Notes under the pieces: generated by a model
The model's database searches: none
What the model saw: only the letters and a program-made list of their open reading frames with translations
What the model was told of the DNA's origin: nothing
Origin: an uncultured Gemmatimonadales bacterium
Lineage (GTDB): Bacteria > Gemmatimonadota > Gemmatimonadetes > Gemmatimonadales > GWC2-71-9
DNA length: 64,000 nt
Reading direction: 5' to 3'
NCBI GenBank assembly: GCA_963730915.1
Contig: CAVSTR010000004.1
Coordinates: 535,014-599,013 of the forward strand
Shown: positions 1 through 64,000 of the stretch, in pieces
Layout of the letters: every line of letters starts with the position of its first letter
How positions within the stretch are numbered: the stretch's first letter is position 1
Program-made: the position numbers and the translations under genes

Positions 1-236
1 TGGGGTGAACAAGGGCCGCATCGTTCCACCGATGTCGCCTGAACGTCTCGCGTCCACAGCCATCCTCGCGATCGGCGATGATCGCACCGATGAAGATCTA
101 TTCGCCGCAGTGCCGCCTGAAGGAATCACGGTGCGGGTTGGGCCCGGGACCCACGAGAGCCCGCTTCCGCCTCGAGAGCGTGACGGCAGTGAGAACCTTG
201 CTGCGATCGCTCGTGGAGGCCGAGGTCCCCCGATAG
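1..236 (+). pseudogene. otsB: trehalose-phosphatase 3' end (5' part outside window); reading frame broken near 146-149
   Basis: In frame with ORF 5..1561, ...ILAIGDDRTDEDLFAAVPPEGITVRVG is the C-terminal HAD motif of OtsB. The expected continuation PTRARFRLESVTAVRTLLRSLVEAEVPR-TAG(234-236) lies in the +1 frame. This implies one base too many around GGGCCCGGG (140-148). Confidence 0.5.
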
Positions 237-1561
237 CCATTCGCCATCCACCCGGGCTCACTGTCCTGTTCTTCACCGAGCTCTGGGAGCGCCTCGCCTA
301 TTACGGGGTGCGCAGTCTGCTCATCCTTTACCTCATCGATGCGACAACCGGCGGCCTGGGCTGGAGCCAGGAGAGTGCGAGCCGTCTATACGGATGGTTC
401 ACGGGCCTCGTCTATCTGACGCCGGTTCTCGGGGGCTGGGTCGCCGACCGGTATCTCGGTACCAGCCGATCTCTGGTTCTCGGCGGCGCGCTGCAAACGC
501 TGGGATACTTCATTCTGGCGCTGGGTCGCACATGGCCCCTCTTCGCTGGGTTGGGCCTGGTGGCGCTGGGCACCGGGTTCTTCAAGCCGAACGGCTACAC
601 TCTGGTCGGCCAACTGTATGCCCCAGGTGATCCCCGCCGCGACTCGGGTTTTACGGTGTATTACATGGCGATCAACGTGGGAGCCCTGCTGGGCCCGCTC
701 ATCTGTGCCTGGCTGGCTGCGGACCCGCGCTACGGCTGGTCGTACGGCTTTGCGACAGCGGGGGCGGCAATGCTGGTGGGCCTGATCTTTTATCTCTGGA
801 GTCGCGACTATCGGCTGGCAGGGCTCGGCCTACCTCCCGCTAAGGGTCCGTCAACGGCTGCAGCCCAGGCGCCCCTCAACCAGGACGAGCGGCGTCGGAT
901 CCTCGCGATCGCGATCATCACCGTGTTTGTCGTCTTCTTCTGGCTCGCCTTCGAGCAGGTGGGCTCATCGCTCAACGTGTTCGCGGCTCACCGAACCCAG
1001 CGGACGGTTGGAGGCTGGCTGTCCCTTCTCGTTCCGGGCAGGGAGATTCCTGCCGCGTGGTTTCAGGCGATCAATCCATTCTTCATTCTGTTGCTGGCAC
1101 CGCTCGTCGCGGGACTCTGGCGCTGGCTCGGACCGAGGGCACCCAGCACGCCGGCCAAGATGGCGCTGGGGCTGCTGTTGCTTGGCCTCGCCTATACTGT
1201 CATGGTCGTTGGCGCAGCGCAAAGCGACACGGGCTCCCGGGTGAGCCCGTGGTTTCTCGTGGTCTTCTACTTCGTCTTCAGCTGTGGAGAGCTCTGCTTT
1301 CTGCCGGTGGGGATATCGTTCGTGACTCAAACGGCGCCGGCCCGGTTGGCGTCCATGCTCATGGGCGCCTGGCTCACAGCCAACTTCTTCGCGAGTCTGA
1401 GCGGCGGCTATCTGGCAGGCATGGTGCAGCGCGTCGAGCGGGGCGAGGTCTTCAGCTTACTTGGCGGCCAGGCCGACTTCTTCCTGATATTCGTCGTGTC
1501 GTGCTTCCTGGCCGGAGGGGTGCTGACGCTGCTGGTCCCCACTCTGCGGCGGCTGCTCTAA
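131..1561 (+). CDS. POT/PTR2 family di-/tripeptide:proton symporter (DtpT-like)
   Basis: PTR2 signature FFTELWERLAYYGVRSLLILYL plus about 12 hydrophobic helices. The ORF-track start (5) reads through the otsB tail. GTG 131 is the last in-frame start before the conserved HPPGL..FF region, so the start is uncertain. Confidence 0.85.
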   Translation: MRVGPGTHESPLPPRERDGSENLAAIARGGRGPPIAIRHPPGLTVLFFTELWERLAYYGVRSLLILYLIDATTGGLGWSQESASRLYGWFTGLVYLTPVLGGWVADRYLGTSRSLVLGGALQTLGYFILALGRTWPLFAGLGLVALGTGFFKPNGYTLVGQLYAPGDPRRDSGFTVYYMAINVGALLGPLICAWLAADPRYGWSYGFATAGAAMLVGLIFYLWSRDYRLAGLGLPPAKGPSTAAAQAPLNQDERRRILAIAIITVFVVFFWLAFEQVGSSLNVFAAHRTQRTVGGWLSLLVPGREIPAAWFQAINPFFILLLAPLVAGLWRWLGPRAPSTPAKMALGLLLLGLAYTVMVVGAAQSDTGSRVSPWFLVVFYFVFSCGELCFLPVGISFVTQTAPARLASMLMGAWLTANFFASLSGGYLAGMVQRVERGEVFSLLGGQADFFLIFVVSCFLAGGVLTLLVPTLRRLL

Positions 1562-1978
1562 CTACGGAGAGCGGGCGGCGGCGGGGTCGATGTGCCGAAG
1601 GGCCCGCCGAGCCGACGCCGCAATCTCGTCGTTGATCTCCTCGTCCATCATGGTCTGAAGCCGGGGAACCGCGGCTTTCGCGGCGGGGCCGATCTCCATC
1701 AGGGCCACCGTGACCGGGAAGCGAACTGCCGGAATGGGGTCATCCAGTGCCTCGATCAGGGCAGGAACGGCCGCGGCTGCGGCCGGGCCCAGGCCGGCGA
1801 TTTCGTACGCCGCGGCATTCCGGGTCTGCGGAGACAAGCCCTTGAGGTCTGCGATCCACTGGCTCAGGGGCCGTCCCCCCGAGACCGGCTCACCGGATCT
1901 TGCGGCGGTTTGGGCCGGAGCAGATGAGCTGAGCATAAAAATCATGGCTCCCAGCGAAGCCAGTATTCGTTGCAGCAT
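1562..1978 (-). CDS. secreted HEAT-repeat (PBS-lyase-like) protein
   Basis: Signal peptide MLQRILASLGAMIFMLSSSAPAQ, then repeated helices AAVPALIEALDDPIPAVR / AAKAAVPRLQTMM. Its stop abuts the convergent POT stop. Confidence 0.55.
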   Translation of the reverse strand: MLQRILASLGAMIFMLSSSAPAQTAARSGEPVSGGRPLSQWIADLKGLSPQTRNAAAYEIAGLGPAAAAAVPALIEALDDPIPAVRFPVTVALMEIGPAAKAAVPRLQTMMDEEINDEIAASARRALRHIDPAAARSP

Positions 1979-2138
1979 ATTCTCCTCGGTGTCATGAGCC
2001 GGCTCGTTCGAGCGGGCACCCTGGGAATATAAGCCGCTGGCTCCCTGATCTCGGCTCCCCTGGTGTTCGCGGTCAGCAGGATCAATTCTTCATTACGCGA
2101 AACCGCGGGTACTCCGCTGCCGTAAAATGTAGGAGCCT

Positions 2139-4488
2139 ATGCATCTCGTACTGCTTCTGGCCCTCTATTCCGGCATCACCGATCCCCCAACCACCTATGA
2201 TGGTCGGGCGGGAAAGCTGGCGGTCCGCGCGCCCAGGATCGAGGTAGAGCCCGAGATCGACGGCAAGCTGGAGGAAGCGGTCTGGGGCGAAGCGGCGATC
2301 CTCACCGGCTTCTCCCAATTTTCGCCGGCTGATGGCGTGCCCGCGGCCGATTCGACGGCGGTACTGGTCTGGTACTCTCCCACCGCTATCCTGTTTGGGA
2401 TCCGAGCCTTCGAGGCCCACGGCTCGGTTCACGCGACACTCGCCGACCGAGACCGCATCGCCTCAGACGATCACGTCCAAATCCTGCTCAGCACCTTCAA
2501 CGACGGGCGCCAGGCAACTGTGTTTGCCGTCAATCCGTTTGGGGTGCAGTCAGACGGCGCTCTGGTGGAAACCGGATCCACGAGTGGAAACGGCTTCAAC
2601 AACGCTGTGGTGAAGCGTGAGGTGGCTGATCTGAGCCCTGACTTCGTCTTCGAGTCCAAGGGCAGGCTGACGGAATACGGGTATGAAGTAGAAGTACGGA
2701 TTCCGTTCAAGAGCCTCCGCTTTCAACCCCGGCGGGAACAGACCTGGGGAATCAATGTGGTGCGGCTGGTGCAGCACTCCGGGCACGAGGACTCCTGGGC
2801 CCCGGCGCGTCGCGCGAGCGCCTCCTTCCTCGGACAGTTCGGGCGGCTGGTAGGATTGACGGATATGCGCCGGGGCGTGGTCCTCGATTTCACTCCTTCG
2901 CTGACATCGAGGACGACCGGGTCTCCCGGTAGCGCCGGCTGGGATTACTCGGGTGGAGGCCCGGAGGTCGGTGGTACCGTACGCTGGGGAGTCACGAACA
3001 ACTTGACCCTCAACGGTACGGCGAACCCCGACTTCTCCCAGGTCGAGTCGGATGCGCAGCAGTTCGCCTTCGATCCGCGACAGGAAATCTTCTTTTCAGA
3101 GAAGCGTCCCTTCTTCCTCGATGGCATCGAACAGTTCAACACGCCCAACCTGCTGATCTACACCCGGCGGATCGTTCAGCCGGTCGCGGCCGCAAAGCTG
3201 ACCGGCAAGGCATTTGGAACCGATCTGGCGGTTCTGACCGCCGTGGACGACCGTATCGGCTCACTGACGGAAGACGAACATCCGGTCTACAACGTGCTCC
3301 GCGTACAGCGGGACGTGGGATCCCAGTCCCGTCTAGGTCTGGTGTACACGGACAGGATCGACGGAGATAACTACAACCGCGTCGCCGGTGCCGATGCCAG
3401 ACTCGTGTTCGGTGGGGTGTACAGCGCCCAGCTGCAGCTGGCCGGGAGCCGGACCCGCAGCCTCGGTACCACCACCTCGGCGCCACTGTGGTTCGGACAG
3501 TTCGCGCGAAATGGCCGCACCTTCGGACTTCGCTACACCATGCGGGGCATAGATGAGGAGTTCCGTGCCGGGAGTGGGTTCATCTCGCGACCCGGCATCG
3601 TTCAGACCACCCTGAATCATCGGCTTACGGTCTATGGCAAGCCGCGGGGTTTGATCGAGAGCTTTACCGGCGACGTCGCACTCGACGGAACATGGGAATA
3701 CCAGCGTTTCGTCGAGGGGCAGGGAATCCAGGACAAGAAGCTTCACTTCAACACCAACGCGACGCTTCAGGGTGGCTGGAAGGTGGGTGCATCGCTGCTG
3801 GTCGAATCATTCGGCTATCCCTCCGATCTCTACGAAGACTATGCTCTGGAGGTCCCGGCCGCGGTCGGCGTTGGTGTCGACACCGTGCCATTCACCGGCC
3901 AGCCGACCATTCCGAATCTCGACTACGTCCTCTCGCTCGACACCCCGGAGTTCGCCCACTTCTCAGGCAACATCTTCTTCCTCTGGGGCCACGACGAAAA
4001 TTTCTACGAGTGGGCGACGGCGAAGATCTCATGGCTCGACATCACTCTGGATTGGCGTCCAACCCACAAGCTGCGCGTCAACGGACTCTACCGGCTCCAG
4101 TAGTGTCGGCCGGCGGACGGATAACAGCACGGTGAACATCTGGCGCAGCCCACGGCTCAAGATCGAGTATCAGCTGTCGCGCCCGATTTTTCTGCGCGTC
4201 GTCGGTGAGTACACCACGGAGCGGCGTGACGCCCTTCGCGATGATACGCGGACCGGGGCGCCGGTGCTGATCTTCGATCACGATGCAGGCGCGTATGTCC
4301 GCACGACGCCCTTCGGTCACCGGTCCTTCCGGGGGGACTTCCTTTTCTCCTATCAACCCAATCCCGGGACGGTCCTCTTCGCAGGCTATGGGAGTACTCT
4401 CCGCGACCCTACCGTGCTCGGTCAATCGAACCTCCGGCGCGCGGAAGACGGATTTTTCCTCAAGCTCAGCTACCTCTTCCAACTGTAG
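2139..4488 (+). pseudogene. DUF5916 / CBM9-like domain outer-membrane beta-barrel protein; frame broken near 4090-4106
   Basis: The N-terminus EIDGKLEEAVWGEAA..FSQFSPADG..RDRIASDDHVQILLSTFNDGRQATVFAVNPFGVQSDG fits the CBM9-like/DUF5916 family. ORF 2139..4103 stops at TAG 4101. The barrel C-terminus (..RLKIEYQLSRPIFLRVVGEY..FFLKLSYLFQL) continues in the +1 frame (ORF 3772..4488). Confidence 0.6.
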
Positions 4489-4767
4489 ACAGTGCGAACT
4501 TTGGCACGCGTGTAGTCGGGCCGCTACAGCACGTGATCACGAGCAACAATCTCGAGGTTCAGCGCCACACCGTTGGCTGACGCCCGAGTAAGCTGAGATC
4601 ACCGAACAGCTTGTAAGTAGTTGTGATGCTCCTCACCTGAGCAACTGACGGGTGGCGTACCTCTTGCCCGTCAGCACTCCGAATTCCTCTTCATCCCTGC
4701 ACAACTGAAGGCAAGCCTCTGATCCCGGAGGCTTGGGTGCGGACCTACTCCGACTGGAGCAGTCGCG

Positions 4768-5982
4768 ATGCGGATCCTGGTGCTGAACTACGAGTATCCA
4801 CCACTGGGTGGCGGAGCCGCGGTAGCGACAGCCGCGGTGGCGCAGGGTCTCGCCGAGCGCGGCGTGCAAGTGGATGTCGTTACTGCTGGGACGGGCACCG
4901 CTGCCGATCGTTGCACTCCCGAGTCGGGGCATGAGCGATTCGAACATCCAGGTCTGAGGGTCTTTCGCGTCAGAAGCAGCCGTACCGGCGTGCACCAGGC
5001 AGGCATGGGTGACGCCGCGAGCTACCTGATAGCGGCCCTGCCGCTGATTCGACAGCTGATGCGCACCCACGCGTACGACGCGATCCACGTCTTTTTCTCG
5101 CTGCCCACAGGCGCACTGCTGCCCCTGCTCGACGTGCGCGACACCCCGGTAGTGGTCTCGCTGAGGGGCTCTGATGTTCCGGGCTACGATCCACACAATC
5201 GCCCCCTGCAACTCGCCCATTCTCTGCTCGCGCCGCTGACCCGCTGGATCTGGCGACGGGCCGATCGGGTCGTCGCGGTCTGCGAAAGCCTGGGCCGGCT
5301 GGCTCTGCACACCTGTCCCGATCTTCGCTACAGCGTCGTGCCCAATGGTGTAGACCTCTCGCTCTTTCACCCTCGTACCGACTCACGGCAACCCGGACCG
5401 ATTCGGTGCCTCGCCGTGGCCCGGCTCATCGAGCGCAAGGGATTGGGCGACCTCATCCGCGCCATGGCTCTGCTCGACCGCGGACGGTTTCAGCTGGAGA
5501 TCGTGGGCGGCGGGTCCGACGAGGTGATGCTGCGGGACCTCGCCGCGGAGCACGGGCTGGCGGAGGAAGTCCGGTTCATGGGGCCACTGCCGCGTGCCGA
5601 AGTCGCTCGACGTTACCGGGCCGCAGACATGTTCACCCTTCCTTCTACAGCCGAGGCGTTCGGCAATGTGTTCGCGGAGGCGCTGGCGTCGGGGCTGCCT
5701 ATCATCGGCAGCTCGATCGGTGGAATCCCTGATCTGGTGGAACACGGAATCAATGGCCTGCTGGTCCAACCCGGCAACATCGAAGCGCTGGCCGGGGCAA
5801 TCCGATATCTCGCGGATGATCCCGAGCTCAGGCTAGAGATGGCGCAGAGGAACCGCGCCAAGGCAGAGGCAAATCTGGAATGGTCGCAGGTGACCCGTCG
5901 CTACTTGGCAACCTATGAGGCGATGCAGAACCGGCGCCCTGCCGGCGCGCTGGTCGCCAAACCAACCGTGAGCGTCTCATGA
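4768..5982 (+). CDS. glycosyltransferase family 4
   Basis: MRILVLNYEYPPLGGGAAVA N-terminus and EAFGNVFAEALASGLPIIGSSIGGIPDLV region typical of GT4. Its stop overlaps the next start. Confidence 0.85.
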   Translation: MRILVLNYEYPPLGGGAAVATAAVAQGLAERGVQVDVVTAGTGTAADRCTPESGHERFEHPGLRVFRVRSSRTGVHQAGMGDAASYLIAALPLIRQLMRTHAYDAIHVFFSLPTGALLPLLDVRDTPVVVSLRGSDVPGYDPHNRPLQLAHSLLAPLTRWIWRRADRVVAVCESLGRLALHTCPDLRYSVVPNGVDLSLFHPRTDSRQPGPIRCLAVARLIERKGLGDLIRAMALLDRGRFQLEIVGGGSDEVMLRDLAAEHGLAEEVRFMGPLPRAEVARRYRAADMFTLPSTAEAFGNVFAEALASGLPIIGSSIGGIPDLVEHGINGLLVQPGNIEALAGAIRYLADDPELRLEMAQRNRAKAEANLEWSQVTRRYLATYEAMQNRRPAGALVAKPTVSVS

Positions 5983-7256
5983 ACAGTGTTCCGTTTTGGT
6001 TGACAGTGGACGCGGCGCGCACTTTCGCCGCGCTGCACCTGGACAACTGCGCTGTTGATGAGCTGGCCCGCGGCCGGTTGACGCGGCTGCTGTTCGATGC
6101 GGCACGCAACAACGCCTTCTACGGCCGCAGGCTGCAGGACGCCGGGATCGAATGGGCTGACCCGATTCTTTGGCTCGATCCCTATCGCGCACTGGCAGCA
6201 CTCCCGCCGGTCTCGAAGCTCGAGCTGCGGCAGGCTGGAGCGAATGCTCTGACGGGTGGACAGGTCCGCCGTGAGTGGCTCTCCTCTGCGTCGTCGGGAT
6301 CCACTGGCGAGCCATTCAGGGTCTACTATGAGCCCCGCGCGTGGGCCCGGCTGAAATACGCGGTGAAGCTTCGTGCGCGAAGGGCGTGCGGGCTCGGTCC
6401 CACAGACCGGGTGGCGATCCTCGACACGTCCAGACCATCAGCCCAGTCGCCGCTGCAGAGAAATCTCGGCTGGTCCCGCATCAGCGTGCTGCAGCCGGCC
6501 TCAGCCATGGCTGATGCTCTCGTCGCCTTCGCCCCAGATGTGATCTACGGGCTTCCCTCGGCTCTGCTCGAAGCCGGACATGCACTCCAGGCTCGCGGCA
6601 GCAAGCTGGATCTGAGCATGCTGTTCACCAGCGGGGAGCTGCTCAACGGATCCCGCGCTGCGTTGAAGACTCTGTACGAAGCGCCCGTGTATGACATCTA
6701 CGGCACCTCTGAAACCAAGGAGATCGCCTGGCAGTGCCCGGAAGGTGGTATGCACCTGAACTCGGACGTGGTTCGGCTGGAAGTACTGGACGATGCTGGA
6801 CGCACCCTACCGGCCGGCGAAGAGGGAAACCTGGTGGCCACCTTGCTCGTGAATCACGCCATGCCGCTGATCCGGTATCTCACCGGCGACCGCGGCGCGC
6901 TGTTGTCGGGGCGGTGCAGCTGCGGCCGTTCCTCACCTCTGCTTGGGGTGGTGAGCGGTCGGCTCGCGGACATGCTCGTACTCCAAGGCGGTCAGCGTAT
7001 CTCCCCCTATGCGCTCACCTCCGCGCTGGAACGGGTCGACGGATTACTCCGCTACCAGGTCAGTCAGCTCGACCCCGTGCGGCTTCGGGTACGTGCCATC
7101 GCTGAAGGCGCCGCTAATCGGGAGCGGATCGCGCATGAGATGCGTACGGCGCTGCGGTACGATGTCGCTCCGTTCATCGATGTCGATGTGGAGTTTGTCG
7201 ATCGGCTTCCCACCGGGCCCAGAGCGAAGTTCCGGGTGGTGGAGCCGCTCCAATGA
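5979..7256 (+). CDS. PaaK / coenzyme F390 synthetase / CapK-like adenylate-forming enzyme
   Basis: SSGSTGEPFRVYY AMP-binding motif and YGTSE. Size and two-domain layout match phenylacetate-CoA ligase-like proteins. It has 4-nt overlaps with both neighbours. Confidence 0.75.
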   Translation: MNSVPFWLTVDAARTFAALHLDNCAVDELARGRLTRLLFDAARNNAFYGRRLQDAGIEWADPILWLDPYRALAALPPVSKLELRQAGANALTGGQVRREWLSSASSGSTGEPFRVYYEPRAWARLKYAVKLRARRACGLGPTDRVAILDTSRPSAQSPLQRNLGWSRISVLQPASAMADALVAFAPDVIYGLPSALLEAGHALQARGSKLDLSMLFTSGELLNGSRAALKTLYEAPVYDIYGTSETKEIAWQCPEGGMHLNSDVVRLEVLDDAGRTLPAGEEGNLVATLLVNHAMPLIRYLTGDRGALLSGRCSCGRSSPLLGVVSGRLADMLVLQGGQRISPYALTSALERVDGLLRYQVSQLDPVRLRVRAIAEGAANRERIAHEMRTALRYDVAPFIDVDVEFVDRLPTGPRAKFRVVEPLQ

Positions 7257-8482
7257 CGGCTCCTGGTGCGATCATCATTGGAGGCTATGCCAACGGAGTG
7301 AGCGCCGTGCGTGGTTTGGCTCGAGCAGGGGTGCGAACGGCGGTCATCCTCACCAAACCGCACGACATCGCCCAGCACTCGCGCTATGCCCATGAGGCGC
7401 ACCCGGTCATGGATCTGCCGCAGCGCGCGGATGGGATGCTCGAGCTACTCCACCGTCATGCGGCGCGGTGGGCCGGGTGGGCGATCATTCCCACCAACGA
7501 CTATGCACTGACTGCCCTGGCGGAGCACCGCGAGATGCTCTCGCGTTGGTATCGAATAACCGTGCCCGATCCGGAAACCGTGAAGCGCGTAGTAGACAAG
7601 GGCGTGACCCAGCAGCTGGCACGGGAAGTCGGGGTAGATGTCCCTCGCTCGTATGGGCTGGCTTCGGAAATCGATGTCACCCGGCAAGACATCTGCTACC
7701 CGGTAGTAGTGAAGCCGTTGGAAAGCGCCCGGTTCTGGGAGACTTTCGGCAAGAAGCTGATCGTGGCGCGGACACGGGCTGAGCTGATGTCCGCCGTCAT
7801 TCAGGTGCGGCATACGGATATCGCTGCGGAGGTTTTCGATCTGGTTCCCGGTGCCGATGACCAGTTCTTCAACTACACCGTGTACATGGACCGGAACAGC
7901 CAGCCGGTCGCGGAGTTCTCGTTCCGGAAACTTCGTAAGGCCCCGCCGTACTACGGCGTAGGACGCGCGGCCCAAGTCGCAGACGCCCCTCACCTGCGTG
8001 AGCCGACGATCGCACTCCTCCAGCGAATCGGCTGGAAAGGCATTGCGAGCGCCGAGTACAAGCTGGACCCCCGTGACGGCCGTTACCGGCTCATGGAAAT
8101 CAATGGCCGCTGCTTTCTGACCCATGGCCTCCCTACTCGTTGCGGCGTGAACTATCCGCTCCTTGCGTGGCGCGAGCACGCGATGGGGGAGACGGTCAGC
8201 GCCAAACCGAATGATTGGAACGGTGTTTGGCTTCACCTGCACGCGGATCTGTTGTACACCGCGGTCCAGGAGCGGGGGGAGGAGTGGAGCTGGCGCGACT
8301 TCGTTCGCAGCTACCGCGGGCCCTGGGTCGATGCGGTATGGTCGCCGAGTGATCCGCTGCCGTTTCTAGCCCAATGGGGAGGCACGGCGCGCAAGGCCTT
8401 ACGCGGCATAGGCGATGCGCGACAGCTCGAGGAGGTACGCCGACGGTTCCAGTCCATGCCCGCACCCATGCCGGAGTCTTGA
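7253..8482 (+). CDS. ATP-grasp carboxylate-amine ligase (COG3919 / D-aspartate-ligase-like)
   Basis: Rossmann-like pre-domain IIIGGYANGVSAVRGLARAGV and ATP-grasp core YPVVVKP...AEYKLDPRDGRYRLMEINGR. Confidence 0.7.
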   Translation: MTAPGAIIIGGYANGVSAVRGLARAGVRTAVILTKPHDIAQHSRYAHEAHPVMDLPQRADGMLELLHRHAARWAGWAIIPTNDYALTALAEHREMLSRWYRITVPDPETVKRVVDKGVTQQLAREVGVDVPRSYGLASEIDVTRQDICYPVVVKPLESARFWETFGKKLIVARTRAELMSAVIQVRHTDIAAEVFDLVPGADDQFFNYTVYMDRNSQPVAEFSFRKLRKAPPYYGVGRAAQVADAPHLREPTIALLQRIGWKGIASAEYKLDPRDGRYRLMEINGRCFLTHGLPTRCGVNYPLLAWREHAMGETVSAKPNDWNGVWLHLHADLLYTAVQERGEEWSWRDFVRSYRGPWVDAVWSPSDPLPFLAQWGGTARKALRGIGDARQLEEVRRRFQSMPAPMPES

Positions 8483-9414
8483 TGAGATCAATCCACAAGC
8501 GGTCGGTCCCGTTGCCGCACCCGCTCACTCCATATCCGGAGCTGATCGTCAACTTCTGTCCGACAGGCATGATTCCGACCAAGGCCATGACACCGCACGT
8601 GCCTATCACGCCGGACGAGGTGATCGACGACGCGTGCCGGGCCCTCGAGCTGGGCGTCGCCATCGTGCACTTGCACGCGCGCGAGGCCGATGGATCGCCG
8701 ACGTACCGGGGCGAGATCTATGAAAAGATGATCCTCGGCATACGGAGACACTTCTCGGACGCGGTCATCTGCGTGAGCTGTAGCGGACGGAACTATCCGG
8801 AATTCGAGCAACGCAGCGAGGTGCTGGAGCTCAGCGGAGCCGCCCGACCGGACCTCGCCAGCCTGACACTCACAAGCCTGGATTTTCCCACCGGGACCAG
8901 CCAGAACGCACCGGATATGGTGCTGGCGCTGGGCGAGAAGATGGTTGCGCGGGGAATCAAGCCTGAACTCGAGTGCTTCGACTTCGGGATGATCAATGCA
9001 GCGAATGTACTCATCGGAAAAGGGCTGCTGGGAGAACCGCCGCACTACTTCAACCTGCTGCTGGGGTCGCGCTACTCGGTACCCGCCACTGCCCGCCACC
9101 TCTCCAACATGATCGAGGATCTGCCGCCCGATTCCCTCTGGTCGGCAACCGGTATCGGGCTGTTTCAGCTGCCGATGAATGTGCTCGCCATCGCGATGGG
9201 TGGCCACTGCCGGGTGGGGCTGGAGGACAACATCTACCACGGCTTTGATCGCGCAGAGCTGGCCACTAATGCGGGCCTGGTCGGGCGGGTAGCGCACATC
9301 AGTGAGACGTTCGGCCGACCGCTCGCCAATTCCACCACAGCGCGTGCACTACTCGGTCTGGGCCGCTCCGCTGGACGGGAACAACTCGCACGACTGGAGG
9401 CTATTCGCAGATGA
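8482..9414 (+). CDS. BKACE family enzyme (3-keto-5-aminohexanoate cleavage enzyme-like, DUF849)
   Basis: IVNFCPTGMIPTK, VAIVHLHAREADGSPT and GGHCRVGLEDN motifs. ATG 8482 overlaps the upstream TGA by 1 nt. The ORF-track start 8374 is upstream read-through. Confidence 0.8.
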   Translation: MRSIHKRSVPLPHPLTPYPELIVNFCPTGMIPTKAMTPHVPITPDEVIDDACRALELGVAIVHLHAREADGSPTYRGEIYEKMILGIRRHFSDAVICVSCSGRNYPEFEQRSEVLELSGAARPDLASLTLTSLDFPTGTSQNAPDMVLALGEKMVARGIKPELECFDFGMINAANVLIGKGLLGEPPHYFNLLLGSRYSVPATARHLSNMIEDLPPDSLWSATGIGLFQLPMNVLAIAMGGHCRVGLEDNIYHGFDRAELATNAGLVGRVAHISETFGRPLANSTTARALLGLGRSAGREQLARLEAIRR

Positions 9415-10751
9415 TCTCTGCCTCGCACTTCGTTCGGGCCACGCTGGCATTCCGGAGGCATCCAGGTGCCTCGCCTGCCGAGCTCAAGGAGTTCCAGGAT
9501 GCCGGGCTCCGGCGGCTGGTCTGCCACGCCTACGAAACAGTTCCATTCTACCGCAAGCTCTTCGATCGTCACCGGCTGCACCCGCGCCACATTCGGGGAA
9601 CTGTCGACCTCGATCTCATTCCCACTGTCACCAAACAAGAACTCCGATCTCAGGCTCTACGTAACGTGGTGGCGAGCGGACTCGATCCGGCGCAACTGCT
9701 GACCGCTCGAACCAGCGGGTCGTCCGGTGAGCCGTTCGTGATCCGGCGAACCTGGACCGAACAGAGCCTGCAATACTTTCTCCGGCTGCGGGCATACGGC
9801 TCACTCGGTGTCCGATTAGGTGATCGGATAGCAACCGTGGGGCTGGTGCGCCCGCCGAATCCGTCGGATCCCAAGGTGATCGGACGTGCGCTGCATGCAA
9901 CAGGATTCAAGCAGACTCTCAAGATCGACGGCTTTCAGGATCCCTCGGCTATCGTGGACCAGCTGGAGGCATATCGGCCGGACATCATCACGGGGATGCC
10001 GGGAATGCTCTGCCGGGTGGCCGATCATCTCTTGGGCCAAGAGGAGCGGAACGTGAGGCCGCGTCTCCTCATTGTGGGCGGCGAGGTGCTCACGCCGCTA
10101 ATGCGACGCCGTCTCGGGGAAGGGTTCAGCGCACCGGTTCGAGAGACATACGCCAGCCATGAATTCCCACTCCTTGGCTGGGAGTGCGCTCGTGGAGGTG
10201 AATTCCACACCTGTGACGATGGCGTGATCCTGGAAGTGCTTCATGAGGGGCGACCCGCCAGAGAAGGCGAGCGCGGGGAAGTTGTAGCCACCAATCTGCA
10301 TGCGTACGCCATGCCTTTCATCCGTTATCGGCTCGGCGACATAGCGACCAGAGGAGGACATCACCCGAATTGCGGCCAGCCTTTCTCGAGCATTCGAAGC
10401 ATTCAGGGCCGCATGATCGATTATTTCCCGCTGTCCGACGGCCGAGTGATCCACCCGTACCAGATCCTTTCCAGCTTCATTGCCGGCGGCGACAGCTGGA
10501 TCAGACAGTACCAGCTTCTGCAGGAACGTGAAGATCGCATCGTTCTTCGGGTGCTGCCGACGGAGGCACCGGGCTCAGAGCGTCTGGCCGCGCTGAAGCA
10601 ATCAGTGCTTTCACTACTGGGCCCACAGGTGGATTTCCAAGTACAGCTGGTGGCCGACATTCCGCTCGAGGAAACCGGCAAGTTCCGCCCCTCGCGTTCA
10701 CTGGTGCGCTCGACCCCACCCGAATTTGCGGTGGATGCGATCCGTGTCTAG
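9411..10751 (+). CDS. second PaaK/F390-synthetase-like adenylate-forming enzyme
   Basis: TSGSSGEPFVIRRT and ETYASHE motifs. Paralogue of 5979..7256, with a 4-nt overlap with the upstream gene. Confidence 0.75.
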   Translation: MISASHFVRATLAFRRHPGASPAELKEFQDAGLRRLVCHAYETVPFYRKLFDRHRLHPRHIRGTVDLDLIPTVTKQELRSQALRNVVASGLDPAQLLTARTSGSSGEPFVIRRTWTEQSLQYFLRLRAYGSLGVRLGDRIATVGLVRPPNPSDPKVIGRALHATGFKQTLKIDGFQDPSAIVDQLEAYRPDIITGMPGMLCRVADHLLGQEERNVRPRLLIVGGEVLTPLMRRRLGEGFSAPVRETYASHEFPLLGWECARGGEFHTCDDGVILEVLHEGRPAREGERGEVVATNLHAYAMPFIRYRLGDIATRGGHHPNCGQPFSSIRSIQGRMIDYFPLSDGRVIHPYQILSSFIAGGDSWIRQYQLLQEREDRIVLRVLPTEAPGSERLAALKQSVLSLLGPQVDFQVQLVADIPLEETGKFRPSRSLVRSTPPEFAVDAIRV

Positions 10752-10794
10752 CCACTCTCTTGTTAATCGAAAGTCCAGTTCGCTCCAGATCTTC

Positions 10795-12090
10795 ATGCAC
10801 TGCGCCACCTCGGTCGACTACCTCGCCGAGCTCAATGCGTCGGTCCCTGGAGTAGAGCACTACGCGGAGCGCGTGCTGCTGCTGGCCGAGCACAACGACA
10901 TCGTGTGTGTGCCGGAAGAGATCGATCCCGACTATCTGACCTACCTCGCAGAGCTCGGACTCGGACCCGCCGCCCGCAATGTGCTGGTGGTCTCACGGTT
11001 CGACGGTGGGAACACCCAGGCCCCTCTCTGGCGAAGAATTCTCGACAGCGATGAGGCCCTCGGCGCGCTGGCTTGCCTGATCGGCGCCCATGGATCTGCC
11101 CGGATCCAGCCGTTTATCGCGTCGCGCGGACAGTTCACGCTGGCTGCTGCTCTGGAACAGAGAGCGGGCGTCCCGGTGCGGGTGCACGGCGGGGATCCCG
11201 CTGTAGTCGCCTATGCCGACCGCAAGGATCACATCAGGGCCAAGGCTCTGGAGCTGGGGATTCCGGTTGCACCAGGCGAGATCGTCGACCTCACGGCGGC
11301 AGGAGGGCAGGAGCACGGTGCCACTATGCTGCGTCAGGCCATGGAGCGGCACACCGAGCTCACCGGCCGGGTCATCGTGCGCGGCGCATCCGGAGCGGCC
11401 GGCTCAGCGACCTTTACCGCCGGGAACCATCACCAGAGGAGTGACCTGGCGAATCGGTTGGCTGCATCGGCGGAAAACCAGATTTACCTGGTCGAATCGA
11501 TGGTGGATGTCACCGTGTCACCCAATGTCCAGATGCACATCGACCGGCAGGTTTCCGGCATTCGTTGTGGAGGGATGACGGACCAACGCTGGGATCGGCC
11601 CCTGGTTCACGGCGGGAATGTGTTTCCGTCTTCGGCCCGGCGGTCTATGGAAATGCTGCGATGGGCGCGAATGCTGGCCGAGTGGCTCAACACCCATGGC
11701 TATGTAGGAGTGGCCGGGTTCGACTTTATCGAATACGAGGATGCCTACGGGGAGCCGCAGGCGCTTCTCGCGGAGGTAAATCCCAGGACCAATGGGGCCA
11801 CCTATCCGCTGCGGCTAAGGCGGCGGTTGAATGTGGCGCAGCGTGAAGCCGGATTCCCGGAGATCCGTGCGTTTGTGTCGGGCACGATCCAGACCGAGGC
11901 GCGGACCTTCAGCGAGTTGCGTGATGGCTGGGACGACCGCCTGTTCTGTCCCTCCACCGGCAGCGGGCTCGTTCCCTACATGCCGGGCTTTCTGCCCCAC
12001 GGCAAATGCGGAGTCGTAGCTCTCGGCGGTACGCGGGCGGAGGCCGAGGCGTTGTACCGTGAGGCTGGCGTCGCGGCCCAACTCGCATGA
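10795..12090 (+). CDS. ATP-grasp-fold ligase with pre-ATP-grasp N-domain (possibly PGM1-like peptide ligase family)
   Basis: RVIVRGASGAAGSATF, YLVESMVDVTVSPNVQMHI and GVAGFDFIEYEDAYGEPQALLAEVNPRTNGATYP resemble ATP-grasp nucleotide/Mg sites. Start ATG 10795 was chosen; TTG 10726 or ATG 10735 are also possible. Confidence 0.5.
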   Translation: MHCATSVDYLAELNASVPGVEHYAERVLLLAEHNDIVCVPEEIDPDYLTYLAELGLGPAARNVLVVSRFDGGNTQAPLWRRILDSDEALGALACLIGAHGSARIQPFIASRGQFTLAAALEQRAGVPVRVHGGDPAVVAYADRKDHIRAKALELGIPVAPGEIVDLTAAGGQEHGATMLRQAMERHTELTGRVIVRGASGAAGSATFTAGNHHQRSDLANRLAASAENQIYLVESMVDVTVSPNVQMHIDRQVSGIRCGGMTDQRWDRPLVHGGNVFPSSARRSMEMLRWARMLAEWLNTHGYVGVAGFDFIEYEDAYGEPQALLAEVNPRTNGATYPLRLRRRLNVAQREAGFPEIRAFVSGTIQTEARTFSELRDGWDDRLFCPSTGSGLVPYMPGFLPHGKCGVVALGGTRAEAEALYREAGVAAQLA

Positions 12091-13127
12091 CGAGTCTCGC
12101 TGAAGTTGCTCCGGCCGGGCCGCGCCGGCCCAGCCGGTCGCTGATCGCCGTGGTCGAGGAGCAGTTGATCATCCCCTCCTACGCCTCGACCTGGGCGTTT
12201 GCCACGATCGCCGCTCACCGCGCGTCCGCTTTGCCCCTGCAACTCGACGGAGCCGGGCATCGTCGCACAATGGAGCTCGACGGAGAAGCCATCCGGATGT
12301 TGACGGTGGGGCGCCGGAAGCTGCTCGACCCGATTGTCTCCGGTCTCTTCGGCACCCTTCCGGATTCCATCCCCGAAGGTCGTCGGCGTACCTGGAATCC
12401 GGCGTACTTGCGAGATGATCCGGCCGATCTCGTGGTGGCGGAGGTGCATCGCTGGATGGCTCCGCGATTTCGGGAGGACGGTTGGGTCATCATGCCCCGC
12501 ACGGTCCGGTGGCACGGGGAGCTGGCCACGGTTCCTCCACGGTCGCGCAGCAAGAGCCTGCAAGCGAACCTGGCAAAGCTTCGGAAGCAGAAGTTCAGTC
12601 TGGTGCAGGGCACATGTACCGAGGACTGGGAGGAGTTCTACCAGACGATGGTCGCGCCCCAGGCACTGGCTCGCCACGGGAGCACGGCCTGGGTTCCATC
12701 TCCGGCGTTCCTCAACGCGGTGGCGAAGCGTGGCGTCCTGCACTTTGTGGTGGAGGGCGGCGTTCGGGTCGCCGGTAGTTGCTCGATCACATATGGCGAC
12801 ACCGTCTGGTTTCCTCTGCTGGGTGTCCGCCAGGGAGACCAGCAATTGCTTCAGCGCGGCGCCAGCGTGGCGGCGCTCGCTTTGCCGATCGAGTGGGCCC
12901 GTGCCAACAACTTCCGGCGAATCGATCTGGGCCGAACGGGATCATTCGTCAACGACGGGCTCCAGCAGTACAAGCGCAAGTGGGGCTTCTACCCGGTTCC
13001 GGACCCTCTGTCACTCGTGGTGGCGATTCGGGCCCGGACGCCTGCTGCGCGGAAGGTATTCGCTCGAGAGCCCGTACTGGCAGAGACCAGCACCGGCCTC
13101 GAGACCTACGCCGGCGAGATGGCGTGA
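12087..13127 (+). CDS. FemAB-like / GNAT-fold acyl- or aminoacyl-transferase
   Basis: GVLHFVVEGGVRVAGSCSITYGDTVWFPLLGV..ALALPIEWARANNFRRIDLGRT..LQQYKRKWG resembles the FemAB/BioF2-like acetyltransferase fold. It overlaps both neighbours by 4 nt. Confidence 0.5.
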   Translation: MTSLAEVAPAGPRRPSRSLIAVVEEQLIIPSYASTWAFATIAAHRASALPLQLDGAGHRRTMELDGEAIRMLTVGRRKLLDPIVSGLFGTLPDSIPEGRRRTWNPAYLRDDPADLVVAEVHRWMAPRFREDGWVIMPRTVRWHGELATVPPRSRSKSLQANLAKLRKQKFSLVQGTCTEDWEEFYQTMVAPQALARHGSTAWVPSPAFLNAVAKRGVLHFVVEGGVRVAGSCSITYGDTVWFPLLGVRQGDQQLLQRGASVAALALPIEWARANNFRRIDLGRTGSFVNDGLQQYKRKWGFYPVPDPLSLVVAIRARTPAARKVFAREPVLAETSTGLETYAGEMA

Positions 13128-14290
13128 CCGCGTTCGCTCCTCCGGCAACGGCTCTCCCCGCCGTTCGACTGCTGCCCGGGGCGAGCGAGGTATCAGCGGC
13201 TGATTGGAACCGGCTCGCGCGCCGCGGCTTCCATCTGCATGACTGGTCCGTCGCGGCGGAGAGCTCGGGGTGGATGCCGCGCCATGTCGCTGTGGAGCAA
13301 GCCGAAGGCCTCTGCGCAGTGATACCCGCCTATCTGACTGACAGCAGCAGCATGCACGACCTTCACGACCGCTGGCTCGGGCCGCTCAGTGGTGCGGCAT
13401 CCATGGCCGGCGTCGAGTTGCGTCCGATCATTTCGGTGCAAGCGCCCTTTGCTCTGGTGTCGGAGCCGCTGGGAGACCCGGCATGGCTCTCCTCTCAGCT
13501 GTTGCACCGGGTATTCGAGACCCTCGAAGCCACCGCGATCGAGGACGGCGCCAAGGCTGTGGTGTGGCCCGCCGTGGACCCGGGCTCAACCGGGGTGCTC
13601 CGGGTCGCGGAGGAGCGTGGGTACACCGCCGTCTATGGCGGGAGCACTGCAAGGCTCTCGATCGCGTGGGAGTCGTTCGATGACTACTTGTCTTCTCGCA
13701 GCAAGAGCGTCCGCCGCACGGTAAAGAATGACCTCGACGAACTCGAATCAACCGGCCTTCGGGTGGAGACAGTCAGTCACTATGAAAGTGCGGTTCCCGC
13801 AATGACTGCTCTCTTCTTCGAATCGTTCCGACGCCGCAACGGAAAGGACGCTCCGGTCCAGCCGGAGTTCTTCAGTCGATTGTCACTGCGAGCTTCCAGC
13901 CGGATCCAGGCGCAGCTCACGTGGAGCGACGCCCGCCTGGTAGGCAGCAGTCTCAACCTGAGCACAGCCCAGGTTCTCGAAGGAACCCTGAGCGCCTTCT
14001 CCCCGGATCATCGCTCCGGCGCTGCGTACCGCAACGATCTGTGCTATGAGCCGATCCGGATCGCCTGCAGAGAGGGAATTGCCGCCATCGATCTGGGTGC
14101 AACGGCGCTGTACACCAAAATCCTCAGAGGTGCGCGGCTGCGCCGCCGCATCACGCTTCTCAAGGGCACGACCGGCATCCTGCACCGGAGTTTCGGCATC
14201 CTCGGCAACCTGGTGGCTCGCCGCACCGAATGGAAAGAGCGCCGTGCGCTCGGAAGTCTCTGGCACAATGACCAGGCGGAAGGGTCATGA
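13124..14290 (+). CDS. FemAB-related GNAT-fold protein (COG3146/DUF482-like)
   Basis: GTG 13124 overlaps the upstream TGA (GTGA). WNRLARRGFHLHDWSVAAE..YLTDSSSMHD..RRNGKDAPVQPEFF resembles FemAB-related proteins of exopolysaccharide loci. ORF-track start 12779 is read-through in the neighbour's shadow frame. Confidence 0.5.
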   Translation: MTAFAPPATALPAVRLLPGASEVSAADWNRLARRGFHLHDWSVAAESSGWMPRHVAVEQAEGLCAVIPAYLTDSSSMHDLHDRWLGPLSGAASMAGVELRPIISVQAPFALVSEPLGDPAWLSSQLLHRVFETLEATAIEDGAKAVVWPAVDPGSTGVLRVAEERGYTAVYGGSTARLSIAWESFDDYLSSRSKSVRRTVKNDLDELESTGLRVETVSHYESAVPAMTALFFESFRRRNGKDAPVQPEFFSRLSLRASSRIQAQLTWSDARLVGSSLNLSTAQVLEGTLSAFSPDHRSGAAYRNDLCYEPIRIACREGIAAIDLGATALYTKILRGARLRRRITLLKGTTGILHRSFGILGNLVARRTEWKERRALGSLWHNDQAEGS

Positions 14291-14979
14291 ATCGCCGCGG
14301 AATTGGGAAGTATCTCACCGATGCAGCGACGCTGCCGCGCGATGCGGCCTCGGCGTGGCGCACGGATGGAGCAGCGGGCGTATGGACCGAGCTCCGCCGC
14401 AGAACCGTAGACCGGGCGGCCGGGTACGTGCGGTACATCGTTCTGGAAGCGGACCTCGAGAACTTCAGGCGAGTTTCACCTCCCGAGGGCGTCGTGATCA
14501 GGCCTTTTGCCGGCTCTGACTGGAGCTCGCTCGGGCCGATGGTCCCCTGCCGCGTCGCTCCGATTCTGACGGCAGCCCGTCGGGCTGGAAGAACCTGCCT
14601 CGTCGCATGGCGCGGGTCCGAGGCGATCGGCTACATCTGGTTTTCGCCGGCTGTGGAGCAGCGGTACGAGAACTTCGCGCTGTCGCTTCCGCCGGCCACC
14701 ACCTATCTCTGGCAGATTCAGGTCACTCGCTCGGCTCGCCGCCAGGGCCTGGGTGCTGCTCTGATCAGCGCCGGCTTCGAGCAGGCCGCACAACAGGGAT
14801 TCCGACGCAGCTGGATGATCACGAGCCCGTCCAACAGGGCGGCTCAGAAGGCCGTGACCACGATCACGACCGGCCGGGTGCTCGGAAGCATCAGGCGCGT
14901 GAAGGTCGCGTCGTGGATGCAAACCCGGTATGCGCCGCTGCAGCATTCACTCCCACTTCAGTCCTACATCCGCCCATGA
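14287..14979 (+). CDS. GNAT family N-acetyltransferase
   Basis: Motif A region QVTRSARRQGLGAALISAGFEQAAQQG, with ATGA overlaps. Confidence 0.6.
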   Translation: MNRRGIGKYLTDAATLPRDAASAWRTDGAAGVWTELRRRTVDRAAGYVRYIVLEADLENFRRVSPPEGVVIRPFAGSDWSSLGPMVPCRVAPILTAARRAGRTCLVAWRGSEAIGYIWFSPAVEQRYENFALSLPPATTYLWQIQVTRSARRQGLGAALISAGFEQAAQQGFRRSWMITSPSNRAAQKAVTTITTGRVLGSIRRVKVASWMQTRYAPLQHSLPLQSYIRP

Positions 14980-15659
14980 AAATTGCGTGGAAGCTCGGTA
15001 AGTACGTGGCCGACTGCCGCACGCTCCCGGCCGACGCGGCGCTCTCATACCAGCTGACCGGTATGCGTGGCGTCTGGGACGCTGTGGCAGACCGGACGGT
15101 TCACCGGCTGGTGCGCATCGGTCACGTGGTCGTGTTTGCCCAGCCGCTCGATTCAGCCCCCGAGATTCCTCCACCCCCGGGTGTGGCCATCAGGCCGCTG
15201 TCCGCGGAGGATTGGGCCGCCTTATCGAAGATCGTAACTCAGCGGAGTCTCGCCTTGTTCCGTCAATTGGCGGCCAATGGCCGGCATGGTCTGGTGGCGT
15301 GGCGCGGAGCCGATGCAATCGGGTACGGCTGGGTCGCCGAGCGGATCGGGCCGGATGTCACAGCCTGCCCGCTGGCCTTGCCTCCGCACGCGGCGTATCT
15401 CTGGGATTTGTACGTGGTGCCGGCCGAGCGTTCGAATGGAGTCGGCTCGGCGCTCGCGAGTGCCCGGGTACAGCTGGCTCGAAATCTGGGGTTCAGGGAA
15501 GGCTGGCGGATGATCGCCCCATCGAACGGTGCGTCGCTGCGCACGCTCGCGAAGACCGCCATGAACACCAGAACTGTAGGGGAGCTTCGGTTCATCAAGA
15601 TCTTTGCTTCGATTCACACTCGCTTTACGCCGGCCGCTTGCGGAACTCCGGCCACTTGA
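14976..15659 (+). CDS. GNAT family N-acetyltransferase (tandem paralogue)
   Basis: YVVPAERSNGVGSALASARVQLARNLG. The N-terminal MKIAWKLGKYVADCRTLPADAA aligns with MNRRGIGKYLTDAATLPRDAA of the upstream gene. ATG 14976 overlaps TGA 14977-14979. Confidence 0.6.
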   Translation: MKIAWKLGKYVADCRTLPADAALSYQLTGMRGVWDAVADRTVHRLVRIGHVVVFAQPLDSAPEIPPPPGVAIRPLSAEDWAALSKIVTQRSLALFRQLAANGRHGLVAWRGADAIGYGWVAERIGPDVTACPLALPPHAAYLWDLYVVPAERSNGVGSALASARVQLARNLGFREGWRMIAPSNGASLRTLAKTAMNTRTVGELRFIKIFASIHTRFTPAACGTPAT

Positions 15660-16474
15660 GGGTTGATCACGGGCAGAACCGGGCGGCCACCCGGCTGAAT
15701 GTGGTTGTCATCACGTCTGCCGCAATGGGTGTGGAGCTGGCCGGCAAGCTGGCGCTGGTGCCGGAAATTCGCTCGCTGACCGTGGTAACCACGCGCGTGA
15801 TGCCGGGCTCGCGTAGCCTCCGGCAGAAGCTGCGCGGCATCTATCAAGCAGACGGCCTTGCTGGTGTCCTGCGGTCAGTTGCCTCTCGGATCCGCGGCTT
15901 CTTCCCAGGTTCTGACGTGAGTCTGGCGCAGCGCGTCGCCGAGCGCTGTCCGACCGCGCGGCACCTGCATTGCGACGACCTGCACACGCCCGAGTCCCTC
16001 TCCCTGTTGAGAAACCTGGGAGCCGATTTGGGAGTGGTATTCGCCGCGTATCGACTGAAGCCCTCTGTCTTCACGATTCCGCGACTCGGCTGCTTCAACC
16101 TGCACCTCGGACTCGCTCCCGAGTTTCGCGGATCGTCCCCCGCCTTCTATGAGATGCTGGAGGGCGTGCCCACCGTTGGCGTCACCATCCACCGGATCAA
16201 TGAAGGGCTCGACTCGGGTCCCATCATCAAGCAGGAATCCTTTCCCATCGACCTGGCTCCGAAGGAAGACCCTATCGCCTACCTCCGCCGTTATCAAAAG
16301 GAGGTGTTGGTTCCCAACGGCATCCGGATGATGGCTGAGGCGATCCGGGATGCTGCCTGCGGCATCCTGGTCGAGCAAGCGCAGCCATCCGCGCTACGTC
16401 CTCTGCGGCGCCGCGCGACGTACCAGCTGAAGCGTACGCTCCAGCGCCAGGTAGCTTGGAGGCGTCGATCGTAG
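15656..16474 (+). CDS. formyltransferase (Fmt / ArnA N-domain-like)
   Basis: FNLHLGLAPEFRGSSP...GVTIHRINEGLDSGPII gives the Asn-His-Asp catalytic context. TTG 15656 overlaps the upstream TGA; GTG 15701 is an alternative start. Confidence 0.7.
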   Translation: MRVDHGQNRAATRLNVVVITSAAMGVELAGKLALVPEIRSLTVVTTRVMPGSRSLRQKLRGIYQADGLAGVLRSVASRIRGFFPGSDVSLAQRVAERCPTARHLHCDDLHTPESLSLLRNLGADLGVVFAAYRLKPSVFTIPRLGCFNLHLGLAPEFRGSSPAFYEMLEGVPTVGVTIHRINEGLDSGPIIKQESFPIDLAPKEDPIAYLRRYQKEVLVPNGIRMMAEAIRDAACGILVEQAQPSALRPLRRRATYQLKRTLQRQVAWRRRS

Positions 16475-16488
16475 GCTGGTCCCGCTGA

Positions 16489-16518
16489 TTGACATTCCGA
16501 CAGAATCACTCGTATTTA
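16489..16518 (+). promoter_or_regulatory. candidate sigma70-type promoter of the rhodanese gene
   Basis: TTGACA (16489-16494), 18 nt spacer, TATTTA (16513-16518). It lies about 50 nt upstream of ATG 16571 in a locally AT-richer stretch. Confidence 0.3.
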
Positions 16519-16570
16519 TTCCGAAACGCCTCCATTCTCAGATACTTGTCGTCCAGATCTGGAGCAGGGT

Positions 16571-17464
16571 ATGTCGCCAGCGCAATCTATTCCGGCTATC
16601 ACGCCGATCGACCAGCGGGGATACGCCCACCCCGAAGTTCTCGTCTCAACCGACTGGGTAGCCGAGCATCTCGAGGATCCCCGAGTTCGCCTGATCGAGT
16701 CCAACGAGGATCTGTTGCTGTACGACACGGGCCACATTCCTGGCGCCGTAAAAGTCGATTGGACCAACGACCTGAACGACCAGTTGGTCCGCGACTATGT
16801 CAACAGCGAGCAGCTTCAGCGGCTTCTCCGCTCGAAGGGCATCAACACCGATACCACCATCGTCTTCTACGGTGACAAGAACAACTGGTGGGCGACCTAT
16901 GCGTTCTGGGTGCTGAAGCTCTTCGGCATCGAACGGATTCGCCTCATGGACGGAGGGCGGCTCCGCTGGGTAGATGAGGGCCGGCCCCTCACGACCGACA
17001 CGCCTTCATACCCTGTCGGCAACATCGTGGTGCCTCGCCGAAACGACGAGCCATTGCGTGCATTCAGGGACGAGGTGCTGGAGCATGTGAAACGGCGGGG
17101 CCAGCTGGTCGATGTACGAAGCCCGGAGGAGTTTCGCGGCGAGCGGCTGCACATGCCGGAGTATCCCAGCGAAGGGGCTGTCAGGGGCGGGCATATCCCA
17201 GGTGCCAAGAGCATACCGTGGGCCCGGGCTATCGATCCTGACACCCACACGTTCAGGCCTGCCGCTGAGCTTCGGAACCTGTATGAGAAGGAAAATGGAC
17301 TGCGACGCGACGCGGAGACGATCGCGTATTGTCGCATCGGCGAGCGATCCTCTCACACCTGGTTTGCCTTGACCTACCTGTTGGGGTTCGATGCCGTCCG
17401 CAACTATGACGGGTCCTGGACCGAGTGGGGCAATGGCGTTCGTCTTCCGGTGGAGAAGCCGTAG
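16571..17464 (+). CDS. thiosulfate/3-mercaptopyruvate sulfurtransferase (two-domain rhodanese)
   Basis: Two rhodanese domains and active-site loop [12 protein letters not shown]. Confidence 0.85.
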
Positions 17465-17466
17465 CG

Positions 17467-18099
17467 GTGTCGATCGCCGACCTGCGACGAGAATACGCGC
17501 GAGCTCGTCTGGACGAGGCGAATATCAGTCCGGACCCGATGATCGAGTTCGCCAGGTGGTTCGCGGAGGCGACGGTCACCGAGGTCGTGGAGGCGAACGC
17601 GATGGCGCTCGCGACGGCAACCAGGGAAGGAATTCCTTCAGTTCGGATCGTGTTGCTGAAGGGATACGATGAGCGTGGTTTCGTGTTCTTCACGGATTAC
17701 CGAAGCCGGAAGGGCGCCGAGCTGCACGAGAATCCCCACGCCGCATTAGCCATCTATTGGGCCGAGCTCGAGCGGCAGGTTCGGATCACCGGCACGGTCA
17801 GCGTCGTGTCACGCGAAGACTCGGAGACGTACTTTCAAAGCCGGCCTCGCGCCAGCCGGTTGAGCACCTGGGTGTCGCACCAGAGCCAGGTGATTGCAGG
17901 CCGGGGAGTGCTGGATCATCGAGAGCGGGAGGTACGAGACCAGTTTCCCGACGATGTCCCGCTTCCTCCCCACTGGGGAGGGTTCAGGGTCTGGCCCGAA
18001 ACGGTCGAGTTCTGGCAGGGCAGGCCCAACCGTCTGCACGACCGGCTGCGATATGTCCGCTCGGGGGACGGATGGCGAGTGGAGCGACTGTCGCCGTAG
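17467..18099 (+). CDS. pdxH: pyridoxamine 5'-phosphate oxidase
   Basis: RIVLLKGYDERGFVFFTDYRSRKG and WGGFRVWPETVEFWQGRPNRLHDR. GTG 17467 lies directly after the upstream stop. Confidence 0.9.
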   Translation: MSIADLRREYARARLDEANISPDPMIEFARWFAEATVTEVVEANAMALATATREGIPSVRIVLLKGYDERGFVFFTDYRSRKGAELHENPHAALAIYWAELERQVRITGTVSVVSREDSETYFQSRPRASRLSTWVSHQSQVIAGRGVLDHREREVRDQFPDDVPLPPHWGGFRVWPETVEFWQGRPNRLHDRLRYVRSGDGWRVERLSP

Positions 18100-18107
18100 A
18101 GCCGGAG

Positions 18108-18168
18108 GGTCGGAGGGTCGGAGGGGTGGAGGGACACGATGGAACTCCGCCTCTCCGTCTCTCCGCCC
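18108..18168. terminator. long imperfect stem-loop between convergent pdxH and TonB-receptor genes (G-rich octamer repeat arm)
   Basis: G-rich arm 18108-18131 pairs with C-rich arm 18145-18168 (a few G.U pairs, 2 mismatches), with a 13-nt loop. There is no U-tract. Confidence 0.4.
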
Positions 18169-18169
18169 G

Positions 18170-20819
18170 TTAGAAGTTCGCCGTCAGTCCTCCCAGCACT
18201 CTGCGTCCGATCACCGATCCGCCGTACAGCTGAAAGCGCTCCTGGTCCAGCACGTTCGTGGCCGTGGCGTGAATCCGCAGGTTGTTGTTCAAACGATACC
18301 CCGCCCCGACGTTCACGAACTCGCTCGAGGGTACGTAGCCCTGGAAGATGCCCGCGGCCCACTGATAGCCGTCCACCAGCCGCACCGAAACATTGGCATC
18401 GAAGCCCTGCGCTCCCGCGTAGGACACTTCGATGTTCGCCTTCTTGCTGGGCGTATTGGGAAGGAGCTGGTCGCCCGGCCGTTGAGACTTCACCTCGAAG
18501 TCGAACCCGGTAAAGGACACGTCTGCGCGGAACTCGGGCGTGAACTGGTATCCTACCCCGAGCTCGATACCACGCTCTGTCACTTCGCCGAAGTTGGTGT
18601 ACGAGAGCACGACCGCACGGCTCCCATCGGGAAGTGTCGCCAGCGCATTCGCCCCCTGGATCGTTGTGCCTGCCGCAACCTGTGCGTACCCGCCCTGCAG
18701 CGTGGGGATAGGCCCGCGTAACGCGGCGGCCTGCGCGGCGCTGATCTGTCCTGCCCCCTCCAGCTGATCGATGCGCTGTCCGAGTGCAGCGAGATCGGCA
18801 GGAACGTTCAATCCTCCCTCAGTCAACGAGAAGCTCGGGTAAGCAGGGTTGACGCCCGGAAGCAGGTCGGTGACGAAGTTCTCCAGGTCGTTGATGTAAA
18901 AGTCGGCCGTCACGTAGAGCTTGTCGGACAAGCTTCCCTTATAGCCCAGCTCCCACCCGAGCACCTTTTCGACGTCGAGCTGGGAGTTGCCGAGTGCGAA
19001 TGCCTGTGTCTGGGCCGAGAAGTTCCATGGCAGATCGGTGTGCAGGTTCAACCCGGCCAAGGCGGCGGGTGGAAGACTCGCCTGAATCTGGGTGTAGTAG
19101 GCCTGGATCCCCGCCTCGACCGTGGCCGGACCCGCGGTGGGCTGGGCCACGGGAACTCTGAGATAGAACTCGGAGTAATTGGGAGTCTGGAATGCGCGGT
19201 TGACCGTGAACCGGAACGAATGCGCTTCGTTGGGACTGAATACCAGCGCGCCCTTCGGGGAGAACTGGGTGTCGAACAGCGTCCCATCGTCCACGCGGCC
19301 CGCAGCCACGAGGCGAAACTGAGGTGTAAGGCGATACTCGACTTGCCCGTACCCCGAGTAGTAGTTGTCGCTTCGGTCATCGTTGCTCGGGTCCATGAGG
19401 GTCCCAGAAGTGTTCACCCGGGTGTTGCGGTACGACGCCCCGTAAACGATCCGGCCACGATCGGACTGGAAGCTCCAGTTTTGCTGTCCTTCAATGTGGA
19501 ACACGTCTGACCTCTCCTCGAGCGGCAAACCGGAGACGAGGGAGTACTGCGGATCGAGTGAGGTACGGCTGTTCCAGAAGCCGAAGATGTTGTACCGGTT
19601 ATGCGCGAGAGAAAGGCGGGCATACGGCTTCAATGCCTTGAGCACCTGCACCCGTCCGATGCCGGTGACGAAGACCTCGTTCTCGACCTGTGCCCCGCCG
19701 CCGTCCGCCGAAAGCACCGCGCCATTGTTCAGATAGTAGTCGAGACGGGCCGAGCCATAGACGTTTTGCAGGGGTTTGCGTTCTCCGAGCGGGGCGCCGG
19801 TGAGTGGCTCAGTGGTCTGCCCGTTCAATGGGCGAGCCTCGATCGTCGGGGCTACCGGCTCATCGGTTGCCGGGGCGTACTCCTCCTGGATAGAGGTGCC
19901 GTTTCGAAGCGTGCGGGAGCGGGTATAGGTGTCGCTCCGGTTGTACCCTGCGTTGACCCGGAATCCGAAGCGATCCCCACCGAACACGGATGCATGCCGG
20001 ACGTCGCCGCGGAAGGTCTCCAGCTCGCCACCCGCCAGGCTCACCTTCGTTCCCAGCACTTCGCGAGCAGCCGGCGTCGTGATGTTCACCACGCCGCTGA
20101 ATGCATTGGCTCCGTAGAGAGCGGAGCCGGGACCCCGCACCATTTCCAGACGAGCCGACGTCCTCCAGCGGCTGCGGCAGGCCATTCCATTCCTGCGAGC
20201 CGAGGAAGGCAATGGCGAGATCTCGTCCGTCCTGCAGCACCAGAACTCGGCGATTCAGCGAGGAGTTGAAGCCTCGCGCGTTGACGTTGAAATCGTTGAC
20301 GCCACTCTGGACTACGTCAGCGCCTGGCACCGCCTGGAGTGCCAATGGTGCCTGCCCTGTTATCGACGTGTTCTGAAGAACCTCTTGCGGCACAACCGAG
20401 ATCGCGGCGGGTGCCTCGACGATTCGCTCCGGTGCCCGCGACGCGCCCTGCACCACGATCTCTGTGAGTGCCACCGCTACCGGCTCGAGCGCCGCGTCCA
20501 CCGTAGCAGTGCTCCCTGCCTCGACCGTCACCTGGGTTTCCGTAGGCCGGTAACCAAGCCAGCGAAAGACGATCATCTGAGGTCCAGCAGGAACCCTGCG
20601 CAGGGTGTACTTGCCGTCCGGCGCTGTGATGGTGCTCTGACCTGTGCCCTGAACGCTGACAGAGACACTCGAGAGCGGCGACCCCTCTCCCTGTCTCGTG
20701 ACGGTCCCGGTGACCGTACCCGTCTCCTGAGCGGCCGCCGACCAGGCGGTACCGGCCAGCATGAGGATGACGCCGGCTGCGAGAAGACTCCGAAGCGAAG
20801 AGAACACGATCTGTGGCAT
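18170..20819 (-). pseudogene. TonB-dependent receptor with N-terminal carboxypeptidase-regulatory-like domain; frame broken near 20154-20156
   Basis: Signal peptide MPQIVFSSLRSLLAAGVILMLAGTAWSAAAQ, then a CarboxypepD_reg domain and plug. After that, LEDV | ARLEMVRGPGSALYGANAF continues in the other frame (ORF 18170..20212) to the C-terminal ..GGLTANF. Confidence 0.8.
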
Positions 20820-20993
20820 ACCGTCTTCCTTGTCGAGAGGGCAACCGGGGCGTGGCGGCGCGCCTGGCGCTGCTGAGCATGTTATGTACACTGGAAACCG
20901 GCAACGGATATGAAGAGGTACACCAGTATATAGGCTGAAAAGCCGTTCGCAACAGACCGCGGCTGGGGTGCGCGGCTCATCATCTATCCTTCG

Positions 20994-22346
20994 ATGTTCA
21001 TGAAACCTCAGCGCCTTCTGGTGATCCTGTGTGCTTCGGCTGCCCTGCCCGGCTGCGTCTCGCCTCCTTCCCAGACGCCCAGTTTGCCCGTAGGCCATCC
21101 TGCCGGCTCATCGTTCACCAAGCCGATCTCGTTCGCCATCCTGGAGGACTACGACAAGGGCGCGTCGCTCAGTGAGGTGGCAAAGGACTTCGCGCTGTTC
21201 AAGGAGCTGGGAGTGACGATGTGGCGCGGCAGCTTCGGGTGGGACGACTACGAGCCGGAGCCGGGCAATTTCGACTTTGAGTGGCTGAGACAATTTGCCG
21301 CGCTGGCTGACAGCAGCGGAGTCTCGCTCCGACCCTATCTCGGGTACACCCCGGCCTGGGCGGGAAAGCGGGGAAAGGACGACCAGGTGTGGAACGATCC
21401 GCCGGGAGACGTGACCCGCTGGAGCCGCTTCGTGCGGGCACTGGCGGGCGCGTTGGCTGCGTACCCCAGCATCAAGTCATACGAGATCTACAATGAGGAG
21501 AACGTGCCACTCTGGTGGGATGGTACCCGGGAGGACTACGCCGCGGTGCTCAGCGCGGGCGCCGAGGCGGTTCGGGCTGGAGATCCCGACGCCGAGGTGT
21601 TGCTGGGCGGCATGGTCTGGCCTGACCTCGACTGGCTGGAAGGAGCCTGTGAGAACGGCAGCGGACCATTCGATGTATTGCCGTTCCACGCCTATCCCGA
21701 AACATGGACTCCTGAATCGGTGACGGTGGAGACCTATCTCGGACCGGACTTCAAGCGGGAATTCCTCGACCCGGCGGACGAACAGTGTGGGCGAAAGCCG
21801 GTCTGGATCAATGAGACGGGGTTCGCGACGACTCCGGGAAAGACCGAACGGCAGCAAGCCGACTGGTGGGTGCGGGCGTTCGCCACCTTCCTCTCGGCGA
21901 GACGGGTTGAGCACATCGGCATCTACGAGATCAAGGATCAACGACAGGATACGCCGGTCATCGGTGATGCTCCCAACTACTACCTCGGACTGCTGCGGGT
22001 AGACCGAAGCCCGAAGCTCGCGTTCCACACCGTAAAGATGCTGGTTCGCCTGTTCGGTACGGATTCGATCACCGTGGCGGACGATGAGCTTGTGGTGCAG
22101 GCGCGGAAGGGTTCGAGGGGGAAGCTGTACCATCATCTCTTCATCCGGCCCGATGGCAGGCAGCTGATCTTTGCCTGGAGCCGAGGGTCCTCTCCTACAG
22201 TGGACCTTCGGCTCACTCGCTCAGGCCGCCGGGTGACCTCGTACAGCCTCGATGGCAGAGGCACTCAGTGGCGACAGTTCGATGGACGAGTGATCCGGCA
22301 GGTCGAGCTTACCCCCGGTGAAGCGAGGGTGTTCGAGGTTCACTAA
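20994..22346 (+). CDS. glycoside hydrolase lipoprotein (TIM-barrel clan GH-A, GH5/GH39-like)
   Basis: Lipobox ALPGC. Candidate catalytic Glu contexts YEIYNEEN and VWINETGF. Confidence 0.6.
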   Translation: MFMKPQRLLVILCASAALPGCVSPPSQTPSLPVGHPAGSSFTKPISFAILEDYDKGASLSEVAKDFALFKELGVTMWRGSFGWDDYEPEPGNFDFEWLRQFAALADSSGVSLRPYLGYTPAWAGKRGKDDQVWNDPPGDVTRWSRFVRALAGALAAYPSIKSYEIYNEENVPLWWDGTREDYAAVLSAGAEAVRAGDPDAEVLLGGMVWPDLDWLEGACENGSGPFDVLPFHAYPETWTPESVTVETYLGPDFKREFLDPADEQCGRKPVWINETGFATTPGKTERQQADWWVRAFATFLSARRVEHIGIYEIKDQRQDTPVIGDAPNYYLGLLRVDRSPKLAFHTVKMLVRLFGTDSITVADDELVVQARKGSRGKLYHHLFIRPDGRQLIFAWSRGSSPTVDLRLTRSGRRVTSYSLDGRGTQWRQFDGRVIRQVELTPGEARVFEVH

Positions 22347-23855
22347 ATGCTCGCTCCCGATCGCTGCCACGTCCCCGATCACCGTGACCACCGGCGAGAC
22401 GAGGCCGTCCCGCTCGGCCGCCTCGGCGATCGTTGCCAGAGTTGCTCTGGTGACCCGTTGATCCGATGTGGTAGCCGACTGAATGCATGCTGCCGGTGTC
22501 GAGGGGTTGCGCCCCCGCGCGATGAGCTCGGCCGCGATCGGGCCGAGATTCGAGCGACCCATCAGGATGACGAGGGTGTGTTCGGGAAGGTTGGGAAGGT
22601 CGGGAAGGCTGCTGCCATCCGCCGTCTGCCCCGTAATCACCGAGAACGAGCGCGCTATCCCGCGCGCCGTCAGGGGAATGCTGGCTGCCGCAGGAGCTGC
22701 AATCGCACTCGTGACGCCGGGGACGACGCAAACGCGCACCCCCGCCCGGCGGCAGGCTTCCATCTCCTCGCTGCCGCGGCCGAAGACGAACGGATCGCCG
22801 CCCTTGAGACGGACCACCGACTTGCCCTGCCGAGCGTGCTCCACCAGCAGATCATTGATCTCGGCTTGCGAGTACGCCGCGTGCCCCGGTGCTTTCCCCA
22901 CGTCGATCAACAACGCGGCCCGTCCGACCTCCCCCAACAGGTCGCTGCCTATCAACCGGTCGTGGATCACCACGTCGGCGCGGCGAAGCAGCTGCAGCCC
23001 GCGCACGGTGATCAGGCCGGGATCGCCGGGACCACCGCCGACCAGGTGCACGATTCCCGCCGGCGCGGAGGGTCTGGTTGAGCGCGAGACGCGGGAAGCT
23101 TTCCTACCGGACCGCCGAGCAGATGGCGCGTTCCGCCGGGCCAGGTCAACGATGATGTCCACAAGCCCGGGATAGCTTCCGATGGCCTGATCCACGAGCA
23201 CCGTGCGTCGCCGGTTGCCCTCCGCCAGCCTTCGCGGGATGTCGTCCAAGACGTGACTGCCTCCACCGATCAGAAATGGGACCAGGATTAGGTGCTGGGA
23301 TGCCGCCGTATGGATCAGCGTCTCGACCGGTGGGTCGTCATCGAGGAAGGCGGTGAGGATCTCTGCTGCAACTCGGCGGCGCCGCAACAAGTCCGCCAGA
23401 CGGAGTGTAGTAGTCCGGCTCTCCCGGTGCCGCTTCGTCCCATGTCCCACCAGTGCCAGCGACACCGAGCCACGATCCAGGCGGTGCTCGTGCATCAGCT
23501 CGGCTACTCGCCGTGCTACGAGTGCTCCGATCGCGGGATGGGCGCCGATCGGCAGGGTCTGCCGCAGCCGGATCTCGGAGTACCGCGCGTTCCGCGCCAG
23601 GGCTCGGGGCAGCACGACATCGCTATAGTGTCCCGAGCTGGTCATGAACGGCACTACCGTGACCTGGTCTGAAGTGATCTCATCCAGAACGGTGTGGAAG
23701 CCGGGCTCACCCTGGTGAAATGTCACGGCCACCTCCTCGAAGAGCTTGCGGCCTCGCAAATTTTCCGCAACTCGTCGGACCAGCGCGTTGACAGCCGGCT
23801 CTTGTCGCGAGCCATGGGCCGCGAGAAGCAGTGCCCTTCGGCCGGGGGTAGTCAC
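22221..23855 (-). CDS. cobA: fusion of two CbiX-type sirohydrochlorin chelatase modules with uroporphyrinogen-III C-methyltransferase
   Basis: LLLAAHGSRQEP and LALVGHGTKRH are CbiX modules. VHLVGGGPGDPGLITVRGLQLLRRADVVIHDRL is the SUMT motif. The 3' end overlaps the convergent GH gene by 126 bp, so the C-terminal tail is suspect. Confidence 0.75.
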   Translation of the reverse strand: MTTPGRRALLLAAHGSRQEPAVNALVRRVAENLRGRKLFEEVAVTFHQGEPGFHTVLDEITSDQVTVVPFMTSSGHYSDVVLPRALARNARYSEIRLRQTLPIGAHPAIGALVARRVAELMHEHRLDRGSVSLALVGHGTKRHRESRTTTLRLADLLRRRRVAAEILTAFLDDDPPVETLIHTAASQHLILVPFLIGGGSHVLDDIPRRLAEGNRRRTVLVDQAIGSYPGLVDIIVDLARRNAPSARRSGRKASRVSRSTRPSAPAGIVHLVGGGPGDPGLITVRGLQLLRRADVVIHDRLIGSDLLGEVGRAALLIDVGKAPGHAAYSQAEINDLLVEHARQGKSVVRLKGGDPFVFGRGSEEMEACRRAGVRVCVVPGVTSAIAAPAAASIPLTARGIARSFSVITGQTADGSSLPDLPNLPEHTLVILMGRSNLGPIAAELIARGRNPSTPAACIQSATTSDQRVTRATLATIAEAAERDGLVSPVVTVIGDVAAIGSEHLVNLEHPRFTGGKLDLPDHSSIELSPLSASAIEAVRGHPAA

Positions 23856-25564
23856 CCCGCTACCTGCAGCTGTACCAGGTCGAAGGTTGGGGACTCCCGG
23901 CCGGTCACCGCCGTTCTCGCGACTGGCCGAGCGAGAATTCTCTGGTAAAAATCGCCGAGCCCTTCATCCGCCCCGCGCTCAGTGGCCCAGCGTGCCAGCA
24001 GAGGCTTGAGTGTGGAGAGCAGCTCACTCGTAGGAACATCGGCGCGGTAGAGATCCACGAGCCGGTCGCCGGCCAGGCTGCCACCCACGTAGACGTGGTA
24101 CAGGTCCAGCGAGCGCCCCACGAACGCGATGTCCGCCGTATACGGGCGTGCGCAGCCGTTCGGGCAACCGGTCATCCTGATGGTGAGTGGCACGTCGCGA
24201 AGTCCGAGGTCGCTGAGCTCTGCCTCGAATTGATCCAAGAGATCGGGTAGGGCTCGCTCGGACTCTGCGACCGCCAACCCACAGGTCGGAAGGGCAGGGC
24301 ATGCCATCGAAAAGCGGCGCGCCGCGGAGAGCTCCAGCGGAGGAATCACGCGATGCTCCCGGAGAATCCGTTCGACCGCCGCCGCACCATCGGCATCCAG
24401 GTCTGTGAGCAGGAGATTCTGCTGACCCGTGAGGCGAATCCCCGGATGGTATCGAGTGATGATATGGTGCAGCGCTGTCTTGACGTTCCCCACGATCCGG
24501 CCGCTCTGGATGAACACGCCATAGAAGAACCGACCATCGGGTTGGCGGTGGCGCCCGAGATGGTCGTGGAATGGCAGCGGCGGAAGGATCACCGCAGGCT
24601 CGAGCTCAAAGGCAGCGCGCTGCCGGAACTCGTCCCGGAATCGATCCATGCCCCACTCCGCTAGCAGGTACTTGAGGCGGGCATGGCGACGATCGCTGCG
24701 GTTTCCATGATCGCGGAAGATCGCGGCCACGATGCGCACGGCTTCCACGCCATGCTCCGTCGCTATGAAGCCGAGAGGTTGGGCCAGCCGCGCCGTGGTG
24801 TCGGCCTTGTTGTGGGTCATGCCGAGCCCACCGCCGACCAGCAGATTGAAACCTCGAATGCGGCCTTCACTCACCACCGCCAGTAAGCCTACGTCCTGCG
24901 AGTAGATGTCGACGCAGTTGTCGACCGAGAGTCCCACCGCGGTCTTGAACTTTCGAGGCAGGTAGTGGTCGCCGTAGAATGGCTCCTCCTCAGCCGAAGA
25001 GACCTGTTTTTCTCCGTCGAGCCAAATTTCGTGGTATGCGCGTGACGATGGGCGCAGCTCCTTCCCGAGCGATTCGGCGACATGTTTCACTACGGCGTGG
25101 TCGGTATCGGCCAGTGGTGCGGAGCAGCCCATGACATTTCGCTGCACATCACCGCAGGCAGAAATGGTGGTGAGCAACTCCTCGTTGATGCCGGCGATGG
25201 TGGCCTTGAGTTTTCCTTTCAGCACACCGTGGAACTGGAAGCCCTGCCGAGTGGTGACGCGCAGGGTGCCATTCGCATGCTCGTCGGCAATTCTTTCCAG
25301 TCTCAGGTACTGATCCGCGGTTACGGCGCCGGCCGGAATGGCCACGCGGACCATGAAGGAGTACGCCTTCTCCTCGCCGGCAGCTTCTCGCTGCCGGCGC
25401 TCGTCGCGGGAATCCTGCTGGTAGGTGCCGTGGAACTTGAGCAGGTGGATGTCGTCCGCCCCAAAATGCGTCGCGTCGGATGCGAGTGTCTCGGCGATGC
25501 TGCCGCGCAGGTGCCGGCCGTGCCGCTTGGCGACTTCCACTTTTGATTCGGGTTTCAGTGCCAT
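23852..25564 (-). CDS. cysI: assimilatory sulfite reductase hemoprotein (siroheme/4Fe-4S)
   Basis: KFHGTYQQDSRDERR, MACPALPTCGLA and TGCPNGCARP Cys cluster. Confidence 0.9.
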   Translation of the reverse strand: MALKPESKVEVAKRHGRHLRGSIAETLASDATHFGADDIHLLKFHGTYQQDSRDERRQREAAGEEKAYSFMVRVAIPAGAVTADQYLRLERIADEHANGTLRVTTRQGFQFHGVLKGKLKATIAGINEELLTTISACGDVQRNVMGCSAPLADTDHAVVKHVAESLGKELRPSSRAYHEIWLDGEKQVSSAEEEPFYGDHYLPRKFKTAVGLSVDNCVDIYSQDVGLLAVVSEGRIRGFNLLVGGGLGMTHNKADTTARLAQPLGFIATEHGVEAVRIVAAIFRDHGNRSDRRHARLKYLLAEWGMDRFRDEFRQRAAFELEPAVILPPLPFHDHLGRHRQPDGRFFYGVFIQSGRIVGNVKTALHHIITRYHPGIRLTGQQNLLLTDLDADGAAAVERILREHRVIPPLELSAARRFSMACPALPTCGLAVAESERALPDLLDQFEAELSDLGLRDVPLTIRMTGCPNGCARPYTADIAFVGRSLDLYHVYVGGSLAGDRLVDLYRADVPTSELLSTLKPLLARWATERGADEGLGDFYQRILARPVARTAVTGRESPTFDLVQLQVAG

Positions 25565-25582
25565 CGTTCGGTGCCTGTGTTC

Positions 25583-25640
25583 GGGTCTAGGGTCTAGGGT
25601 CTAGGGTCTAGGGTCTGACGTCTAGGCGTCTAGCGTCTAG
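25583..25640. repeat. heptanucleotide tandem repeat (GGGTCTA x4 perfect, then 4 degenerate units)
   Basis: Read directly: gggtcta gggtcta gggtcta gggtcta gggtctg acgtcta ggcgtcta gcgtcta. It spans the cysH stop and the cysH-cysI spacer. Confidence 0.85.
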
Positions 25641-26331
25641 CCTCATGCAGCCCACACTCCGTCTTGTCCCACTGCTTCCACCGTCCTGCACGCGAGTAGT
25701 GCGCCGGCGACGCGCCCTCGACCGCTGAGGTGCAGTGGGTGCATCCGATGCTCGGGTAACCGCGCTCATGCAGGGGGTTGTAGGGTACGTCGTGCTCGCG
25801 TACGTAATCCCAGACCATCGACCGATCCCAGCCGGCCAAGGGGCAGACCTTCAGGATCTGGTACTGCCAATCCCATCCCACCAGCTGCGCGTTGCTGCGT
25901 ACGTTGCCCTGACTTCGGGTAATGGCCGTGACCCAGATGTCGGCTCCGGCCAACGCCCCGTGCATGGGCTCCACCTTCCGGATACGGCAGCACCGGTCGG
26001 GATTCCGATGCCAGAGCTCGGGGCCGTGGATGGCTTCCTGTTCGTCGGGAGTAAGCGAGGTGCCACGATTGACGAACGTGATAAGCGGATACCTGCGCAC
26101 CATCCTGTCCCGCAGGGCATACGTCTCGGGAAAGAGAAACATGGTGTCGAGATAGACCACCGTGGGCGCTGCGCCCTGCGCCGCGTACATGTCGATCAGC
26201 GCGCAGCCTTCCATTCCGAACGAGGTCGTGATCACGATTCGTCGATTCCGGAAACGCTCTATCGTCCAACCGATGAACTGGTCGGTCGGTGTGGTCTCGT
26301 CGATCCGCTCCAGGGCTGAGCCGATGGTCAC
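25630..26331 (-). CDS. cysH: APS/PAPS reductase (Fe-S type)
   Basis: ITTSFGMEGCALIDM, CCRIRKVEP, GCTHCTS and C-terminal ECGLH. The ORF-track TTG start (26355) sits inside the terminator U-tract. GTG 26331 is preceded by GGAGAA at 7 nt and is preferred. Confidence 0.85.
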   Translation of the reverse strand: MTIGSALERIDETTPTDQFIGWTIERFRNRRIVITTSFGMEGCALIDMYAAQGAAPTVVYLDTMFLFPETYALRDRMVRRYPLITFVNRGTSLTPDEQEAIHGPELWHRNPDRCCRIRKVEPMHGALAGADIWVTAITRSQGNVRSNAQLVGWDWQYQILKVCPLAGWDRSMVWDYVREHDVPYNPLHERGYPSIGCTHCTSAVEGASPAHYSRAGRWKQWDKTECGLHEARR

Positions 26332-26353
26332 AATCTGCTTCTCCGTAGACAGC

Positions 26354-26387
26354 AAAAGAAAAGGCCCGCGGAATCCTTCCGCGGGCC
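26354..26387 (-). terminator. intrinsic terminator / attenuator upstream of cysH
   Basis: Minus strand reads GGCCCGCGGA-AGGAT-TCCGCGGGCC: a 10-bp GC stem and 5-nt loop, followed by TTTTCTTTT. Confidence 0.6.
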
Positions 26388-26418
26388 GGGCAACACTGAA
26401 ACGCTCGATGCGTCGCCG

Positions 26419-26550
26419 CTAGAAGGTCTCTTCCGGGTGAAGGTTCGCCATACAGGGGCACATACACATGCAGGTGCAGCCGGCACCGGCAGCAGCCGGG
26501 CAGGTAATGGCGGAGGAGAGAGCGATCGCGTGTGCGGCAGTCATATGCAT
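26419..26550 (-). CDS. 43-aa Cys/Met-rich mini-ORF (candidate leader peptide of the sulfate-assimilation operon)
   Basis: My own translation of the minus strand: MHMTAAHAIALSSAITCPAAAGAGCTCMCMCPCMANLHPEETF-TAG. It is not in the ORF track (under 60 aa) and lies 31 nt upstream of the terminator. Confidence 0.4.
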   Translation of the reverse strand: MHMTAAHAIALSSAITCPAAAGAGCTCMCMCPCMANLHPEETF

Positions 26551-26639
26551 ATTTATGCCTGGTGATGTGTGATTTGTCAAGAAGAGCACCTTGGGATGAG
26601 GTGTTGCGTTCGGAATGAGGTGCTGCGCTATGTTACTTC

Positions 26640-28100
26640 ATGCCTCTGTCGCGATTCCATGTGTTGTTCGCCCTGCTTCTTCCGGCCGCCGTGGCGGCCC
26701 AGGACATCCCCCGGACGGAGTACGCGGCCCGCCGCGATTCGCTGCTCGCCCGAATCGACAGCGGAGTCGTCATCGCATTCGGGGCTCCGGACGCCGTGGG
26801 CATCCGGCGGTGGGTCCAGCATCCCGCGTTCCGTTATCTGACGGGATTTCTGGAGCCCAATGCGGTCCTGGTGCTGGTGAAACGAGGCGGGTCGAACAGC
26901 GGCACCCTTTTCACGGCTTCGCGTGATCCGCGTCGTGCCCTCTACGATGGCTTTCCCCCCGACTCGACCACGGTCGCCCGGCAGACTGGCCTGGTAGTGC
27001 GCTCCCTCCCCGCGCTGCGTCCCACCGTGGATTCACTGGTGGCGTCGGGGCTGCCGGTTCACGAGCTGCGTGACTTTGCTACCGCGGACGCGGCTACGCA
27101 GGACACGCTGACGCGTGGCGGCCGCTTCATCGCTGACCTCACGACGCGGACGCAGGGACTAACTGTTCGGAGCCTGCATCCGGCATTGGACAGTCTTCGG
27201 CAGAGAAAGAGCCCTGCCGAGCTGAAGCTTTTGCGTCAGGCGATCACGGTCACGGTCGAGGCGCACAAGGATGCGCTCCGCACGACCAGGCCGGGCATGT
27301 GGGAGTACCAGGTGGAGGCCCTCGTGGAGAGCGTCTTCCGCCGCTCCGGCTGCGATGGACCATCCTTCACGTCGATCATCGGATCGGGTCCCAACTCGAC
27401 CCAGTATCACTACATGACCAACAACCGTCGGATGCAGGCGGGTGAAGTCGTCGTCATGGATATCGGTGCGGCCTGCGGTGGCTATGCGGCGGATGTCACC
27501 CGAACCATTCCGGTCAGTGGCCGGTTCACGCGCGAGCAACGCGCCATCTACCAGCTGGTGCGCGATGCTCAGGCCGCGTCCGAGCGAGTCGCCAAACCCG
27601 GCGCGCCCTGGCAGGCCTGGCGGGATTCAACTCGCGCAGTAGAGGCTCGAGGCCTGGCTCGGCTGGGGCTCACCGAGTCGGTGGACGCCACTTTCGATCC
27701 GCCGTGGGCCGAACGCTGCAAGACCGACCCGGTGTACTGCACCCAGGCATTTCTGTATATGGCACACGGTCTGGGTCATGGCATTGGCCTGGAAGTGCAC
27801 GATCCACCTCATCCCTGGTTTGGCACCGGCACGTTTCAGGTGGGCGACGTGTTCACCATCGAGCCCGGCATCTACATCAGCACTCGGCTGCTCGATATGC
27901 TCGCCGACACGCCCAAAAACCGGTCGATGATCGCCAAGGTGCGTCCGGTGGTCGAGCGGTACCAGAACATCGGGATTCGAATCGAGGACGACTACCTCAT
28001 CACACGTGACGGGGTGGAATGGCTGTCGCGGGCGCCACGGGAGATTGCCGAGATAGAGCGGTTGAGGGCGACCACCTCCACCTCATCCCGAACCCAGTGA
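26640..28100 (+). CDS. pepP: Xaa-Pro aminopeptidase (M24B), secreted
   Basis: Signal peptide MPLSRFHVLFALLLPAAVAAQ. Metal-ligand contexts DIGAACGGYAADVTRT, HGLGHGIGLEVHD, IEPGIY and IRIEDD. Confidence 0.8.
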   Translation: MPLSRFHVLFALLLPAAVAAQDIPRTEYAARRDSLLARIDSGVVIAFGAPDAVGIRRWVQHPAFRYLTGFLEPNAVLVLVKRGGSNSGTLFTASRDPRRALYDGFPPDSTTVARQTGLVVRSLPALRPTVDSLVASGLPVHELRDFATADAATQDTLTRGGRFIADLTTRTQGLTVRSLHPALDSLRQRKSPAELKLLRQAITVTVEAHKDALRTTRPGMWEYQVEALVESVFRRSGCDGPSFTSIIGSGPNSTQYHYMTNNRRMQAGEVVVMDIGAACGGYAADVTRTIPVSGRFTREQRAIYQLVRDAQAASERVAKPGAPWQAWRDSTRAVEARGLARLGLTESVDATFDPPWAERCKTDPVYCTQAFLYMAHGLGHGIGLEVHDPPHPWFGTGTFQVGDVFTIEPGIYISTRLLDMLADTPKNRSMIAKVRPVVERYQNIGIRIEDDYLITRDGVEWLSRAPREIAEIERLRATTSTSSRTQ

Positions 28101-28145
28101 GGGATCTACTCAAGGGGTTCGCAGTCCGTTAACGTTCATCTGCCG

Positions 28146-28326
28146 CCAGGGGCATCGGGCTGCTCTATTGAGAGATCCCTCGCTACGCTCGGGATGACAT
28201 CTCAATCGAGCAAACTCGATTGAGATGTCACCCTTGGAACCTGATCCGGCTGATACCGGCGAAGGGAGCGCGGCGCCACGCGAACTCTTCGCGTCAACGC
28301 TCCCTTTCTAGATGGGGAGCATTTTT
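28146..28326 (+). promoter_or_regulatory. TPP (THI-box) riboswitch with expression platform
   Basis: GGGGCA...TTGAGATGTCACCCTTGGAACCTGATCCGGCTGATACCGGCGAAGGGAG matches the THI-box core. Downstream, CGCTCCC is an anti-SD element and GGGGAG is an SD 7 nt before ATG 28327. Confidence 0.8.
28174..28198 (+). repeat. REP-like unit (GATCCCTCGCTACGCTCGGGATGAC) inside the riboswitch
   Basis: 24/26 identical to the unit at 30148-30173. Confidence 0.7.
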
Positions 28327-30010
<1,684 letters not shown>

Positions 30011-30026
30011 GCGAACAGGTACAGCT

Positions 30027-30172
30027 GTCATCCCGAGCGGATGCGAGGGATCGTTTAACGAGACGTCCGTGTTGGGATCTCGTTATGGACGTCTCATCGA
30101 GCGATGCCTCGCCGCGCTCGGGATGACAGTCGAGAGCGCATGCTGGCGATCCCCCGCTGCGCTCGGGATGAC
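30027..30172. repeat. REP/MITE-like element: inverted pair GTCATCCCGAGCGG..GAGGGATCG / GCGATGCCTCGCCGCGCTCGGGATGAC plus a third direct unit
   Basis: Units at 30027-30052 (forward), 30101-30127 and 30146-30172 (reverse). The inner arms GAGACGTCC / GGACGTCTC are also complementary. Confidence 0.75.
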
Positions 30173-30263
30173 AGTCGTGTCCTCACCCTTGCCGACTCGC
30201 CTGCCGGACCGAATATTCTGCGGCTCCCGACCGCACCTCGCCCCCAACCTCCTGAGGTGAGCG

Positions 30264-31937
30264 ATGGCCCCGACCGAACTCAGCAGGGAACAGCAGATCC
30301 AGCAGGATGTCAGAGACCTGCACCGGCTCGGCTATGCCCAGCAGCTGTTCCGCGAGATGGGTGGATTCTCGAACTTTGCCATCTCCTTCTCGATCATTTC
30401 GATTCTGACGGGTGCGGTCCTTCTCTACGGCTACGGGCTCAAGTTCGCCGGGCCGATCATCAACACGGTCGGCTGGCCGCTCATCAGTGTGCTCACGCTC
30501 TGCGTGGCGGCGTCGATGGCGGAGCTGGCGTCGGCCTACCCGACCGCGGGAGGGCTCTACTTCTGGGCCTACCGGCTGGGCGGCCGGGGCTGGGCCTGGA
30601 CCACCGCGTGGCTCAACATGATCGGCCAGATCACCATCACGGCCGGGATCAACGTCGCCGCCTCGATCTACATCATCGGGGCCGTCACCCGCATCTTCGA
30701 CGTCCCGGCAGACGCCTCGGTGCCGGTCTTCGGGGCCACGACGAGCTGGTACTTCCAGATCTTCGTGATGGTGCTGATCATGATCCCCCAGGTGCTGATC
30801 AACATCCGGGGCATCCGGCTGACCGCCAGACTCAACGATTTCAGCGTCTACTGGCACATCGTCGGCGTAGCCGTCATCGTGGCGCTGCTGATCTTTCTCG
30901 GACGGCACCACAACAGCCTCGAGCTTCATGTTCTCCGGCTCGACCAGCGTCAACCCGCTCGACGCCTCTTCGGCCGACCTCGGCAGGGGCGTGCCCGAGC
31001 CGGCGCTGGTCTTCGGGAACTTCAAGTTTGCCGTCGCCGCTCTTCGCGCTGGTTCCCGGCCTCACCGATCTGTACCGGGCCGCGCCGTTCGTGCTCTGCT
31101 TCCTGCTCGCGACCCTGCAGGCGCAGTGGACCTACACCGGATACGACGCCTCGGCGCACGTGGCCGAGGAGACAGTGATGGCTCGGCTCAACTCCGCGTG
31201 GGGCGTCTTCCTCTCGGTGGCGGTCTCCGCGGTGGTGGGGTATATCGTGCTGCTGGCGCTGACCTGGTCGATCCCCGAGGGGAAGGTCGGCCGAAACCGC
31301 GGCCGACGCCTACCCGGTGCTGTACATCGTCTACAACAACCTCTCGACCTTCTTCGCCAACGTCGTGGCGATCATCATCGGCGTGGCGATGTGGCTCTGC
31401 GGCCTGGCCTCGATCACCTCGATGGGCCGGATGTGGTACGCGTTCGCCCGCGACGACGGGATGCCGGGCTCACGCCTCATCAAGCAGGTGAGCCCGACGT
31501 ACCGGACGCCGGTCTGGTCGATCGTCATCACCAGCGTGCTCGCCGTGTTGATCTGCCTCTACGCGGCGGCGTTCTTCGTGGTCACGTCGATCAGCACCAT
31601 CACCCTCTATCTGGCGTACATGTTTCCGATCTATCTCAACTGGCGCAACAAGCGCCGCGGCCAGGGCGAGTTCACCACGCCGGCGACGGCCCCGTGGAGC
31701 ATGGGACGGTGGGGGCCGCTGGTGAACGTCATCGCGATCGTGTGGGTGATGATCATTTCGGTCATCTTCAGCCTGCCGCCGAACGAGCTGGTGCTCTGGA
31801 CCATGCTGGGCCTCGCCGCCGTCCTTACCCTCTACTGGCAGCTGTCCGCCAAGAGGAACTTCGTCGGACCGGGCAAGACCGACGAAGCGGCGCTCCGAAA
31901 GCTCGAGGCGGCGTTCGCACCCGCAACAGCGAGCTAA
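30264..31937 (+). pseudogene. APC-superfamily amino acid/amine permease with three +1 frame breaks
   Basis: The protein is recoverable only by joining four pieces. These are ORF 30264.. (to ..LLIFLGRHHNS), ORF 30928.. (FMFSGSTSVNPLD..ALVFGNFKF), the 30104-frame (PLFALVPGLTDLYRAAPFVLCFLLATLQAQWTYTGYDASAHVAEE..SIPEGKV) and ORF 31317.. (..AYPVLYIVYNNL.. to the stop). Breaks lie at about 30915, 31030 and 31289. Confidence 0.8.
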
Positions 31938-31945
31938 AAGCCGTC

Positions 31946-33361
31946 ATGCAGAATCTGCTCATTGGAGACCGGCGCCCCACCGGCGCCGGCACGATCAGTG
32001 TTACCGAGCCCGCGCGCGGTAAGCCGATGGCCGAGGTGGCCTCGGCGGGCCCCGGGGAGCTGGACCAGGCCGTTGCCGCGGCGAGCCAGGCATTTCCCAT
32101 GTGGTCGGAGAAGACCGCCGTAGCACGGGCGGAAATTCTGTTCCGCTTTTCAGACGTCGTGCGGGCCCACGTCGATGAGCTGGCGACGCTCGAGGCGCGG
32201 AACGTCGGCAAGCCCATCGGCGACGCGCGGTGGGAGGCCAACCACGTCGCCGACACCCTGCGGTACTACGCCGGGGCCGCCGACAAGTTCTTCGGGGAAT
32301 CGATTCAGACGGCCAAGGCCGGTCTCGATATCACGCTGCGCCAGCCGCTCGGTGTGGTGGGACTGATCGTGCCGTGGAACTTCCCCATGGTGATCGCCAC
32401 CTGGAAGCTCGGTCCCGCCCTCGCCTGCGGCAACACCGTCGTGCTCAAGCCCGCCAGCCTCACGCCACTCACCGCGATCCGCCTGGGAGAGCTCGGCCTC
32501 GAGGCGGGGCTTCCGCCCGGGGTGCTGAACGTGATCCCCGGCCCCGGCGCCAAGATCGGCCAGCAGCTGTCGGCGCATCCCGACATCGCCAAGATCGCAT
32601 TCACCGGCGAGACCGAAACCGGCCGGCGGATCATGGCCACGGCCGCCGAGACCATTAAGCGCGTCTCGCTCGAGCTGGGCGGTAAGTCGCCCAACATCAT
32701 CTTTGCCGACGTCGACGTCGAAGAGGCGGCCAAACACGCCTGCGCTTCGGTGTTCGCCAACGCGGGCCAGGACTGCTGCGCCCGGGCCCGGGTGATCGTC
32801 GAGCGCAGGATTTATTCGAAGCTGGTCGAGGCAATGGCTACCGTCGCCAGGAACATGCGGGTGGGGAACCCGTTGGATGACAAAACCGACATGGGCCCCG
32901 TCATTTCCTCCAGCCAGCGCGACCGCACCGAGAGCTACGTGGCACTGGGCCGGCAGGAGGGCGCGCGCCATGTCTGTGGCGGGGAGCGGCTGGACGGCGA
33001 CGGCTTTTTCCTGCGGCCCGCGATCTTCGACAACGCCCGGCCCGGCATGCGGATCGTGAACGAGGAGATCTTCGGGCCGATGGTCGTGGTCATTCCGTTC
33101 GACACCGAAGCCGAAGCAGTCGCCATCGCCAACGACTCGATCTACGGGCTGTCGGGCTCGCTCTGGACCAACGACCTCAAGCGAGGTCTGCGCGTCGCTC
33201 GCGCGGTGCGCACCGGAGTCCTGTCGGTCAACTCGTCGTCCAGCGTCCACCTGCAAGCCCCGTTCGGAGGTTTCAAGCAGTCGGGTCTGGGACGCGAGCT
33301 GGGGATGCACGCAATGGAGCACTACACCGAGCTGAAGAACATCTATTTCGAGACGAGCTAG
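31946..33361 (+). CDS. NAD(P)-dependent aldehyde dehydrogenase (aminobutyraldehyde / PuuC-like)
   Basis: VPWNFP, ELGGKSP, FANAGQDCCA (catalytic Cys) and EEIFGP. This is the C-terminal 471 aa of the artificial 1085-aa ORF. Confidence 0.9.
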   Translation: MQNLLIGDRRPTGAGTISVTEPARGKPMAEVASAGPGELDQAVAAASQAFPMWSEKTAVARAEILFRFSDVVRAHVDELATLEARNVGKPIGDARWEANHVADTLRYYAGAADKFFGESIQTAKAGLDITLRQPLGVVGLIVPWNFPMVIATWKLGPALACGNTVVLKPASLTPLTAIRLGELGLEAGLPPGVLNVIPGPGAKIGQQLSAHPDIAKIAFTGETETGRRIMATAAETIKRVSLELGGKSPNIIFADVDVEEAAKHACASVFANAGQDCCARARVIVERRIYSKLVEAMATVARNMRVGNPLDDKTDMGPVISSSQRDRTESYVALGRQEGARHVCGGERLDGDGFFLRPAIFDNARPGMRIVNEEIFGPMVVVIPFDTEAEAVAIANDSIYGLSGSLWTNDLKRGLRVARAVRTGVLSVNSSSSVHLQAPFGGFKQSGLGRELGMHAMEHYTELKNIYFETS

Positions 33362-33362
33362 G

Positions 33363-34727
33363 GTGAAGACGATCTCTCTGTCGGAGCTGGAACAGATGGC
33401 GGCGGCCGACACGGTGGATACCGTGCTCACCGTGTTCCCCGATCAGCAGGGACGGCTGGCGGGCAAGCGCTACACGGCTCGCACCTTTCTGAGCCAGGCG
33501 CACGAAGGATGGGAGGGATGTGACTATCTGCTCGGCTGCGATCTCGAGAACGAGCCGCTCTCGGGATACAGCTCGTTCTCCTGGGAGCGCGGCTACGGCG
33601 ACTTCATGGTGCGCCCCGACCTCGGCACCCTGGTCCTGATTCCGTGGCTTCAGCGGACCGCGCTGGTGCTGGGCGACATCGAGGGGAAGGACGGTCAGCC
33701 GCTGCCGTTCGCGCCGCGCCAGATCCTCAGGACCCAGGTGCAGCGCGCCGAGCAGATGGGTCTCACCATCCGCATCGCGTCCGAGCTGGAGTTTTACGTC
33801 TTCAACGACAGCTACGAACACGCGGCGGCACGGCGCTACCAGGACCTGGACACCTCCGGCAAGTACATCCAGGACTATCACATCCTGCAGACTACCAAGG
33901 AAGAGAAGCTGATGCAGCCGCTGCGCCGCTATTTCGACGCGCTCGGCTTCGGGGTGGAGAACTCGAAGGGCGAATGGGGGCCGGGACAGGAAGAGCTCAA
34001 CCTGGGTCACGAGGAGCCGGTGGAGATGGCCGACCGGCACAGCATCTTCAAGCACGGCGTCAAGGAAGTCGCCGCCCTGATGGGGATGTCGGTGACCTTC
34101 ATGGCGAAGTGGAACACGGGCTTCGCCGGCAACTCCTGCCACGTGCACAGCTCGATCTGGGACAGCAAGACCGACGCGCCGCTCGGCTGGGAGCCGAAGG
34201 GGCCGGCCCACATGTCGCCCCGGCTCGCCGCGTGGACCGCGGGCCAGCTGGAGCTGGGCCGGGAGCTGAGCGTGTTCTATGCGCCGTACGTGAACAGTTA
34301 TCGCCGATACCAGGCGGGTTCGTTCGCACCGACGCGCCTCGTGGCGGGCGTAGACAACCGCACCTGCGGCCTCCGGATTCTGGGCCACTCGCCCAAGGCG
34401 ATTCGAGTGGAGAACCGTTCCCCCGGCGCCGATGCCAACCCCTATCTGGCGTTCGCGGCCACGATCGCTGCCGGTCTGTACGGCATCGAGCAGAACCTCA
34501 AGTTCGAGGGACTCTATACCGGCAACGCCTACGCCGATCCCGCCGTTCGTCAGGTTCCGATGACGCTGTACCAAGCTGTCGAGCTGTTTGCGGCCTCGAA
34601 GGCCGCCCGAGCTGCCTTCGGCGATCTAGTCGTGGATCACTACGTAAACACGGCCCGACAGGAGCAGGCAGTATACGACCGCCGGGTGACTGATCTGGAT
34701 CTGCAACGGAACTTCGAGAGGGCCTGA
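33363..34727 (+). CDS. glutamine synthetase family protein (gamma-glutamyl-amine synthetase, PuuA/GlnA3-like)
   Basis: ELEFYVFNDSY, NSCHVHSSIW and NRSPGADANPYLA motifs of the type-I GS fold. Confidence 0.85.
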   Translation: MKTISLSELEQMAAADTVDTVLTVFPDQQGRLAGKRYTARTFLSQAHEGWEGCDYLLGCDLENEPLSGYSSFSWERGYGDFMVRPDLGTLVLIPWLQRTALVLGDIEGKDGQPLPFAPRQILRTQVQRAEQMGLTIRIASELEFYVFNDSYEHAAARRYQDLDTSGKYIQDYHILQTTKEEKLMQPLRRYFDALGFGVENSKGEWGPGQEELNLGHEEPVEMADRHSIFKHGVKEVAALMGMSVTFMAKWNTGFAGNSCHVHSSIWDSKTDAPLGWEPKGPAHMSPRLAAWTAGQLELGRELSVFYAPYVNSYRRYQAGSFAPTRLVAGVDNRTCGLRILGHSPKAIRVENRSPGADANPYLAFAATIAAGLYGIEQNLKFEGLYTGNAYADPAVRQVPMTLYQAVELFAASKAARAAFGDLVVDHYVNTARQEQAVYDRRVTDLDLQRNFERA

Positions 34728-34746
34728 TGCGGCCGAGGTGCTCCTG

Positions 34747-35532
34747 ATGTCTCGACTCGACGGCAAGGTGGCGGTCATTACCGGTTCCGGAGCCGGACTC
34801 GGCGCCGAAGCCGCCAGGCTGTTTGCCCGGGAAGGCTGCGCGGTGGTGGTGAGCGACACCGACGCCACCGCGGGCGAGCGCGTGGTGGGAGAGATCAAGG
34901 CTGCAGGCGGCAAGGCGGTCTTCATCGCCGCCGACGTTCGCTCCGAGCGACCAGGTCGAGGCCTTTACGCCGGCGCCCGAAAGGCGTTCGGTCAGGTCAA
35001 CGTGCTGTACAACAACGCGGGGATGTCGCCGGGTGACGACGATGGCGTCGTCAACACCCCGGATGAGATCTGGGACCTGGTGCTCGACATCAACGTGAAG
35101 GGCGTGGCCCGCTGCTGCCGGGCCGGCATTCCCTATCTGCGGGAGGCCGGCGGCGGCTCCATCATCAACGTCGCCAGCTTCGTGGCGACGGTCGGCGCGG
35201 CCACACCCCAGATCGCCTATACCGCATCGAAAGGGGCTGTGCTCTCCATGACGAGAGAGATCGCGGTCATTCATGCTCGCGAGCGAATTCGAGCCAACGC
35301 GCTCTCTCCCGGGCCGGTGCGCACCGCTCTGCTGGAGAAGTTTCTGTCGACCGAAGAGAAACGACAGCGGCGGCTGGTGCACGTTCCCATGGGCCGCTTC
35401 GGCGAGCCGCGGGAGATCGCGCAGGCGGCGCTGTTCCTCGCGTCGGACGAATCGTCGTACATCACCGGCGCCGATTTCAGGGTGGATGGGGGGATCACCG
35501 CGGCCTACGTGACGCCGGAAGGAAAAGCGTAA
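34747..35532 (+). CDS. SDR family oxidoreductase
   Basis: [12 protein letters not shown] and YTASKGAV (YxxxK). GAGGTG SD lies 7 nt before ATG 34747. Confidence 0.85.
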
Positions 35533-35586
35533 CCGGGGAAGAAAAGCGTGAGCGGGACTAGGACAAGCGTTGAGCGGGCAAAGCGA

Positions 35587-35714
35587 GTCATCCCGAGCGG
35601 AGCGAGGGATCGTCCAATGAGACGTCCATAACTGGATCTCTGTACAAACGTCGCGTTAAGCGATCCCCCTCGCATCGATTGCCCGGGGCAGGCTCTCGCT
35701 CCGCTCGGGATGAC
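35587..35714. repeat. REP/MITE-like palindromic element (same family as 30027-30172)
   Basis: GTCATCCCGAGCGGAGCGAGGGATCG ... CGATCCCCCTCGC ... CTCGCTCCGCTCGGGATGAC. Confidence 0.75.
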
Positions 35715-35987
35715 ATCCTCCCAAATACGAAAACCGCCGACTACCAGACGCCAGCTGACATAGTCGAGCATGAACAAGCACGCCTCCGTGCAGCTGTGCG
35801 TTGGGCGCTGCCAGCCTTTGGCTTGGGACTGGTTGGATTAGCTGTTGGTTTTCTGGGCTACAGCATCGGGAATCTTGCTCTTCGACGACTTGCCTTGGGT
35901 ATTGCCGCCAGCGGGATTGTGCTTGGAGCATTCGGCGTAGTTCGACTCATGTGGATCATTGTCGCTGGCATACTACGCAATAAATAG
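35679..35987 (+). CDS. small two-TM membrane protein (possible first cassette; start uncertain, 5' part reads through the REP element)
   Basis: WALPAFGLGLVGLAVGFLGYSIG and IAASGIVLGAFGVVRLMWIIVAGIL helices. Followed directly by attC1. Confidence 0.3.
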   Translation: MPGAGSRSARDDILPNTKTADYQTPADIVEHEQARLRAAVRWALPAFGLGLVGLAVGFLGYSIGNLALRRLALGIAASGIVLGAFGVVRLMWIIVAGILRNK

Positions 35988-36004
35988 CTTCGATGCCGGC
36001 ATCC

Positions 36005-36105
36005 GCCTAACAAGCGCATGCAGCTGACGGACGCTTCAGTTCTAAGGAACATAGGATATTGCGCGAGCGGCGGAGTCGCCGCGGCTGATGCGCGGTCCGT
36101 TAGAC
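36005..36105 (+). repeat. attC 1
   Basis: GCCTAAC-AAGCGCATGCAGCTG...GCGGCTGATGCGCGGTCC-GTTAGAC. Confidence 0.75.
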
Positions 36106-36197
36106 CGCGGGCGGTTGTCCGCTTCTCGCGTAGGCATTAGGAAGGAGCGCTCCCGAGCAGTCATACCACTATTTGGTCCACAGGGAGGTATTTCGCG

Positions 36198-36848
36198 ATG
36201 GATGCAGCCCCCTCCCAGTATCGCACACTAATAGCAGTTACCAGCCTGATCGTGGGTCCGGCGCTGATGAGCATCGGGGACCTTTTCCATCCTGCAGAGA
36301 GCTGGGCAGCAGCTGCTCAGGTCGCGATCTTGGCAGAGTCGGCCTCGCGGTGGTATGTAGCTCATCTACTCCTATTCGTGGGAATGCTCCTCTTCATCCC
36401 GGGTATCCTAGCGCTTACGACGGTGGTGAGCAGGCGGAGACCCGCGGCCGGGTATGTTGCTAGGCTGCTCATGCTCGCTTCGGTGGGTGCCTTGTCAGCA
36501 GTGTTCGTGTTCGAGATGGTGCTGGGGCATTTCATCTGGGCTGGCGCCGGCCAGCAGGCCGCTGTCGCCCTCCTGGAAACCTTCCAGTCGGCCGCGGTCT
36601 TCGGGGCGCTCATGCCGGGCCTACTCGCGTTCTTCATTGGCACCGCGTTCGCAGTCGTGCCGCTGGCGTCCACGCCAGGTCCATTTCGGCTACCGGCACT
36701 CGGTTTCGCACTCGGCGCAACCCTGATTATGGGCGAGATCATCCTGGCCCAAGTGCTGCTGAGCCAAATCGGAAATATTATGATCCTTGTTGCCGGTACT
36801 GGCTTTGCACGGTCGCTCCTCCGTAGTAGAGGGGATGGACTAGTCTGA
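36198..36848 (+). CDS. cassette 1: polytopic membrane protein of unknown function
   Basis: About 6 hydrophobic helices. Single ORF between attC1 and attC2. Confidence 0.6.
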   Translation: MDAAPSQYRTLIAVTSLIVGPALMSIGDLFHPAESWAAAAQVAILAESASRWYVAHLLLFVGMLLFIPGILALTTVVSRRRPAAGYVARLLMLASVGALSAVFVFEMVLGHFIWAGAGQQAAVALLETFQSAAVFGALMPGLLAFFIGTAFAVVPLASTPGPFRLPALGFALGATLIMGEIILAQVLLSQIGNIMILVAGTGFARSLLRSRGDGLV

Positions 36849-36891
36849 CCTATTGTAGGGGCGCACGTGATCACCAACCACATTATGCGCG

Positions 36892-36992
36892 GTCTAACAA
36901 GCGCATGCAGCTGGCGGGCGCTTCAGCTCTAAGGAACGTTAGATAGTGTCCAAGCCGGCAAGTCGCCGCAGCTGATGCGCGGTCCGTTAGGC
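36892..36992 (+). repeat. attC 2
   Basis: GTCTAAC...GCAGCTGATGCGCGGTCC-GTTAGGC. Its R'' flank CGCGGTCTAAC is the reverse complement of the attC1 R' flank GTTAGACCGCG. Confidence 0.8.
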
Positions 36993-37022
36993 GGCGGATC
37001 ACGTCCCTCAACTCTCATTGTC

Positions 37023-37949
37023 ATGTCCGTGTTCAAATACGATATCGCGATTTCCCTCCTTGATCGTGACCTTGGACTCGCGCACGAAATAGCAAATCTC
37101 GTCAGCGACCGAGTGCCCGTCTTTCTTTACTCCGAGCAGCAGAGGCAGTTGGTCGCGAACGACGGCATGGATGAGTTCACGTCGGTATTTCGAAGGGAAT
37201 CGCGAACAGTACTCGTTCTTGCTCGCAAAGAATGGGGGCACACCAGTGGACACGGATTGAGGAGACAGCCATCAAGAATCGGGGGCTGACAGATGGATGG
37301 GATTTCGTAACCGTAGTTCCGCTGGATGGCAAGGAATCCGTCCCAGATTGGGTGCCTCAAACATACATTTGGGCGGATCTCGCGCGGTTGGGGGTGGCTG
37401 GGCTCGTCGCGGTTCTGGAGCGCAAACTTAAAGATCGCGGTTCTGCGATCAAGCCGGAAACGGCCCTTGACCTCCACGCCCCGGCTTCAGCGCGAGGCCC
37501 AAGAAAAGGAAAAGCGCTCTGCATTTCTTGGATCAAAGGCAGGTGCGGATGCAGCCGACGCCGAGTACACCCGGCTCGAAAGGGAAATCGAACCGAAGGC
37601 GACCCAGCTTGGGATGCAGGTCTCCAAGACCAGCTCGGCTCACCGCGGCATTACGCTTACACTGAAACGGCTAAGCCTTTCATTTGCGTGGGTCCGCCAG
37701 TACTCCAACAACCTCGACGGCTCAGAATTGCAGGTTAGGCTGTGGGATGGGATGCTTAGCCAAGACGTAGGGCGTGAGTTTCGTGCCAAGACTTCCAAGG
37801 ATTTGATGCTCGACTTCGACTCGCTCGCCGATCTTCACGGATGGCGGGAGCATAAAGGGCAATGCCGATTCTTCAGCTCGACTGAGTTGGTTGAATACAC
37901 ACTTAAGGCTCTCCTCAACGCAGTGGCCGGAAATAAGAAGGAGCTCTGA
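37023..37949 (+). pseudogene. cassette 2: TIR-like N-terminal domain protein (about 308 aa), two homopolymer frame breaks
   Basis: Joined from ORFs 36975.., 37232.. and 37326... MSVFKYDIAISLLDRDLGLAHEIANLV..RTVLVLARKEWG / HQWTRIEETAIKNR.. / ..RLQREAQEKEKR...NKKEL. Breaks are at the G5 run 37234-37238 and the C4 run 37479-37482. Confidence 0.45.
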
Positions 37950-37958
37950 TCGATAGCC

Positions 37959-38058
37959 GCCTAACAAGCGCATGCAGCCGACGGCGCTTCATGTGTAAGG
38001 AACGTTGGTTTGTGCGCATCCTAGGCAGTCGCCGCAGCTGATGCGTGGTCCGTTAGGC
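37959..38058 (+). repeat. attC 3
   Basis: GCCTAAC...GCAGCTGATGCGTGGTCC-GTTAGGC. Confidence 0.8.
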
Positions 38059-38083
38059 ATCCGCACCTCCGGGCAGGCACCCG

Positions 38084-38518
38084 ATGATTGAGTTCCGAAA
38101 GCGGATGTGGCTCTTGCCAGCAACCCTTGCGCTGACGTTAGTGCTCGGGATTATGCTCGCCGTTCTCGCCCGCGAGGTAATAATCTGCGTCGCGCTCGGG
38201 GACTGGGTAGCGGTACGTAGTTATGCGGTACCCGCGTTCATTCCTGTGGCGGGCCTTGTCTTCATTTGGTGGGGATACGCGTCGATCCTGACCCAGCAGA
38301 TCGATCACCAAGGCGTATCGGTACTTACGCTGCGATCTGGCCGCGTTGCGCTTCCGTGGTCCACAGTCAGGCGCGCCAGGTTCGAGCGCGCAACAGCTCT
38401 CCTCGAAGCCGGAGCGACCCGAGCCCGCATTGGATTCGCGATGTACAGCGACCACAAGGCAGCCGAGGCCTTTGCTCGAGCGCGCCTAGCAGAGTTTGGC
38501 GCACAAGTTGAGGGATAA
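38084..38518 (+). CDS. cassette 3: membrane-anchored protein of unknown function
   Basis: Two N-terminal TM helices and a soluble C-terminal about 70 aa. Sole ORF in the cassette. Confidence 0.55.
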   Translation: MIEFRKRMWLLPATLALTLVLGIMLAVLAREVIICVALGDWVAVRSYAVPAFIPVAGLVFIWWGYASILTQQIDHQGVSVLTLRSGRVALPWSTVRRARFERATALLEAGATRARIGFAMYSDHKAAEAFARARLAEFGAQVEG

Positions 38519-38535
38519 CTTCCGCTGGGGCGGAT

Positions 38536-38636
38536 GCCTAACAAGCGCATGCAGCTGGCGGTCGCTTCAGATCTAAGGAACGTAGGATTGTGAGTAGGCC
38601 GGCAGGTCGCCGCAGCTGATGCGCGGTCCGTTAGAC
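38536..38636 (+). repeat. attC 4
   Basis: GCCTAAC...GCAGCTGATGCGCGGTCC-GTTAGAC. Its R'' flank GCGGATGCCTAAC is the reverse complement of the attC3 R' flank (13/13). Confidence 0.8.
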
Positions 38637-38749
38637 AGCCTCACCACGAGGGAAGGCATTCCATTTGCGACGAGGGCTTTGTGAGGTGTCTTACCTTGTG
38701 AATCGTAATCTTTTTTGTTGCAGGCGTTGCGATTGTCGGCGGCGCCCTG

Positions 38750-39199
38750 ATGGCCTATCCGTACATCTATTATTGGGGCGCTGGCCGCTTCTGGGACAAA
38801 GCTGAGCCCGAGCTCCACCTCCTGACGGCGGGTTATCGGGGGCCTGTGCTTATCGTTTTCAGCGACTCATCGGGTGCACCGCCCAGGTATGAAGGGAAAG
38901 CCCGCCGCTATGACATTCCATTGTCGGGCTTCCTACGTACACAGTTTGGACCCAATCAAGGCTGGGGCCGCCCCGATTATGAATATGTCGATGCTGCCGG
39001 GAAGCGAACGAGGATCGTCCCAGGCACTCCCTGCAACCTTTCCCTTCCAGGAGATTCTGTTCAAGCGTGCTCAATGGGCAGAAAGTTCATAAAAGGCCGA
39101 TCGCCTGAGTATTCCGCGTATGTCGTCAGCCGGCGCGACAACCGGCGGCAGCTCTACGAGCGCGGCATAGTCTGGTGCGGGCGGTTGTGTTCGGAATAG
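38750..39199 (+). CDS. cassette 4: hypothetical protein (probably N-terminally longer)
   Basis: ORF as tracked. GTG 38698 (GAGGTG SD 9 nt upstream) would add a signal-anchor MNRNLFVAGVAIVGGALM if the T6 run 38711-38716 is one base too long. Confidence 0.5.
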   Translation: MAYPYIYYWGAGRFWDKAEPELHLLTAGYRGPVLIVFSDSSGAPPRYEGKARRYDIPLSGFLRTQFGPNQGWGRPDYEYVDAAGKRTRIVPGTPCNLSLPGDSVQACSMGRKFIKGRSPEYSAYVVSRRDNRRQLYERGIVWCGRLCSE

Positions 39200-39214
39200 A
39201 CGCTAGGTGATGCT

Positions 39215-39308
39215 GTCTAACAAGCGCATGCAGCGGACGGGCGCTTCAAATTCAAGGAACGTTAGATAGTGCCTACCCGTAAAAGTCGCCGTGCGCGGTC
39301 CGTTAGGC
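39215..39308 (+). repeat. attC 5 (7-bp deletion in the L' arm)
   Basis: GTCTAAC...GTCGCC-GTGCGCGGTCC-GTTAGGC lacks the GCAGCTGAT segment present in the other copies. Confidence 0.7.
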
Positions 39309-39325
39309 AGCGACAGAGAGACCCC

Positions 39326-39925
39326 GTGGACCTCAGTGTTATTGCGCTAACGAATACCATCGAGCGCCCCATCGGTTGGATCAGCCTGCTTCCTGACGGT
39401 TCCATCTCCGTCGGCCTGCGGGATCGCACTTTCATTGCCGCCCCAATCGACGCCCGACTGGATCTTTGGAATGCTGATAATCGCGTGACAGTCGAGTTCC
39501 TGGTGCCAGATGCGCCAGATCAGCTAGTTATGGTTCGGAATCCACATCTGACATTTCATCCTCCTATCGCATTCCATCTGGTGGCGAACGACAGTCAAGA
39601 GCTCTTCGCCGGTATCGCGGATCTCCAAATCATGCTGGACGAAATCCCGGAAGTGCCGTGGATTAGGTTTGTATCTCGTCCCGCTGAAGAGATCAAGCCG
39701 AGCGCGGGCCCTCGCAAGCCTGGCCGAACTCAATTCATCTCTCTCCCGCTGACCTCGACCCGCTGTTCCGTAGGTGTTGCGGTTGATTTTGTACAGCCCG
39801 GAAGTCGGGGGCCGTCCGGGCGCCCGATAGATTACTTCGCAGATTGTGGGGCCAATCGCATACGTGTGTCTTGTGAGCCACTCGCGCCGCAATCACCCAC
39901 TTTAGCATGGTACCACCAACACTAA
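39326..39925 (+). CDS. cassette 5: hypothetical protein
   Basis: The ORF-track start 39269 lies inside attC5. GTG 39326 is the first start past the core site. Confidence 0.5.
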   Translation: MDLSVIALTNTIERPIGWISLLPDGSISVGLRDRTFIAAPIDARLDLWNADNRVTVEFLVPDAPDQLVMVRNPHLTFHPPIAFHLVANDSQELFAGIADLQIMLDEIPEVPWIRFVSRPAEEIKPSAGPRKPGRTQFISLPLTSTRCSVGVAVDFVQPGSRGPSGRPIDYFADCGANRIRVSCEPLAPQSPTLAWYHQH

Positions 39926-39941
39926 GCACTAGAGCGGCGCT

Positions 39942-40040
39942 GACTAACAAGCGCATGCAGCCGACGGCGCTTCAGGTCTAAGGAACGTTGGATTGTGCCC
40001 AGTGGAGAAGTCGCCGCAGCTGATGCGCGGTCCGTTATGT
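39942..40040 (+). repeat. attC 6
   Basis: GACTAAC...GCAGCTGATGCGCGGTCC-GTTATGT (variant core). Confidence 0.7.
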
Positions 40041-40068
40041 GGCCCCGACCGGCTAGGGGGTTCCCTCG

Positions 40069-40614
40069 TTGACACAGCTTTTCTGGCTGCCGAACGATGC
40101 CGGACCGCTGCTTCTACTACCCGAAGCTCTACTTTCAGAATGGTCCGGAATTGATGTGCCTGATTATCGGCCGGTCAGCGCGACCTTTCGGTGGAGTTCC
40201 CAGGAAACTGGCGCTTCCGACTACGACCGGGCCTGCGACGTCAATGATTACGTCGGGGCGATCCCGTCGGGCACGGAGAAGGCTTGGTGCTGAACGACAC
40301 ACCCTCTGCAACGGCGTGGCTCCCGCGATCGTGGGGTGGCCTACTCGCACGATGGGAGTATGCCGACAGCGATGGAGCCATGGAGCATGCATTGGCCAGG
40401 ATTCGGGCGACCTGCCCTGGGAATCGAAGGGGAGTCTGCGCCTCGTAGGCTCGCCCAGGAAGTGTTCAACAGCGCCGAACCCGGCGCGGAACCGGTGCTT
40501 CCCCGATTGAAGCTCGAGATGCCACCTGGAAACTATAGCGTACGGTGGACGCCGTACCGCCCTGACCTTCGCACAGCGGTCGGATTGATCGAAGTCCGAC
40601 GCACACAGGATTAG
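40069..40614 (+). pseudogene. cassette 6: Imm21-like immunity protein, three -1 frame breaks
   Basis: LFWLPNDAGPLLLLPEALLSEWSGID..SDYDRACDVNDYVGAIPSG / GEGLVLNDTPSATAWLPRSWGGLLARWEYADSD.. / ..LPWESKGSLRLVGSP / EVFNSAEPGAEPVLPRLKLEMPPGNYSVRW... Breaks lie at about 40270, 40406 and 40459. Confidence 0.55.
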
Positions 40615-40660
40615 CGACTACGGCGCCAGTTCTCATAGAGTGCAGTATCACGACCGGGCC

Positions 40661-40761
40661 ACATACCAAGCGCATGCAGCTGGCGGGCGCTTCACATTTA
40701 AGAAACGTTAGATAGTGTCCATGCGGGCAAGTCGCCGCAGCTGATGCGCGGTCCGTTAGGC
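40661..40761 (+). repeat. attC 7 (R'' mutated to ACATACC)
   Basis: ...AAGCGCATGCAGCTGGCGGGCGCTTCA...GCAGCTGATGCGCGGTCC-GTTAGGC. Confidence 0.7.
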
Positions 40762-40806
40762 TGCTCCGTCCATCGAGTCCTGCGGATATCGCCGGAGAAG
40801 AGGTTA

Positions 40807-41304
40807 ATGGCTGGCGAACGGCGCCCGACCGCGAAGGGTCCACAAGCTGAGGCTGTGCGCACGCGGTGGCATGACATTGACCTTGCCATCGAGGGGCTGC
40901 GGCGAAGTGAGGTAAATGCAATCGAGCGGTGCCTCCAATTCCTGGAGGAGGATCCGAACTTTCATAGGTCCGGCTATGTGAAGGAATCGATTTGGCGCCG
41001 GTTCATTAACGCCGAGGTGCCACCTCGACAGCTCCGGCGCCTTGAGGACATTGGGCTGGCTTATCTCGACCGACGAATGACACGTGAGTTCTGGTACATG
41101 GCCCGTACCATGGCTGAACGTGCAAGTTATGCTTTCTGGGAAGCAGTTAGGCGCGAGACACTCTCAGCAGATCGAGCGACCAAACGTCGTGCGACGGCCC
41201 TTCTGGCCTATGAGCACGGCACGGCTGCTGGGGAGGCCATGCGGAAGGAAGTCTGGTACCAGGCCGCGAAAGAACGATCGGCCCAGCGCCGATCACGCAA
41301 GTGA
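40807..41304 (+). CDS. cassette 7: hypothetical helical protein
   Basis: ATG 40807 with GAAGAGG SD. The ORF-track start 40744 lies inside attC7. Confidence 0.5.
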   Translation: MAGERRPTAKGPQAEAVRTRWHDIDLAIEGLRRSEVNAIERCLQFLEEDPNFHRSGYVKESIWRRFINAEVPPRQLRRLEDIGLAYLDRRMTREFWYMARTMAERASYAFWEAVRRETLSADRATKRRATALLAYEHGTAAGEAMRKEVWYQAAKERSAQRRSRK

Positions 41305-41307
41305 GCA

Positions 41308-41405
41308 GTCGAACAAGCGCATGCAGCTGGCGGGCGCTTCAGGTCAAAGGAACTAGGATGTGTCCAAACGAGCAGTCGCCGCAGCTGATGCGCGGTCCGT
41401 TAGGC
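41308..41405 (+). repeat. attC 8
   Basis: GTCGAAC-AAGCGCATGCAGCTGG...GCAGCTGATGCGCGGTCC-GTTAGGC. Confidence 0.7.
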
Positions 41406-41428
41406 AGCAAACCAACACGGAGGTGCGC

Positions 41429-41791
41429 TTGAGATCATCCAGAACCATACCCCTCTACGTCTCAGCTCTTGCTCTGGTCGCGTGCAGCGGCGGGACCGTG
41501 ATCGACGACAGCTGCTTCGTGGACCTTGCGCCGATCAGTGCCCGGACCCACGTGGTAAGCGTCGGGGACACGGTCACGTTCGAGGCCACCCTGGGACCAG
41601 CCGAGTGTCTGCCTGCGAATGTGGAATCTGAAGAGTGGCGTTGGTCCAGCACCGACACGCTGATTGCGCGGATCGATTCCCTGACAGGATTGGCAGAGGG
41701 CGTTAGTCCAGGCGACGTGGGAATTCTGGTACGACACGCTCTGGCCCCGAGCGTGCAGGGTGCTACTGGATTCCAAGTTGCAGCAGACTGA
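41429..41791 (+). CDS. cassette 8: small lipoprotein with bacterial Ig-like (Big_2-type) domain
   Basis: GGAGG SD then TTG 41429. Lipobox LALVAC. VSVGDTVTFEATLG..WSSTDTLIARIDSLTGLAEGVSPGDVGILV. Confidence 0.5.
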   Translation: MRSSRTIPLYVSALALVACSGGTVIDDSCFVDLAPISARTHVVSVGDTVTFEATLGPAECLPANVESEEWRWSSTDTLIARIDSLTGLAEGVSPGDVGILVRHALAPSVQGATGFQVAAD

Positions 41792-41810
41792 AGACATCAA
41801 CGCGGCCCCT

Positions 41811-41837
41811 GATCTGACCAGGCGCGGTCCGTTAGGC
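41811..41837 (+). repeat. attC 9 remnant (L'-R' half only)
   Basis: GATCTGACCAGGCGCGGTCC-GTTAGGC. No matching R''/L'' arm upstream. Confidence 0.5.
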
Positions 41838-41855
41838 GGACTTTACGGAGATCAT

Positions 41856-42230
41856 ATGGTGGCTTGCGTTCGTATAGACGCCCAGGCCGTACTGATAGTC
41901 AGCCTGGCGCTCACCAGCTGCTCTGAATGGGGCGGCTGCACTCTGAGCGTAGAGCCGGGCGTACTCGTAGAAATCAGAGATGCAGCCGATGGAACACCGA
42001 TCGCGGCCACGGCTTCCGGCACTATTCTGGATGGCAGCTACCAGGATTCGTTACGAATGTATGACGGCTCTCTCACTCGAGCAGGTGCTGATGAGCGCGA
42101 AGGCACCTATACAGTGCAGGTGCTCCACGCTGGCTACATGCCCTGGGAGCGACGAGATATCCGCGTGCGGGAAACGGGGTGCCATGTCGATACCGTTACG
42201 CTTCAGGCTGATTTGCAACGAGCACCGTAG
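41856..42230 (+). CDS. cassette 9: small lipoprotein with carboxypeptidase-regulatory-like fold
   Basis: GGAGA SD then ATG 41856. Lipobox LALTSC. GTYTVQVLHAGYMPWERRDIRV. Confidence 0.5.
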   Translation: MVACVRIDAQAVLIVSLALTSCSEWGGCTLSVEPGVLVEIRDAADGTPIAATASGTILDGSYQDSLRMYDGSLTRAGADEREGTYTVQVLHAGYMPWERRDIRVRETGCHVDTVTLQADLQRAP

Positions 42231-42240
42231 CCCAACAGGC

Positions 42241-42340
42241 GCTTAACAAGCGTATGCAGCTGACGGCGCCTCACTTCAAAGGAAAGTAGGATAGGTCCAA
42301 ATCGGACCAGTTCCCGCAGGTGATGCGCGATCCGTTGGAT
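42241..42340 (+). repeat. attC 10 (divergent copy)
   Basis: GCTTAAC-AAGCGTATGCAGCTGACGG...CGCAGGTGATGCGCGATCC-GTTGGAT. Confidence 0.65.
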
Positions 42341-42448
42341 GGCACCACGCACTCATGTCGGACAGATAAGACTACGTACCGGGGACCCGATAGCCCCGGC
42401 CATGTCAGCCGGGATTATCGGACGACCGACCTGTGATCCACGTCTCTG

Positions 42449-42969
42449 TTACTGTCCCGAGCTCTCACCCAGGGCGACGAGAAGCTCGTCCAGCTGATCG
42501 AACGTCTCGCCCATTGCATCGGCTGCTCCGGTGCCACAGCGTCGAGCGCTTCCTTCGAAGGATAGCTCTCGCGCAGGACCACCAGCGTCTTGCCGCCGTT
42601 TTCCTCGAAGGTCACCGTGGTGACAGGCCCGCCCTCGCCAGCTTCCTCATTGGTCCACGCGAGGCGCGAATACGGCCTCACTTCCACATACGTGCCGAAA
42701 AACGCGGCAGGCTCGGCGCCACCGTGGTCGAATACCAATCGGTACTTGCCTCCGACACGAGCATCCACCTCGCAGGACAGCAGGGTCATTCCCATCGACT
42801 TCGGCACCCACCAACGCTTGAGCAGCTCGGCCTTGGTAAATGCCTCGAACACGAGGCGCGCCGGGCCGTTGATGGTCCGCGTGACAACCACCTCGCGGTC
42901 CGACTTCCGTTCCACCGTGGTGCGGTTCTTCACGGGGCCGGGCTCACTTGCGATTCTTGCGTTCATCAC
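42449..42969 (-). pseudogene. cassette 10: SRPBCC/Aha1-like protein, frame broken near 42526-42540
   Basis: VVVTRTINGPARLVFEAFTKAELLKRWW..VTFEENGGKTLVVLRE. The expected tail ..GAADAMGETFDQLDELLVALGESSGQ-TAA(42449) is in another frame than ORF 42415..42969. Confidence 0.65.
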
Positions 42970-43296
42970 TCTTCTCCTTTCGTGTCAGTTCCTCGACAAC
43001 CTTGTTTAACTCGTCGAAGCGTTCGTCCCAACGCTGGCGGTACCTCTCGAGCCACGCCGTCTCTTGCTCCAACCGGCGCGGGCCCAGCTGGCAGGTCCGC
43101 ACGCGCCCGATCTTCTTCGTGGTGACGAGCCCCGCCTGCTCCAGAACACCAACGTGCTCTTCATGCCCGTGAGCGTCATGTGGAACTTCTCGGCAAGGTC
43201 CGTGATCAAAGCGTCGGCTCGTCCGAGCTGCTCCAGGACGCCACGCCGCGTGGCGTCCGAGAGCGCGGCGAACGAAGTATCAAGTCGGGTCGTCAT
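42944..43296 (-). pseudogene. cassette 10: ArsR/SmtB-family transcriptional regulator, frame broken near 43157-43161
   Basis: MTTRLDTSFAALSDATRRGVLEQLGRADALITDLAEKFHMTLTGMK / HVGVLEQQAGLVTTKKIGRVRTCQLGP..RKNRK-TGA(42944). It overlaps the SRPBCC start. Confidence 0.65.
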
Positions 43297-43321
43297 ATAC
43301 TGAACCATATGGTTCAGTATA
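43296..43321. promoter_or_regulatory. perfect 26-bp palindrome, candidate ArsR operator
   Basis: TATACTGAACCATATGGTTCAGTATA lies immediately 5' of (and touching) the arsR start codon on the minus strand. Confidence 0.55.
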
Positions 43322-43381
43322 TTAACGCAACCGTCCGCGGCATGCAAGGGGCGGACGAGTTACACTCATGCATGAGGTGCA

Positions 43382-43482
43382 GCCTAACAAGGGGGTGCAG
43401 CGGGCGGACGCTTCAGGTCTGAGGAATGTTAGGAGTGTGAAAGCGCGAAAGTCGCCCGCAGCTGATGCGCGGTCCGTTGGGC
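43382..43482 (+). repeat. attC 11 (divergent copy)
   Basis: GCCTAAC-AAGGGGGTGCAGCGGGCGG...CGCAGCTGATGCGCGGTCC-GTTGGGC. Confidence 0.7.
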
Positions 43483-43565
43483 GGCCGCCCGGCTTACCTC
43501 TACGCCTCTCCCTTCAGGAGGAGCTGTCTGGCTGGTCCGTTCATCACACTGATTTCGGAGATCCG

Positions 43566-43943
43566 ATGGGTCGGCAGATTGTCTCAACATCGAAGGCAGC
43601 AAAGCCACCCGCGACCTACAGCCAGGCAGTGAAGGCCGCGGGCCTGGTATTTGTTTCGGGCACAGCCCCGGCCGACCCTGCGACGGGCGGTTTGGTCGGC
43701 GCAACCATCCAGGAGCAAACACGGCAGTGTCTGACGAACATTGCCGCCATCCTCCAAGAGGCCGGCAGCTCGCTTGAGAAGATTGTGAGTGCGACGGTGA
43801 TTCTGGCGGAAGAGGAGGATTTTGGAGGCATGAATGAGGAATGGGTCCGATGGTTTCCCTAGCCTCCGGCTCGCCAAGGCGCCAAACTGCCTGTGCGGGT
43901 TCCCGGTCTGAAGGTCTCGATTGCCGCCATTGCCGAGGCATAG
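43566..43943 (+). pseudogene. ridA: cassette 11: RidA/YjgF family deaminase with in-frame TAG at 43860-43862
   Basis: ATYSQAVKAAGLVFVSGTAPADP..IQEQTRQCLTNIAAILQEAG..NEEWVRWFP-TAG-PPARQGAKLPVRVPGLKVSIAAIAEA-TAG. The family C-terminus continues in the same frame after the stop. Confidence 0.65.
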
Positions 43944-43984
43944 GGGCCGTTAGAAAGCGGCTCTATCCAGGAACTGGGAGTCTG

Positions 43985-44516
43985 ATGCGCCGAGTCGTCT
44001 ACCGCGTTGCCGCGAGTGTCGACGGGTACATCGCCGGGCTCCACGGCGAGGTGGATTGGATCGTGCACGATTCCGCAGTGGACTTCGTGAAGGTCTACGA
44101 AGGGGTCGACACCGTGCTCCTGGGCCGGCGCACCTATGAACTCACCCGCCAACCGGGCGCGCCCCCTTGGCCGCAGGGTTGGCGGATCTATGTCTTCTCC
44201 CGAACACTCAATCCGGAGGAACATCCAGGGGTGACGGTGGTGAGGGTCGAGGCGGGTCCACACGTCGCTGCCCTCCGCGCCGCGCCCGGGCGGGATATCT
44301 GGCTTTTCGGCGGTGGCGGTCTATTCCGGAGTTCTGCTTGGGGCCCAGCAGGTGGACCTCGTGGAGGTGCTGCTCGTGCCGGTCCTGCTCGGGGGCGGCA
44401 TCCCTCTCCTGGAGAGGGGAGCACCGCTGATACAGCTGGCACTGGAGCAGGTGGAGAGGTATCCAAGCGGGCTACTCAGTCTGAGGTATCGTGTCCCGGA
44501 CTCCGCCGCCGTCTAA
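43985..44516 (+). pseudogene. cassette 12: RibD C-terminal-domain (dihydrofolate-reductase-like) protein, frame broken near 44332
   Basis: MRRVVYRVAASVDGYIAG..TVLLGRRTYE..GRDIWLFGGGGLFRS / LLGAQQVDLVEVLLVPVLLGGGIPLL..LLSLRYRV. The stop TAA lies inside GTCTAAC of attC12. Confidence 0.65.
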
Positions 44517-44537
44517 CCCACAAATGCAGCCGACCCG
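44511..44537 (+). repeat. attC 12 remnant (R''-L'' half only)
   Basis: GTCTAAC-CCACAAATGCAGCCGAC. The right half is missing, and the next ORF starts at 44540. Confidence 0.5.
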
Positions 44538-44539
44538 AC

Positions 44540-44938
44540 ATGGACCACATCTTTCTTCCTGGTGAGGAGACATGGTACGCCAGCGATTCGCCAACCTCAC
44601 AGTTCAGCGCCATTTTCGAGGATGACGGCGACACTGGGTACTTCTACGCATGGGATCGTGCCCGCGAAGAGGGAGCGATCCTCGACGCCGTGCACATTTA
44701 CACCGTTCGGAATGTCATTGATCGCGAGATCGATTCGAAGGCTGCGATCATCTGGTCGGAGGATGGGCTGAAGGCGGTATTGCTACTGAACGACTACCCT
44801 CAAGCGGTGATCGATTTTCAAGCACGCCGGGCCTACTCTCGCTCAAACTTCCCCCCACCAGGGGGAGAGTGGCGCGCGTCCGAGCGGGCGCCATGGGAGG
44901 ATGACCTGATGCGACTGTTCGATGGCTCTGGCGCCTGA
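44540..44938 (+). CDS. cassette 13: DUF2251-like protein
   Basis: FEDDGDTGYFYAWDRAREEGAILDAVHIYTV..IIWSEDGLKAVLLLNDYPQAVIDF. The stop TGA lies inside the R'' of attC13. Confidence 0.5.
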   Translation: MDHIFLPGEETWYASDSPTSQFSAIFEDDGDTGYFYAWDRAREEGAILDAVHIYTVRNVIDREIDSKAAIIWSEDGLKAVLLLNDYPQAVIDFQARRAYSRSNFPPPGGEWRASERAPWEDDLMRLFDGSGA

Positions 44939-45029
44939 CAAGCGCATGCAGCTGCCGGGCGCTTCACTCATAAGGAACTTAGGATAGAGAACGCTTAAGC
45001 AGTCGGCGCAGCTGATGCGCGGTGAAGAC
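44933..45029 (+). repeat. attC 13 (terminal copy, R'' GCCTGAC, R' core lost)
   Basis: GCCTGAC-AAGCGCATGCAGCTGCCGGGCGCTTCA...GCAGCTGATGCGCGGT-GAAGAC. Confidence 0.6.
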
Positions 45030-45162
45030 TGGCGCATCGTGTGGTCTCATGCGACCGCGGCCGCGCCTTGAGCTCGGGCTCGCGGCTCACCGCTAAAGGC
45101 GAGTATAAGCAGTCGTGTGTGACGATGTAGGTTGTGCGACACTCTCCAAAGTGAAGGGCATC

Positions 45163-45555
45163 ATGGCAGACGCGACCGCTCGCTCGCAAGCAGCGTATCC
45201 CTACGCCACCCATCTCAACATTCACTATGACCAGCTCGAGCTGGTCGACGTACAATCTCTTGTCGACGCCTGCAAAGACCAATGGTACAACCAGACCCTG
45301 TGCCGCGTGAATGATTCGGTGGTGCGGCTTGGGGTTCTGCAGGGCGAATACCATTGGCACAAGCATGACAATGAAGACGAATTTTTTTATGTCATCGAAG
45401 GCCACTTCCTGATTGATCTAGAGGATCGGACGATCGACTTGGGACCGCGACAAGGCTTTGTGGTGCCGAAAGGTGTTGTCCACCGTACGCGGGCTCCCGA
45501 GCGCGCGGTGATCTTAATGGTGGAGAACGCTGGTATCGTCCCCACCGGGGACTAG
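45163..45555 (+). CDS. cupin domain protein
   Basis: GEYHWHKHDNEDEFFYVIEG..VVPKGVVHR. Confidence 0.7.
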   Translation: MADATARSQAAYPYATHLNIHYDQLELVDVQSLVDACKDQWYNQTLCRVNDSVVRLGVLQGEYHWHKHDNEDEFFYVIEGHFLIDLEDRTIDLGPRQGFVVPKGVVHRTRAPERAVILMVENAGIVPTGD

Positions 45556-45598
45556 TGCGGAAGCCTCCAGTCCATGATGTGCGAGCCAGGGGGACATC

Positions 45599-46075
45599 AT
45601 GACAGTCAAGCGTATGGACAACGTCGGCATCGTGGTAGAAGACATCGATGCCGCCATTGAGTTTTTCACCGAGCTTGGCCTGAAACTCGAAGGGCGAGCC
45701 ATGATCGAAGGAGAGTGGGCCGGGCGCGTCACCGGGCTGGGGACCCAGCGCGTCGAGATCGCCATGATGGTCACTCCGGACGGCCACAGCCGGCTCGAGC
45801 TTTCGCGATTCCTCGCCCCGCCCGTCGTCGCCGATCACCGCAACGCCCCGGTGAACGCGCTCGGCTACCTGCGCGTCATGTTCACCGTGGAGGACATCGA
45901 CGATACGCTCGCCCGGCTCCGCAAACGCGGCGCGGAGCTCGTCGGCGAAGTGGTCCAGTACGAAGACACGTATCGGCTCTGCTACATCCGGGGCCCCGAA
46001 GGAATTCTCATCGGGCTCGCCCAACAACTCGGGCAGCAGACTTCCCGAGCGAATCCCATGAAACGCAAGCGGTAA
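45599..46075 (+). CDS. VOC (glyoxalase/bleomycin-resistance/dioxygenase) family protein
   Basis: MDNVGIVVEDIDAAIEFFTELGL..RVMFTVEDIDDTLARL. Confidence 0.8.
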   Translation: MTVKRMDNVGIVVEDIDAAIEFFTELGLKLEGRAMIEGEWAGRVTGLGTQRVEIAMMVTPDGHSRLELSRFLAPPVVADHRNAPVNALGYLRVMFTVEDIDDTLARLRKRGAELVGEVVQYEDTYRLCYIRGPEGILIGLAQQLGQQTSRANPMKRKR

Positions 46076-46204
46076 AACTGAAGCCTTGCCGTCTGAGCCG
46101 TCCGAATGGGGCGAGGAGCAGGGAGCCGAGGTAGGTTGAGGGTAATGCTGCGTAATCACCAGCGGACGGCGGAGCTTTCGAGGACCTCAGCTTCGGGGAA
46201 TTTC

Positions 46205-47353
46205 ATGCTTCGTGTGCTCTCAATAGTCGCCGCCGGCATCAGCACGGCGGCGCTGACTCTTTCCTGCTCCGATGCCCCGACCTCGGCCGGCGGAACACCA
46301 GCCAGGGGCACCGGCATGCAATCGGCTCCCGCCGCAGCCTTCAGCCCGACGCTCACGCGGCAGGCGAGCGGCACCACTCAGCGGTTCTTCGCCGTCAGCC
46401 CAGTGAACGATCGTGTCGTATGGGCCAGCGCGGCCGGAGGGACCTTTGCGAAGACTGTGGATGGCGGCGCCACCTGGGTCTCCCGGGTAATCCCCGGGGC
46501 AGAGACCCTCGAGTTCCGTGACGTGCAGGGGGTGAGCGCGAGGGTTGCCTATCTCCTCTCCGCCGGCGAAGGAGCGGCCAATCGCATCTATAAGACTGTG
46601 GATGGTGGAGAAACCTGGGAGCTGCAATTTCAGGCTGGAGCCGATCCCCGATTCTTTTATGACTGCTTCGATTTCTGGACTCCAAACCGCGGGATAACAT
46701 TTGCGGATGGGGTCGACGGGCGCTTTCCCGTCGTCCGGACCTCCGATGGAGGAGAAAACTGGACGAATATCGGCGGGCGTCTTCCAGGTCCTCAGGCCGG
46801 TGAGGCCGGCTTTGCGGCCAGCGGGTCGTGCATTACGACCGGGAGCGGTAACCGGGCCTGGATCGGGACCGGAGGCGGGGTGGAGGCCAGAGTTCTGGCG
46901 ACCACCGATGGAGGTGACAGCTGGACGTCGTATGGCGTACCGATCCTGCAGGGGACTTCATTGTCAGGGGTGGTCAGCATCGATTTCCGTGACCCATTCC
47001 GCGGGATCCTGGGAGGCGGAGACATCCTGGCCCATACTGTGGCGCAGAACAACGTGGCGCGCTCGAGTGACGGCGGCAAAACGTGGACGCTGACAACACC
47101 GACGCCCTTTACCGGGGCGGTATACGGGCTGAGCTATGTGCCCGGCCAGCGCCTCACAGTCGTCGCTACCGGGCCGAGCGGCGCGGCGTGGTCGCCGGAC
47201 GAAGGGGACACCTGGTCGCTCCTGCCGGGGCTCTCGAACTTCTGGGCGGTAGCTTTCGCCAGTCGAAGCGCGGGGTGGCTGGTTGGGGGTGACGGGCAGA
47301 TCGTGAAGATCGACTTCTCTCGCGAAGCACCGGACGAGAACAAGGATCTCTAG
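46205..47353 (+). CDS. BNR/Asp-box repeat beta-propeller lipoprotein (Ycf48-like)
   Basis: Lipobox LTLSC. Six S/TxDGGxTW boxes (TVDGGATW, TVDGGETW, TSDGGENW, TTDGGDSW, SSDGGKTW, SPDEGDTW). Confidence 0.7.
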   Translation: MLRVLSIVAAGISTAALTLSCSDAPTSAGGTPARGTGMQSAPAAAFSPTLTRQASGTTQRFFAVSPVNDRVVWASAAGGTFAKTVDGGATWVSRVIPGAETLEFRDVQGVSARVAYLLSAGEGAANRIYKTVDGGETWELQFQAGADPRFFYDCFDFWTPNRGITFADGVDGRFPVVRTSDGGENWTNIGGRLPGPQAGEAGFAASGSCITTGSGNRAWIGTGGGVEARVLATTDGGDSWTSYGVPILQGTSLSGVVSIDFRDPFRGILGGGDILAHTVAQNNVARSSDGGKTWTLTTPTPFTGAVYGLSYVPGQRLTVVATGPSGAAWSPDEGDTWSLLPGLSNFWAVAFASRSAGWLVGGDGQIVKIDFSREAPDENKDL

Positions 47354-49044
47354 CTTCGGTCAGGATGCCCCTGTTTCATCCGCCGCATGTCTTCGAGCAG
47401 TGCGGCGGGTGACACTCCTCGCCCCAGGAAATCCTCGATCACCTGACGCGTTGGCCGCTCCAGCCCGAACCGATACAGCCGTGGGGCAACCCAGCCGTAC
47501 CAGGTCGAGTCTCCCGTGATGAATGGACCGTGCGCCTCGCGGGTTCGCTGCCGGATATCGGCAATGATGATGGCTCCCGCCGCATAGTTCATCATGTAGC
47601 CGGGCGCGTCTATCAATTGACCCCGCATCGCCCACCAGGAAAGCTCCGGGTGAGGGCGGATGCGCAGGTAGTCCCGGGTCAGTGTGGTCCAAACCTCGTT
47701 CGGGTCTGCCCGAGGATTGCGCTGCATTCGTACTTCGAACAGCGCCCACGCTATGTCCAGGACAACTCCGCCGTAGCGGCTCCGCAAACCCTCCCCCGTG
47801 GGCACCGAATCGCCCAGCCAGTGCTGTTGCCAAATCGGCTCGTACACGTCGAGGGCTACGAAGTCGGCGACCGCCTCGGTGAACGGGTCGCTGTCGGGCC
47901 AGTCCGCAAAGGCAGGTCGGGTCCGGATCGCGTTGATATGAACGGCATGCCCGGTCTCATGCAGAAGCTCGTTCAGATTGTCCAGACCGCCCACGCGATA
48001 GGTGGCAAACACCCACGGCTCGCCATTCCGCCATGAGCCATTGATCAGGCGAGGGCGGCGCCCGAAGGTACAGAAGGCAACAGGCGTTTTGCCCTCCCGC
48101 GGCTCGATGTCGTATCTCACCTCCAGGTCAGCGATGTTCGCGCCGAGCGAGCGATAGATCTGATCGTTGATCGCCGTGAGCCGCTCTTTGGGAATCCGCT
48201 GGCTCAGCCGGCGGCTTGCCTTCCCGGTCTCGTAGTACCAGTCCCATGGCTCGGTCAGCGAGTCCGGCGTCACCTCTCTCCACGTCTCCAGTACACGAAC
48301 CAGCCACTGCTCCAGAGAATCCGGCACCAGGCCCGACGCGCGGGACTGCGCGGCAGCCGGGGCTTCCGCTCCGTGTCTATCTCGTATCTCTCGGAGGATC
48401 AGCTGGCGATACGGGCTTCCGGCTTCGTTGCCGTGATTCACCGAGCGCCACACTGGATCGAGTGCCATGAAGAGCTGTTTACGACGCGCAGCGCTTTCGG
48501 TCTGGCCAAGTGCCCCGAGCACGGAGAGGCGGTCCAGAGTGTCGCCTGCGAGCACCACATGAGATTGAGCCCACGAATAACAGGCGTACATGCGGTGGCG
48601 CAGCGAGTCGAGCCCGTTCCGGCCTGTGAGAACAACCACCGGATCGTACTCACAATTCGGCCGCCGAGGCTCTGCGGCAACAACTGTATCAGCGGGAGGC
48701 TCGATGCGGTTCAGATCCGTCGCCAGCGTCCGGCGCATGACACCCAGCGCTCGAGCATCATCAGGAACGAGCGCTGCAGAGTCGACGGCGGTGAGGCTCG
48801 CGGCCACTCGTTCGCGAAGGGCGTTATGCGAGCCGATAAGCTCTCGAGTGGCTGAATCTCTGGAGGAGCGGCCCGCCTCCTGATTCACATCAATTTTGTC
48901 CCGAATGTCGCGCAGGTCGGCATACAGCGACTCAGCCCGAACCAGGCTGGACGGCGCTGGAGCATCGGAGCTTCGATGATGGCTGCAGGAGGGGAGCACG
49001 GCGGCCAGGAGAATGAGCTCCGCCCATGAAAGCAGTCGGCGCAT
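47350..49044 (-). CDS. HExxH zinc metallopeptidase lipoprotein (M3/M2-like gluzincin)
   Basis: LLHETGHAVH. ATG 49044 gives the lipoprotein signal MRRLLSWAELILLAAVLPSC. The ORF-track TTG 49068 lies inside the upstream terminator hairpin. Confidence 0.65.
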   Translation of the reverse strand: MRRLLSWAELILLAAVLPSCSHHRSSDAPAPSSLVRAESLYADLRDIRDKIDVNQEAGRSSRDSATRELIGSHNALRERVAASLTAVDSAALVPDDARALGVMRRTLATDLNRIEPPADTVVAAEPRRPNCEYDPVVVLTGRNGLDSLRHRMYACYSWAQSHVVLAGDTLDRLSVLGALGQTESAARRKQLFMALDPVWRSVNHGNEAGSPYRQLILREIRDRHGAEAPAAAQSRASGLVPDSLEQWLVRVLETWREVTPDSLTEPWDWYYETGKASRRLSQRIPKERLTAINDQIYRSLGANIADLEVRYDIEPREGKTPVAFCTFGRRPRLINGSWRNGEPWVFATYRVGGLDNLNELLHETGHAVHINAIRTRPAFADWPDSDPFTEAVADFVALDVYEPIWQQHWLGDSVPTGEGLRSRYGGVVLDIAWALFEVRMQRNPRADPNEVWTTLTRDYLRIRPHPELSWWAMRGQLIDAPGYMMNYAAGAIIIADIRQRTREAHGPFITGDSTWYGWVAPRLYRFGLERPTRQVIEDFLGRGVSPAALLEDMRRMKQGHPDRS

Positions 49045-49050
49045 GGGCAC

Positions 49051-49079
49051 AAAAGATAGCGCCGGCAAATGCCGGCGCT
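49051..49079 (-). terminator. intrinsic terminator of the ferritin-like gene
   Basis: Minus strand reads AGCGCCGGC-ATTT-GCCGGCGCT followed by ATCTTTT. Confidence 0.55.
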
Positions 49080-49111
49080 GGATAGTTATAGCGAACTACC
49101 GTGCTGAGCTG

Positions 49112-49615
49112 TCAGACGGCTACCCGGTTGACCCGAGCCTCGGCGATGGCCGAGAGCTTGAGATCGGTAGCCTTCTCCTCCTCGAGGGTCTCCTCCAGCA
49201 CCGCGGCGCAGTCGCTCCGGCCGAGCTGGCGGGCCCAGGCTGCCAACGTACCATACCGCGTGATCTCGTAATGCTCCACCGCCTGCGCGGCGGCCAAGGC
49301 AGCGGCATCGAGGACCTCGGGATCACTGGCGTCGCTCATGATCTCGTTGGCCTCGGAAATGATGCCATCGATGGCGGGGCAGTTGACCGCCTTGGCCTCG
49401 TGTCCATGCATCTTGAATACTTGTTCCACCCGGCTGACCTGGCCCTGGGTCTCGATCAGGTGGACCTCGAAGGCCTCCTTGAGCTGCGGATCAGACACCT
49501 TGGCGATCATCTTTGGCAGAGCCTTGAGGATCTGCTGTTCGGCATAGTAGATGTCCTGCAGCGTGTGGACGAACAGGTCGTCCAGCGACTTAATTGGCTT
49601 GGAAAGCAACCCCAT
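49112..49615 (-). CDS. ferritin-like DUF892 (YciE/YciF) family protein
   Basis: DLFVHTLQDIYYAEQQILKALPKM..EHYEITRYGTL. GGAGA SD before ATG 49615. Confidence 0.8.
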   Translation of the reverse strand: MGLLSKPIKSLDDLFVHTLQDIYYAEQQILKALPKMIAKVSDPQLKEAFEVHLIETQGQVSRVEQVFKMHGHEAKAVNCPAIDGIISEANEIMSDASDPEVLDAAALAAAQAVEHYEITRYGTLAAWARQLGRSDCAAVLEETLEEEKATDLKLSAIAEARVNRVAV

Positions 49616-49752
49616 AATTAATTCTCCTGAATGAGCTGAATTTCTGATTTGCGAGTACAGCGGCACCTCTCGAAGAGCCTGCATTCTCGCTATCAGGGCC
49701 TTTCCTAGCGGTGCGCTGGATCACGCCGGGCTCATCTATTCGGGGAGAAAGC

Positions 49753-50124
49753 ATGGCAGTACGAGCTCTGACGCGGTTACGGAAGATCTGCCTGGCATTA
49801 CCCGAGTCTCATGAGGTGGAAGCCTGGGGTGAGCCGACGTTTCGGGTGCGCAATAAGCTGTTCGCCATGTATGCCAGCTCGACTACTCACCACGGTGGCG
49901 GCCGTCCGGCGGTGTGGTGCAAAGCCGGCCCTGGGAATCAGGGTCTCATGGTTCAGGCGAACCCGATTCGGTTCTTCGTTCCTCCGTATGTGGGTCCCAG
50001 CGGGTGGGTGGGCGTATGGCTCGATGGCGCTGTGGATTGGAGTGAAGTGGCAGATCTGTTGCGGGATTCGTACGCGCTGGTGGCTCCGAAGAAGCTCCGC
50101 TCTTTGCTCGAGACCTCCAACTAG
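49753..50124 (+). CDS. MmcQ/YjbR family DNA-binding protein
   Basis: LRKICLALPESHEVEAWGEPTFRVRNKLFAMY..GWVGVWLDG. GGGGAG SD before ATG 49753. Confidence 0.75.
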   Translation: MAVRALTRLRKICLALPESHEVEAWGEPTFRVRNKLFAMYASSTTHHGGGRPAVWCKAGPGNQGLMVQANPIRFFVPPYVGPSGWVGVWLDGAVDWSEVADLLRDSYALVAPKKLRSLLETSN

Positions 50125-50144
50125 CTCAACCGACACGGACGGCA

Positions 50145-51719
50145 ATGCGAAAACACTGGCCCCGATTCCTTCTCCTTCTGCCGATCAGCATTACTCCCCT
50201 TCGAGCCCAGCAGCCACCGCCGGGGCTGGATGGCTACATCCAGCGCGTCATGCAGACTTTCACGGTGCCGGGGCTCTCGGTGGCGATCGTGCAAGACGGC
50301 AAGGTCATCCTGGCCAAAGGCTATGGCGTGCGACGAATGGGGGACCGGGCTCCTGTCGATGCGCGAACGCGGTTCGGAATCGCATCGAACACCAAGCTGT
50401 TCACGGCCACCGCTATCGCGCTGCTCGTCGAGGAAGGCAAAGTCGAGTGGGACAAGCCGGTCATCGACTATCTCCCCGCATTCGCCATGTCCGATCCGTA
50501 CGTCACGCGGGAGCTCACCGTTCGCGATCTCCTGGTTCACCGGAGCGGCCTCGGGCTCGGTGCGGGCGACCTGCTATGGTGGCCTCCTTCGACGTACAAC
50601 AGGAAGGAAATCGCACGACGTATCCGCTACATCCCGCTGGCCACGTCGTTTCGGAGCGCCTACGCCTACGACAATGTCCTCTATCTCGTCGCCGGAGAAT
50701 TGATCGAAGCAGTGTCCGGCAAGAGCTGGGAGGAATTCGTTCGGAGCCGCATCCTGGCCAAGGTGGGAATGAGCGATACCGAGGTTCGTCACTCGGGAGC
50801 TACCGCAGGTGGCAACGTGGCCGGAACTCACGCCGAGGTAAATGACACCGTTCGTCCGGTCGCGCCGTTTACGAGCGATAACACCAATCCGGCCGGCGGG
50901 ATCATGTCGGGGGCTGTCGACATGGCAAAGTGGATGATCGTACAGCTGGACTCGGGGCGGGTTGCCGATGGCTCCCGACTGTTTACGCCGGCGAGTACCC
51001 GGCAGCTGTGGCGTGAGGTGACGCCAACTCCCATAGGCAGTGTCCCGCCCGGTATGTCGGCAGTCAGCCATCTCCAGGCCAGGATGTCCGGCTACGCACT
51101 CGGCCTCAGCGTTCGCGACTATCGTGGAAGGATCCTGCTTCAGCATACCGGTGGGCTACCCGGGTACCTGTCCAAGGTTGCCATGATTCCCGAGCTTCGG
51201 CTCGGCGTAGCGGTGCTCACGAACCAGGAGTCCGGAGCAGCCTACGAATCGATCGTCTACCATGTGCTCGATCACTATCTCAACGTCAGACCACCAGACT
51301 ATCCAGCCGTGTTCAAGACGCTGAACGACCGGCGGCGCGCCAAGCTGCAGGAGGCGGAGAGCAAGGCGTCGGCAGGGCGCGATTCTCTTTCGGGCCCCTC
51401 GCTGCCCCTTGCGAAGTACGCCGGTACATATCGCGATCCATGGTACGGCGATGTGGTAATTGCCGGGGAGGGTCGTGGACTCGCCATCCGCTTCAAGCAC
51501 ACACCATCGCTGGTGGGCGATCTGGTGCACTGGCAGCACGACACGTTCCTGGCACGCTGGAGAGACCGGGAGCTCAGAGCCGATGCGTACGCCACCTTTA
51601 CGCTCAAGCCGGATGGGAGTGTCGAGCAGCTCAGGATGGTGCCGGCATCCGACGCGGTCGACTTCAGCTTCGATTTTCAGGACTTGACGTTGCAGCCGAT
51701 CCGCGATTCTGCGCGATAG
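50145..51719 (+). CDS. secreted serine hydrolase, beta-lactamase (class C/PBP4*) family with C-terminal extra domain
   Basis: Signal peptide, SxxK motif IASNTKLF and YAYDN. Confidence 0.8.
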   Translation: MRKHWPRFLLLLPISITPLRAQQPPPGLDGYIQRVMQTFTVPGLSVAIVQDGKVILAKGYGVRRMGDRAPVDARTRFGIASNTKLFTATAIALLVEEGKVEWDKPVIDYLPAFAMSDPYVTRELTVRDLLVHRSGLGLGAGDLLWWPPSTYNRKEIARRIRYIPLATSFRSAYAYDNVLYLVAGELIEAVSGKSWEEFVRSRILAKVGMSDTEVRHSGATAGGNVAGTHAEVNDTVRPVAPFTSDNTNPAGGIMSGAVDMAKWMIVQLDSGRVADGSRLFTPASTRQLWREVTPTPIGSVPPGMSAVSHLQARMSGYALGLSVRDYRGRILLQHTGGLPGYLSKVAMIPELRLGVAVLTNQESGAAYESIVYHVLDHYLNVRPPDYPAVFKTLNDRRRAKLQEAESKASAGRDSLSGPSLPLAKYAGTYRDPWYGDVVIAGEGRGLAIRFKHTPSLVGDLVHWQHDTFLARWRDRELRADAYATFTLKPDGSVEQLRMVPASDAVDFSFDFQDLTLQPIRDSAR

Positions 51720-51723
51720 CGCC

Positions 51724-51946
51724 CTACTCCGTGGGGCCGTCTGGTATTCCCTCCGGCGCTACCACACGTGTGTTCTTAGGATACTTGGGGAACAAGTCAC
51801 CGATGAGCGCTCCAGGTAAGGCGCCAAATGCTCCTCCAATCACGCCGCCTCCGCTTCCTGGAGGGGCGGCCGTATGGGCGCCTGGGCCAGAGGTGCTGTG
51901 CAGTCACGGCGAAAACCAGGATACATAGAGCGTGGCGAGCGAGCAT
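51724..51946 (-). pseudogene. small glycine-zipper secreted/membrane protein, frame broken near 51893-51905
   Basis: My translation: MLARHALCILVFAVTA / STSGPGAHTAAPPGSGGGVIGGAFGALPGALIGDLFPKYPK...TE-TAG. It is not in the ORF track as one piece. Confidence 0.3.
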
Positions 51947-51974
51947 GGTGCCCCCGAATCGAAGACACCTCAGG

Positions 51975-52937
51975 CTACTTTCGCGCCGTGACCTCCGTAT
52001 GCCTCGAGCGTGACCCCGGTGCAGTGGCAACCCGCTGAAGGGCCCGGCGCGCTTTGGTCAAGGATAAGGCGCTATCCCAGAACTCGGCCCATGGATCGTC
52101 CGCTCGGTCGAGCCGATCGAAAACTGTTTTGATGGTAAAGCTGTTGGACTTCAGATTCTTTTTCCCGAGCTCGGCCCAGTCCAGTGGTACCGATACTGGT
52201 GCACCTTTCCGGGCACGTACGGCGTAGGCTGGTGCGACCAGCTGCGCGTATCCGTTACGGTTGGTGTCGATGAAGACTCGGTCTCCGCGCTGCGCCTTGA
52301 GCTGCTCCATCGTGCGTTCTTTCGGCGCCTGGGCGACCACGATCGCTGCCACATCTCGAGCGAAGTTCCTGACCGGCTCGTACTCCTCACGCCGCTGTAG
52401 CGGTACCACGACGTGAAGGCCACGGGAGCCGGTTGTCTTCAGAAAGGCGGGAAGTCCCAGCTCATCGAGCAGCTGCTTGAAGGCCTGGGCGGTCGACCGG
52501 ACCACTCCGAAATCATCACCCTGAGGGTCCAGGTCGAATACGAGCTGATCTGGATGGTGGACCTTGTCGAGCCGGCTGAGGAAGATGTGCGGAGTAACGC
52601 ATGCCTGATTTGCCAGGTAGACAAGCGTAGCAGTGTCGTTGCACACCACGTGCGTGACCTTGCCTCCCACTTTCTCCATCGTGACCCTCTGGATCCACTC
52701 GGGAAAGTAGGATGACGCCTCCTTCTGGAAGAAGCGCTTGGTATCGATGCCGTTGGGATATCGTTCCAGCGTCAATGGCCGGTCGTGTAGGTGGGGCAGC
52801 ATCCACGGAGCGATCCGAGCGTAGTACTCGATCAGCTCTCCCTTGGTGATCCCATCCTCCGGGAACAGAACCTTCTCGGGCCGGCTGATCTCGATCTCAC
52901 GTCCATCGGCGCGAATCACGCCCTTCAAGGCCGCCAT
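51975..52937 (-). CDS. ligD: NHEJ DNA polymerase/primase domain protein (LigD PolDom, stand-alone)
   Basis: ISRPEKVLFPEDGITKGELIEYY..LERYPNGI..LVFDLDP..FLKTTGSRGLHVVVPL..RVFIDTNRN. Confidence 0.85.
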   Translation of the reverse strand: MAALKGVIRADGREIEISRPEKVLFPEDGITKGELIEYYARIAPWMLPHLHDRPLTLERYPNGIDTKRFFQKEASSYFPEWIQRVTMEKVGGKVTHVVCNDTATLVYLANQACVTPHIFLSRLDKVHHPDQLVFDLDPQGDDFGVVRSTAQAFKQLLDELGLPAFLKTTGSRGLHVVVPLQRREEYEPVRNFARDVAAIVVAQAPKERTMEQLKAQRGDRVFIDTNRNGYAQLVAPAYAVRARKGAPVSVPLDWAELGKKNLKSNSFTIKTVFDRLDRADDPWAEFWDSALSLTKARRALQRVATAPGSRSRHTEVTARK

Positions 52938-52958
52938 CGAAGCATCTCCCTGCTGCTC

Positions 52959-53474
52959 TCAGGTATTTCTCGCGAAGCTCTGGGGATAGAGCTCGGAGCT
53001 GCCATCCAAGTCACCAGTCTGAGCATAGACCAACAATTCCGCGGTGTCGTCGATTACTTCGCCGCCCACCGCCTCACCCAGTACCAGCTCGTGGTCGCCG
53101 GCGGGGGTAGCCCCCGCAATGCGACACTCCAGGTACGCTGCGGCATCCAGAAGAATTGGGGCGCCGAAGGTATTCGGCCTCCAGCGTTGCCCGGCGAGTT
53201 TGTTCAGCTCCCGTCCCGAGTGGGTGCCGAAATGCCCTGCGAGGTCGAGCTGATTTCTCCTGAGCATGTTCAGCACGAATGTCCCGCTATGCTTGAGCAG
53301 AGAGTAGGACATGTTCTTCGGGTTTACTGACAGGCCCACGAGAAGCGGCTCGAACGATACCTGTGTCACCCAGGCCGCGGTGAATGCATTCTGCCGGCCT
53401 TCGTAGGCCACCCCGACCACATAGACTCCCGTGGTCAAGCGGTGAAAGAGGTCGACGGGTGTAGACGTTTGCAT
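52959..53474 (-). CDS. flavin reductase family protein (FMN-binding split barrel)
   Basis: GVYVVGVAYEGRQNAFTAAWVTQVSFEPLLVGLSV. Confidence 0.8.
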   Translation of the reverse strand: MQTSTPVDLFHRLTTGVYVVGVAYEGRQNAFTAAWVTQVSFEPLLVGLSVNPKNMSYSLLKHSGTFVLNMLRRNQLDLAGHFGTHSGRELNKLAGQRWRPNTFGAPILLDAAAYLECRIAGATPAGDHELVLGEAVGGEVIDDTAELLVYAQTGDLDGSSELYPQSFARNT

Positions 53475-53540
53475 GTAACTCCTTCATGATGTTTGATCCC
53501 GACACCCGGAATTTAGGGCCACCCACTGATAGAGGTACCG

Positions 53541-54260
53541 ATGCGCATCAGAACAATCGCCCTGTTCGTCTGCATCACCGCTGCTCGACCGGTTCCCGCG
53601 TCAGTGCTCCTGGCGCAGTCACTCGACTCAATAACCAGCGTTCAGCATCGTGGTCTCTCGGGAAAGCAGGCGGCAATCGCCGGCATTCTCCTGCTGACCT
53701 CAGGACTGGCAGATGAGGGACTTCGCGAAGAGCTCCAGGAGCATCGCAGTGGTGTCACGAACTCTGTCGCATGGCTGGGTAATACACTGGGCGACCCCGC
53801 GTATGTCGTCTCTGGTATAGGCGTGGCCCTGCTGGCGGGCGAGCTGTCAGGAAACAAGGAGCTGGCCCATCTGGCGTGGCGGGTCGGGAGCTCCGCCGCG
53901 CTGGCGTCCGGGGTTACCACCATTCTCAAGTACACGGTCGGACGCACCCGGCCCACACAGGGAGACAGCGACGATTTTCAGCCTTTCGGTGGGGGCACGT
54001 CGTTCCCGTCGGGACATACGACGCTCGCCTTTGCCGTGGCCACCGCAATAGCCGACGAGAGCCGCAACGGATGGGTGGACGCTGCCGTGTATGGTGCTGC
54101 CGCGCTTACGGCGTATGCCCGGGTCAACAATGATCGCCATTGGGCCTCGGATGTTCTGGCCGGCGCCCTGGTCGGCCATCTGAGCGCGCGCTGGCTCTCG
54201 CGCCGAAACGCCTCCCTCAGCCTCGCACCCGGATCGATCGGGCTTTCATTCGGATTCTGA
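53541..54260 (+). CDS. PAP2 family phosphatase
   Basis: KYTVGRTRP, FPSGHT and SDVLAG motifs, plus a signal peptide. Confidence 0.8.
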   Translation: MRIRTIALFVCITAARPVPASVLLAQSLDSITSVQHRGLSGKQAAIAGILLLTSGLADEGLREELQEHRSGVTNSVAWLGNTLGDPAYVVSGIGVALLAGELSGNKELAHLAWRVGSSAALASGVTTILKYTVGRTRPTQGDSDDFQPFGGGTSFPSGHTTLAFAVATAIADESRNGWVDAAVYGAAALTAYARVNNDRHWASDVLAGALVGHLSARWLSRRNASLSLAPGSIGLSFGF

Positions 54261-54281
54261 CGCAACAGAAGTTCCTAACAG

Positions 54282-54343
54282 GCAACCATAAGGTTGCATT
54301 ATCGTGGGTCTATGTTAGATTAACATGCAACCAGATGGTTGCA
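54282..54343. promoter_or_regulatory. two palindromes GCAACCATAAGGTTGC and TGCAACCAGATGGTTGCA, candidate ArsR operators
   Basis: Located at 54282-54297 and 54326-54343, directly upstream of the SRPBCC-arsR pair. They share the AACC-N4-GGTT core with the cassette palindrome at 43296-43321. Confidence 0.45.
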
Positions 54344-54363
54344 CGTCAACTTTCGGAGGCTCT

Positions 54364-54828
54364 ATGCCCGCGTCCGCGCCAGGCTCCACCACGACTGATC
54401 GCATCGTCAAGACCACCCTGCTCAAGGCCCCCCGGTCGAAGGTCTGGCGTGCTCTCACGGATCCGGCAGCGTTCAGTAGCTGGTTCGGGTGTGTTTTGAG
54501 AGACCCGTTTGTGCCGGGAGCGCGAGTTCGGGGTCCGGTCACTCATCCGGGGTACGAGCATCTCACAATGGACATCATCATAGGCGAGGTTCAGCCGGAG
54601 CGACTGTTCTCCTGGCAGTGGTATCCCGGTGGCGATCCCGAACACCATCCGGACGAGGCAATGACGACTGTGGTCTTCGAGCTGCAGGAGGTGCCGGAGG
54701 GCACCAAACTTACGGTGACCGAAACCGGCTTCGACCGTCTTCCTCCGGCCCGGCGCGCCAAGGCCTACCGGGAGAATGATGAGGGCTGGGACGGCCAACT
54801 GGAGAATCTGCGGAACCACCTTGCCTGA
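54364..54828 (+). CDS. SRPBCC/Aha1-like protein
   Basis: GGAGG SD before ATG 54364. KAPRSKVWRALTDPAAFSSWF..TTVVFELQEVPEGTKLTVTETGF. Confidence 0.75.
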   Translation: MPASAPGSTTTDRIVKTTLLKAPRSKVWRALTDPAAFSSWFGCVLRDPFVPGARVRGPVTHPGYEHLTMDIIIGEVQPERLFSWQWYPGGDPEHHPDEAMTTVVFELQEVPEGTKLTVTETGFDRLPPARRAKAYRENDEGWDGQLENLRNHLA

Positions 54829-55150
54829 GCCACATGCCCGGGCCTCCGCCAGTCTGTTCGCGGCTCTTGGCGACGAGACCCGCCTCCGGCTGCTGGGTCG
54901 CCTCGCTGGTGGGCCGGTATCGATCTCCCGGCTGGCGGAGGGCTCAGGCATCACCCGGCAGGGGGTTGCCAAGCACCTCCGGGTACTAGCCCGGGCCGGC
55001 TTGGTTCGGGGGCGCCGCCGCGGGAAGGAGAGCGTCTGGCAGCTGGAGAGAAAGCGGCTGGATGAGGCAAGGCGCTCCTTGGAGCTGATTTCCCGGCAAT
55101 GGGACACGGCCCTCGGTAAGCTTAAGCTCTACGTGGAAGAGCAATCGTGA
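54821..55150 (+). CDS. ArsR/SmtB family transcriptional regulator
   Basis: FAALGDETRLRLLGRL..ISRLAEGSGITRQGVAKHLRVLARAGLV. Start is TTG 54821 (or ATG 54776) and overlaps the SRPBCC stop. Confidence 0.75.
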   Translation: MPEPHARASASLFAALGDETRLRLLGRLAGGPVSISRLAEGSGITRQGVAKHLRVLARAGLVRGRRRGKESVWQLERKRLDEARRSLELISRQWDTALGKLKLYVEEQS

Positions 55151-55172
55151 GTCCCTATCTCCCGAGGCAATC

Positions 55173-55691
55173 GTGGACGACCGAACCGTCACGCTGCTGC
55201 TCCGCCTGGTTCACATTCTGGCCGGCATCTTCTGGGTTGGAGCGATTTTCCTGATTGCCGGCTTCCTCATGCCGACCCTTCGAGCGACTGGCCGAGAAGG
55301 TGGCCGCTTCATGCAGCATCTGATGCAGCAGCGGAAACTCCCGGTGTACCTGGCCGGCGCAATGCTCCTCACGGTGCTCTCCGGATTCACGCTCTACGGT
55401 CGATTAGTGTCGGCCACCCACGGGGCGTGGGCGGGCACTGCACCTGGCATCGCGTATGGTGTGGGTGGTCTTTCGGCGATCATCGGAGCATTGGTCGGGC
55501 TGCTGGTCAGTGGGTCCGCCGCTCGGCGGATGGCGGCGATTGGACAGCGCGCCGCGCAGGCAGGTGGTCCATCGGCGAGCGAGCAGGCTGAGATCGAGAG
55601 GCTGCAGGGCCGAATGATGGTGGGATCGCGCCTGGTGGCCCTCTTCCTGGGTGTGGCGGCGTCTGCTATGGCGGTGGGGCGTTACCTGTGA
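55173..55691 (+). CDS. four-TM membrane protein of unknown function
   Basis: Four hydrophobic helices. No recognisable catalytic motif. Confidence 0.5.
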   Translation: MDDRTVTLLLRLVHILAGIFWVGAIFLIAGFLMPTLRATGREGGRFMQHLMQQRKLPVYLAGAMLLTVLSGFTLYGRLVSATHGAWAGTAPGIAYGVGGLSAIIGALVGLLVSGSAARRMAAIGQRAAQAGGPSASEQAEIERLQGRMMVGSRLVALFLGVAASAMAVGRYL

Positions 55692-55698
55692 CTGTGTG

Positions 55699-57315
55699 CT
55701 AGGCAGGCTGGTGCTGGCGCCACCACCGGTTCGCCTCTTCCTGGCTCCAGGGCTCTCTCTCTATTTCCGCCAACTCGCGGTCCAGTTCCCCAGCCGTCTG
55801 GGGCCTGTCCGCCGGTTTCTTCGCCAGACATAAGAGCACCACCCGGTCGAGTTCCGGGTCGATGTCGAGCTCGGTACGCTGCGACGGGGGAACTGGTGCT
55901 TCCTGGATGTGCTTGGCGATGACCTGGAACGATGCTGGCCCTTCGAAGACGAGCCTTCCGGTCAACAGATAGTAGGCGACGCAGCCGAGCGCATAGATAT
56001 CGGCCCGCCCATCGACCTGCTCGCCCAAGGCCATTTCGGGTGCCATGTAGGCGGGTGTTCCCGGCGTGAGACCGGCAGCGGTGGCCATCGAGTCCTCTCC
56101 CGACAGACTGCCGACCGATTTCACCAGGCCGAAGTCGAGCACCTTCACGAAGTCCTGCCGAAGTCCCACGCGCCCCACGTGAATGTTGGCCGGCTTGATG
56201 TCGCGATGGACGAGTCCGTTCGCATGAGCTTCTTCCAGGGACTCGCACACTTGCCGAAGTATGTGGATCACTCGCTTGGCAGGGAGCGGCCCCTCGTGTT
56301 GAACCAGCGTCTCCAGGTCCATACCCTGGAGCAGCTCCATTACGAAGTAGAGAGTACCATCCTCGGTCACGCCGAAGTCATACAATTCCACCGTATGCGG
56401 CGAGCGCAGATTGGCCGCGGCCTCCGCTTCACGTCGGAACCGGGTGACGGCCAGATCCGCCGAGTCACCATGTCGCTCTGCCAGAACCTCGGGCCGGATC
56501 AGCTTGATGGCGGCGGGGCGCGCCAGCATGCGGTGGGTAGCGCGATACACCTCTCCCATGCCGCCGCGGCCGAGTAGCTCACCCAGTTTGTAGCTGCCCA
56601 TCTCGCGTTCCTTGACCACCTGTCGGCCCAGGCGTGTGACCACATGGGAGATCACCACCGCTACACCGAGCAGCAGATAGCTCGGATAGTGCATGATCAG
56701 GGCATTCCGTAACGGGCCGAAGTGGTATCGCCCGGTTGCCTGGGCTATGACCATCCCCATCGGATCCATCGAGGCGGCCACAAAGCCCGCGAACAGCATC
56801 TTCCACGGGGAACCGGGAACCAGGGCAGCGAACATCAGAATGACGGGGCCGATCCAGCTGATCATCGGCTGCGTACTTACCGTGGGGGCACCGGGCGGCC
56901 CCAAGTGGAAGAGGAGAGCGATACCCGCCGCACACACCACCAGATAGACGAGGGCAAGATCCAGAATGAAGGTTGGATCTCGCTCGCGGCCACGCAGATA
57001 GCCGTAGAGTCCGAGTCCAATCAGGCATGAGACCACGGCCACGATATCGGTCGGACCAAACTGACTCCACCGTGGGTCCTGCGGGCTCATCAGATAGCCG
57101 GCCAGGTGGCCGAGGCTCGGTCCCAGAGCCCAAAGGGCGGCACCAATGAGTGCCAGAATTTGAAGGCGCCTGGAGGCTTGGCGTAGTAAGTCGGGGGGCA
57201 AACGTCGGCGGCTTCCCGGGGTGCTCCTGCTTTCCCCGGGTGTTTCTCTCTGCCGCCGGCCGATCAGCTGGTCTGACATACTTTGATTTTTACCCCAATG
57301 ACAACCCTCCGCCAA
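55699..57315 (-). CDS. Ser/Thr protein kinase with N-terminal polytopic membrane domain
   Basis: The N-terminal half has about 6 TM helices. The C-terminal half carries GRGGMGEVY, AIK, HRDIKPANI, DFG and APE. Start is TTG 57315 or ATG 57279. Confidence 0.85.
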   Translation of the reverse strand: MAEGCHWGKNQSMSDQLIGRRQRETPGESRSTPGSRRRLPPDLLRQASRRLQILALIGAALWALGPSLGHLAGYLMSPQDPRWSQFGPTDIVAVVSCLIGLGLYGYLRGRERDPTFILDLALVYLVVCAAGIALLFHLGPPGAPTVSTQPMISWIGPVILMFAALVPGSPWKMLFAGFVAASMDPMGMVIAQATGRYHFGPLRNALIMHYPSYLLLGVAVVISHVVTRLGRQVVKEREMGSYKLGELLGRGGMGEVYRATHRMLARPAAIKLIRPEVLAERHGDSADLAVTRFRREAEAAANLRSPHTVELYDFGVTEDGTLYFVMELLQGMDLETLVQHEGPLPAKRVIHILRQVCESLEEAHANGLVHRDIKPANIHVGRVGLRQDFVKVLDFGLVKSVGSLSGEDSMATAAGLTPGTPAYMAPEMALGEQVDGRADIYALGCVAYYLLTGRLVFEGPASFQVIAKHIQEAPVPPSQRTELDIDPELDRVVLLCLAKKPADRPQTAGELDRELAEIEREPWSQEEANRWWRQHQPA

Positions 57316-57325
57316 GGGTTACCGG

Positions 57326-58741
57326 CTAGTAGTAGTCCAGGTCGAAGTAGGCCACTTGCCAGTCACCGGTGTAATAGACGGTAGCCACGGCTCGGCTTTC
57401 CGTCCCGACCCCGCGAGCATAGCACACATGTACCGCGTCCGCGCCCAGCCATTGGACGTGCCCGCCCATCGGCCGCTCACAGCCCAGGGCCGTCCATGAT
57501 TGTGCCTGTTTCAGCATCTCGGGCAGCTGGCGTCGCGCTGCGGGAAGCAGGTGACGTCGAGCGCCCGGCGCGATCCCCTTTGCATTGCCGGCGACTATCT
57601 GATGAAGCAAAGTGGAGATGGCGACCGGTGGACTGGGCCCGCCGATCGTGGAGCTGAACAGTTGTGGCGGACGCAGTGTGGGCTCGAGAATCCCGGCGAT
57701 GCCCTGGGCGATAGGACCCGGTGTAGCCTCGGCGAGGTTCGCCAGGACAGCTACACTGAGATCGAGCTCGGGGTAGCGATAGATCGCAGTCTTGAAGCCC
57801 TGCCAGGACCCGGTGTGCCCGATGCGTCGGTGGCTGCGTTGTGGCCCCAGGTCCCAGCCATAGCCGTAGGGGAACGTTCCGCCGTCGGCCAGCTTGACGG
57901 GCGTCCAAGCCTCCTCGAGCACGCGGGCAGGGGGCAAGCGCTGGGTTTTCAGCGCGATGGCCCACTTCGCCAAGTCATTGACAGTCAGGTAGAGCGCTCC
58001 ATCGGCCGTGGTATTGAGTGAGGGCGATACCCACTCCTGATTTTTTACCTCATTGTCTACCAGGCGGTATCCTGCCGCCCGATTGGGAACGATGTCGGCT
58101 TCGGATATGACGCGGGTGTGCATGCCGAGGGGCTTGAACAAGAGGTCCTGCAGCACATCGCCATAGAAACGGCCTGTCACCCGATGGACGATGACGCCCA
58201 GCAACAGATACCCGGTGTTGCTGTAGCTCCAACTGGTGCCGGCAGGAAAATCGAGCCGCTGTTTCGTGGCCACCCGGACGAGCTGGTCTTCGGTATAATC
58301 TTTCCGCAGATCGATCATCGAGTCGGTATAGTCGGGAACGCCCGAGGTATGCGTGAGCAGATGGCGCACTCTGACGCTGTCCCAAGTGCCCTTTCCCTCC
58401 GGAAACCACTTTGTAATCCGCTCGTCGAGGCTGAGCCGGCCTTGCTGGGCCAGCATTCCAACAGCAGTGGCTGTGAACTGCTTTCCCAGCGAGCCGGACT
58501 GATACACGGTACTGTCGGATGCCGGAACCCGGTGCTCGAGATTTGCAAAGCCGAATCCGCGCGCGAGCAGAATGCTGTCACCACGCACGATGGCGACGGA
58601 TAGCCCTGGGATCTTCTGCTGCCGCATCACCGCAGTGACATACCGTGCTACGGAATCGAGCGGCACGGATTGAGCGGCGAGTGATGGGGAGATCCAGGGG
58701 GCGGCGCACACCAGCACGGCCACGATGAGCATCAGCGGCAT
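57326..58741 (-). CDS. secreted serine hydrolase, beta-lactamase family
   Basis: Signal peptide, SxxK motif SGSLGKQF and YSNTGY. Confidence 0.8.
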   Translation of the reverse strand: MPLMLIVAVLVCAAPWISPSLAAQSVPLDSVARYVTAVMRQQKIPGLSVAIVRGDSILLARGFGFANLEHRVPASDSTVYQSGSLGKQFTATAVGMLAQQGRLSLDERITKWFPEGKGTWDSVRVRHLLTHTSGVPDYTDSMIDLRKDYTEDQLVRVATKQRLDFPAGTSWSYSNTGYLLLGVIVHRVTGRFYGDVLQDLLFKPLGMHTRVISEADIVPNRAAGYRLVDNEVKNQEWVSPSLNTTADGALYLTVNDLAKWAIALKTQRLPPARVLEEAWTPVKLADGGTFPYGYGWDLGPQRSHRRIGHTGSWQGFKTAIYRYPELDLSVAVLANLAEATPGPIAQGIAGILEPTLRPPQLFSSTIGGPSPPVAISTLLHQIVAGNAKGIAPGARRHLLPAARRQLPEMLKQAQSWTALGCERPMGGHVQWLGADAVHVCYARGVGTESRAVATVYYTGDWQVAYFDLDYY

Positions 58742-58787
58742 TCCATCTCCATTTCGGTCGGGAAGGGTATCTTAGATTCTCTCATCG

Positions 58788-61688
58788 ATGAGCGATATCC
58801 CCGAACGCCTGGCAGCCGCGCTCAGCGGCCGATATGTAGTGGAGCGAGAGGTCGGGGCCGGCGGCATGGCCACCGTCTATCTCGCCCGCGATCTCCGGCA
58901 CAAACGCCCCGTTGCGGTGAAGGTGGTGCGGCCGGAGCTCGGCGGCCGCGATGGGATTGACCGGTTTCTTCGCGAGATCGAGCTCGCTGCTCGCCTCCAG
59001 CATCCGCACATCCTCCCCGTTTTTGATTCTGGCGTCGTCGATGACCCCAATGGGGCTCCAATCCCCTACCTCGTGATGCCCTATGTCGAAGGGGAGACAC
59101 TGCGGCAGCTCCTCCAGCGCGAGGTCCGGTTGCCGGTCGACGCCACTATGACGATTGCGATAGAGGTGGCGGACGCTCTGGCCTATGCCCACGGAAAGGG
59201 GGTCGTGCACCGCGACATCAAGCCGGAAAACATCCTTCTCAGCGGTGGGCACGCCGTGGTTGCCGACTTCGGCGTTGCCAAGGCGCTCGAGCAGGGGACC
59301 TCGCCTGAGGTGCCGGACGTCCGCCTCACCCGGGCCGGCCTGGCGCTCGGAACGCCGCAGTACATGAGCCCGGAACAGGCGGCCGGCGACACGACGGTGG
59401 ACGCCAGGGCCGACCAGTACAGCCTTGCGTGTGTCATCTACGAGATGTTGGCTGGCGAGCCGCCTTTCGCCGGACCGACTGCCCAGGCAGTCATCGCCAA
59501 GAGTCTCACCGCTCCCCGCCCGCATGTTGGCAGGGTCCGAGCGGGTGTTCCGCCGGAGGTGGACCAGGCGGTGCTCCGCGCGCTGGCTCTCGAACCTGGT
59601 GATCGCTATACCGATATGGGCGCACTTCGCTCGGCACTGACAAGTGCACGAGGCCTGCCCACACGACCCAGTCACCGGCGGGTTGTCGGCGGTGCCTTCG
59701 CCGTGCTGGCCGGTGTATTGGCGATCGGGTGGTTTGCCACGCGCTCTCCCACTCGGATCATCGCTCCAGCCGCCCAGACGTTGGCCGTACTTCCGTTCCA
59801 CACTTCCGGTGCCGGAGTCGAGTTCCTGAGGGAGGGCATGGTCGACTTGCTGGCGACCAACTTGAGAGGCGTTGCCGGGATCAACACCGTCGATCCTCGC
59901 AATGTGCTGCGCAGGTGGGGCGACGGAGATCGTGCCGCCAATGACCTGACGCGCGCCCTCGATGTGGGCCGCGACCTCGGGGCGGGTTCAGTGGTGCTTG
60001 GCAGTGTGGTGTCCACCGGAGGCCGCGTGAGGCTGGCGGCAGATATCTACAGTGTGGCAGGCGATCGCCTGGCGCGGGCTCAGGTCGACGGAGCAGCCGA
60101 CAGCGTACTCGGCGTGGTCGATCGGCTGAGCCTCGCCCTGTTGCGCGACATCTGGCGTTCCAAGGAGCCACTGCCCAATCTGCGGCTCGCCTCTTTGACC
60201 AGCGACTCGATTGGTGCGCTGCGAGAGTACCTGCAGGGCGAAGGATATTACCGCAAGCTCGCCTGGGACTCGGCGCAGAGCGCTTACACCCGAGCGGTGG
60301 AGATCGACTCGACGTTTGCGCTCGCACATCTACGCCGGGCGCAGGTCTTCGGCTGGACCGGCGGATACGGGAACGATGAGTCCCGCACCGCGCTCGCAGC
60401 TGCTAACCGGTTTGCCACGCGGCTACCGGCGCGTGACCGCCGGCTGCTCGCCGGCTACCAGCTTTTTGATCGGGGCAAGCCGGCTTCAACCGATTCTCTG
60501 CGTGCCTATCTGGCTGCGTATCCGGAGGATGTGGACGGATGGTTCGTACTTGGCGAGGCGCTGTTCCACACGCACATCTGGCGGCCGGTCTCTCCCGAAT
60601 CTACCTATGCCGCGTTCGATAGCGTCCTTCGCCGTGACTCCACTTTGTTTCCCGCGTTGATCCATCCGGTCGAGGTTGCAGTCGCAAGTCGAGACAGTGC
60701 TCGGTTTGCCCGATATGCCTCTACGATAGAGAGGACGGCTCCATCCCCCACTACACGGGCGTTACGAACCACGTCGCAGATGGTCTGGGGACCTGAGCCG
60801 ACTGACAGCGCACTCATTGCGGCACTCCGGGACGAGCCCTCGTGGATTATCATGGCGCTCAACGCGTCGTTTAAGCGCGAGCGCGCCACCGGTGACTCAG
60901 TAGCCCAGCGGTACGCACGGGTGCAACGTGTGGGTTCAAGGTCCCCGCGATTCCAAGCGCGAGGGTACGCCGCTCGCACTCAGGTGCTGGCCGGACTGGG
61001 TCGCTGGAGAGAAATGCTCACGCTGACAGATTCCTTGAGGCCGCTGGATCCGGACAAGGCGACGCAGGTCCTCGGGTACGCCCTTGCCCTGGGTTTGGCA
61101 CCGCCTTCCTACCGTTACATGCTCGATTCTGTGGTACAGGCGCTGCCACCAGGTCCCGAAGCTGAGTACGCACGCGCGCTGGTGAGCCTCATCCACGGCG
61201 ATGTTCGGGCAGGTCGCCAGCAGATTGCTCGTATTCTGGTACAGCCGGACTCGTCAAGAATTCCTGAGGATATCCGGGCCTATCTTCTGGCGGCGGATGG
61301 CTGGGCTGCGATGCTCCAGGGCGACACCACTTCGGGCCTTCGGCGGTTGCGCGCGGGCCTCGAGCAGGCCGCCGCGCCAGGACAAGCCGAAGACAGCGGC
61401 TTCCTTCGTTTCCAGCTGGCATTGGCACTGGCGGCGCGACCTGAGACGCGGGAGGAGGGTATCGCCAGCCTGCGCTATGGGTTCGACTTCCAGCCACTGT
61501 TCATTCCCCTGACAACCCTGGCACTCGGTCGCACGTACGAGGCCGCGGGGAAGCCCGATTCCGCAGCGCTTGCGTATCGAAAGTTTATCAGGTATTGGAA
61601 TCGGGCAGAGCCGGAGCTCCAAAGCAGAGTGACCGATGCCCGTCGAGCCCTCGAGGAGCTGTCTCAGGAGCGTCCGGGCTCTCGATGA
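58788..61688 (+). CDS. Ser/Thr protein kinase with TM segment and large TPR-like C-terminal region
   Basis: GAGGMATVY, VAVK, HRDIKPENI, DFG and SPEQ, then a helical-repeat C-terminus. Confidence 0.85.
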   Translation: MSDIPERLAAALSGRYVVEREVGAGGMATVYLARDLRHKRPVAVKVVRPELGGRDGIDRFLREIELAARLQHPHILPVFDSGVVDDPNGAPIPYLVMPYVEGETLRQLLQREVRLPVDATMTIAIEVADALAYAHGKGVVHRDIKPENILLSGGHAVVADFGVAKALEQGTSPEVPDVRLTRAGLALGTPQYMSPEQAAGDTTVDARADQYSLACVIYEMLAGEPPFAGPTAQAVIAKSLTAPRPHVGRVRAGVPPEVDQAVLRALALEPGDRYTDMGALRSALTSARGLPTRPSHRRVVGGAFAVLAGVLAIGWFATRSPTRIIAPAAQTLAVLPFHTSGAGVEFLREGMVDLLATNLRGVAGINTVDPRNVLRRWGDGDRAANDLTRALDVGRDLGAGSVVLGSVVSTGGRVRLAADIYSVAGDRLARAQVDGAADSVLGVVDRLSLALLRDIWRSKEPLPNLRLASLTSDSIGALREYLQGEGYYRKLAWDSAQSAYTRAVEIDSTFALAHLRRAQVFGWTGGYGNDESRTALAAANRFATRLPARDRRLLAGYQLFDRGKPASTDSLRAYLAAYPEDVDGWFVLGEALFHTHIWRPVSPESTYAAFDSVLRRDSTLFPALIHPVEVAVASRDSARFARYASTIERTAPSPTTRALRTTSQMVWGPEPTDSALIAALRDEPSWIIMALNASFKRERATGDSVAQRYARVQRVGSRSPRFQARGYAARTQVLAGLGRWREMLTLTDSLRPLDPDKATQVLGYALALGLAPPSYRYMLDSVVQALPPGPEAEYARALVSLIHGDVRAGRQQIARILVQPDSSRIPEDIRAYLLAADGWAAMLQGDTTSGLRRLRAGLEQAAAPGQAEDSGFLRFQLALALAARPETREEGIASLRYGFDFQPLFIPLTTLALGRTYEAAGKPDSAALAYRKFIRYWNRAEPELQSRVTDARRALEELSQERPGSR

Positions 61689-61805
61689 GTAGGCCGGCAG
61701 GATGTAAGCGGGCTCACTGTGCTGCACGTACCGGCGTCCAACCTTGCGAAGGCATCACGACCGATAAGGAGGACACAGGTCCGATCGCGGTGAACAGGGG
61801 GAGTT

Positions 61806-62288
61806 ATGGCACGAAAGAGTGGCGATGAGAGAAGCGGCCAGGAACGGCGTGCCACGCCACGCGCCAATCGTCGTACGATCAAGCCCGAGGATGATACGAC
61901 GCACCTGCTGGAGCGCGGCAAAGGCCCTGCTGCCGAGCACCGGATCGATGCCAGCGTGGACCGCGCGAGCGACGTCGTCAACACCTGGGCAGAGGGCCAG
62001 TCACGGGCCGAGCGCCGTGAAGAGCCGGGCCGTCGCCTGACAAATAGCGGTCCACGAAGTCGGCGCAAATCAGACGAGAGTCTGACGCAGGAAATCCGCG
62101 AGATTTTGACTGCAGACCCGGAGCTCGAGGCTACGGACATCGAGGTCGAGGTGGAGGGCGGGGCGGTCACACTGCGTGGAGCCGTGGTGGACTCTGACGC
62201 CAGGCTGCTGGCAGAGGAGCTGGTGGAAAGCCTTTCCGGTGTCCGTGAGGTGCACAACCGGCTGAGAGTAGAGCGCGAAGAAGATTAG
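61806..62288 (+). CDS. BON domain protein with charged N-terminal region
   Basis: DIEVEVEGGAVTLRGAVVDSDARLLAEELVESLSGVREVHNRLRV. Confidence 0.7.
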   Translation: MARKSGDERSGQERRATPRANRRTIKPEDDTTHLLERGKGPAAEHRIDASVDRASDVVNTWAEGQSRAERREEPGRRLTNSGPRSRRKSDESLTQEIREILTADPELEATDIEVEVEGGAVTLRGAVVDSDARLLAEELVESLSGVREVHNRLRVEREED

Positions 62289-62289
62289 G

Positions 62290-63270
62290 GTGGCCGAGAG
62301 CACACGGAAGCCACGTCGCAAGAAAAAAACCGCCGCTGAGCCGGGCTCGCGTGGAATTCCACCGGATTCGATCGGGGCTGGCACGCCGCCGGCTGCACTC
62401 ACAGCACTGACGCAGTCTATTCACGCAGACGGGGGGACCGTCCTTGCCCCCTACAAGGACCCGCTCGGCGGCCACTGGCAAATCTTCGCCGCACTACCAA
62501 TCGATCAGGTTGAGCCCACCCCATATCAGCGTGATCTCTCCAAGCCTCACGTCGAACGCCTGTCCGAGGCGATGGACAAGCTGGGCCGCTTTCTCGATCC
62601 CATGATCGTGGTTCGGCAGGAAACCCGAGCAGGAGAGGGTCGACCCTACTGGACACCGAACGGGAATCACCGCCTGGCAGCGCTCCGCCGGCTGGGTGCC
62701 CAATCCGTCGTCGCCATCGTGGTGCCTGACATCGAGGTCGCCCATCGTATTCTGCTCCTCAACACCGAGAAGGCGCACAATCTGAGGGAGCGTGCCATCG
62801 AGGTCATCCGGCTCGCTCAACTTCTCGCAGCCGCAGAAAGTCGGCCGGAGAGGGAGTACGAGATCGAGTTCGAGGAGCCCGCGTTGCTGACTTTGGGACT
62901 TTGCTATCAGCAGAATGGCCGCTTTGCGGGAGGCGCGTATCACCCGATCCTGCGCCGGGTCGAAAAGTGGGAGACGCTAGCCCTGCCAAAGGCACTGCAA
63001 ACGCGGGCCGAGCGCGCCGCGCGTATCCTGGAGCTCGACGCGGCGGTCACGGATGCGATGAAGAAACTGAAGGAGCGGGGGTTCGACAGTCCGTATCTCC
63101 GTCCGTTCGTCATTGCACGGATCAATCCCATCCGATTCAAGCGTGGAGCAGCAGATGCCGACGAGGTCATCGATACCATGCTGGCATCAGCGCGCAAGTT
63201 CGACGCTGGTCGGGTGCGCGCCGATCAGGTCGCGAAGGCCGGCGGCGCGCCGGAGGAAGCCGAGGGGTAG
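62290..63270 (+). CDS. ParB/Srx-fold N-terminal domain protein (orphan ParB-like)
   Basis: LPIDQVEPTPYQRDL..WTPNGNHRLAALRRLG..LLLNTEKAHNLRERA. GTG 62290 lies 1 nt after the BON stop. Confidence 0.65.
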   Translation: MAESTRKPRRKKKTAAEPGSRGIPPDSIGAGTPPAALTALTQSIHADGGTVLAPYKDPLGGHWQIFAALPIDQVEPTPYQRDLSKPHVERLSEAMDKLGRFLDPMIVVRQETRAGEGRPYWTPNGNHRLAALRRLGAQSVVAIVVPDIEVAHRILLLNTEKAHNLRERAIEVIRLAQLLAAAESRPEREYEIEFEEPALLTLGLCYQQNGRFAGGAYHPILRRVEKWETLALPKALQTRAERAARILELDAAVTDAMKKLKERGFDSPYLRPFVIARINPIRFKRGAADADEVIDTMLASARKFDAGRVRADQVAKAGGAPEEAEG

Positions 63271-63304
63271 ACTTACCCGCACACGTCTAGTTGGGAGACT
63301 TGGC

Positions 63305-64000
63305 ATGCTCATCCAGTACCGCAGTCCATTATCTGCCCTGAGCGTCACCGTGGTGTTGAGCCTGATGGGAGGATCGTGCGGTGGTCGCGATGCCGCCCAG
63401 CGCGCTGCGGCCGACAGCGCCCTGGCCGATTCCGCGGCCATCTACGATCAAGAGTCCATCATGCTGCGCAAGGTTGGGCAAACGCCCAATCTCGATGGAC
63501 CTGAATCGGCCCGGTACGATAAGGATTTGGATGTCTGGTTTGTCTCCAACGTCAACGGCCCGCCCTCCGGGAAAGACAACAATGGATACATCAGCCGGCT
63601 TCGGCCCGATGGAGCGCCGTACACCGTCAAGTTCATCGAGGGTGGAAAGAAAGGTGTGACGCTGAACGCACCGAAAGGCCTGGCCATCAACGGCGATACG
63701 CTGTGGGTGGCCGACATCGACGTCGCGCGTGCGTTCAACAAGCGCACTGGAGCCCTCATCGCCAACGTCGCCACACAGGGTCAGGCCCGGTTCCTCAATG
63801 GTGCAGCCATAGGGCCCGACGGAGCGGTCTACATGACTGACACCGGGGTGCTTTTCGGACCCAAGGGCGACGTCTCGCACCCGGGACCCGATCAGATCTT
63901 GCGCGTCACCAGGGGCGGCGTGAGTGTGGCTCTAACCTCGCCAACGCTCGAAGGTCCCAATGGGATTACCTGGGATCCCCAACGCCAGCGTTTCGTCGTT
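63305..64000 (+). CDS. lipoprotein with beta-propeller repeats (SMP-30/gluconolactonase/LRE- or NHL-like), 3' end outside window
   Basis: My translation from ATG 63305: MLIQYRSPLSALSVTVVLSLMGGSCGG...GLAINGDTLWVADI..GAAIGPDGAVYMTDTG..GPNGITWDP. It is open to the window end and not in the ORF track. Confidence 0.55.
   Translation, partial: MLIQYRSPLSALSVTVVLSLMGGSCGGRDAAQRAAADSALADSAAIYDQESIMLRKVGQTPNLDGPESARYDKDLDVWFVSNVNGPPSGKDNNGYISRLRPDGAPYTVKFIEGGKKGVTLNAPKGLAINGDTLWVADIDVARAFNKRTGALIANVATQGQARFLNGAAIGPDGAVYMTDTGVLFGPKGDVSHPGPDQILRVTRGGVSVALTSPTLEGPNGITWDPQRQRFVV

Follow-up and report, generated by a model that had tools for sequence, protein, structure and literature searches.

The eleven co-directional genes G1 to G11 (Table 1), located in a 64-kb stretch of DNA from an uncultured Gemmatimonadales bacterium (the window, analysed at its full length), form a real operon, which is one mosaic version of a hypervariable island at a fixed chromosomal site and not a fixed operon. 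There is about an even chance that this operon directs the cytoplasmic, NRPS-independent synthesis of a short N-acyl- or N-formyl-capped aminoacyl or peptidyl chain that decorates a sugar in an envelope glycoconjugate linked to a lipid.

Table 1 Features of the operon and its surroundings (positions in the window)
Feature	Position	Strand	Remarks
Left flank, DUF5916 protein gene	2139..4488	+	Pfam DUF5916
Intergenic region, 279 nt, upstream of operon	4489..4767	+	Presumed promoter region
Operon G1-G11	4768-16474	+	Eleven co-directional ORFs
G1, GT4 (GT-B) glycosyltransferase, 404 aa	4768..5982	+	Pfam Glycos_transf_1 133 bits, Glyco_transf_4 80 bits
G1/G2 junction	5979-5982	+	ATGA
G2, PaaK/CapK-like adenylate-forming (ANL) enzyme, 425 aa	5979..7256	+	NCBIfam, ANL motifs
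G2/G3 junction	7253-7256	+	ATGA
G3, divergent ATP-grasp ligase, 409 aa	7253..8482	+	NCBIfam PRK12767, Pfam CPSase_L_D2
G3/G4 junction	ATG at 8482	+	TGATG, 1 nt common to both genes
G4, BKACE-family (DUF849) TIM-barrel enzyme, 310 aa	8482..9414	+	Pfam BKACE 264 bits
G4/G5 junction	9411-9414	+	ATGA
G5, second PaaK/CapK-like adenylate-forming enzyme, 446 aa	9411..10751	+	NCBIfam
G5/G6 junction	GTG 10744 as G6 start	+	8-nt overlap
G6, PGM1/BesA-like ATP-grasp amide ligase with pre-ATP-grasp domain	10744..12090	+	Pfam, AF2/Foldseek
G6/G7 junction	12087	+	ATGA
G7, Acetyltransf_6-type protein (Fem/BioF2-like GNAT-fold family), 346 aa	12087..13127	+	Pfam PF13480
G7/G8 junction	13124	+	GTGA
G8, FemAB_like tandem-GNAT transferase, 388 aa	13124..14290	+	PF04339 65.5 bits, PF13480 38.5 bits
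G8/G9 junction	14287	+	ATGA
G9, GNAT N-acyltransferase, 230 aa	14287..14979	+	Pfam Acetyltransf_1 48.8 bits
G9/G10 junction	14976	+	ATGA
G10, GNAT N-acyltransferase, 227 aa	14976..15659	+	Pfam Acetyltransf_1 34.1 bits
G10/G11 junction	15656	+	TTGA
G11, stand-alone formyltransferase catalytic domain, 272 aa	15656..16474	+	Formyl_trans_N 59.7 bits; start TTG 15656
Right flank, rhodanese / 3-mercaptopyruvate-sulfurtransferase-like gene	16571..17464	+	Two Rhodanese domains

The operon and its borders

A first-pass annotation of the sequence described eleven co-directional, coupled genes with overlaps at nine of the ten junctions. Inspection of the junctions bears this out: start and stop codons overlap at nine or all ten of them, depending on which of two possible G6 starts is used. 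GTG 10744, the start called in the closest relative found (locus L059; 447 aa), gives an overlap with G5 and a G6 of 448 aa, while ATG 10795, at which the database entry of the window protein begins, gives 431 aa and leaves a 43-nt gap. A TTG at 8479 is an alternative start for G4 that would create a TTGA junction with G3. In each of the eleven ORFs a GC3 of 0.67-0.79 against a GC2 of 0.46-0.59 provides a coding signature (genome G+C 63 %). L059, with a nucleotide identity of about 84 %, shows the same arrangement, so these ORFs are not a random set; the counterpart of G11 there has the identical TTG start and a 272-aa product. No transmembrane segment was found in any of the eleven proteins; all of them are soluble enzymes of the cytoplasmic side.

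The 279 nt upstream of G1 were searched for a sigma-70-like site, an Rfam match and a conserved small ORF, and none was found; the corresponding gap in relatives measures 280-370 nt. The DUF5916 gene adjoins the island in all 26 loci holding both flanks. Its copy in the window is broken into two frames near 4100-4105, residues 1-652 and 654-780 being matched in different frames, and it is an intact ORF of 775-780 aa in L058 and L059. The rhodanese gene on the other side (NCBIfam 3-MST 114 bits, cut-off 250) is 72-90 % identical in 25 loci, irrespective of island content. Both genes are conserved borders and need not belong to the system.

Enzyme families of the operon

Every family call of the first-pass annotation holds at the superfamily level in Pfam and NCBIfam searches, and none of the eleven proteins reaches a curated NCBIfam equivalog cut-off. 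The enzymes look active, as predicted from conservation of the operon, family and fold assignments, and catalytic motifs. The best full-length matches of G1 are BshA, MshA, and PimB-type enzymes, all far under the equivalog cut-offs. G2 matches the DVU_1553-family ligase (111 bits), PaaK (71-85 bits), and F390 synthetase, all under cut-off, and its ANL motifs (SSGSTGEP, YGTSE, GD, and a C-terminal Lys) are legible in the sequence. G5 gives similar sub-threshold matches (DVU_1553 family 130 bits, PaaK 90 bits) and carries a precomputed match to CapK_C (PF27533). A "duplicated PaaK + ATP-grasp module", as had been proposed, is not present: G2 and G5 are 33 % identical, and a search for pairwise similarity between G3 and G6 gave none. 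G3 resembles carbamoyl-phosphate synthases (PRK12767, E 6e-16, residues 9-327; CPSase_L_D2 23.5 bits, cut-off 19.8), its sole match among PDB sequences being a weak one to biotin carboxylase. G6 contains a PreAtp-grasp domain (47 bits, cut-off 27.5), and its AF2 model (pLDDT 87) predicts a fold like that of the peptide ligases PGM1 and BesA, with BesA (8yi6), a Streptomyces ATP-grasp peptide ligase (8ynd), and PGM1 (3wvq/3wvr) as the top Foldseek matches (TM 0.72-0.79).

The PF13480 score of G7 is borderline (23.5 bits, cut-off 22), its orthologues bear precomputed matches to the same family, and no match was obtained among PDB sequences. No paralogy is detectable between G7 and G8, which show no significant similarity to each other. 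The AF2 model of G8 (pLDDT 88) has the tandem-GNAT fold of the aminoacyl-tRNA-dependent transferases FemX, Sbb17, and MprF; in Foldseek it matches best to FemX (4ii9, E 1.6e-12), the aminoacyl-tRNA-dependent peptide synthases Sbb17/Sba18, FemA, and the aminoacyl-PG synthase domain of MprF. G9 and G10 are 36 % identical. The solved structures nearest to G11 are Met-tRNA formyltransferases, followed by FDH, ArnA, and sugar N-formyltransferases. Its N-L-H and G-L-D-S-G motifs align with the catalytic Asn, His, and Asp of formyltransferases; G11 has no C-terminal tRNA-binding domain, and it scores 62 bits against the Fmt equivalog cut-off of 201.5.

G4 scores 237 bits with the Kce equivalog (cut-off 382) and keeps the HLH metal motif and GLEDN; it has Phe at the position of Kce Tyr145 and Ile at that of Kce Glu14. 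According to a recent paper, the Tyr is present in all canonical BKACEs. Cleavage of a beta-keto acid with acetyl-CoA is therefore not assured for G4, for which beta-keto acid/acetyl-CoA chemistry had been suggested. In six-frame ORFs of related loci, the motif KPELECFD occurs 21 times and KPEIECFD once. The only known biosynthetic BKACE-like enzyme is BsfD, which belongs to a natural-product pathway.

A variable island in Gemmatimonadales

The DUF5916 and rhodanese genes enclose an island at one site in 26 Gemmatimonadales genomes, its length being 2.8-14.7 kb. Its architectures fall into three classes (A, B, and C). The core consists of the GT4 gene (G1), present in nearly all variants, the invariant G6 gene (198 homologues, 57 genomic loci), and usually one CapK/PaaK-like gene; G5 is usually part of it. 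G1 is 35-79 % identical across loci; the range within the Gemmatimonadales islands is 49-79 %, and the value for L059 is 94 %. One cassette, composed of the BKACE gene, two Fem-like genes, one GNAT gene, and sometimes the formyltransferase gene, travels as a unit: all class A loci have the BKACE gene together with G7, G8, and G10, the GNAT type of class A islands, the BKACE gene is missing from classes B and C, and G7 is invariably accompanied by G4 and G8. G4 is the best conserved gene of the island, its identity of 78-89 % exceeding that of the flanking genes. A second cassette carries G3 and the other GNAT type, that of class B islands, to which G9 belongs; G3 occurs in just 6 of the 57 loci and in L059, and G9-type GNATs occur with it in L005, L006, L007, and L033. 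The window island combines both cassettes. Its surplus over the 10-gene block of L059 is G9, most of which lies in a 659-bp segment (14338-14996) without a counterpart there, while the single GNAT of L059 is 83 % identical to G10. This picture is matched by independent gene calls with Pfam annotation for L058 and L059.

Two genes frequent in relatives are missing from the window island, namely those for a Wzx-like Polysacc_synt protein with 11 hydrophobic segments (KD19 > 1.6), located within the island in 15 loci, and for a MurF-like ligase without its N-terminal domain (16 loci, Nitrospirota included). The earlier statement that flippase, polymerase, NRPS/PKS, and precursor peptide are absent thus holds for the 64-kb window and fails, as to the flippase, for the related islands. 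Conservation of the block, which the first-pass annotation had proposed to examine by neighbourhood comparison, is found in part: the genes co-occur in dozens of Gemmatimonadales genomes, so not here alone, and the 11-gene block as such is confined to close relatives. No characterised locus matching the island was found. Cassettes that come and go fast at one site flanked by housekeeping genes are characteristic of surface-antigen loci, and the locus diversifies quickly.

A proposed pathway and its alternatives

The general chemistry of the first-pass reading, a short capped aminoacyl or peptidyl branch whose acceptor is a sugar or lipid, is favoured because of the folds of G8 and G6, the catalytic residues of G11, and the precedent of VpsH. 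V. cholerae requires this PaaK/CapK-like protein to amidate GulNAcA with glycine on its bactoprenyl-linked VPS disaccharide (PMC13463779), and the ATP-grasp domain of C. jejuni Cj1438 (Cj1438C) amidates capsule GlcA (PMC11800379); both are precedents for the favoured reading. The acceptor, substrates, order of steps, and export given below are inferred. G1 would place a sugar, plausibly a uronic acid, onto a lipid-linked acceptor, which could be a membrane glycolipid or a glycan that is synthesised elsewhere and linked to undecaprenyl diphosphate. G2 and G5 may then adenylate a carboxylate of the sugar or of a building block and couple it to an amino acid through an amide bond, the reaction proposed for VpsH. 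The chain would be lengthened via an acyl-phosphate by the ATP-grasp ligases, always by G6 and in some variants by G3, a role that the truncated MurF-like ligase may share in many relatives. G8, and probably G7, would attach residues to free amino groups, with aminoacyl-tRNA as the most likely donor, and leftover free amines would be capped by G9 and G10 (acyl) and G11 (formyl). G4 strictly travels with the Fem-like/GNAT cassette and probably provides it with an unusual acyl-CoA unit of the beta-keto or beta-amino type, or modifies such a unit. The finished unit would be exported by the Wzx-like flippase in most relatives; in the window genome, a flippase encoded elsewhere would be needed.

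The shortest islands, reduced to the GT4 gene and G6 plus, in some cases, G5 and the MurF-like gene, have no flippase and are also compatible with a soluble product. BshA and MshA, among the best matches of G1, glycosylate small molecules, and the structural relatives PGM1 and BesA of G6 are, like BsfD, of natural-product origin; both points speak against an envelope function. The same holds for the lack of an initiating phosphoglycosyltransferase, polymerase, flippase, or transporter gene in the island and the whole window, for the lack of a uronic acid or amino sugar synthesis gene in the island, and for the solitary G6 homologues in unrelated contexts in Brocadiaceae and Verrucomicrobiales.

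The decoration of a lipid-linked envelope glycoconjugate is supported by the export and ligase genes of the relatives and by the G5-G6 pair. This pair, neighbours across phyla, is retained in Nitrospirota, an alphaproteobacterium, and a deltaproteobacterium, and its contexts in these other phyla are envelope-related. A polysaccharide-type cluster of Nitrospiraceae (L042) contains the CapK-like/PGM1-like pair together with genes for GT2s, methyltransferases, a MocA oxidoreductase, five further PaaK-like proteins, one Fem-like protein, and two AsnB-type amidotransferases nearest to the XrtA/PEP-CTERM type. The pair adjoins a GT4 gene and a lipid-A-acyltransferase-family gene in the alphaproteobacterium (L050) and a PGA_cap (CapA-like) gene in the deltaproteobacterium (L047).

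Structure and conservation of the operon

Eleven consecutive ORFs on the forward strand, G1 to G11, occupy positions 4768-16474, each with the third-position G+C excess that is typical of the genes of this genome of 63 % G+C. At all ten junctions, a candidate start codon coincides with the preceding stop codon or is only a few bases away from it (see the table in this section); the database gene call for the G6 protein of the window uses the later of the two starts considered, at 10795. The closest relative retrieved, a 22-kb metagenome contig (L059), has the same gene order and overlaps, with GTG as the start codon of G6 and TTG as that of a 272-amino-acid G11. It is colinear with the window over 10 of the 11 genes, at approximately 84 % nucleotide identity and with proteins that are 76-94 % identical. 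This colinearity, the shared overlaps and the protein identities argue that the operon is real and under selection, and the comparison indicates purifying selection on the ten shared genes. A stretch of 659 bp holding G9 has no counterpart in L059. All eleven ORFs are full length with respect to their orthologues, and the catalytic motifs of G11 and G4 are intact. The overlapping, co-directional eleven-gene operon proposed in the first-pass annotation is thus confirmed by its ORFs, junctions, coding bias and colinearity with L059.

None of the eleven proteins has a transmembrane or hydrophobic segment, and all are predicted to be soluble. Scans for sigma-70 promoters and terminators gave results at or below the shuffled expectation and nothing usable, and a search of the window for regulatory RNAs or tRNAs found none. 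In the related loci discussed below, genes were placed by tblastn and phmmer mapping combined with database calls, as a caller based on third-position G+C proved unreliable in this high-G+C DNA.

Features of the window: junctions between operon genes, genes beside the island and a region of low G+C
Feature	Position	Strand	Remarks
DUF5916 gene	2139-4488		split near 4100-4105 into ORFs 2139-4103 and 3772-4488
ATGA overlaps	5979, 7253, 9411, 12087, 14287, 14976	+	start/stop reading
G3/G4 junction	8482	+	one base shared (TGATG)
G5/G6 junction	10744 or 10795	+	the only ambiguous junction; GTG at 10744 gives an 8-nt overlap, ATG at 10795 a 43-nt gap
GTGA overlap	13124	+	
TTGA overlap	15656	+	
Rhodanese/3-mercaptopyruvate-sulfurtransferase-like gene	16571-17464		
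TonB-dependent receptor gene	18170-21098	-	two overlapping ORFs; CarboxypepD_reg and Plug in 19860-21098, beta-barrel in 18170-20212
Siroheme-synthase-like CbiX/TP_methylase fusion	22221-23855	-	
Sulfite/nitrite reductase	23852-25564	-	
Region of low G+C with repeats	35999-43485		

A variable island at a fixed site

A search with the ATP-grasp ligase G6 returned 198 homologues, mostly from Gemmatimonadales metagenomes, and scanning one genome per species yielded 57 loci. Gemmatimonadota account for 40 of these and Nitrospirota for 11; single loci come from Brocadiaceae, Verrucomicrobiales, Planctomycetota, a deltaproteobacterium, an alphaproteobacterium and an unclassified bacterium. In Gemmatimonadales, the island always lies between a DUF5916 gene and a rhodanese/3-MST-like gene, often with a PNPOx gene downstream of the latter. 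The distance between the flanks is 2.8-14.7 kb in the 26 loci with both flanks, and the island comprises 2 to 13 genes across species. Three classes can be distinguished: a short class C, GT4-[G5]-G6-[MurF-like]; class B, GT4-G2-G3-G5-G6-G9-type GNAT-Wzx-like; and class A, GT4-G2-BKACE-G5-G6-[MurF-like]-G7-G8-G10-type GNAT (or G7-G10-G8)-[Wzx-like]-[formyltransferase]. For the class A locus L058, the arrangement is backed by an independent gene call with precomputed Pfam matches. The window combines the class A set with both class B markers, G3 and G9, of which L059 has G3 and not G9. The BKACE gene accompanies G7, G8 and G10 in every class A locus and is found in none of classes B and C. A check for conservation of the gene neighbourhood had been proposed with the initial description; run with G6 as the query, it showed that the cassettes recur at a fixed site in dozens of species-level genomes but that gene content is mosaic and falls into these three classes.

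Island genes diverge faster than the flank, the median identity being 47 % for G6 and 62 % for the GT4 gene as compared with 77 % for the rhodanese gene; the BKACE gene, at 78-89 % identity, is the exception. Two genes that the window does not carry are frequent in its relatives. A Wzx-type Polysacc_synt membrane protein with 11 hydrophobic segments is encoded in 15 loci; its Polysacc_synt match is weak, and it has no NCBIfam match to MurJ. A MurF-like protein of the Mur ligase family, devoid of the MurF N-terminal domain, is encoded in 13 Gemmatimonadota and 3 Nitrospirota loci; its MurF score of 205 bits is below the murF cut-off of 288.6, and it matches PDB entry 1gg4 with an E value of 1e-25. 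Both were sought in the 64-kb window by tblastn (E 1e-3 for the flippase) and were absent, so that the earlier statement that no flippase is present holds for the window but not for its relatives. In some Gemmatimonadales, three genes lie between the DUF5916 and GT4 genes (L003:4002-7134, L012:2323-4805, L017:5415-8470) and encode a GNAT of the RimJ-like kind, a small protein with TPRs and a Ser/Thr protein kinase that is extended at its C-terminus. These genes, which may belong to the island or be a separate insertion, are absent from the window.

Outside Gemmatimonadales, the G5-G6 pair of a Nitrospiraceae locus (L042) is part of a polysaccharide-type cluster with GT2 genes, methyltransferase genes, a MocA-family oxidoreductase gene, five further PaaK-like genes and a Fem-like gene. 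The cluster also encodes two AsnB-type amidotransferases that are nearest to the XrtA/PEP-CTERM type; the score recorded for the Nitrospiraceae AsnB-like protein is 536 bits against a cut-off of 817. Other Nitrospirota loci add a MurF-like gene. In the alphaproteobacterium, the pair adjoins a GT4 gene, another PaaK-like gene, a GNAT gene and a gene of the lipid-A-acyltransferase family (L050:15340-16245), and in the deltaproteobacterium, G6 is followed by a CapA-like PGA_cap gene (L047:6331-7446). The G6 homologues of Brocadiaceae, adjoining a small radical-SAM gene (L039:1660-2364), and of Verrucomicrobiales, among unrelated genes, are isolated, which refutes the idea that G6 has universal partners. 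The tight association of G6 holds for Gemmatimonadales, Nitrospirota and the single alpha- and deltaproteobacterial loci; neighbours of the PGM1-like ligase other than island genes may mark other uses of the family. Where a homologue of G6 has a context, that context is envelope biosynthesis.

The glycosyltransferase and the ANL and ATP-grasp enzymes

The family assignments made at first sight were each confirmed at family level with Pfam and NCBIfam, that of G7 only just above the threshold and that of G3 as regards its ATP-grasp domain. None of the eleven proteins reaches a curated equivalog cut-off of NCBIfam, so that no specific function can be transferred to any of them. G1 belongs to family GT4, with Glyco_transf_4 at 80.3 bits (gathering score 28.5) and Glycos_transf_1 at 133.2 bits (26.4), and carries an overlapping 'GT4-conflict' Pfam match. 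Its alignments with BshA and MshA span the whole protein but score far under the equivalog cut-offs for these enzymes (116.5 bits vs 273.7 and 113.4 vs 462.5, respectively), and its PDB matches reach only E values of 4e-23 to 4e-21. Glycosyltransferases of EPS synthesis match the GT4 C-terminal half of G1 equally well by score.

G2 and G5 are members of the PaaK/CapK/F390-synthetase branch of the ANL superfamily, with family-level HMM matches of E 1e-20 to 1e-38. The motifs used as criteria, namely a Ser/Thr/Gly-rich P-loop, aromatic-Gly-x-Thr/Ser-Glu, Gly-Asp and a C-terminal catalytic Lys, can be read from both translations (SSGSTGEPF, YGTSE, TGDRG and PRAKFR in G2; TSGSSGEPF, the variant YASHE, LGDIA and TGKFR in G5). 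Scores for the PaaK equivalogs TIGR02155 and NF041878 are 70.8 and 85.3 bits for G2 and 89.8 and 90.2 bits for G5, against cut-offs of 646 and 700. G5 has a precomputed CapK_C match, and G2 a trace match (16 bits) to the amino acid adenylation domain TIGR01733.

G3, which the first-pass annotation had placed with COG3919 and the D-aspartate ligases, contains a divergent ATP-grasp domain (PRK12767-like, E 6e-16, residues 9-327; CPSase_L_D2 23.5 bits vs 19.8), and its single PDB match, to biotin carboxylase, is weak. G6 has the pre-ATP-grasp domain PF18604 (47 bits vs 27.5). Its AF2 model (pLDDT 87) has the fold of PGM1-type ATP-grasp peptide ligases and was matched by Foldseek to PGM1 (3wvq/3wvr; E about 1e-17, TM 0.72-0.76) and to BesA (8yi6) and the Streptomyces ATP-grasp peptide ligase 8ynd (TM 0.72-0.79). 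G6 resembles PGM1 and BesA in its pre-ATP-grasp domain, its fold and, by implication, the ATP-dependent ligation of a carboxylate to the amine of an amino acid or peptide; identity to these enzymes is only 16-20 %. The first-pass annotation had spoken of a duplicated PaaK plus ATP-grasp module. Pairwise comparisons rule out a recent tandem duplication: G2 and G5 are 33 % identical, and G3 and G6 have no pairwise similarity.

Putative transfer and capping enzymes and the BKACE protein

The BKACE protein G4 is a full-length DUF849 TIM barrel (PF05853, 263.9 bits vs 24.8, profile positions 2-274 of 274). Like Kce of lysine fermentation (2y7d), with which it was aligned, it has the metal-binding His-x-His (VHLHAR) and GLEDN; it differs in having Ile in place of Kce Glu14, and Phe where the Cloacimonas Kce has Tyr145 (chain residue 151). 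The motif KPELECFD occurs 21 times and KPEIECFD once (22 in all) in ORFs of related loci. G4 scores 237.5 bits against the Kce equivalog cut-off of 382 and is below every curated BKACE equivalog. Judged by the tyrosine and the equivalog score together, G4 does not appear to be a canonical BKACE-cleavage enzyme. According to a recent preprint (PMC12871164), the equivalent of Tyr145 is found in all canonical BKACEs, whereas BsfD, which carries out a different chemistry in flavophos biosynthesis, has Phe. G4 shares this Phe with BsfD and apparently lacks the roughly 20-residue insertion of the latter. As three uncharacterised homologues of solved structure (3no5, 3fa5 and 3chv) also have Phe at this position, the Tyr-to-Phe change in G4 is a lead and not proof of BsfD-like chemistry.

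G8 belongs to PF04339 (65.5 bits vs 27) and PF13480, and its AF2 model (pLDDT 88) has a tandem-GNAT fold of the Fem type. The best Foldseek matches are FemX, the aminoacyl-tRNA-dependent peptide synthases Sbb17/Sba18, FemA, which like FemX acts on peptidoglycan bridges, and the MprF domain that synthesises aminoacyl-phosphatidylglycerol, with E values from 1.6e-12 (FemX) to about 1e-07 (MprF chains) and TM scores of 0.52-0.74. This likeness would imply aminoacyl transfer, the acceptor being an amine or hydroxyl on a sugar-peptide or on the head group of a lipid; identity to the Fem family is 9-16 %, and G8, unlike MprF, has no membrane domain. Tandem-GNAT enzymes that use acetyl-CoA are also found further down the Foldseek list, and the fold by itself does not tell aminoacyl-tRNA from acyl-CoA donors. 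G7 is a borderline member of PF13480 (23.5 bits vs 22), and its orthologues carry precomputed matches to this family. A relation of G7 to G8 as paralogues is unsupported: BLASTP detected no similarity between the two, hhalign gave a probability of 0.7 per cent (E 0.076), and a profile search of the PDB with G7 found no match. Neither protein matches an NCBIfam family and, to our knowledge, members of PF04339 and PF13480 are essentially uncharacterised.

The GNAT proteins G9 and G10, 36 % identical to each other, match Acetyltransf_1 with 48.8 and 34.1 bits, respectively (threshold 20.7). G11 matches Formyl_trans_N (59.7 bits vs 26.1), and its closest alignments are with Met-tRNA formyltransferases. 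Its FNLHLG corresponds to INSH/INVH, and its EGLDSGP to AGLDTGP/VGLDTGD, in solved Fmt structures, so that the catalytic Asn-x-His and Asp residues are kept. By the equivalog scores, it is neither Fmt (62 bits vs 201.5) nor ArnA (43.9 vs 777). With 272 residues, it is devoid of the tRNA-binding C-terminal domain, and the alignments stop near Fmt residue 211.

A proposed pathway and its alternatives

The reading that we favour for these enzymes and contexts, about as likely as not, is an aminoacyl or peptidyl decoration of a lipid-linked envelope sugar; it is anchored by two published precedents, VpsH and Cj1438C, described below. We infer its acceptor, its substrates and the sequence of reactions as follows. 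The GT4 enzyme G1 would set a sugar on a lipid-linked acceptor, to which the CapK-like proteins G2 and G5 and the ATP-grasp enzymes, with the MurF-like ligase in relatives, would attach and extend amino acids by carboxylate activation. The Fem-like proteins may then add residues to free amines, and the GNATs and the formyltransferase may cap amines. The BKACE would supply or remodel an acyl-CoA unit for the cassette with which it travels, and the Wzx-like protein, where present, would flip the product. The BKACE gene is strictly linked to the Fem-like/GNAT cassette, and this linkage is a lead which suggests that some of the Fem-like proteins use acyl-CoA or aminoacyl-CoA rather than tRNA donors. 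The alternation of cassettes at a fixed site looks like that of surface-antigen loci. The earlier interpretation, machinery building a short, N-capped aminoacyl or peptidyl branch on a sugar or lipid acceptor, is supported in part by these data.

Several observations speak against this proposal. The island has one glycosyltransferase gene only and no genes for an initiating transferase, a polymerase, sugar-nucleotide synthesis or, in the window, a flippase; the genes of the shortest islands might suffice for a soluble pathway complete in itself, and the structural relatives of G6 are natural-product enzymes. The window does not hold a Wzx/Wzy locus: no PGT, Wzx or Wzy was found in the island or among the scanned window genes, and in the islands of relatives a Wzx-like gene is present but no PGT or Wzy was seen. 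Ten large ORFs scanned elsewhere in the window, which is mostly made up of housekeeping genes, contained no polysaccharide-assembly families; they include sulfite reductase, siroheme synthase, ThiC, PutA-like, glutamine synthetase, M24 peptidase, beta-lactamase-fold, BNR-repeat and Ser/Thr kinase proteins, and one is without a match. For the markers of XrtA/PEP-CTERM EPS loci (the glycosyltransferases stp2 and stp3, the amidotransferase TIGR03108 and a FemAB-type TIGR family), no island protein scored above a cut-off, G1 scoring 117 bits against 409 for stp2 and 102 against 442 for stp3.

The island could alternatively make a soluble small molecule, either a glycosylated amino-acid or peptide metabolite, for instance a glycoside akin to low-molecular-weight thiols or to compatible solutes, or a secondary metabolite that is secreted. 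In this case, the GT4 enzyme would glycosylate a small acceptor in the manner of BshA or MshA, on which the ligases and transferases would then assemble a short, capped peptide without an NRPS or a ribosome. The solubility of all eleven enzymes, the lack of a PGT, Wzy, Wzx or other transporter in the window and the minimal islands of GT4 plus G6, which resemble a two-step pathway, fit such a product, as do the full-length alignment of G1 with BshA and MshA and the fold that G6 shares with the natural-product ligases BesA and PGM1. The flavophos pathway includes a BKACE-like enzyme that likewise has Phe in place of the Tyr, and Fem-like, aminoacyl-tRNA-dependent enzymes are known from antibiotic pathways (Sbb17/Sba18). 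We nevertheless regard a soluble product as the less likely, though a serious, alternative: 15 related islands include a gene for a polysaccharide flippase of the Wzx type, the contexts in Nitrospiraceae, the alphaproteobacterium and the deltaproteobacterium are envelope-related, and the BshA and MshA scores of G1 are far below their cut-offs, EPS glycosyltransferases matching its C-terminal half equally. The deacetylase, regulator, resistance gene or exporter that is usual for metabolite clusters is also missing. The first-pass remark that the operon has no NRPS/PKS or RiPP precursor was borne out, both by the Pfam analysis of the eleven proteins, which contain no NRPS/PKS condensation, thiolation or ketosynthase domains, and by a search for a precursor peptide, which found no plausible small ORF in 4489-4767 and no intergenic space inside the operon. 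A RiPP or PGM1-type peptide antibiotic cluster was rejected as the main reading, there being no precursor ORF, protease or transporter.

Modification of peptidoglycan precursors, through a chemistry that replaces or supplements that of the stem peptide or cross-bridge on lipid II or UDP-MurNAc-peptide, would assign the Fem-like transferases and ATP-grasp enzymes of the D-aspartate-ligase kind to the cell wall, along with the MurF-like ligase and a MurJ-like MOP flippase in relatives. G8 has the FemX/FemA fold, the accessory ligase of relatives is nearest to MurF in both profile and PDB searches, MurJ belongs to the MOP-family flippases, and ATP-grasp ligases are known to put side-chain amino acids on peptidoglycan precursors, Aslfm being an example. 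A gene set gained and lost among related species, from 2 to 13 genes, is nevertheless unlike core wall chemistry. The MurF-like protein is without the MurF N-terminal domain and falls short of the murF cut-off, the glycosyltransferase is of family GT4 and not of the MurG type, and the flippase is weakly Polysacc_synt (Wzx type), with no NCBIfam MurJ match. We know of no part for PaaK-like, BKACE or formyltransferase enzymes in peptidoglycan synthesis, and a role of the island there seems quite improbable. An accidental juxtaposition or decaying remnant without joint function, in which some ORFs are pseudogenes or mis-assemblies, would agree with the DUF5916 and TonB-dependent receptor genes of the window each being split in two frames and with split matches in several related long-read MAG loci, but is scarcely credible given eleven full-length ORFs with kept overlaps and intact catalytic motifs, the purifying selection suggested by the colinearity with L059 and cassettes that recur across species; it is this conservation of the operon that makes non-function unlikely.

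Decoration of a lipid-linked sugar with amino acids can be extended to a more specific and rather doubtful proposal, in which the island is an NRPS- and ribosome-independent line that builds a peptidoglycan-stem-like oligopeptide on one lipid-anchored sugar, a 'peptidoglycolipid', with a building block from a non-canonical BKACE and diversity from swapped cassettes. If this were true, the line would draw on as many as seven enzymes that form amides, representing five superfamilies (CapK-like ANL, two ATP-grasp clades, MurF-like and Fem-like), and the BKACE, which shares its Tyr-to-Phe change with BsfD, would furnish a beta-keto- or beta-amino-acyl unit. Cassette swapping would yield strain-level surface diversity in Gemmatimonadales, and the class of molecule would be previously undescribed.

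Relation to characterised systems

A precedent for the CapK-like proteins is VpsH of V. cholerae, a PaaK/CapK-like protein that is genetically required for the glycine amide on L-GulNAcA of the bactoprenyl-diphosphate-linked VPS disaccharide (PMC13463779). VpsH resembles G2 and G5 by family and is encoded in a glycan locus beside GT4 genes and an acyltransferase gene (VpsG). It decorates a sugar with an amino acid in the cytoplasm, before flipping by Wzx, which is the role proposed for G2 and G5. The VPS locus differs in being a complete Wzx/Wzy locus with a PGT, a polymerase and several glycosyltransferases, and in adding a single glycine. The island, by comparison, has one glycosyltransferase and lacks both PGT and Wzy; its two CapK-like enzymes are accompanied by four to five amide-forming enzymes of other superfamilies. 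For the HS:2 capsule of C. jejuni, the TupA-like ATP-grasp domain of the amidoligase Cj1438C joins serinol phosphate or ethanolamine phosphate to GlcA through an amide bond (PMC11800379). The likeness is that an ATP-grasp enzyme forms an amide at the C6 carboxylate of a uronic acid while the glycan is being assembled in the cytoplasm. Cj1438C belongs to a TupA-like clade, unlike G6, which is PGM1/BesA-like with a pre-ATP-grasp domain, and G3, an unclassified divergent ATP-grasp protein; moreover, it is fused to a GT2 domain, and its amine is an amino alcohol and not a peptide chain.

PGM1 of the pheganomycin pathway joins a non-proteinogenic acid to ribosomal peptides and is encoded in an actinomycete antibiotic cluster. 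The island is unlike that cluster in that it has no precursor-peptide gene and that the partners of G6 are glycan-type genes. The O-antigen locus of E. coli lies between galF and gnd, and the K locus of Acinetobacter between fkpA and lldP. With these, the island shares a fixed site between housekeeping genes, mosaic cassettes and faster divergence than that of the flanks. The O-antigen and K loci are complete, with sugar-nucleotide synthesis, several glycosyltransferases, Wzx and Wzy, whereas the island has a single glycosyltransferase and is dominated by amide-forming and N-acylating enzymes. A literature search on the enzyme combination found no matching characterised locus, and a search on BKACEs in loci of the glycan type likewise yielded no report.

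The envelope chemistry of Gemmatimonadales, which are abundant in soil, has scarcely been studied by experiment. The island is a hotspot that differs between species and could explain surface diversity, including recognition by phages or predators and adhesion in soil. It packs Fem-like proteins of PF04339 and PF13480, CapK-like proteins, a PGM1-like ligase outside actinomycetes and a Tyr-to-Phe BKACE into co-varying cassettes, which amount to natural presence/absence 'experiments' for assigning enzyme functions. The decoration of glycans with amino acids, CapK-like and ATP-grasp amidoligases and variable glycan loci are already known; if the product is an amino-acid-decorated polysaccharide, it extends this theme, represented by VpsH, Cj1438C and the amino-acid-bearing K antigens. 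What is new is the presence of five to seven amide-forming enzymes of different superfamilies around one glycosyltransferase, a non-canonical-looking BKACE in such a locus and a cassette structure in an unstudied phylum.

Neighbouring regions

Sulfur-related genes lie downstream of the island in 16571-25564. No functional link to the island is implied, as rhodanese and PNPOx genes flank related loci whatever the island content.

The region of low G+C (0.58 vs 0.63) contains about a dozen small, co-directional and mutually unrelated ORFs of 104-230 amino acids, mostly without Pfam matches; Rfam gave no match. At least nine copies of a repeat of roughly 100 nt are present between these ORFs (e.g. 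36886-36995, TCTAACAAGCGCATGCAGC...GCTGATGCGCGGTCCGTTA). Four copies were folded, and the bottom strand of three gives a long hairpin with imperfect pairing, which in two is closed by CTAAC/GTTAG with a 3-nt bulge. An imperfect bottom-strand hairpin with a bulge is a hallmark of integron attC sites, and from its sequence the region resembles a CALIN or the cassette array of a chromosomal integron. Among the ORFs adjoining the array, of which 34738-35532 encodes an SDR, no integrase was detected; an NCBIfam check of 34498-35382, 43841-44938 and 45392-46159 beside it gave no match.

The DUF5916 gene, split in the window, is intact as a single ORF of 775-780 amino acids in L058, L059 and a Logan contig with the same operon, and the split reflects either a genuine pseudogene or an indel introduced by long-read assembly. 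The two overlapping ORFs of the TonB-dependent receptor suggest a second frameshift in the window.

Follow-up and report, generated by a model that had tools for sequence, protein, structure and literature searches.

A cysteine-codon-rich leader ORF with an intrinsic terminator upstream of cysH, a likely transcription attenuator found in Gemmatimonadota and Planctomycetota

The window analyzed here, a 64,000-nt stretch of DNA from an uncultured Gemmatimonadales bacterium, carries on its minus strand a sulfur-assimilation operon, cysH-sir-cbiX/cobA, preceded by a short leader. The products of the operon serve the reduction of sulfate to sulfide, the precursor of cysteine. The leader and operon comprise the following features.

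26575..26580, minus strand: -35 box TTGACA of the leader promoter (consensus TTGAC[AGT] in relatives)
26551..26557, minus strand: -10 region CATAAAT, readable as CATAAA with a 17-nt spacer or ATAAAT with an 18-nt spacer
26419..26544, minus strand: leader mini-ORF from its second ATG, 41 codons plus UAG, peptide MTAAHAIALSSAITCPAAAGAGCTCMCMCPCMANLHPEETF
26511..26519, minus strand: 5' strand of helix P1, UCUC-C-UCCG, early in the ORF (RNAduplex)
26449..26478, minus strand: putative sensor stretch CTCMCMCPCM, ten codons of which five are Cys and three Met
26427..26435, minus strand: 3' strand of helix P1, CGGA-A-GAGA, a purine block just 5' of the antiterminator strand
26415..26426, minus strand: proposed 5' strand of the antiterminator, CCUUCU-A-GCGGC, which spans the stop codon UAG (26421-26419)
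26389..26417, minus strand: hairpin P2 of the predicted terminated fold, GGCGACGC / GUGUUGCC, located between the stop codon and the terminator
26354..26387, minus strand: intrinsic terminator, stem-loop 26387..26363 and U-tract 26362..26354
25630..26344 including the Shine-Dalgarno sequence (SD), minus strand: cysH, phosphoadenylyl-sulfate reductase (SD GGAG 26344-26341, start GTG 26331)
25564..23852, minus strand: sir, sulfite reductase hemoprotein, downstream of cysH
23855..22221, minus strand: cbiX/cobA, a CbiX-uroporphyrinogen-III methyltransferase fusion for siroheme synthesis, following sir

CysH was identified by its match to PAPS_reduct (NF002537, 2.9e-63), and the genes behind it together occupy 22221..25564 (-); in related loci, cysH is likewise followed by NIR_SIR. 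An earlier note on this DNA had proposed a leader-peptide attenuator in front of a sulfur-assimilation operon, and the genes it named are present, with cysH starting at the GTG given there behind an SD whose arrangement, GGAG-N7-9-GTG, is kept in relatives. The strong terminator that it placed 31 nt past the mini-ORF stop was recovered by a terminator scan as the hairpin GGCCCGCGGAAGGATTCCGCGGGCC at 26387..26363, with 11 pairs (9 of them G-C) and a fold of -23.4 kcal/mol, followed by TTTTCTTTT. Only 22 nt separate the end of the U-tract from the cysH GTG. This gap leaves no room for an independent promoter past the hairpin, indicating that the operon can be read only through the terminator, as had been suggested.

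Reading and translating the sequence reproduced a 43-codon mini-ORF running from ATG 26550 to the stop at 26421-26419 (peptide MHMTAAHAIALSSAITCPAAAGAGCTCMCMCPCMANLHPEETF, 6 Cys and 5 Met), with five Cys and three Met in CTCMCMCPCM at 26478..26449. ATG 26550 exists as the note described, but it is the less likely start, since it directly abuts the -10 element, and the geometry common to all relatives favors the second in-frame ATG, 26544. The first ATG, which would prepend MH to the peptide, is probably upstream of the transcription start. From ATG 26544, the ORF has 6 Cys in 41 codons, 5 of those inside 10 codons. When all six frames of the window were searched for short ORFs with at least 3 Cys within 6 residues, 14 were found, indicating that dense Cys alone is not rare in such GC-rich DNA. 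Only the cysH-leader ORF among these 14 has a terminator within 110 nt. What goes beyond chance is the combination of parts and its conservation, rather than the density of Cys.

To analyze this conservation, we retrieved 18 cysH loci via the CysH protein alone, without reference to the leader, from sources including Gemmatimonadales and Phycisphaerae/Planctomycetota. A Cys-run mini-ORF and a terminator were present upstream of cysH in all 18. Across the 21 leaders compared, we observed the same parts in the same order and spacing: a -35 box, an ATG 35-38 nt on, an ORF of 20-43 codons with 3-7 Cys codons, a last Cys codon with the stop 27-36 nt behind it, a further gap of 22-50 nt, an intrinsic terminator, and then cysH. 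The frame stays open in 21/21 despite changes in length, and a canonical G+C-rich hairpin with a U-tract, of differing sequence, lies between ORF and cysH in every one. The leaders fall into six sequence families, whose only common peptide feature is the Cys run, taking the forms CxCxCxCM, CCCM, CMCCC, CRCECCC, CCCMPACM..MCNC, and CGCACCLCMC. Met codons adjoin this run in five of the six families; in the family-A leader L134 it reads CTCACACM, with Met replaced. Of the sulfur amino-acid codons proposed as the sensor, those for Cys are the invariant element, and those for Met are frequent yet replaceable companions. In the 14 family-A leaders, the ATG fixed by the promoter and the UAG within CCUUCUAGCG are always in frame with each other and the frame between them is open, at six different distances (99-129 nt). 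Over their 5' two-thirds, the leaders are unconstrained in both sequence and length, yet an open frame and a Cys run are never lost. The terminator stem is invariant in family A, and the other families have terminators of different sequence at the same place. Taken together, the 18 loci and six families support the claimed attenuator geometry by comparison. Of the conditions that the note named as refuting its idea, those open to sequence analysis did not apply: the mini-ORF is conserved, a candidate alternative structure exists (see below), and an independent promoter has no room past the hairpin.

The same unit could in principle be an independent small gene, encoding a functional Cys-rich peptide (metal- or sulfur-binding, or a modified-peptide precursor) or a small RNA (sRNA) of roughly 190 nt, and lying before cysH for co-expression. 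It is compact, has its own promoter and a strong terminator, and the alternation CMCMCxCM is strikingly regular in family A; at E <= 10, the leader also gave weak matches to sRNA models in Rfam, which were caused by the terminator hairpin only. We consider this explanation improbable, because beyond the Cys run the six families share no peptide sequence, because those C-terminal residues that are conserved follow an RNA helix and differ in reading frame, and because the unit always lies immediately upstream of cysH, on the same strand and without an intervening promoter. A homology search with the mini-ORF product yielded no candidate homologue and no homologous annotated protein.

We then examined the promoter region. 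TTGAC[AGT] occurs in 21/21 leaders, with the ATG 35-38 nt from the first base of the box and a spacer of variable sequence. The -10 region CATAAAT shows no variation among the 13 family-A leaders in which it occurs; L134 has AATAGT in its place. At the same offset, the other families have TAnnnT-type hexamers (TACCGT, TAGACT, CACAAT, AACAAT, AATAGT, TAGGCT, TACGCT, and CATATT). The -35/-10/ATG geometry puts the ATG at about +1/+2 in all 21 leaders, and no conserved SD was found upstream of the mini-ORF ATG in the sequences compared. Judged by this geometry, the leader transcript is probably leaderless. A strict consensus scan called no promoter at the leader, because the -10 region of family A lacks the canonical A2/T6. 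For the same rule the cysH leader itself fails the strict pattern TTGACN-N16-19-nAnnnT-N5-8-ATG/GTG, which gave zero matches in the whole window and hence no general support for leaderless geometry there.

Long-range pairing encloses the Cys codons in helix P1. Its family-A core is UCUCUC/GAGAGA, and the flanking pair switches between A:U (4), G:C (3), and U:A (1); the covariation score was 0.133, as against 0.062 in shuffles, and was reached by 8/500 of them. Helices of different sequence lie at the place of P1 in leaders L134, L133, L007, and L138. The codon frame of the purine block differs between members (CGA-GAG versus AGA-GAU), indicating a constraint on the RNA, and the conserved C-terminal '...RETF' of the peptide is best read as reflecting RNA constraints rather than the peptide. 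Hairpin P2 was not recovered as an alignment consensus; a hairpin was predicted at its place in the other families too.

These RNA-level constraints (invariant CCUUCUAGCG, helices P1 and P2, and the invariant terminator) would also suit a switch that works without translation, that is, a riboswitch or a site for a regulatory protein or sRNA controlling the terminator, with the ORF incidental. In addition, a 10-bp palindrome, ATATGCATAT, spans the start region; as an operator it is unlikely, being broken in five family-A leaders that have the -10/ATG block (L006, L054, L124, L136, and L140). Rfam returned no matches in the whole window at gathering score and, at E <= 10, nothing for the leader apart from the sRNA models mentioned, so we rejected an identity with a known riboswitch or leader. 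Moreover, the 5' two-thirds is variable while the open frame and Cys run are constant, and six families of unrelated sequence with the same codon logic and spacing would not be expected of a ligand-binding fold. Such a translation-independent switch is thus very unlikely.

The earlier note had found no convincing antiterminator by eye. We identified a candidate in the segment overlapping the stop codon, ACCUUCUAGCGGCG, which pairs with the terminator 5' arm (26386..26375, doubling as the proposed antiterminator 3' strand) at -15.7 kcal/mol; nowhere else in the window's leader does the arm find a better partner. The 13 family-A leaders that were aligned all have CCUUCUAGCG unchanged, wobble and post-stop positions included, and in all six families a segment overlapping the stop codon is complementary to the arm. 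In 8/21 leaders, among them both members of families B and C, no other part of the leader pairs better with the arm than the stop-codon segment does. Folding of whole leaders with ribosome masks gave arm pairing of about 0.5-0.9 in every state and was uninformative in such GC-rich RNA; we replaced it with local folds of the stretch past the ribosome, controlled by dinucleotide shuffles. With the ribosome at the last Cys codon, representatives of all six families had the helix between stop segment and arm as the minimum-free-energy fold of the free nascent RNA. Arm pairing averaged 0.59-0.90 with the ribosome stalled, compared with 0.27-0.45 with the ribosome on the stop codon, and was higher in the stalled state in 20/21 leaders. 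Taken over all families, the pairing was stronger than in dinucleotide shuffles, with Fisher p = 4.6e-4 and 9.7e-4 for two representative sets; single-family duplex p-values ranged over 0.001-0.63. In the local-fold test, the antiterminator pairing of the window's own leader was no better than in shuffles (p = 0.40), and the same was true of family E (0.66) and several family-A members. RNAalifold on family A returned the invariant terminator and a 3-bp stem without covariation; within this family neither terminator nor antiterminator covaries, because both strands are invariant. Given this moderate statistical support, we regard the stop-codon segment as the probable antiterminator. In stability, the terminated fold exceeds the antiterminated one by 18.6 kcal/mol (-37.7 versus -19.1 kcal/mol), implying that the antiterminator must win kinetically; in the trp attenuator, the terminator is likewise more stable than the antiterminator. 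According to the predicted folds, the local hairpin GGAAG/CUUCU and P2 could capture the antiterminator strand first.

We also considered a Cys-sensing upstream ORF (uORF) that does not act via the terminator: stalling would set either the translation of cysH, by way of its SD, or Rho-dependent polarity, with the hairpin as a leaky constitutive terminator or a stabilizer. In favor of this reading, support for the antiterminator is weak when the window is taken by itself, and the sole polycysteine leaderless short ORF (sORF) dissected experimentally is translational and does not involve transcription termination (bioRxiv 10.1101/834739). Here, however, a hairpin and U-tract of different sequence stand between ORF and cysH in 21/21 leaders, whereas mycobacterial and other actinobacterial leaders were noted as being without such terminators (PMC1262725). 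The cysH SD (GGAG, 26344-26341) lies past the terminator, and its pairing with the Cys codons is absent from the predicted folds; the conserved stop-to-terminator spacing and the stop-codon complementarity suit a terminator switch. Control without the terminator is accordingly quite improbable.

It is therefore quite likely that the leader acts as a ribosome-mediated attenuator of transcription and monitors how fully tRNA-Cys is charged, possibly also elongator tRNA-Met. Because the Cys-rich ORF and terminator are conserved in two phyla, the cysH genes are most likely switched on when cysteine, perhaps also methionine, is short. In the mechanism we propose, a sigma-70-type promoter (TTGACA at 26580) would start the RNA at or within 1-2 nt of ATG 26544, and the leader ORF would be translated from leaderless mRNA. 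When Cys-tRNA is plentiful, the ribosome would reach the UAG and cover both the purine block and CCUUCUAGCGGC; the terminator hairpin (26387..26363) would then fold during its synthesis, and RNA polymerase would stop 22 nt before cysH. When Cys-tRNA is scarce, the ribosome would stall within CTCMCMCPCM, some 30 nt short of the stop, leaving the stop-codon segment (CCUUCUAGCGG) free to pair with the terminator 5' arm once the arm emerges, so that the terminator would be blocked and cysH-sir-cbiX/cobA transcribed. P1 (26519-26511 with 26435-26427) probably sequesters the purine block, which would otherwise form a hairpin with CCUUCU. More tentatively, the interleaved Cys and Met codons (CMCMCxCM) might make a multivalent sensor that integrates the charging of tRNA-Cys and elongator tRNA-Met through a relay of five segments (P1, the purine block, an antiterminator that has the stop codon inside it, and the terminator arms), and the module might be ancient or have been shared horizontally, along with cysH, by Gemmatimonadota and Planctomycetota.

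Attenuation by leader peptides is a textbook mechanism. Like the enterobacterial trpL, hisL, leuL, thrL, pheL, and ilvL, the cysH leader has a short ORF rich in codons for the end product and an intrinsic terminator before the first biosynthetic gene, and an alternative pairing is predicted to capture the terminator 5' arm as decided by the position of the ribosome. It differs in sensing, on our reading, cysteine (with Met), which is absent from the textbook examples; to our knowledge, cysteine had long been missing from the list of amino acids sensed by attenuators. Whereas the classical leaders are SD-led and have their regulatory codons next to the stop, this one is apparently leaderless, carries them some 10 codons ahead of the stop, has its stop codon within the proposed antiterminator strand, and possesses the extra upstream helix P1 around the sensor codons. 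Without any translation, our model predicts read-through, unlike the super-attenuation of the trp and other classical attenuators. The classical leaders show no sequence similarity to the cysH leader, and no Rfam leader family matches it.

The closest experimental parallel is provided by the mycobacterial leaderless polycysteine sORFs upstream of cysteine and sulfur genes (Ms5788A, Rv0815A, etc.), in which ribosome stalling at Cys codons relieves repression at low cysteine (Canestrari et al. 2020, bioRxiv 10.1101/834739). In these, the Cys tract sequesters the downstream SD in a very stable duplex, and transcription termination was shown to be uninvolved (bioRxiv 10.1101/834739). Both are short Cys-run ORFs upstream of sulfur genes, and the cysH leader is predicted to share their leaderless state; its output module, by contrast, is a canonical intrinsic terminator, and its Cys codons in family A are mostly alternating (CxCxCxC) instead of consecutive. 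The phyla also differ, and no sequence similarity to Ms5788A/Rv0815A was detected, with Cys residues alone in common. Terminator-linked leaders have been predicted before cysS: the uORFC-8-2 motif of Rhodobacterales combines a Cys-codon uORF with an intrinsic terminator stem and U-run (PMC8632094), and the Deinococcus deserti cysS leader, also a predicted attenuator, is a leaderless ORF of 10 aa with 2 Cys whose transcription start was mapped at the start codon (PMC4007540). These cysS leaders resemble ours in having a Cys-codon uORF and predicted ribosome-mediated attenuation, with a terminator in uORFC-8-2 as well, but they control a tRNA synthetase gene, not a sulfate-reduction and siroheme operon, have two Cys codons where cysH leaders have 3-7, commonly with Met, and belong to Alphaproteobacteria and Deinococcota, not Gemmatimonadota and Planctomycetota. 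An Rfam scan of the window region gave no match to a motif of the uORFC-8-2 type. Short Cys-run ORFs upstream of cys operons, found by comparative genomics, also characterize the actinobacterial cys/cbs leaders, in which the runs are near the stop, no terminator hairpin is conserved, and Rho-dependence was suggested (Seliverstov et al. 2005, PMC1262725). In the cysH leader, on the other hand, the terminator is the most conserved part.

The S-box is a structured aptamer that senses SAM directly, with translation uninvolved. Grundy and Henkin (1998, as cited in PMC1262725) are said to have reported that this SAM-I riboswitch controls Bacillus sulfur genes, cysH included. The cysH leader shares with it the sulfur-assimilation target genes and a terminator/antiterminator output in the 5' leader; no SAM aptamer was detected by Rfam in the cysH leader.

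Read as an attenuator, the cysH leader is a further case of a classic mode of control. Among Cys-sensing leader ORFs, the only ones that we know to have been dissected are mycobacterial and translational, those of the terminator type before cysS being predictions; if our reading is true, assimilatory sulfate reduction is also under terminator/antiterminator control of the canonical form. Gemmatimonadota and Planctomycetota are poorly studied and mostly uncultured, and we know of almost no regulatory mechanisms in them. The leader may also serve as a candidate for a compact cysteine-responsive genetic switch, and recognizing it corrects a widespread over-extension of cysH gene calls. Leaders of this type can be recognized by a simple rule: a promoter-fixed ATG, a Cys run, a stop about 30 nt on, and a terminator about 30 nt further. 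The organism itself is known only from metagenomes, and a search of sequencing runs for the leader sequence found it in DNA metagenomes but in no RNA-seq or term-seq run. A scan of metagenomes with the pattern ATGTGYATGTGYNNNTGYATGG gave matches that were mostly chance or low complexity; among the 120 loci listed, at least two were further true members.

Pfam and NCBIfam searches identified the three genes downstream of the Cys/Met-rich mini-ORF as cysH (phosphoadenylyl-sulfate reductase), a sulfite reductase hemoprotein gene and a CbiX-chelatase/uroporphyrinogen-III methyltransferase fusion for siroheme. This is the sulfate-assimilation operon named in the earlier note, and the gene identities indicate that it makes sulfide for cysteine synthesis. 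A 219-aa ORF (21477-22136, minus strand) directly downstream of the cbiX-cobA fusion, without a Pfam or NCBIfam match, could also belong to this operon. On the minus strand, the 308-nt gap between the divergent neighbor and cysH holds the leader, whose hairpin was located by a terminator scan and whose other elements were read from the sequence.

26640..28100, plus strand: M24 Xaa-Pro aminopeptidase gene, divergent neighbor of the cysH leader
26580-26575, minus strand: -35 box TTGACA
17/18 nt, minus strand: spacer between -35 and -10
26557-26551, minus strand: -10 region CATAAAT
26550 and 26544, minus strand: two in-frame ATGs in the start region ATGCATATG
26421-26419, minus strand: mini-ORF stop UAG, closing the open frame
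31 nt, minus strand: spacer from stop to hairpin
26387-26363, minus strand: terminator hairpin GGCCCGCGGAAGGAUUCCGCGGGCC, then UUUUCUUUU
26331, minus strand: cysH GTG, preceded by GGAG, 22 nt past the terminator tract UUUUCUUUU

Translation returned exactly the peptide and the Cys and Met counts given previously, and the terminator claimed downstream (-23.4 kcal/mol) was by far the strongest of four terminator-like sites in 2 kb (1.0 expected). Fourteen Cys-dense short ORFs (at least three Cys in six residues) were present in the six frames of the window, and only one, the cysH leader, had a terminator within 110 nt. Judged by these sequence counts, dense Cys alone is not rare here, and comparative evidence is decisive.

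The window CysH shares 71-86% identity with six Gemmatimonadales MAGs and 59% with two Phycisphaerae MAGs, which places the window in Gemmatimonadales. Using the CysH protein alone and not the leader, we retrieved eight cysH loci from genomes and ten more from contigs whose CysH homologues show 65-79% identity. In each of the 18, the region directly upstream of cysH contained a Cys-run mini-ORF and then an intrinsic terminator, so the proposed element is conserved in relatives. A DNA pattern scan gave two extra leaders (L054 and L124) among the matches listed. The 21 leaders compared fall into six families.

Family A: 14 leaders, including the window; ...CxCxCxCM...(E/D)(T/P)F-stop
Family B: L129 and L138; ...CCCM...DRTT-stop
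Family C: L007 and L008, Phycisphaerae; ...GGVCMCCC...
Family D: L131, CysH cluster named Planctomycetota; ...CRCECCC...
Family E: L133; ...ACCCMPACMGVSMCNC...
Family F: L139; ...DCGCACCLCMC...

The Cys run is the sole feature common to the peptides, and the families also differ in their promoter spacers, ORF bodies and terminator sequences. Throughout the 21 leaders, the ATG lies 35-38 nt past the start of TTGAC[AGT] (counted from its first base), ORF length is 20-43 codons with 3-7 Cys codons, the last Cys codon is 27-36 nt from the stop, and the stop is 22-50 nt from the terminator. In 14/14 family A members, the promoter-fixed ATG and the UAG within the invariant CCUUCUAGCG are in frame with an open frame between them; preservation of this frame over six ATG-UAG distances (99-129 nt) argues that it is read. 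Three of the five defining features of classical leader-peptide attenuators were found as tested. Taken together, the comparison supports the attenuator interpretation of the earlier note: the element probably works like a classical attenuator, as a terminator-type leader of the cysH operon that senses Cys and possibly Met.

In five of six families, Met codons stand next to the Cys run, an arrangement estimated to be rarely expected at a background Met frequency of about 2%. In family A, Met is replaceable and the Cys positions are fixed (CTCACACM in L134, CACMRACACM in L135). By analogy with Thr/Ile in thrL, dual Cys/Met sensing is a plausible, if tentative, reading.

In families B-F, a TAnnnT-type hexamer 17-18 nt past the -35 is followed after 6-7 nt (9 in L133) by ATG. 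The earlier note started translation at 26550; an in-frame ATG does stand there, directly adjoining the -10, but the offset seen in the other families points to the second ATG (26544). No conserved SD-like sequence precedes either ATG in family A. Because the -35/-10/ATG geometry matches leaderless mRNA, a leaderless start of the leader ORF seems reasonably probable. Deinococcus deserti (PMC4007540) and mycobacteria (bioRxiv 10.1101/834739) provide documented examples of leaderless leader peptides, and a low value (22) for Gemmatimonadetes in a table of PMC10783764, in a column taken as SD usage although its header is not visible, is weakly consistent with this start. A consensus promoter scan called no promoter at the leader because the family A -10 lacks A2/T6, and a strict search for the leader promoter-ATG geometry found none at other window genes. 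A search of sequencing runs for this sequence turned up DNA metagenomes and no RNA run. The divergent M24 gene (26640, plus strand) has TATGTT five nucleotides 5' of its ATG; this sequence raises the possibility of a second leaderless transcript from the shared intergenic region. ATATGCATAT (26543-26552, minus strand), a perfect 10-bp palindrome, reaches from the -10 end across the presumed TSS and both ATGs; it is kept in most family A leaders and broken in L006, L054, L124, L140 and L136, and is probably not an operator.

For the terminator 5' arm, we looked for the strongest pairing partner within every leader. In every family, complementarity to the arm was found in a segment that overlaps the ORF stop codon or lies just 5' of it.

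Family A: ACCUUCU(A)GCGGC with GCC(C)GCGGAAGG, -15.7 kcal/mol; in the window 26426-26415 with 26386-26375, minus strand
Family B: CCU(A)GCGG/CCGCAGG
Family C: GCCUG(A)CGGG/CCCGCAGGC and UGCCU(A)GCGGG/CCCGCAGGCA, -17 to -22 kcal/mol, stop-codon A bulged
Family D: UCCUG(A)CGGG/CCCGCGGGA
Family E: UCUCCUG/CGGGAGA
Family F: AUCCCG..GGC/GCC..CGGGAU

In 8/21 leaders, the window among them, this segment outranked every other partner of the arm leader-wide. CCUUCUAGCG shows no variation across family A, wobble and post-stop positions included, and the following spacer is variable. Local folding covered just the RNA free downstream of the ribosome, as far as the terminator loop. When the ribosome was modelled as stalled at the last Cys codon, representatives of each of the six families had the stop-segment/arm helix as their MFE structure. 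Modelled arm pairing averaged 0.59-0.90 in the stalled state versus 0.27-0.45 with the ribosome on the stop codon, which left the arm largely free, and was higher when stalled in 20/21 leaders. Dinucleotide-shuffled segments also paired with the arm at about 0.55-0.65; few shuffles exceeded the observed pairing in families C, D and most of A, but 66% did so for family E. Combining one representative per family gave p = 4.6e-4 (9.7e-4 with other representatives), and simple duplex shuffles gave p 0.001-0.63 per leader. The alternative structure that the earlier note had sought by eye is thus moderately supported, in these models, as a family property, and is not demonstrable from the window alone, where 40% of shuffles exceeded the observed pairing. 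The stop-codon segment is slightly favored as its identity.

P1 is a long-range helix around the Cys codons, formed by an early-ORF pyrimidine block (xUCUCUC; 26519-26511 in the window) and a purine block that adjoins the antiterminator strand on its 5' side (GAGAGA; in the window CGGAAGAGA, 26435-26427). Among distinct sequences, four have A:U as its flanking pair, three have G:C and one has U:A; covariation scored 0.133 versus 0.062 in shuffles, and 8/500 shuffles reached the observed score. Helices of other sequence occupy this place in L134, L133, L007 and L138. Some members read the purine block as CGA-GAG and others as AGA-GAU, indicating that the "RETF/RDPF" ending of the peptide arises as a by-product of constraints on the RNA. 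A role for P1 is conceivable but doubtful on these models.

In free window RNA, the terminated fold (GGAAG/CUUCU hairpin, the P2 hairpin between stop codon and terminator, and the terminator) reached -37.7 versus -19.1 kcal/mol for the antiterminated fold; the antiterminator must therefore act kinetically, as the trp antiterminator does. Local hairpins could form earlier and trap the antiterminator strand, which P1 would prevent by holding the purine block. The modelling suggests an alternating relay of P1 plus antiterminator versus purine-block/CCUUCU pairing plus terminator. A ribosome at the stop codon would cover the purine block and antiterminator strand, so that the terminator forms, and one stalled in the Cys run would leave both free for read-through, which is also predicted without translation. 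The timing of these folding events, the part played by P1 and the outcome without translation are inferred from this model.

Leader-peptide attenuation and Cys-sensing uORFs are of an already known kind. No Rfam family matches the leader. Seliverstov et al. 2005 (PMC1262725) described Actinobacteria Cys-run leader peptides; these lack terminators, whereas the cysH leaders here have an intrinsic one. Canestrari et al. 2020 (bioRxiv 10.1101/834739), who stated that Cys uORF attenuation had no earlier description, showed that the polycysteine leaderless sORFs of mycobacteria act on translation, attenuating it via SD sequestration, and explicitly excluded transcription termination; two 2026 M. tuberculosis papers extend that work. 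We rejected membership of that family since its defining SD-sequestration mechanism does not apply to the cysH leader. Two-Cys elements have been predicted for cysS, as a uORF with terminator in Rhodobacterales (Brewer et al. 2021, PMC8632094) and as a leaderless leader in D. deserti (de Groot et al. 2014, PMC4007540). Full-text searches, of incomplete coverage such that absence is not proof, found nothing else on a cysH or sulfate-assimilation leader-peptide attenuator. A terminator-type Cys (possibly Met) cysH leader conserved across Gemmatimonadota and Planctomycetota appears undescribed.

The longest cysH ORF (25630-26355, minus strand) has a TTG start inside the terminator U-tract, and many of the public CysH calls compared (P0001-P0120) exceed the length of about 233 aa, at 246-333 aa; these sequences suggest that CysH starts are routinely over-extended into or through the leader. 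A TPP riboswitch (28138-28285, plus strand) upstream of thiC (28403-30010) scored 50.9 versus a gathering score of 54.3 bits (E = 3.5e-9), just below the cut-off, and was passed over by the Rfam gathering-threshold scan of the window. Unusual tandem 7-mer arrays (GGGCTAT, TGGCTAT, GTGACTA and GCGACTA variants), absent from the window, occur at about 2150-2280 of locus L002 and in the equivalent L004 region, where they separate the leader promoter from the divergent gene upstream. Leader neighbors vary by lineage: thiC is nearby in L138 (1-191), as in the window, and a Cys/Met-metabolism PLP enzyme gene is upstream in L139 (1-251), where the terminator-to-cysH distance is about 170 nt versus 22 nt in the window.

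Follow-up and report, generated by a model that had tools for sequence, protein, structure and literature searches.

Evidence for a sedentary integron cassette array without an adjacent integrase in a Gemmatimonadales chromosome

The window analyzed here, 64,000 nucleotides in length, comes from a soil bacterium of the order Gemmatimonadales. Between 36 and 45 kb its short genes are separated by an imperfect palindrome of about 100 nt, which raises the question of what element these repeats form and by what means it could recombine. A sequence-only reading had proposed an integrase-less, CALIN-like integron cassette array. This proposal was borne out by matches to a covariance model of attC sites, by the predicted fold, by the linkage of the same repeat family to intI elsewhere, and by the lack of intI in the 64 kb. 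Our joint reading, in which we have high confidence, is that the region from 35.7 to 45.6 kb is a sedentary chromosomal cassette array with no adjacent integrase (a CALIN sensu Cury et al. 2016), which would recombine in trans and would be largely silent and slowly decaying.

The palindrome was found in 11 copies at 36005-45023, 10 of them full and one without R', and in no others in the rest of the 64 kb. Searching for its two conserved ends with up to three mismatches gave 9 and 11 matches, compared to 0.13 and 0.62 expected, all within 36-45 kb. The 10 full sites share a mean pairwise identity of 77.7% (66-90%), close to the 80% first estimated. We then used R1, a family-specific covariance model distinct from the generic model of IntegronFinder and derived only from the attC bottom strands of intI-linked arrays in other Gemmatimonadales genomes. 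R1 matched all 11 sites, and nothing else, on the - strand with 63-115 bits (E = 3e-16 to 3.5e-32; next best, 17.8 bits), the range seen in other arrays.

All sites are read on the + strand, the - strand being the recombining bottom strand. The best preserved are attC 1 (36005-36105; R'' GCCTAAC, R' GTTAGAC; 115.5 bits, also supported by its fold), attC 2 (36892-36992; GTCTAAC and GTTAGGC; 113.3 bits), attC 3 (37959-38058; 107.9 bits), attC 4 (38536-38636; 112.2 bits), attC 6 (39942-40040; 99.8 bits), with a noncanonical R' GTTATGT, attC 7 (40661-40761; 101.9 bits), with R'' ACATACC, and attC 8 (41308-41405; 89.2 bits). Lower scores were obtained for attC 5 (39215-39308; 69.4 bits), whose L'-side stem is about 7 nt short in the alignment, the diverged attC 9 (42241-42340; 62.6 bits), and attC 10 (43382-43482; 66.9 bits), in which L'' has diverged. 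The truncated attC 11 (44933-45023; 71.5 bits; nhmmer model positions 2-92) keeps L' and has lost the spacer and the GTT of R'. Three remnants were located in addition: GCGCGGTCCGTTAGGC at 41822-41837, just an R' end (repeat family D5; nhmmer model positions 84-100); GTCTAACCCACAAATGCAGCCGAC at 44511-44534, just R''-L'' (repeat family D4), where the homologous intact cassette of the related locus L022 has a full attC; and a probable one, CCGTTAGAA, at about 43944-43955, 3' of the RidA cassette, recognized by eye from its junction match, where homology to the L014 cassette stops. These counts agree with the roughly 10 full and three to four decayed sites originally described; four sites are remnant or truncated, and the AAC is mutated in two (to ACC in attC 7, and to GAC).

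Folding the bottom strands, a check that the sequence-only reading had suggested along with the covariance model, revealed extrahelical bases at the canonical positions. The R and L boxes are paired, with bulges at positions 16 and 23 and a 6-bp stem between them, on the arm opposite AAC, a placement that agrees with canonical attC geometry (PMC5027507). Across 150 sites, the R and L helices were paired in 93-96%, compared to 29-38% in slid controls. In 146 of the 150, C takes the place of the usual G as the bulge at position 16, because the extra L'' base on the top strand is G. The spacer of this family is asymmetric (5 nt versus 2 nt, rather than 5-6 per arm), and two G:T pairs are possible solely on the - strand. 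Covariation in the stems of the 150 sites was almost nil because they are nearly invariant, and the structural support is palindromy and geometry; RNAalifold found no consensus structure in the gapped alignment, folding energies did not differ consistently between bottom and top strands, and an Rfam search of the repeats returned no match. By analogy with known integrons, the - strand of each attC would adopt a hairpin in which the R and L boxes pair and some bases bulge out. Cleavage by an integron integrase would fall between the A and C of AAC, corresponding to G|TT on the top strand, and could allow cassettes to leave as circles and to be inserted again.

In the window and in related loci, the bases 3' of each GTT are complementary to those 5' of the next AAC. 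Window junctions match over 8, 7, 10, 7, 7/8, 9, 6/9 and so on: the AAC of attC 2 is preceded by sequence that matches 8 nt past the GTT of attC 1, the complementarity between attC 3 and attC 4 extends over 10 nt, and ATGTGGCCC of attC 6 is complementary over 9 nt to the bases 5' of the attC 7 R''. At the remnant 43944-43955, the bases after GTT and those before the AAC at 44515 are, by eye, complementary at 8 of 10 positions. We compared the 8 nt past the 7-nt core in 136 adjacent pairs drawn from the window and from 40 related loci; they matched at 4.03 of 8 positions, compared to 2.88 for random pairs (p = 4e-15) and 3.26 for the two ends of one site (p = 5e-5). The three neighbor complementarities quoted in the sequence-only reading are exact as written; the rule it considered decisive does prove cassette junctions, but it is symmetric under reverse complement and gives no orientation, and we therefore oriented the array from the bulged bases and gene direction.

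The array holds about 14 cassettes, each comprising a single short gene, or once a reversed regulator-plus-effector pair, followed by an attC of about 100 nt; the gene always ends just 5' of the repeat. Cassette 0 (35679-35987, +) is a small membrane-protein ORF without a Pfam match; its 5' boundary, attI or an earlier attC, is missing, and no attI-like sequence is present. It is followed on the + strand by cassette 1 (36198-36848), a 216-aa membrane protein with homologous cassettes in L020 (77% aa identity) and L006/L004 (90%); cassette 2 (37023-37949; no Pfam match), a single frame broken by an in-frame TGA at 37287-37289; cassette 3 (38084-38518), a 144-aa membrane protein; cassette 4 (38750-39199), a DUF6843 protein (PF20862, E = 1e-10); cassette 5 (39326-39925), a 199-aa protein without known family; cassette 6 (40069-40614), an Imm21 immunity-protein gene split in two frames (PF15589, just profile positions 2-54 of 159); cassette 7 (40804-41304), a 166-aa protein without known family; cassette 8 (41432-41791), a Big_2 domain lipoprotein (PF02368) with an LVAC lipobox-like N-terminus; and cassette 9 (41856-42230), a small lipoprotein-like protein. 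Cassettes 3, 5, 7, and 9 were assigned from the ORF list and a Pfam search. Cassette 10 (42415-43347, -) is the reverse two-gene unit already recognized from the sequence, an ArsR-like HTH regulator and an AHSA1/SRPBCC protein (PF08327); both genes are frameshifted versus relatives, their tblastn matches to L030 and L004 being split over two frames. On the + strand again, the RidA (L-PSP) gene of cassette 11 (43566-43943; PF01042 positions 3-90 of 121) acquired a premature TAG at 43860-43862 through a 3-nt deletion and is intact, with 127 aa, in L014 and L006; cassette 12 (43976-44516), a RibD_C-family reductase (PF01872), carries a +1 frameshift near 44318 when aligned to the intact L022 copy; and cassette 13 (44540-44938) encodes a DUF2251 protein (PF10008, E = 4e-34) whose stop TGA lies inside R''. 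The earlier statement that several stop codons sit inside R'' did not hold, as there are just two (TAA 44514-44516 and TGA 44936-44938). Five or more of the cassette genes are broken; among the flank genes, the eight with a single-domain match in Pfam are covered over nearly the whole profile. With this many broken genes, the array would act as a reservoir that is mostly silent and decays slowly, and we infer that it is not expressed. Its genes specify small proteins, most of them of unassigned function, with no resistance genes among them.

The borders had been described as an SDR gene and a REP element on the left and cupin/VOC genes on the right. The SDR gene (34738-35532, +; PF13561; 87.4% nt and 92.8% aa identity to L014) and the VOC/glyoxalase gene (45599-46075, +; PF00903; 86.8% nt identity to L020) stand, and both are conserved beside the orthologous array. 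A true REP-like element lies near the array at 35588-35720. On the right, however, 45029 is no sharp border: the cupin gene (45115-45555, +; PF07883) is 86.5% identical to an L014 gene that is a bona fide cassette with an attC on either side, and is probably a former cassette that lost its attC.

No integrase or integrase remnant was detected in the 64 kb (the best tblastn hits reached E = 0.47 and 0.63; validation of the IntI1 query gave 799 bits), a search for the family-specific attI gave E >= 1, and one promoter-like site was found at the array versus 3.0 expected, in accord with the earlier statement that the 64 kb hold no tyrosine recombinase, attI, or Pc. The attC family of the window is almost exclusive to Gemmatimonadales MAGs, and in other genomes of the order it lies directly 3' of intI-attI at five loci. 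The L010 protein matches TIGR02249 "integron integrase" with 423 bits (cut-off 265). Next to it comes a conserved attI-like sequence whose end reads ...TAGTTAGGC, and the bases past this GTT pair with the first attC. The integrases of the relatives are 53-56% identical to IntI1, and at their clpB-tadA locus intI is transcribed toward its own attI and cassettes. By extension, the cognate integrase of the window array may be encoded at a separate locus, 3' of clpB-tadA; because the relatives' integrase is at another locus, any recombination of the window array, including present-day mobility, would be in trans.

In a related array (L020 + L014), about 14 attC sites lie between the same SDR and VOC genes, which are 87% identical to those of the window. 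Three cassettes are common to it and the window, in a different order and none inverted; the others mostly differ. The RidA cassette is 96.3% identical between the species, against 87% in the flanks and 76% in cassette 1. This argues that cassettes were exchanged once the species had diverged, presumably through an integrase working in trans. Further cassettes of the window reappear in arrays unrelated to it (L030, L004/L006, and L022, the last beside an intI remnant). These comparisons show that the array position is conserved between species and argue that cassettes were exchanged or reshuffled since divergence, the case for reshuffling resting on just three shared cassettes.

This exchange would also suit a split integron, with a cognate intI-attI elsewhere on the chromosome (e.g., the clpB-tadA locus) and both loci forming one system, which refines our explanation without contradicting it. 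In L010 and L016, intI-attI and sites of the window's attC family lie 3' of clpB-tadA, and about half of CALINs lie in IntI-encoding replicons (PMC4889954). On the other hand, both loci occur together in none of the genomes compared, and intI is missing from the thiC/SDR-linked array in each of the four genomes whose flank is visible (window, L014/L020, L021, and L031). We consider the chances of this arrangement to be even.

It is less probable, though it deserves serious consideration, that the array is a dead relic, all or part of a former integron array, whose lineage lost the integrase, so that recombination ceased and array differences reflect old events, homologous recombination between attC sites (~80-90% identical), and deletions. 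The broken cassette genes, the three remnants and one truncated copy, and the two mutated AAC triplets are as compatible with a relic as with an array still being serviced; the lack of attI, the paucity of promoter-like sites, intI pseudogenes in the clade (in L022 just aa 221-330 of IntI, over two frames), and an attI-like site without intI in L005/L037 point the same way. Against it, seven of the 11 attC sites score 89-115 bits, as in integrase-linked arrays, the RidA cassette is more alike across species than the flanks, and deletion or unequal crossing-over cannot yield common cassettes reordered without inversion.

Non-integron repeats resembling attC (REP/BIME-like palindromes, MITEs, or an odd CRISPR-like array) would suit near-invariant stems without covariation, the lack of an Rfam match, and the nearby REP-like element, but this extremely improbable reading is already contradicted by the repeats directly 3' of intI-attI, the complementarity spanning one repeat to the next, the RYYYAAC/GTTRRRY cores with their two bulges, and the single gene ending just 5' of each repeat, and repeats of 100 nt with coding intervals of 0.4-1.1 kb do not fit CRISPR.

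How does a sedentary cassette array without an adjacent integrase compare with known systems? Treponema-type integrons, in which intI points toward attI and cassettes (PMC3607928), resemble the co-directional L010, L016, L009, L022, and L040; this likeness holds for the relatives' integrons, not for the window array. With sedentary chromosomal integrons, such as the Vibrio cholerae VCR superintegron and those of Xanthomonas, the array shares attC sites of about 100 nt that are highly alike within a lineage (PMC5371416, PMC5027507), a chromosomal housekeeping context (thiC, ALDH, GS, SDR), and cassettes mostly of unassigned function, here with toxin-immunity-type and regulator-pair cassettes. 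In 25 of 30 such integrons the attC bottom strands are on the leading-strand template (PMC5371416); GC skew of the + strand is weakly positive, and the window would tentatively be alike if this skew marks the leading strand. It differs in lacking an integrase and attI, in its host phylum Gemmatimonadota, in the position 16 bulge (C, not G), and in the spacer (5 nt versus 2 nt). CALINs, attC arrays lacking an integrase, are a common, described class, whose discussed origins are intI loss, rearrangement, and secondary-site insertion, along with mobilization in trans (PMC4889954). Like them (at least two attC sites on one strand, spacings <4 kb), the window array has 11 sites and three remnants, neither intI nor a pseudogene of it within 10 kb, and small proteins mostly of unassigned function without resistance genes (PMC4889954). 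Unlike most, it is large, as just 6.6% of CALINs exceed 10 sites (PMC4889954), its locus is demonstrably orthologous between species while cassette content differs, and it was identified by a family-specific model rather than that of IntegronFinder. The array is a well-documented example of a known element class, not a new element.

A repeat search over 35-46 kb of the window recovered one family of ~100-nt units with a start-to-start spacing of 0.58-1.58 kb. Across the whole 64 kb, with up to 3 mismatches allowed, the conserved left end AACAAGCGCATGCAGC gave 11 matches against 0.62 expected and the conserved right end GCTGATGCGCGGTCCGTT gave 9 against 0.13; every match to either end lies on the + strand at 36.0-45.0 kb, and none was found in the rest of the 64 kb. 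The sequence itself, read with AAC and GTT as anchors, holds 10 full units, one unit lacking its R' end (44933-45023) and three remnants (41822-41837, ~43944-43955, and 44511-44534), which bears out the inventory of the sequence-only reading that had first proposed an integrase-less cassette array (CALIN-like) here. The mean pairwise identity among the ten full units is 77.7%. R' conforms to GTTRRRY in nine of these ten (the exception is GTTATGT) and R'' to RYYYAAC in 7 of 11 sites (the exceptions are GACTAAC, ACATACC, GTCGAAC, and GCCTGAC), while GCCTAAC and GTTAGGC are the commonest cores across the wider repeat family.

That reading had also quoted three cases in which the bases after the GTT of one repeat are the reverse complement of those before the AAC of the next, and all three proved exact. 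Along the window, such agreement extends over 8, 7, 10, 7, 7 of 8, 9, and 6 of 9 nt at successive junctions, and in most rows the best partner is the adjacent site. The comparison was widened to 136 adjacent pairs, drawn from the window plus 40 related loci (numbered L below), with scoring limited to the 8 nt outside the 7-nt core. Adjacent sites showed 4.03/8 matches, with at least 6/8 in 24% of pairs, compared to 2.88/8 and 2.6% for random pairs (p = 4e-15) and 3.26/8 and 2% for the two ends of the same site (p = 5e-5). We interpret this complementarity as the trace left by circular cassettes inserted through a crossover between the G and TT of the core. Because reverse complementation leaves the rule unchanged, the rule cannot say which strand is the top strand.

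As the sequence-only reading had suggested, the sites were searched with an attC covariance model and their bottom strands were folded. The family-specific model R1 was built from 39 bottom strands taken solely from integrase-linked contigs of other genomes. Over the whole window, with filters off, R1 gives 11 hits, every one to the - strand, with scores of 62.6-115.5 bits, within the range seen in 15 other loci; next in rank are wrong-strand readings of these sites, none of them above 17.8 bits. An Rfam scan of the window returned no match, Rfam being without an attC family. The - strand folds as 5'-RYYYAAC / GGACC / GCGCAT·CAGCTG·CGG·CG ... CG(n)CCG(n)CAGCTG(C)ATGCGC / TT / GTTRRRY-3', in which extrahelical bases are present as sought. 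Counted from the 3' end, they lie at position 16 (C in 146/150 sites) and position 23 (74 sites with C and 66 with T, of 150), set apart by 6 bp, and a third bulge at position 27 is optional. When pairs were counted on a stated structure, the R helix was paired in 93% and the L/stem helix in 96% of cells over the 150 sites, compared to 29-38% in slid controls. No significant covariation was found over the 150 aligned sites because the stems are too conserved, so covariation is unusable as evidence for the fold. RNAalifold on the same aligned bottom strands returned an empty structure, with gaps around the bulges as the probable cause. GG/TT pairing is possible on the - strand alone in this family. 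The folding energy of bottom versus top strand, tried as an orientation test, gave inconsistent results. A length variant of the family, ~140 nt long with the extra sequence in the variable terminal part, scores 48-59 bits with R1 and occurs in L006 (2470-2608, 3448-3588, and 7629-7766) and L033 (1214-1354 and 2284-2425).

Species-representative genomes, scanned for the two conserved ends together, yielded 40 stretches with ~190 repeat copies, almost all in Gemmatimonadales MAGs. In five of these loci (L010, L016, L009, L022, and L040), homologs of the integron integrase IntI adjoin the same repeat family, with 53-75% identity to IntI1 over the matched stretches (53-56% in the two full-length matches). 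The IntI1 query was itself checked against the NCBIfam IntI1 equivalog (799 bits), and against TIGR02249 "integron integrase" (cut-off 265) the protein of L010 reaches 423 bits. In L010, L016, L009, and L022, a conserved ~70-nt sequence (4757-4825 in L010), ...GATGTTAG...GGTCCAYTWAYTA|GTTAGRC, lies 3' of intI in the same direction, and L040 shares only its terminal ACTAGTTAGGC. The first cassette and then the repeat family follow this sequence in 5/5 loci. Its post-GTT bases pair with the pre-AAC bases of the first repeat at 6-11 of 14 positions, the first 6-9 of them contiguous, and it thus behaves as an attI. The window repeats share the end cores, the hairpin with an unpaired spacer, the extrahelical bases, and the junction signature that characterize attC sites, and their family has the expected association with an integron integrase.

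Complete integrons of the same attC family are located 3' of clpB-tadA (L010 3761-4830; L016 5444-4386, - strand), and in both loci intI is transcribed towards the attI-like sequence and the cassettes. At L022 5493-5821, beside a normal array, only IntI residues 221-330 are detectable, split over two frames; this is an intI pseudogene in a relative. In L037 (6783-7296) and L005 (7437-7700), one cassette and then an attC come after an attI-like site that has no intI upstream. The element neighbors, in its MAG, homologs of the window genes at 54.6-61.7 kb. At its contig end, the L037 sequence folds back into a perfect hairpin, apparently an artefact of assembly.

In the window itself, tblastn with IntI1, XerC, and Gemmatimonadales IntI against six frames of the 64 kb detected no intI (best E = 0.47 and 0.63), the family attI had only 10-15-nt chance matches, and the left border held no intI or attI remnants, in agreement with the earlier claim that neither element is recognizable there. 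A GTTAAGC at ~35655, considered as an attI/attC remnant, lies inside a REP-like palindrome without attC or attI context and was treated as chance. A CALIN is defined as at least two attC sites with no intI nearby (Cury et al. 2016, PMC4889954), which we applied as attC gaps of up to 4 kb on one strand, no intI within 4 kb, and a pseudogene search to 10 kb. All 11 sites have their bottom strands on the - strand, the largest gap is 1.55 kb, and the window contains neither an intI nor a pseudogene of it. By the definition of Cury et al., the window array is therefore a CALIN. It is not a complete integron, in which intI and attI are adjacent, and its first cassette has no 5' boundary. A sedentary chromosomal integron, by the same authors' criteria, is a complete integron found in all genomes of a species or has more than 19 attC; with only 11 attC and no integrase, the array is "sedentary" in character only, a character given by a position kept across four genomes. 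A promoter scan returned 1 site against 3 expected, with a sigma-70 consensus that may not fit Gemmatimonadota promoters. The cumulative GC skew climbs steadily across the window (1-64000, from 0 to 0.96), a weak signal; if the + strand is taken as leading, the leading-strand template holds the attC bottom strands, as reported for 25/30 sedentary chromosomal integrons (PMC5371416). Taken as a whole, the array is very probably a sedentary, positionally conserved CALIN of a Gemmatimonadales integron system, the integrase of which, where seen, resides at clpB-tadA and is transcribed towards attI.

The same locus was recovered in a relative as L020 and L014, which are adjacent pieces of one contig since a single attC is split across their ends. 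In window orientation, an SDR flank with 87.4% nucleotide identity is followed by a 1.7-kb stretch holding a decayed attC and two genes that lack an attC, an array of ~14 attC sites over 10.4 kb, a further 1.4 kb, and a VOC flank with 86.8% nucleotide identity. Only three cassettes (cupin, RidA, and cassette 1) are common to the two arrays, in reversed order but with orientation kept. The cupin gene is the first true cassette in L020 and L014, with attC on both sides, and follows the truncated last attC in the window. The RidA cassette is 96.3% and cassette 1 is 75.8% identical at the nucleotide level. One cassette is thus closer than the flanks, another far less so, and the reordering occurred without inversion, which deletion or unequal crossing-over alone cannot produce; the comparison points to cassette-level exchange after the species split. 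Elsewhere, cassettes 1, 10, and RidA recur in L006/L004, cassette 10 in L030, and the RibD_C cassette in L022, beside the intI remnant. In addition, L021 and L031 each have thiC (window 28403-30010) close on the left of an array that lacks an integrase. We put the chance that the window array is still serviced in trans at about even.

The window cassettes are 0.58-1.14 kb long and encode small membrane proteins, lipoproteins, DUF6843, DUF2251, Big_2, Imm21, RidA, and RibD_C products, together with a reversed ArsR-like and AHSA1 pair; no resistance genes are involved. The first cassette, a small membrane ORF (35679-35987), is preceded by a REP-like palindrome (35588-35720) and then the SDR gene. 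Several cassette genes are broken. A 3-nt deletion in RidA creates a TAG at codon 99/127 of a gene that L014 and L006 carry intact; RibD_C shows a +1 frameshift absent from the intact L022 copy; the two members of the reversed pair are each frameshifted compared to L030 and L004; Imm21 is split over two frames; and cassette 2 (37023-37949), a ~300-aa frame without a family match, has an in-frame TGA at 37287-37289. Such damage would suit a decaying relic, a reading we hold to be possible and less likely than a serviced array. Among the flank genes, the eight whose Pfam match is to a single domain cover nearly the full profile, so the damage is confined to the array and does not stem from sequencing error. 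The N-terminus of cassette 2, MSVFKYDIAISLL..., is reminiscent of TIR-like domains, none of which reached significance.

The array has a G+C content of 56-61%, compared to ~63-66% in most of the flanks, and its neighborhood is chromosomal housekeeping: M24 peptidase, ThiC, aldehyde dehydrogenase, a GS-like enzyme, and SDR to the left, and cupin, a VOC enzyme, a BNR protein, DUF892, YjbR, and a beta-lactamase-fold hydrolase to the right. The REP-like palindromic unit TCATCCCGAGCGGAGCGAGGGATC has 4 copies in the window (28174-28197, 30103-30171, and an inverted pair at 35.6-35.7 kb), where chance predicts none. These copies bracket an ALDH/GS-like/SDR block (30.1-35.5 kb) that sits between thiC and the array in the window and not in L021. 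A 1085-aa ORF (30104-33361) has its aldehyde dehydrogenase domain only in residues 629-1080; its first ~600 codons overlap REP-like copies and have only a weak permease match. Probably translation starts much further 3' than the ORF suggests, or else this part conceals another gene.

A non-integron repeat family is effectively excluded as a reading of the array: REP and MITE readings were rejected, and the ~100-nt repeats with coding intervals of 0.32-1.05 kb are unlike the ~23-50-nt repeats and short non-coding spacers of similar length of a CRISPR array.

Within the preferred reading of a positionally conserved CALIN, we tentatively propose a two-locus Gemmatimonadales integron, which we regard as possible and somewhat doubtful. 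One locus would be an integrase platform 3' of clpB-tadA, with intI transcribed towards attI, and the other a separate integrase-less array near thiC, conserved in position and kept over speciation times. The two would exchange cassettes in trans via attC sites with C, not G, as the flipped base at position 16. If this is true, some CALINs would be lasting, functional components of an integron rather than debris.

The window array adds one more instance to a common, well-described class, the CALINs, and leaves the general understanding of integrons unchanged. Gemmatimonadota are already listed among integron-bearing phyla (PMC8618304), and we found no fuller description of their integrons in the literature searched. 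The array is a clean, well-bounded CALIN example in this soil phylum. Of some value are the taxon-specific attC/attI/intI set, the C16 flipped base, and the orthologous CALIN pair with divergent content; integrase-less arrays with the same flanks and different, reordered cassettes bear on whether CALINs are debris or an active reservoir. Nearly confined to Gemmatimonadales MAGs and accompanied by cognate intI and attI, the attC family is a possible taxon-specific marker for linking soil metagenomic cassettes to hosts.

In canonical attC sites, the arm facing AAC bears extrahelical bases at positions 16 and 23/24, separated by a 6-bp stem, together with G:T pairs that favor the bottom strand and a spacer of usually 5-6 nt (Nivina et al., PMC5027507). 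The window family differs in having C instead of the canonical G at position 16, C or T (74 and 66 of 150 sites) instead of T at 23/24, a spacer of 5 nt on one arm and 2 nt on the other, the latter shorter than usual, and no consistent folding-energy advantage of the bottom strand. The complete integrons of its relatives share with those of Treponema (PMC3607928) the same atypical orientation of intI towards attI.
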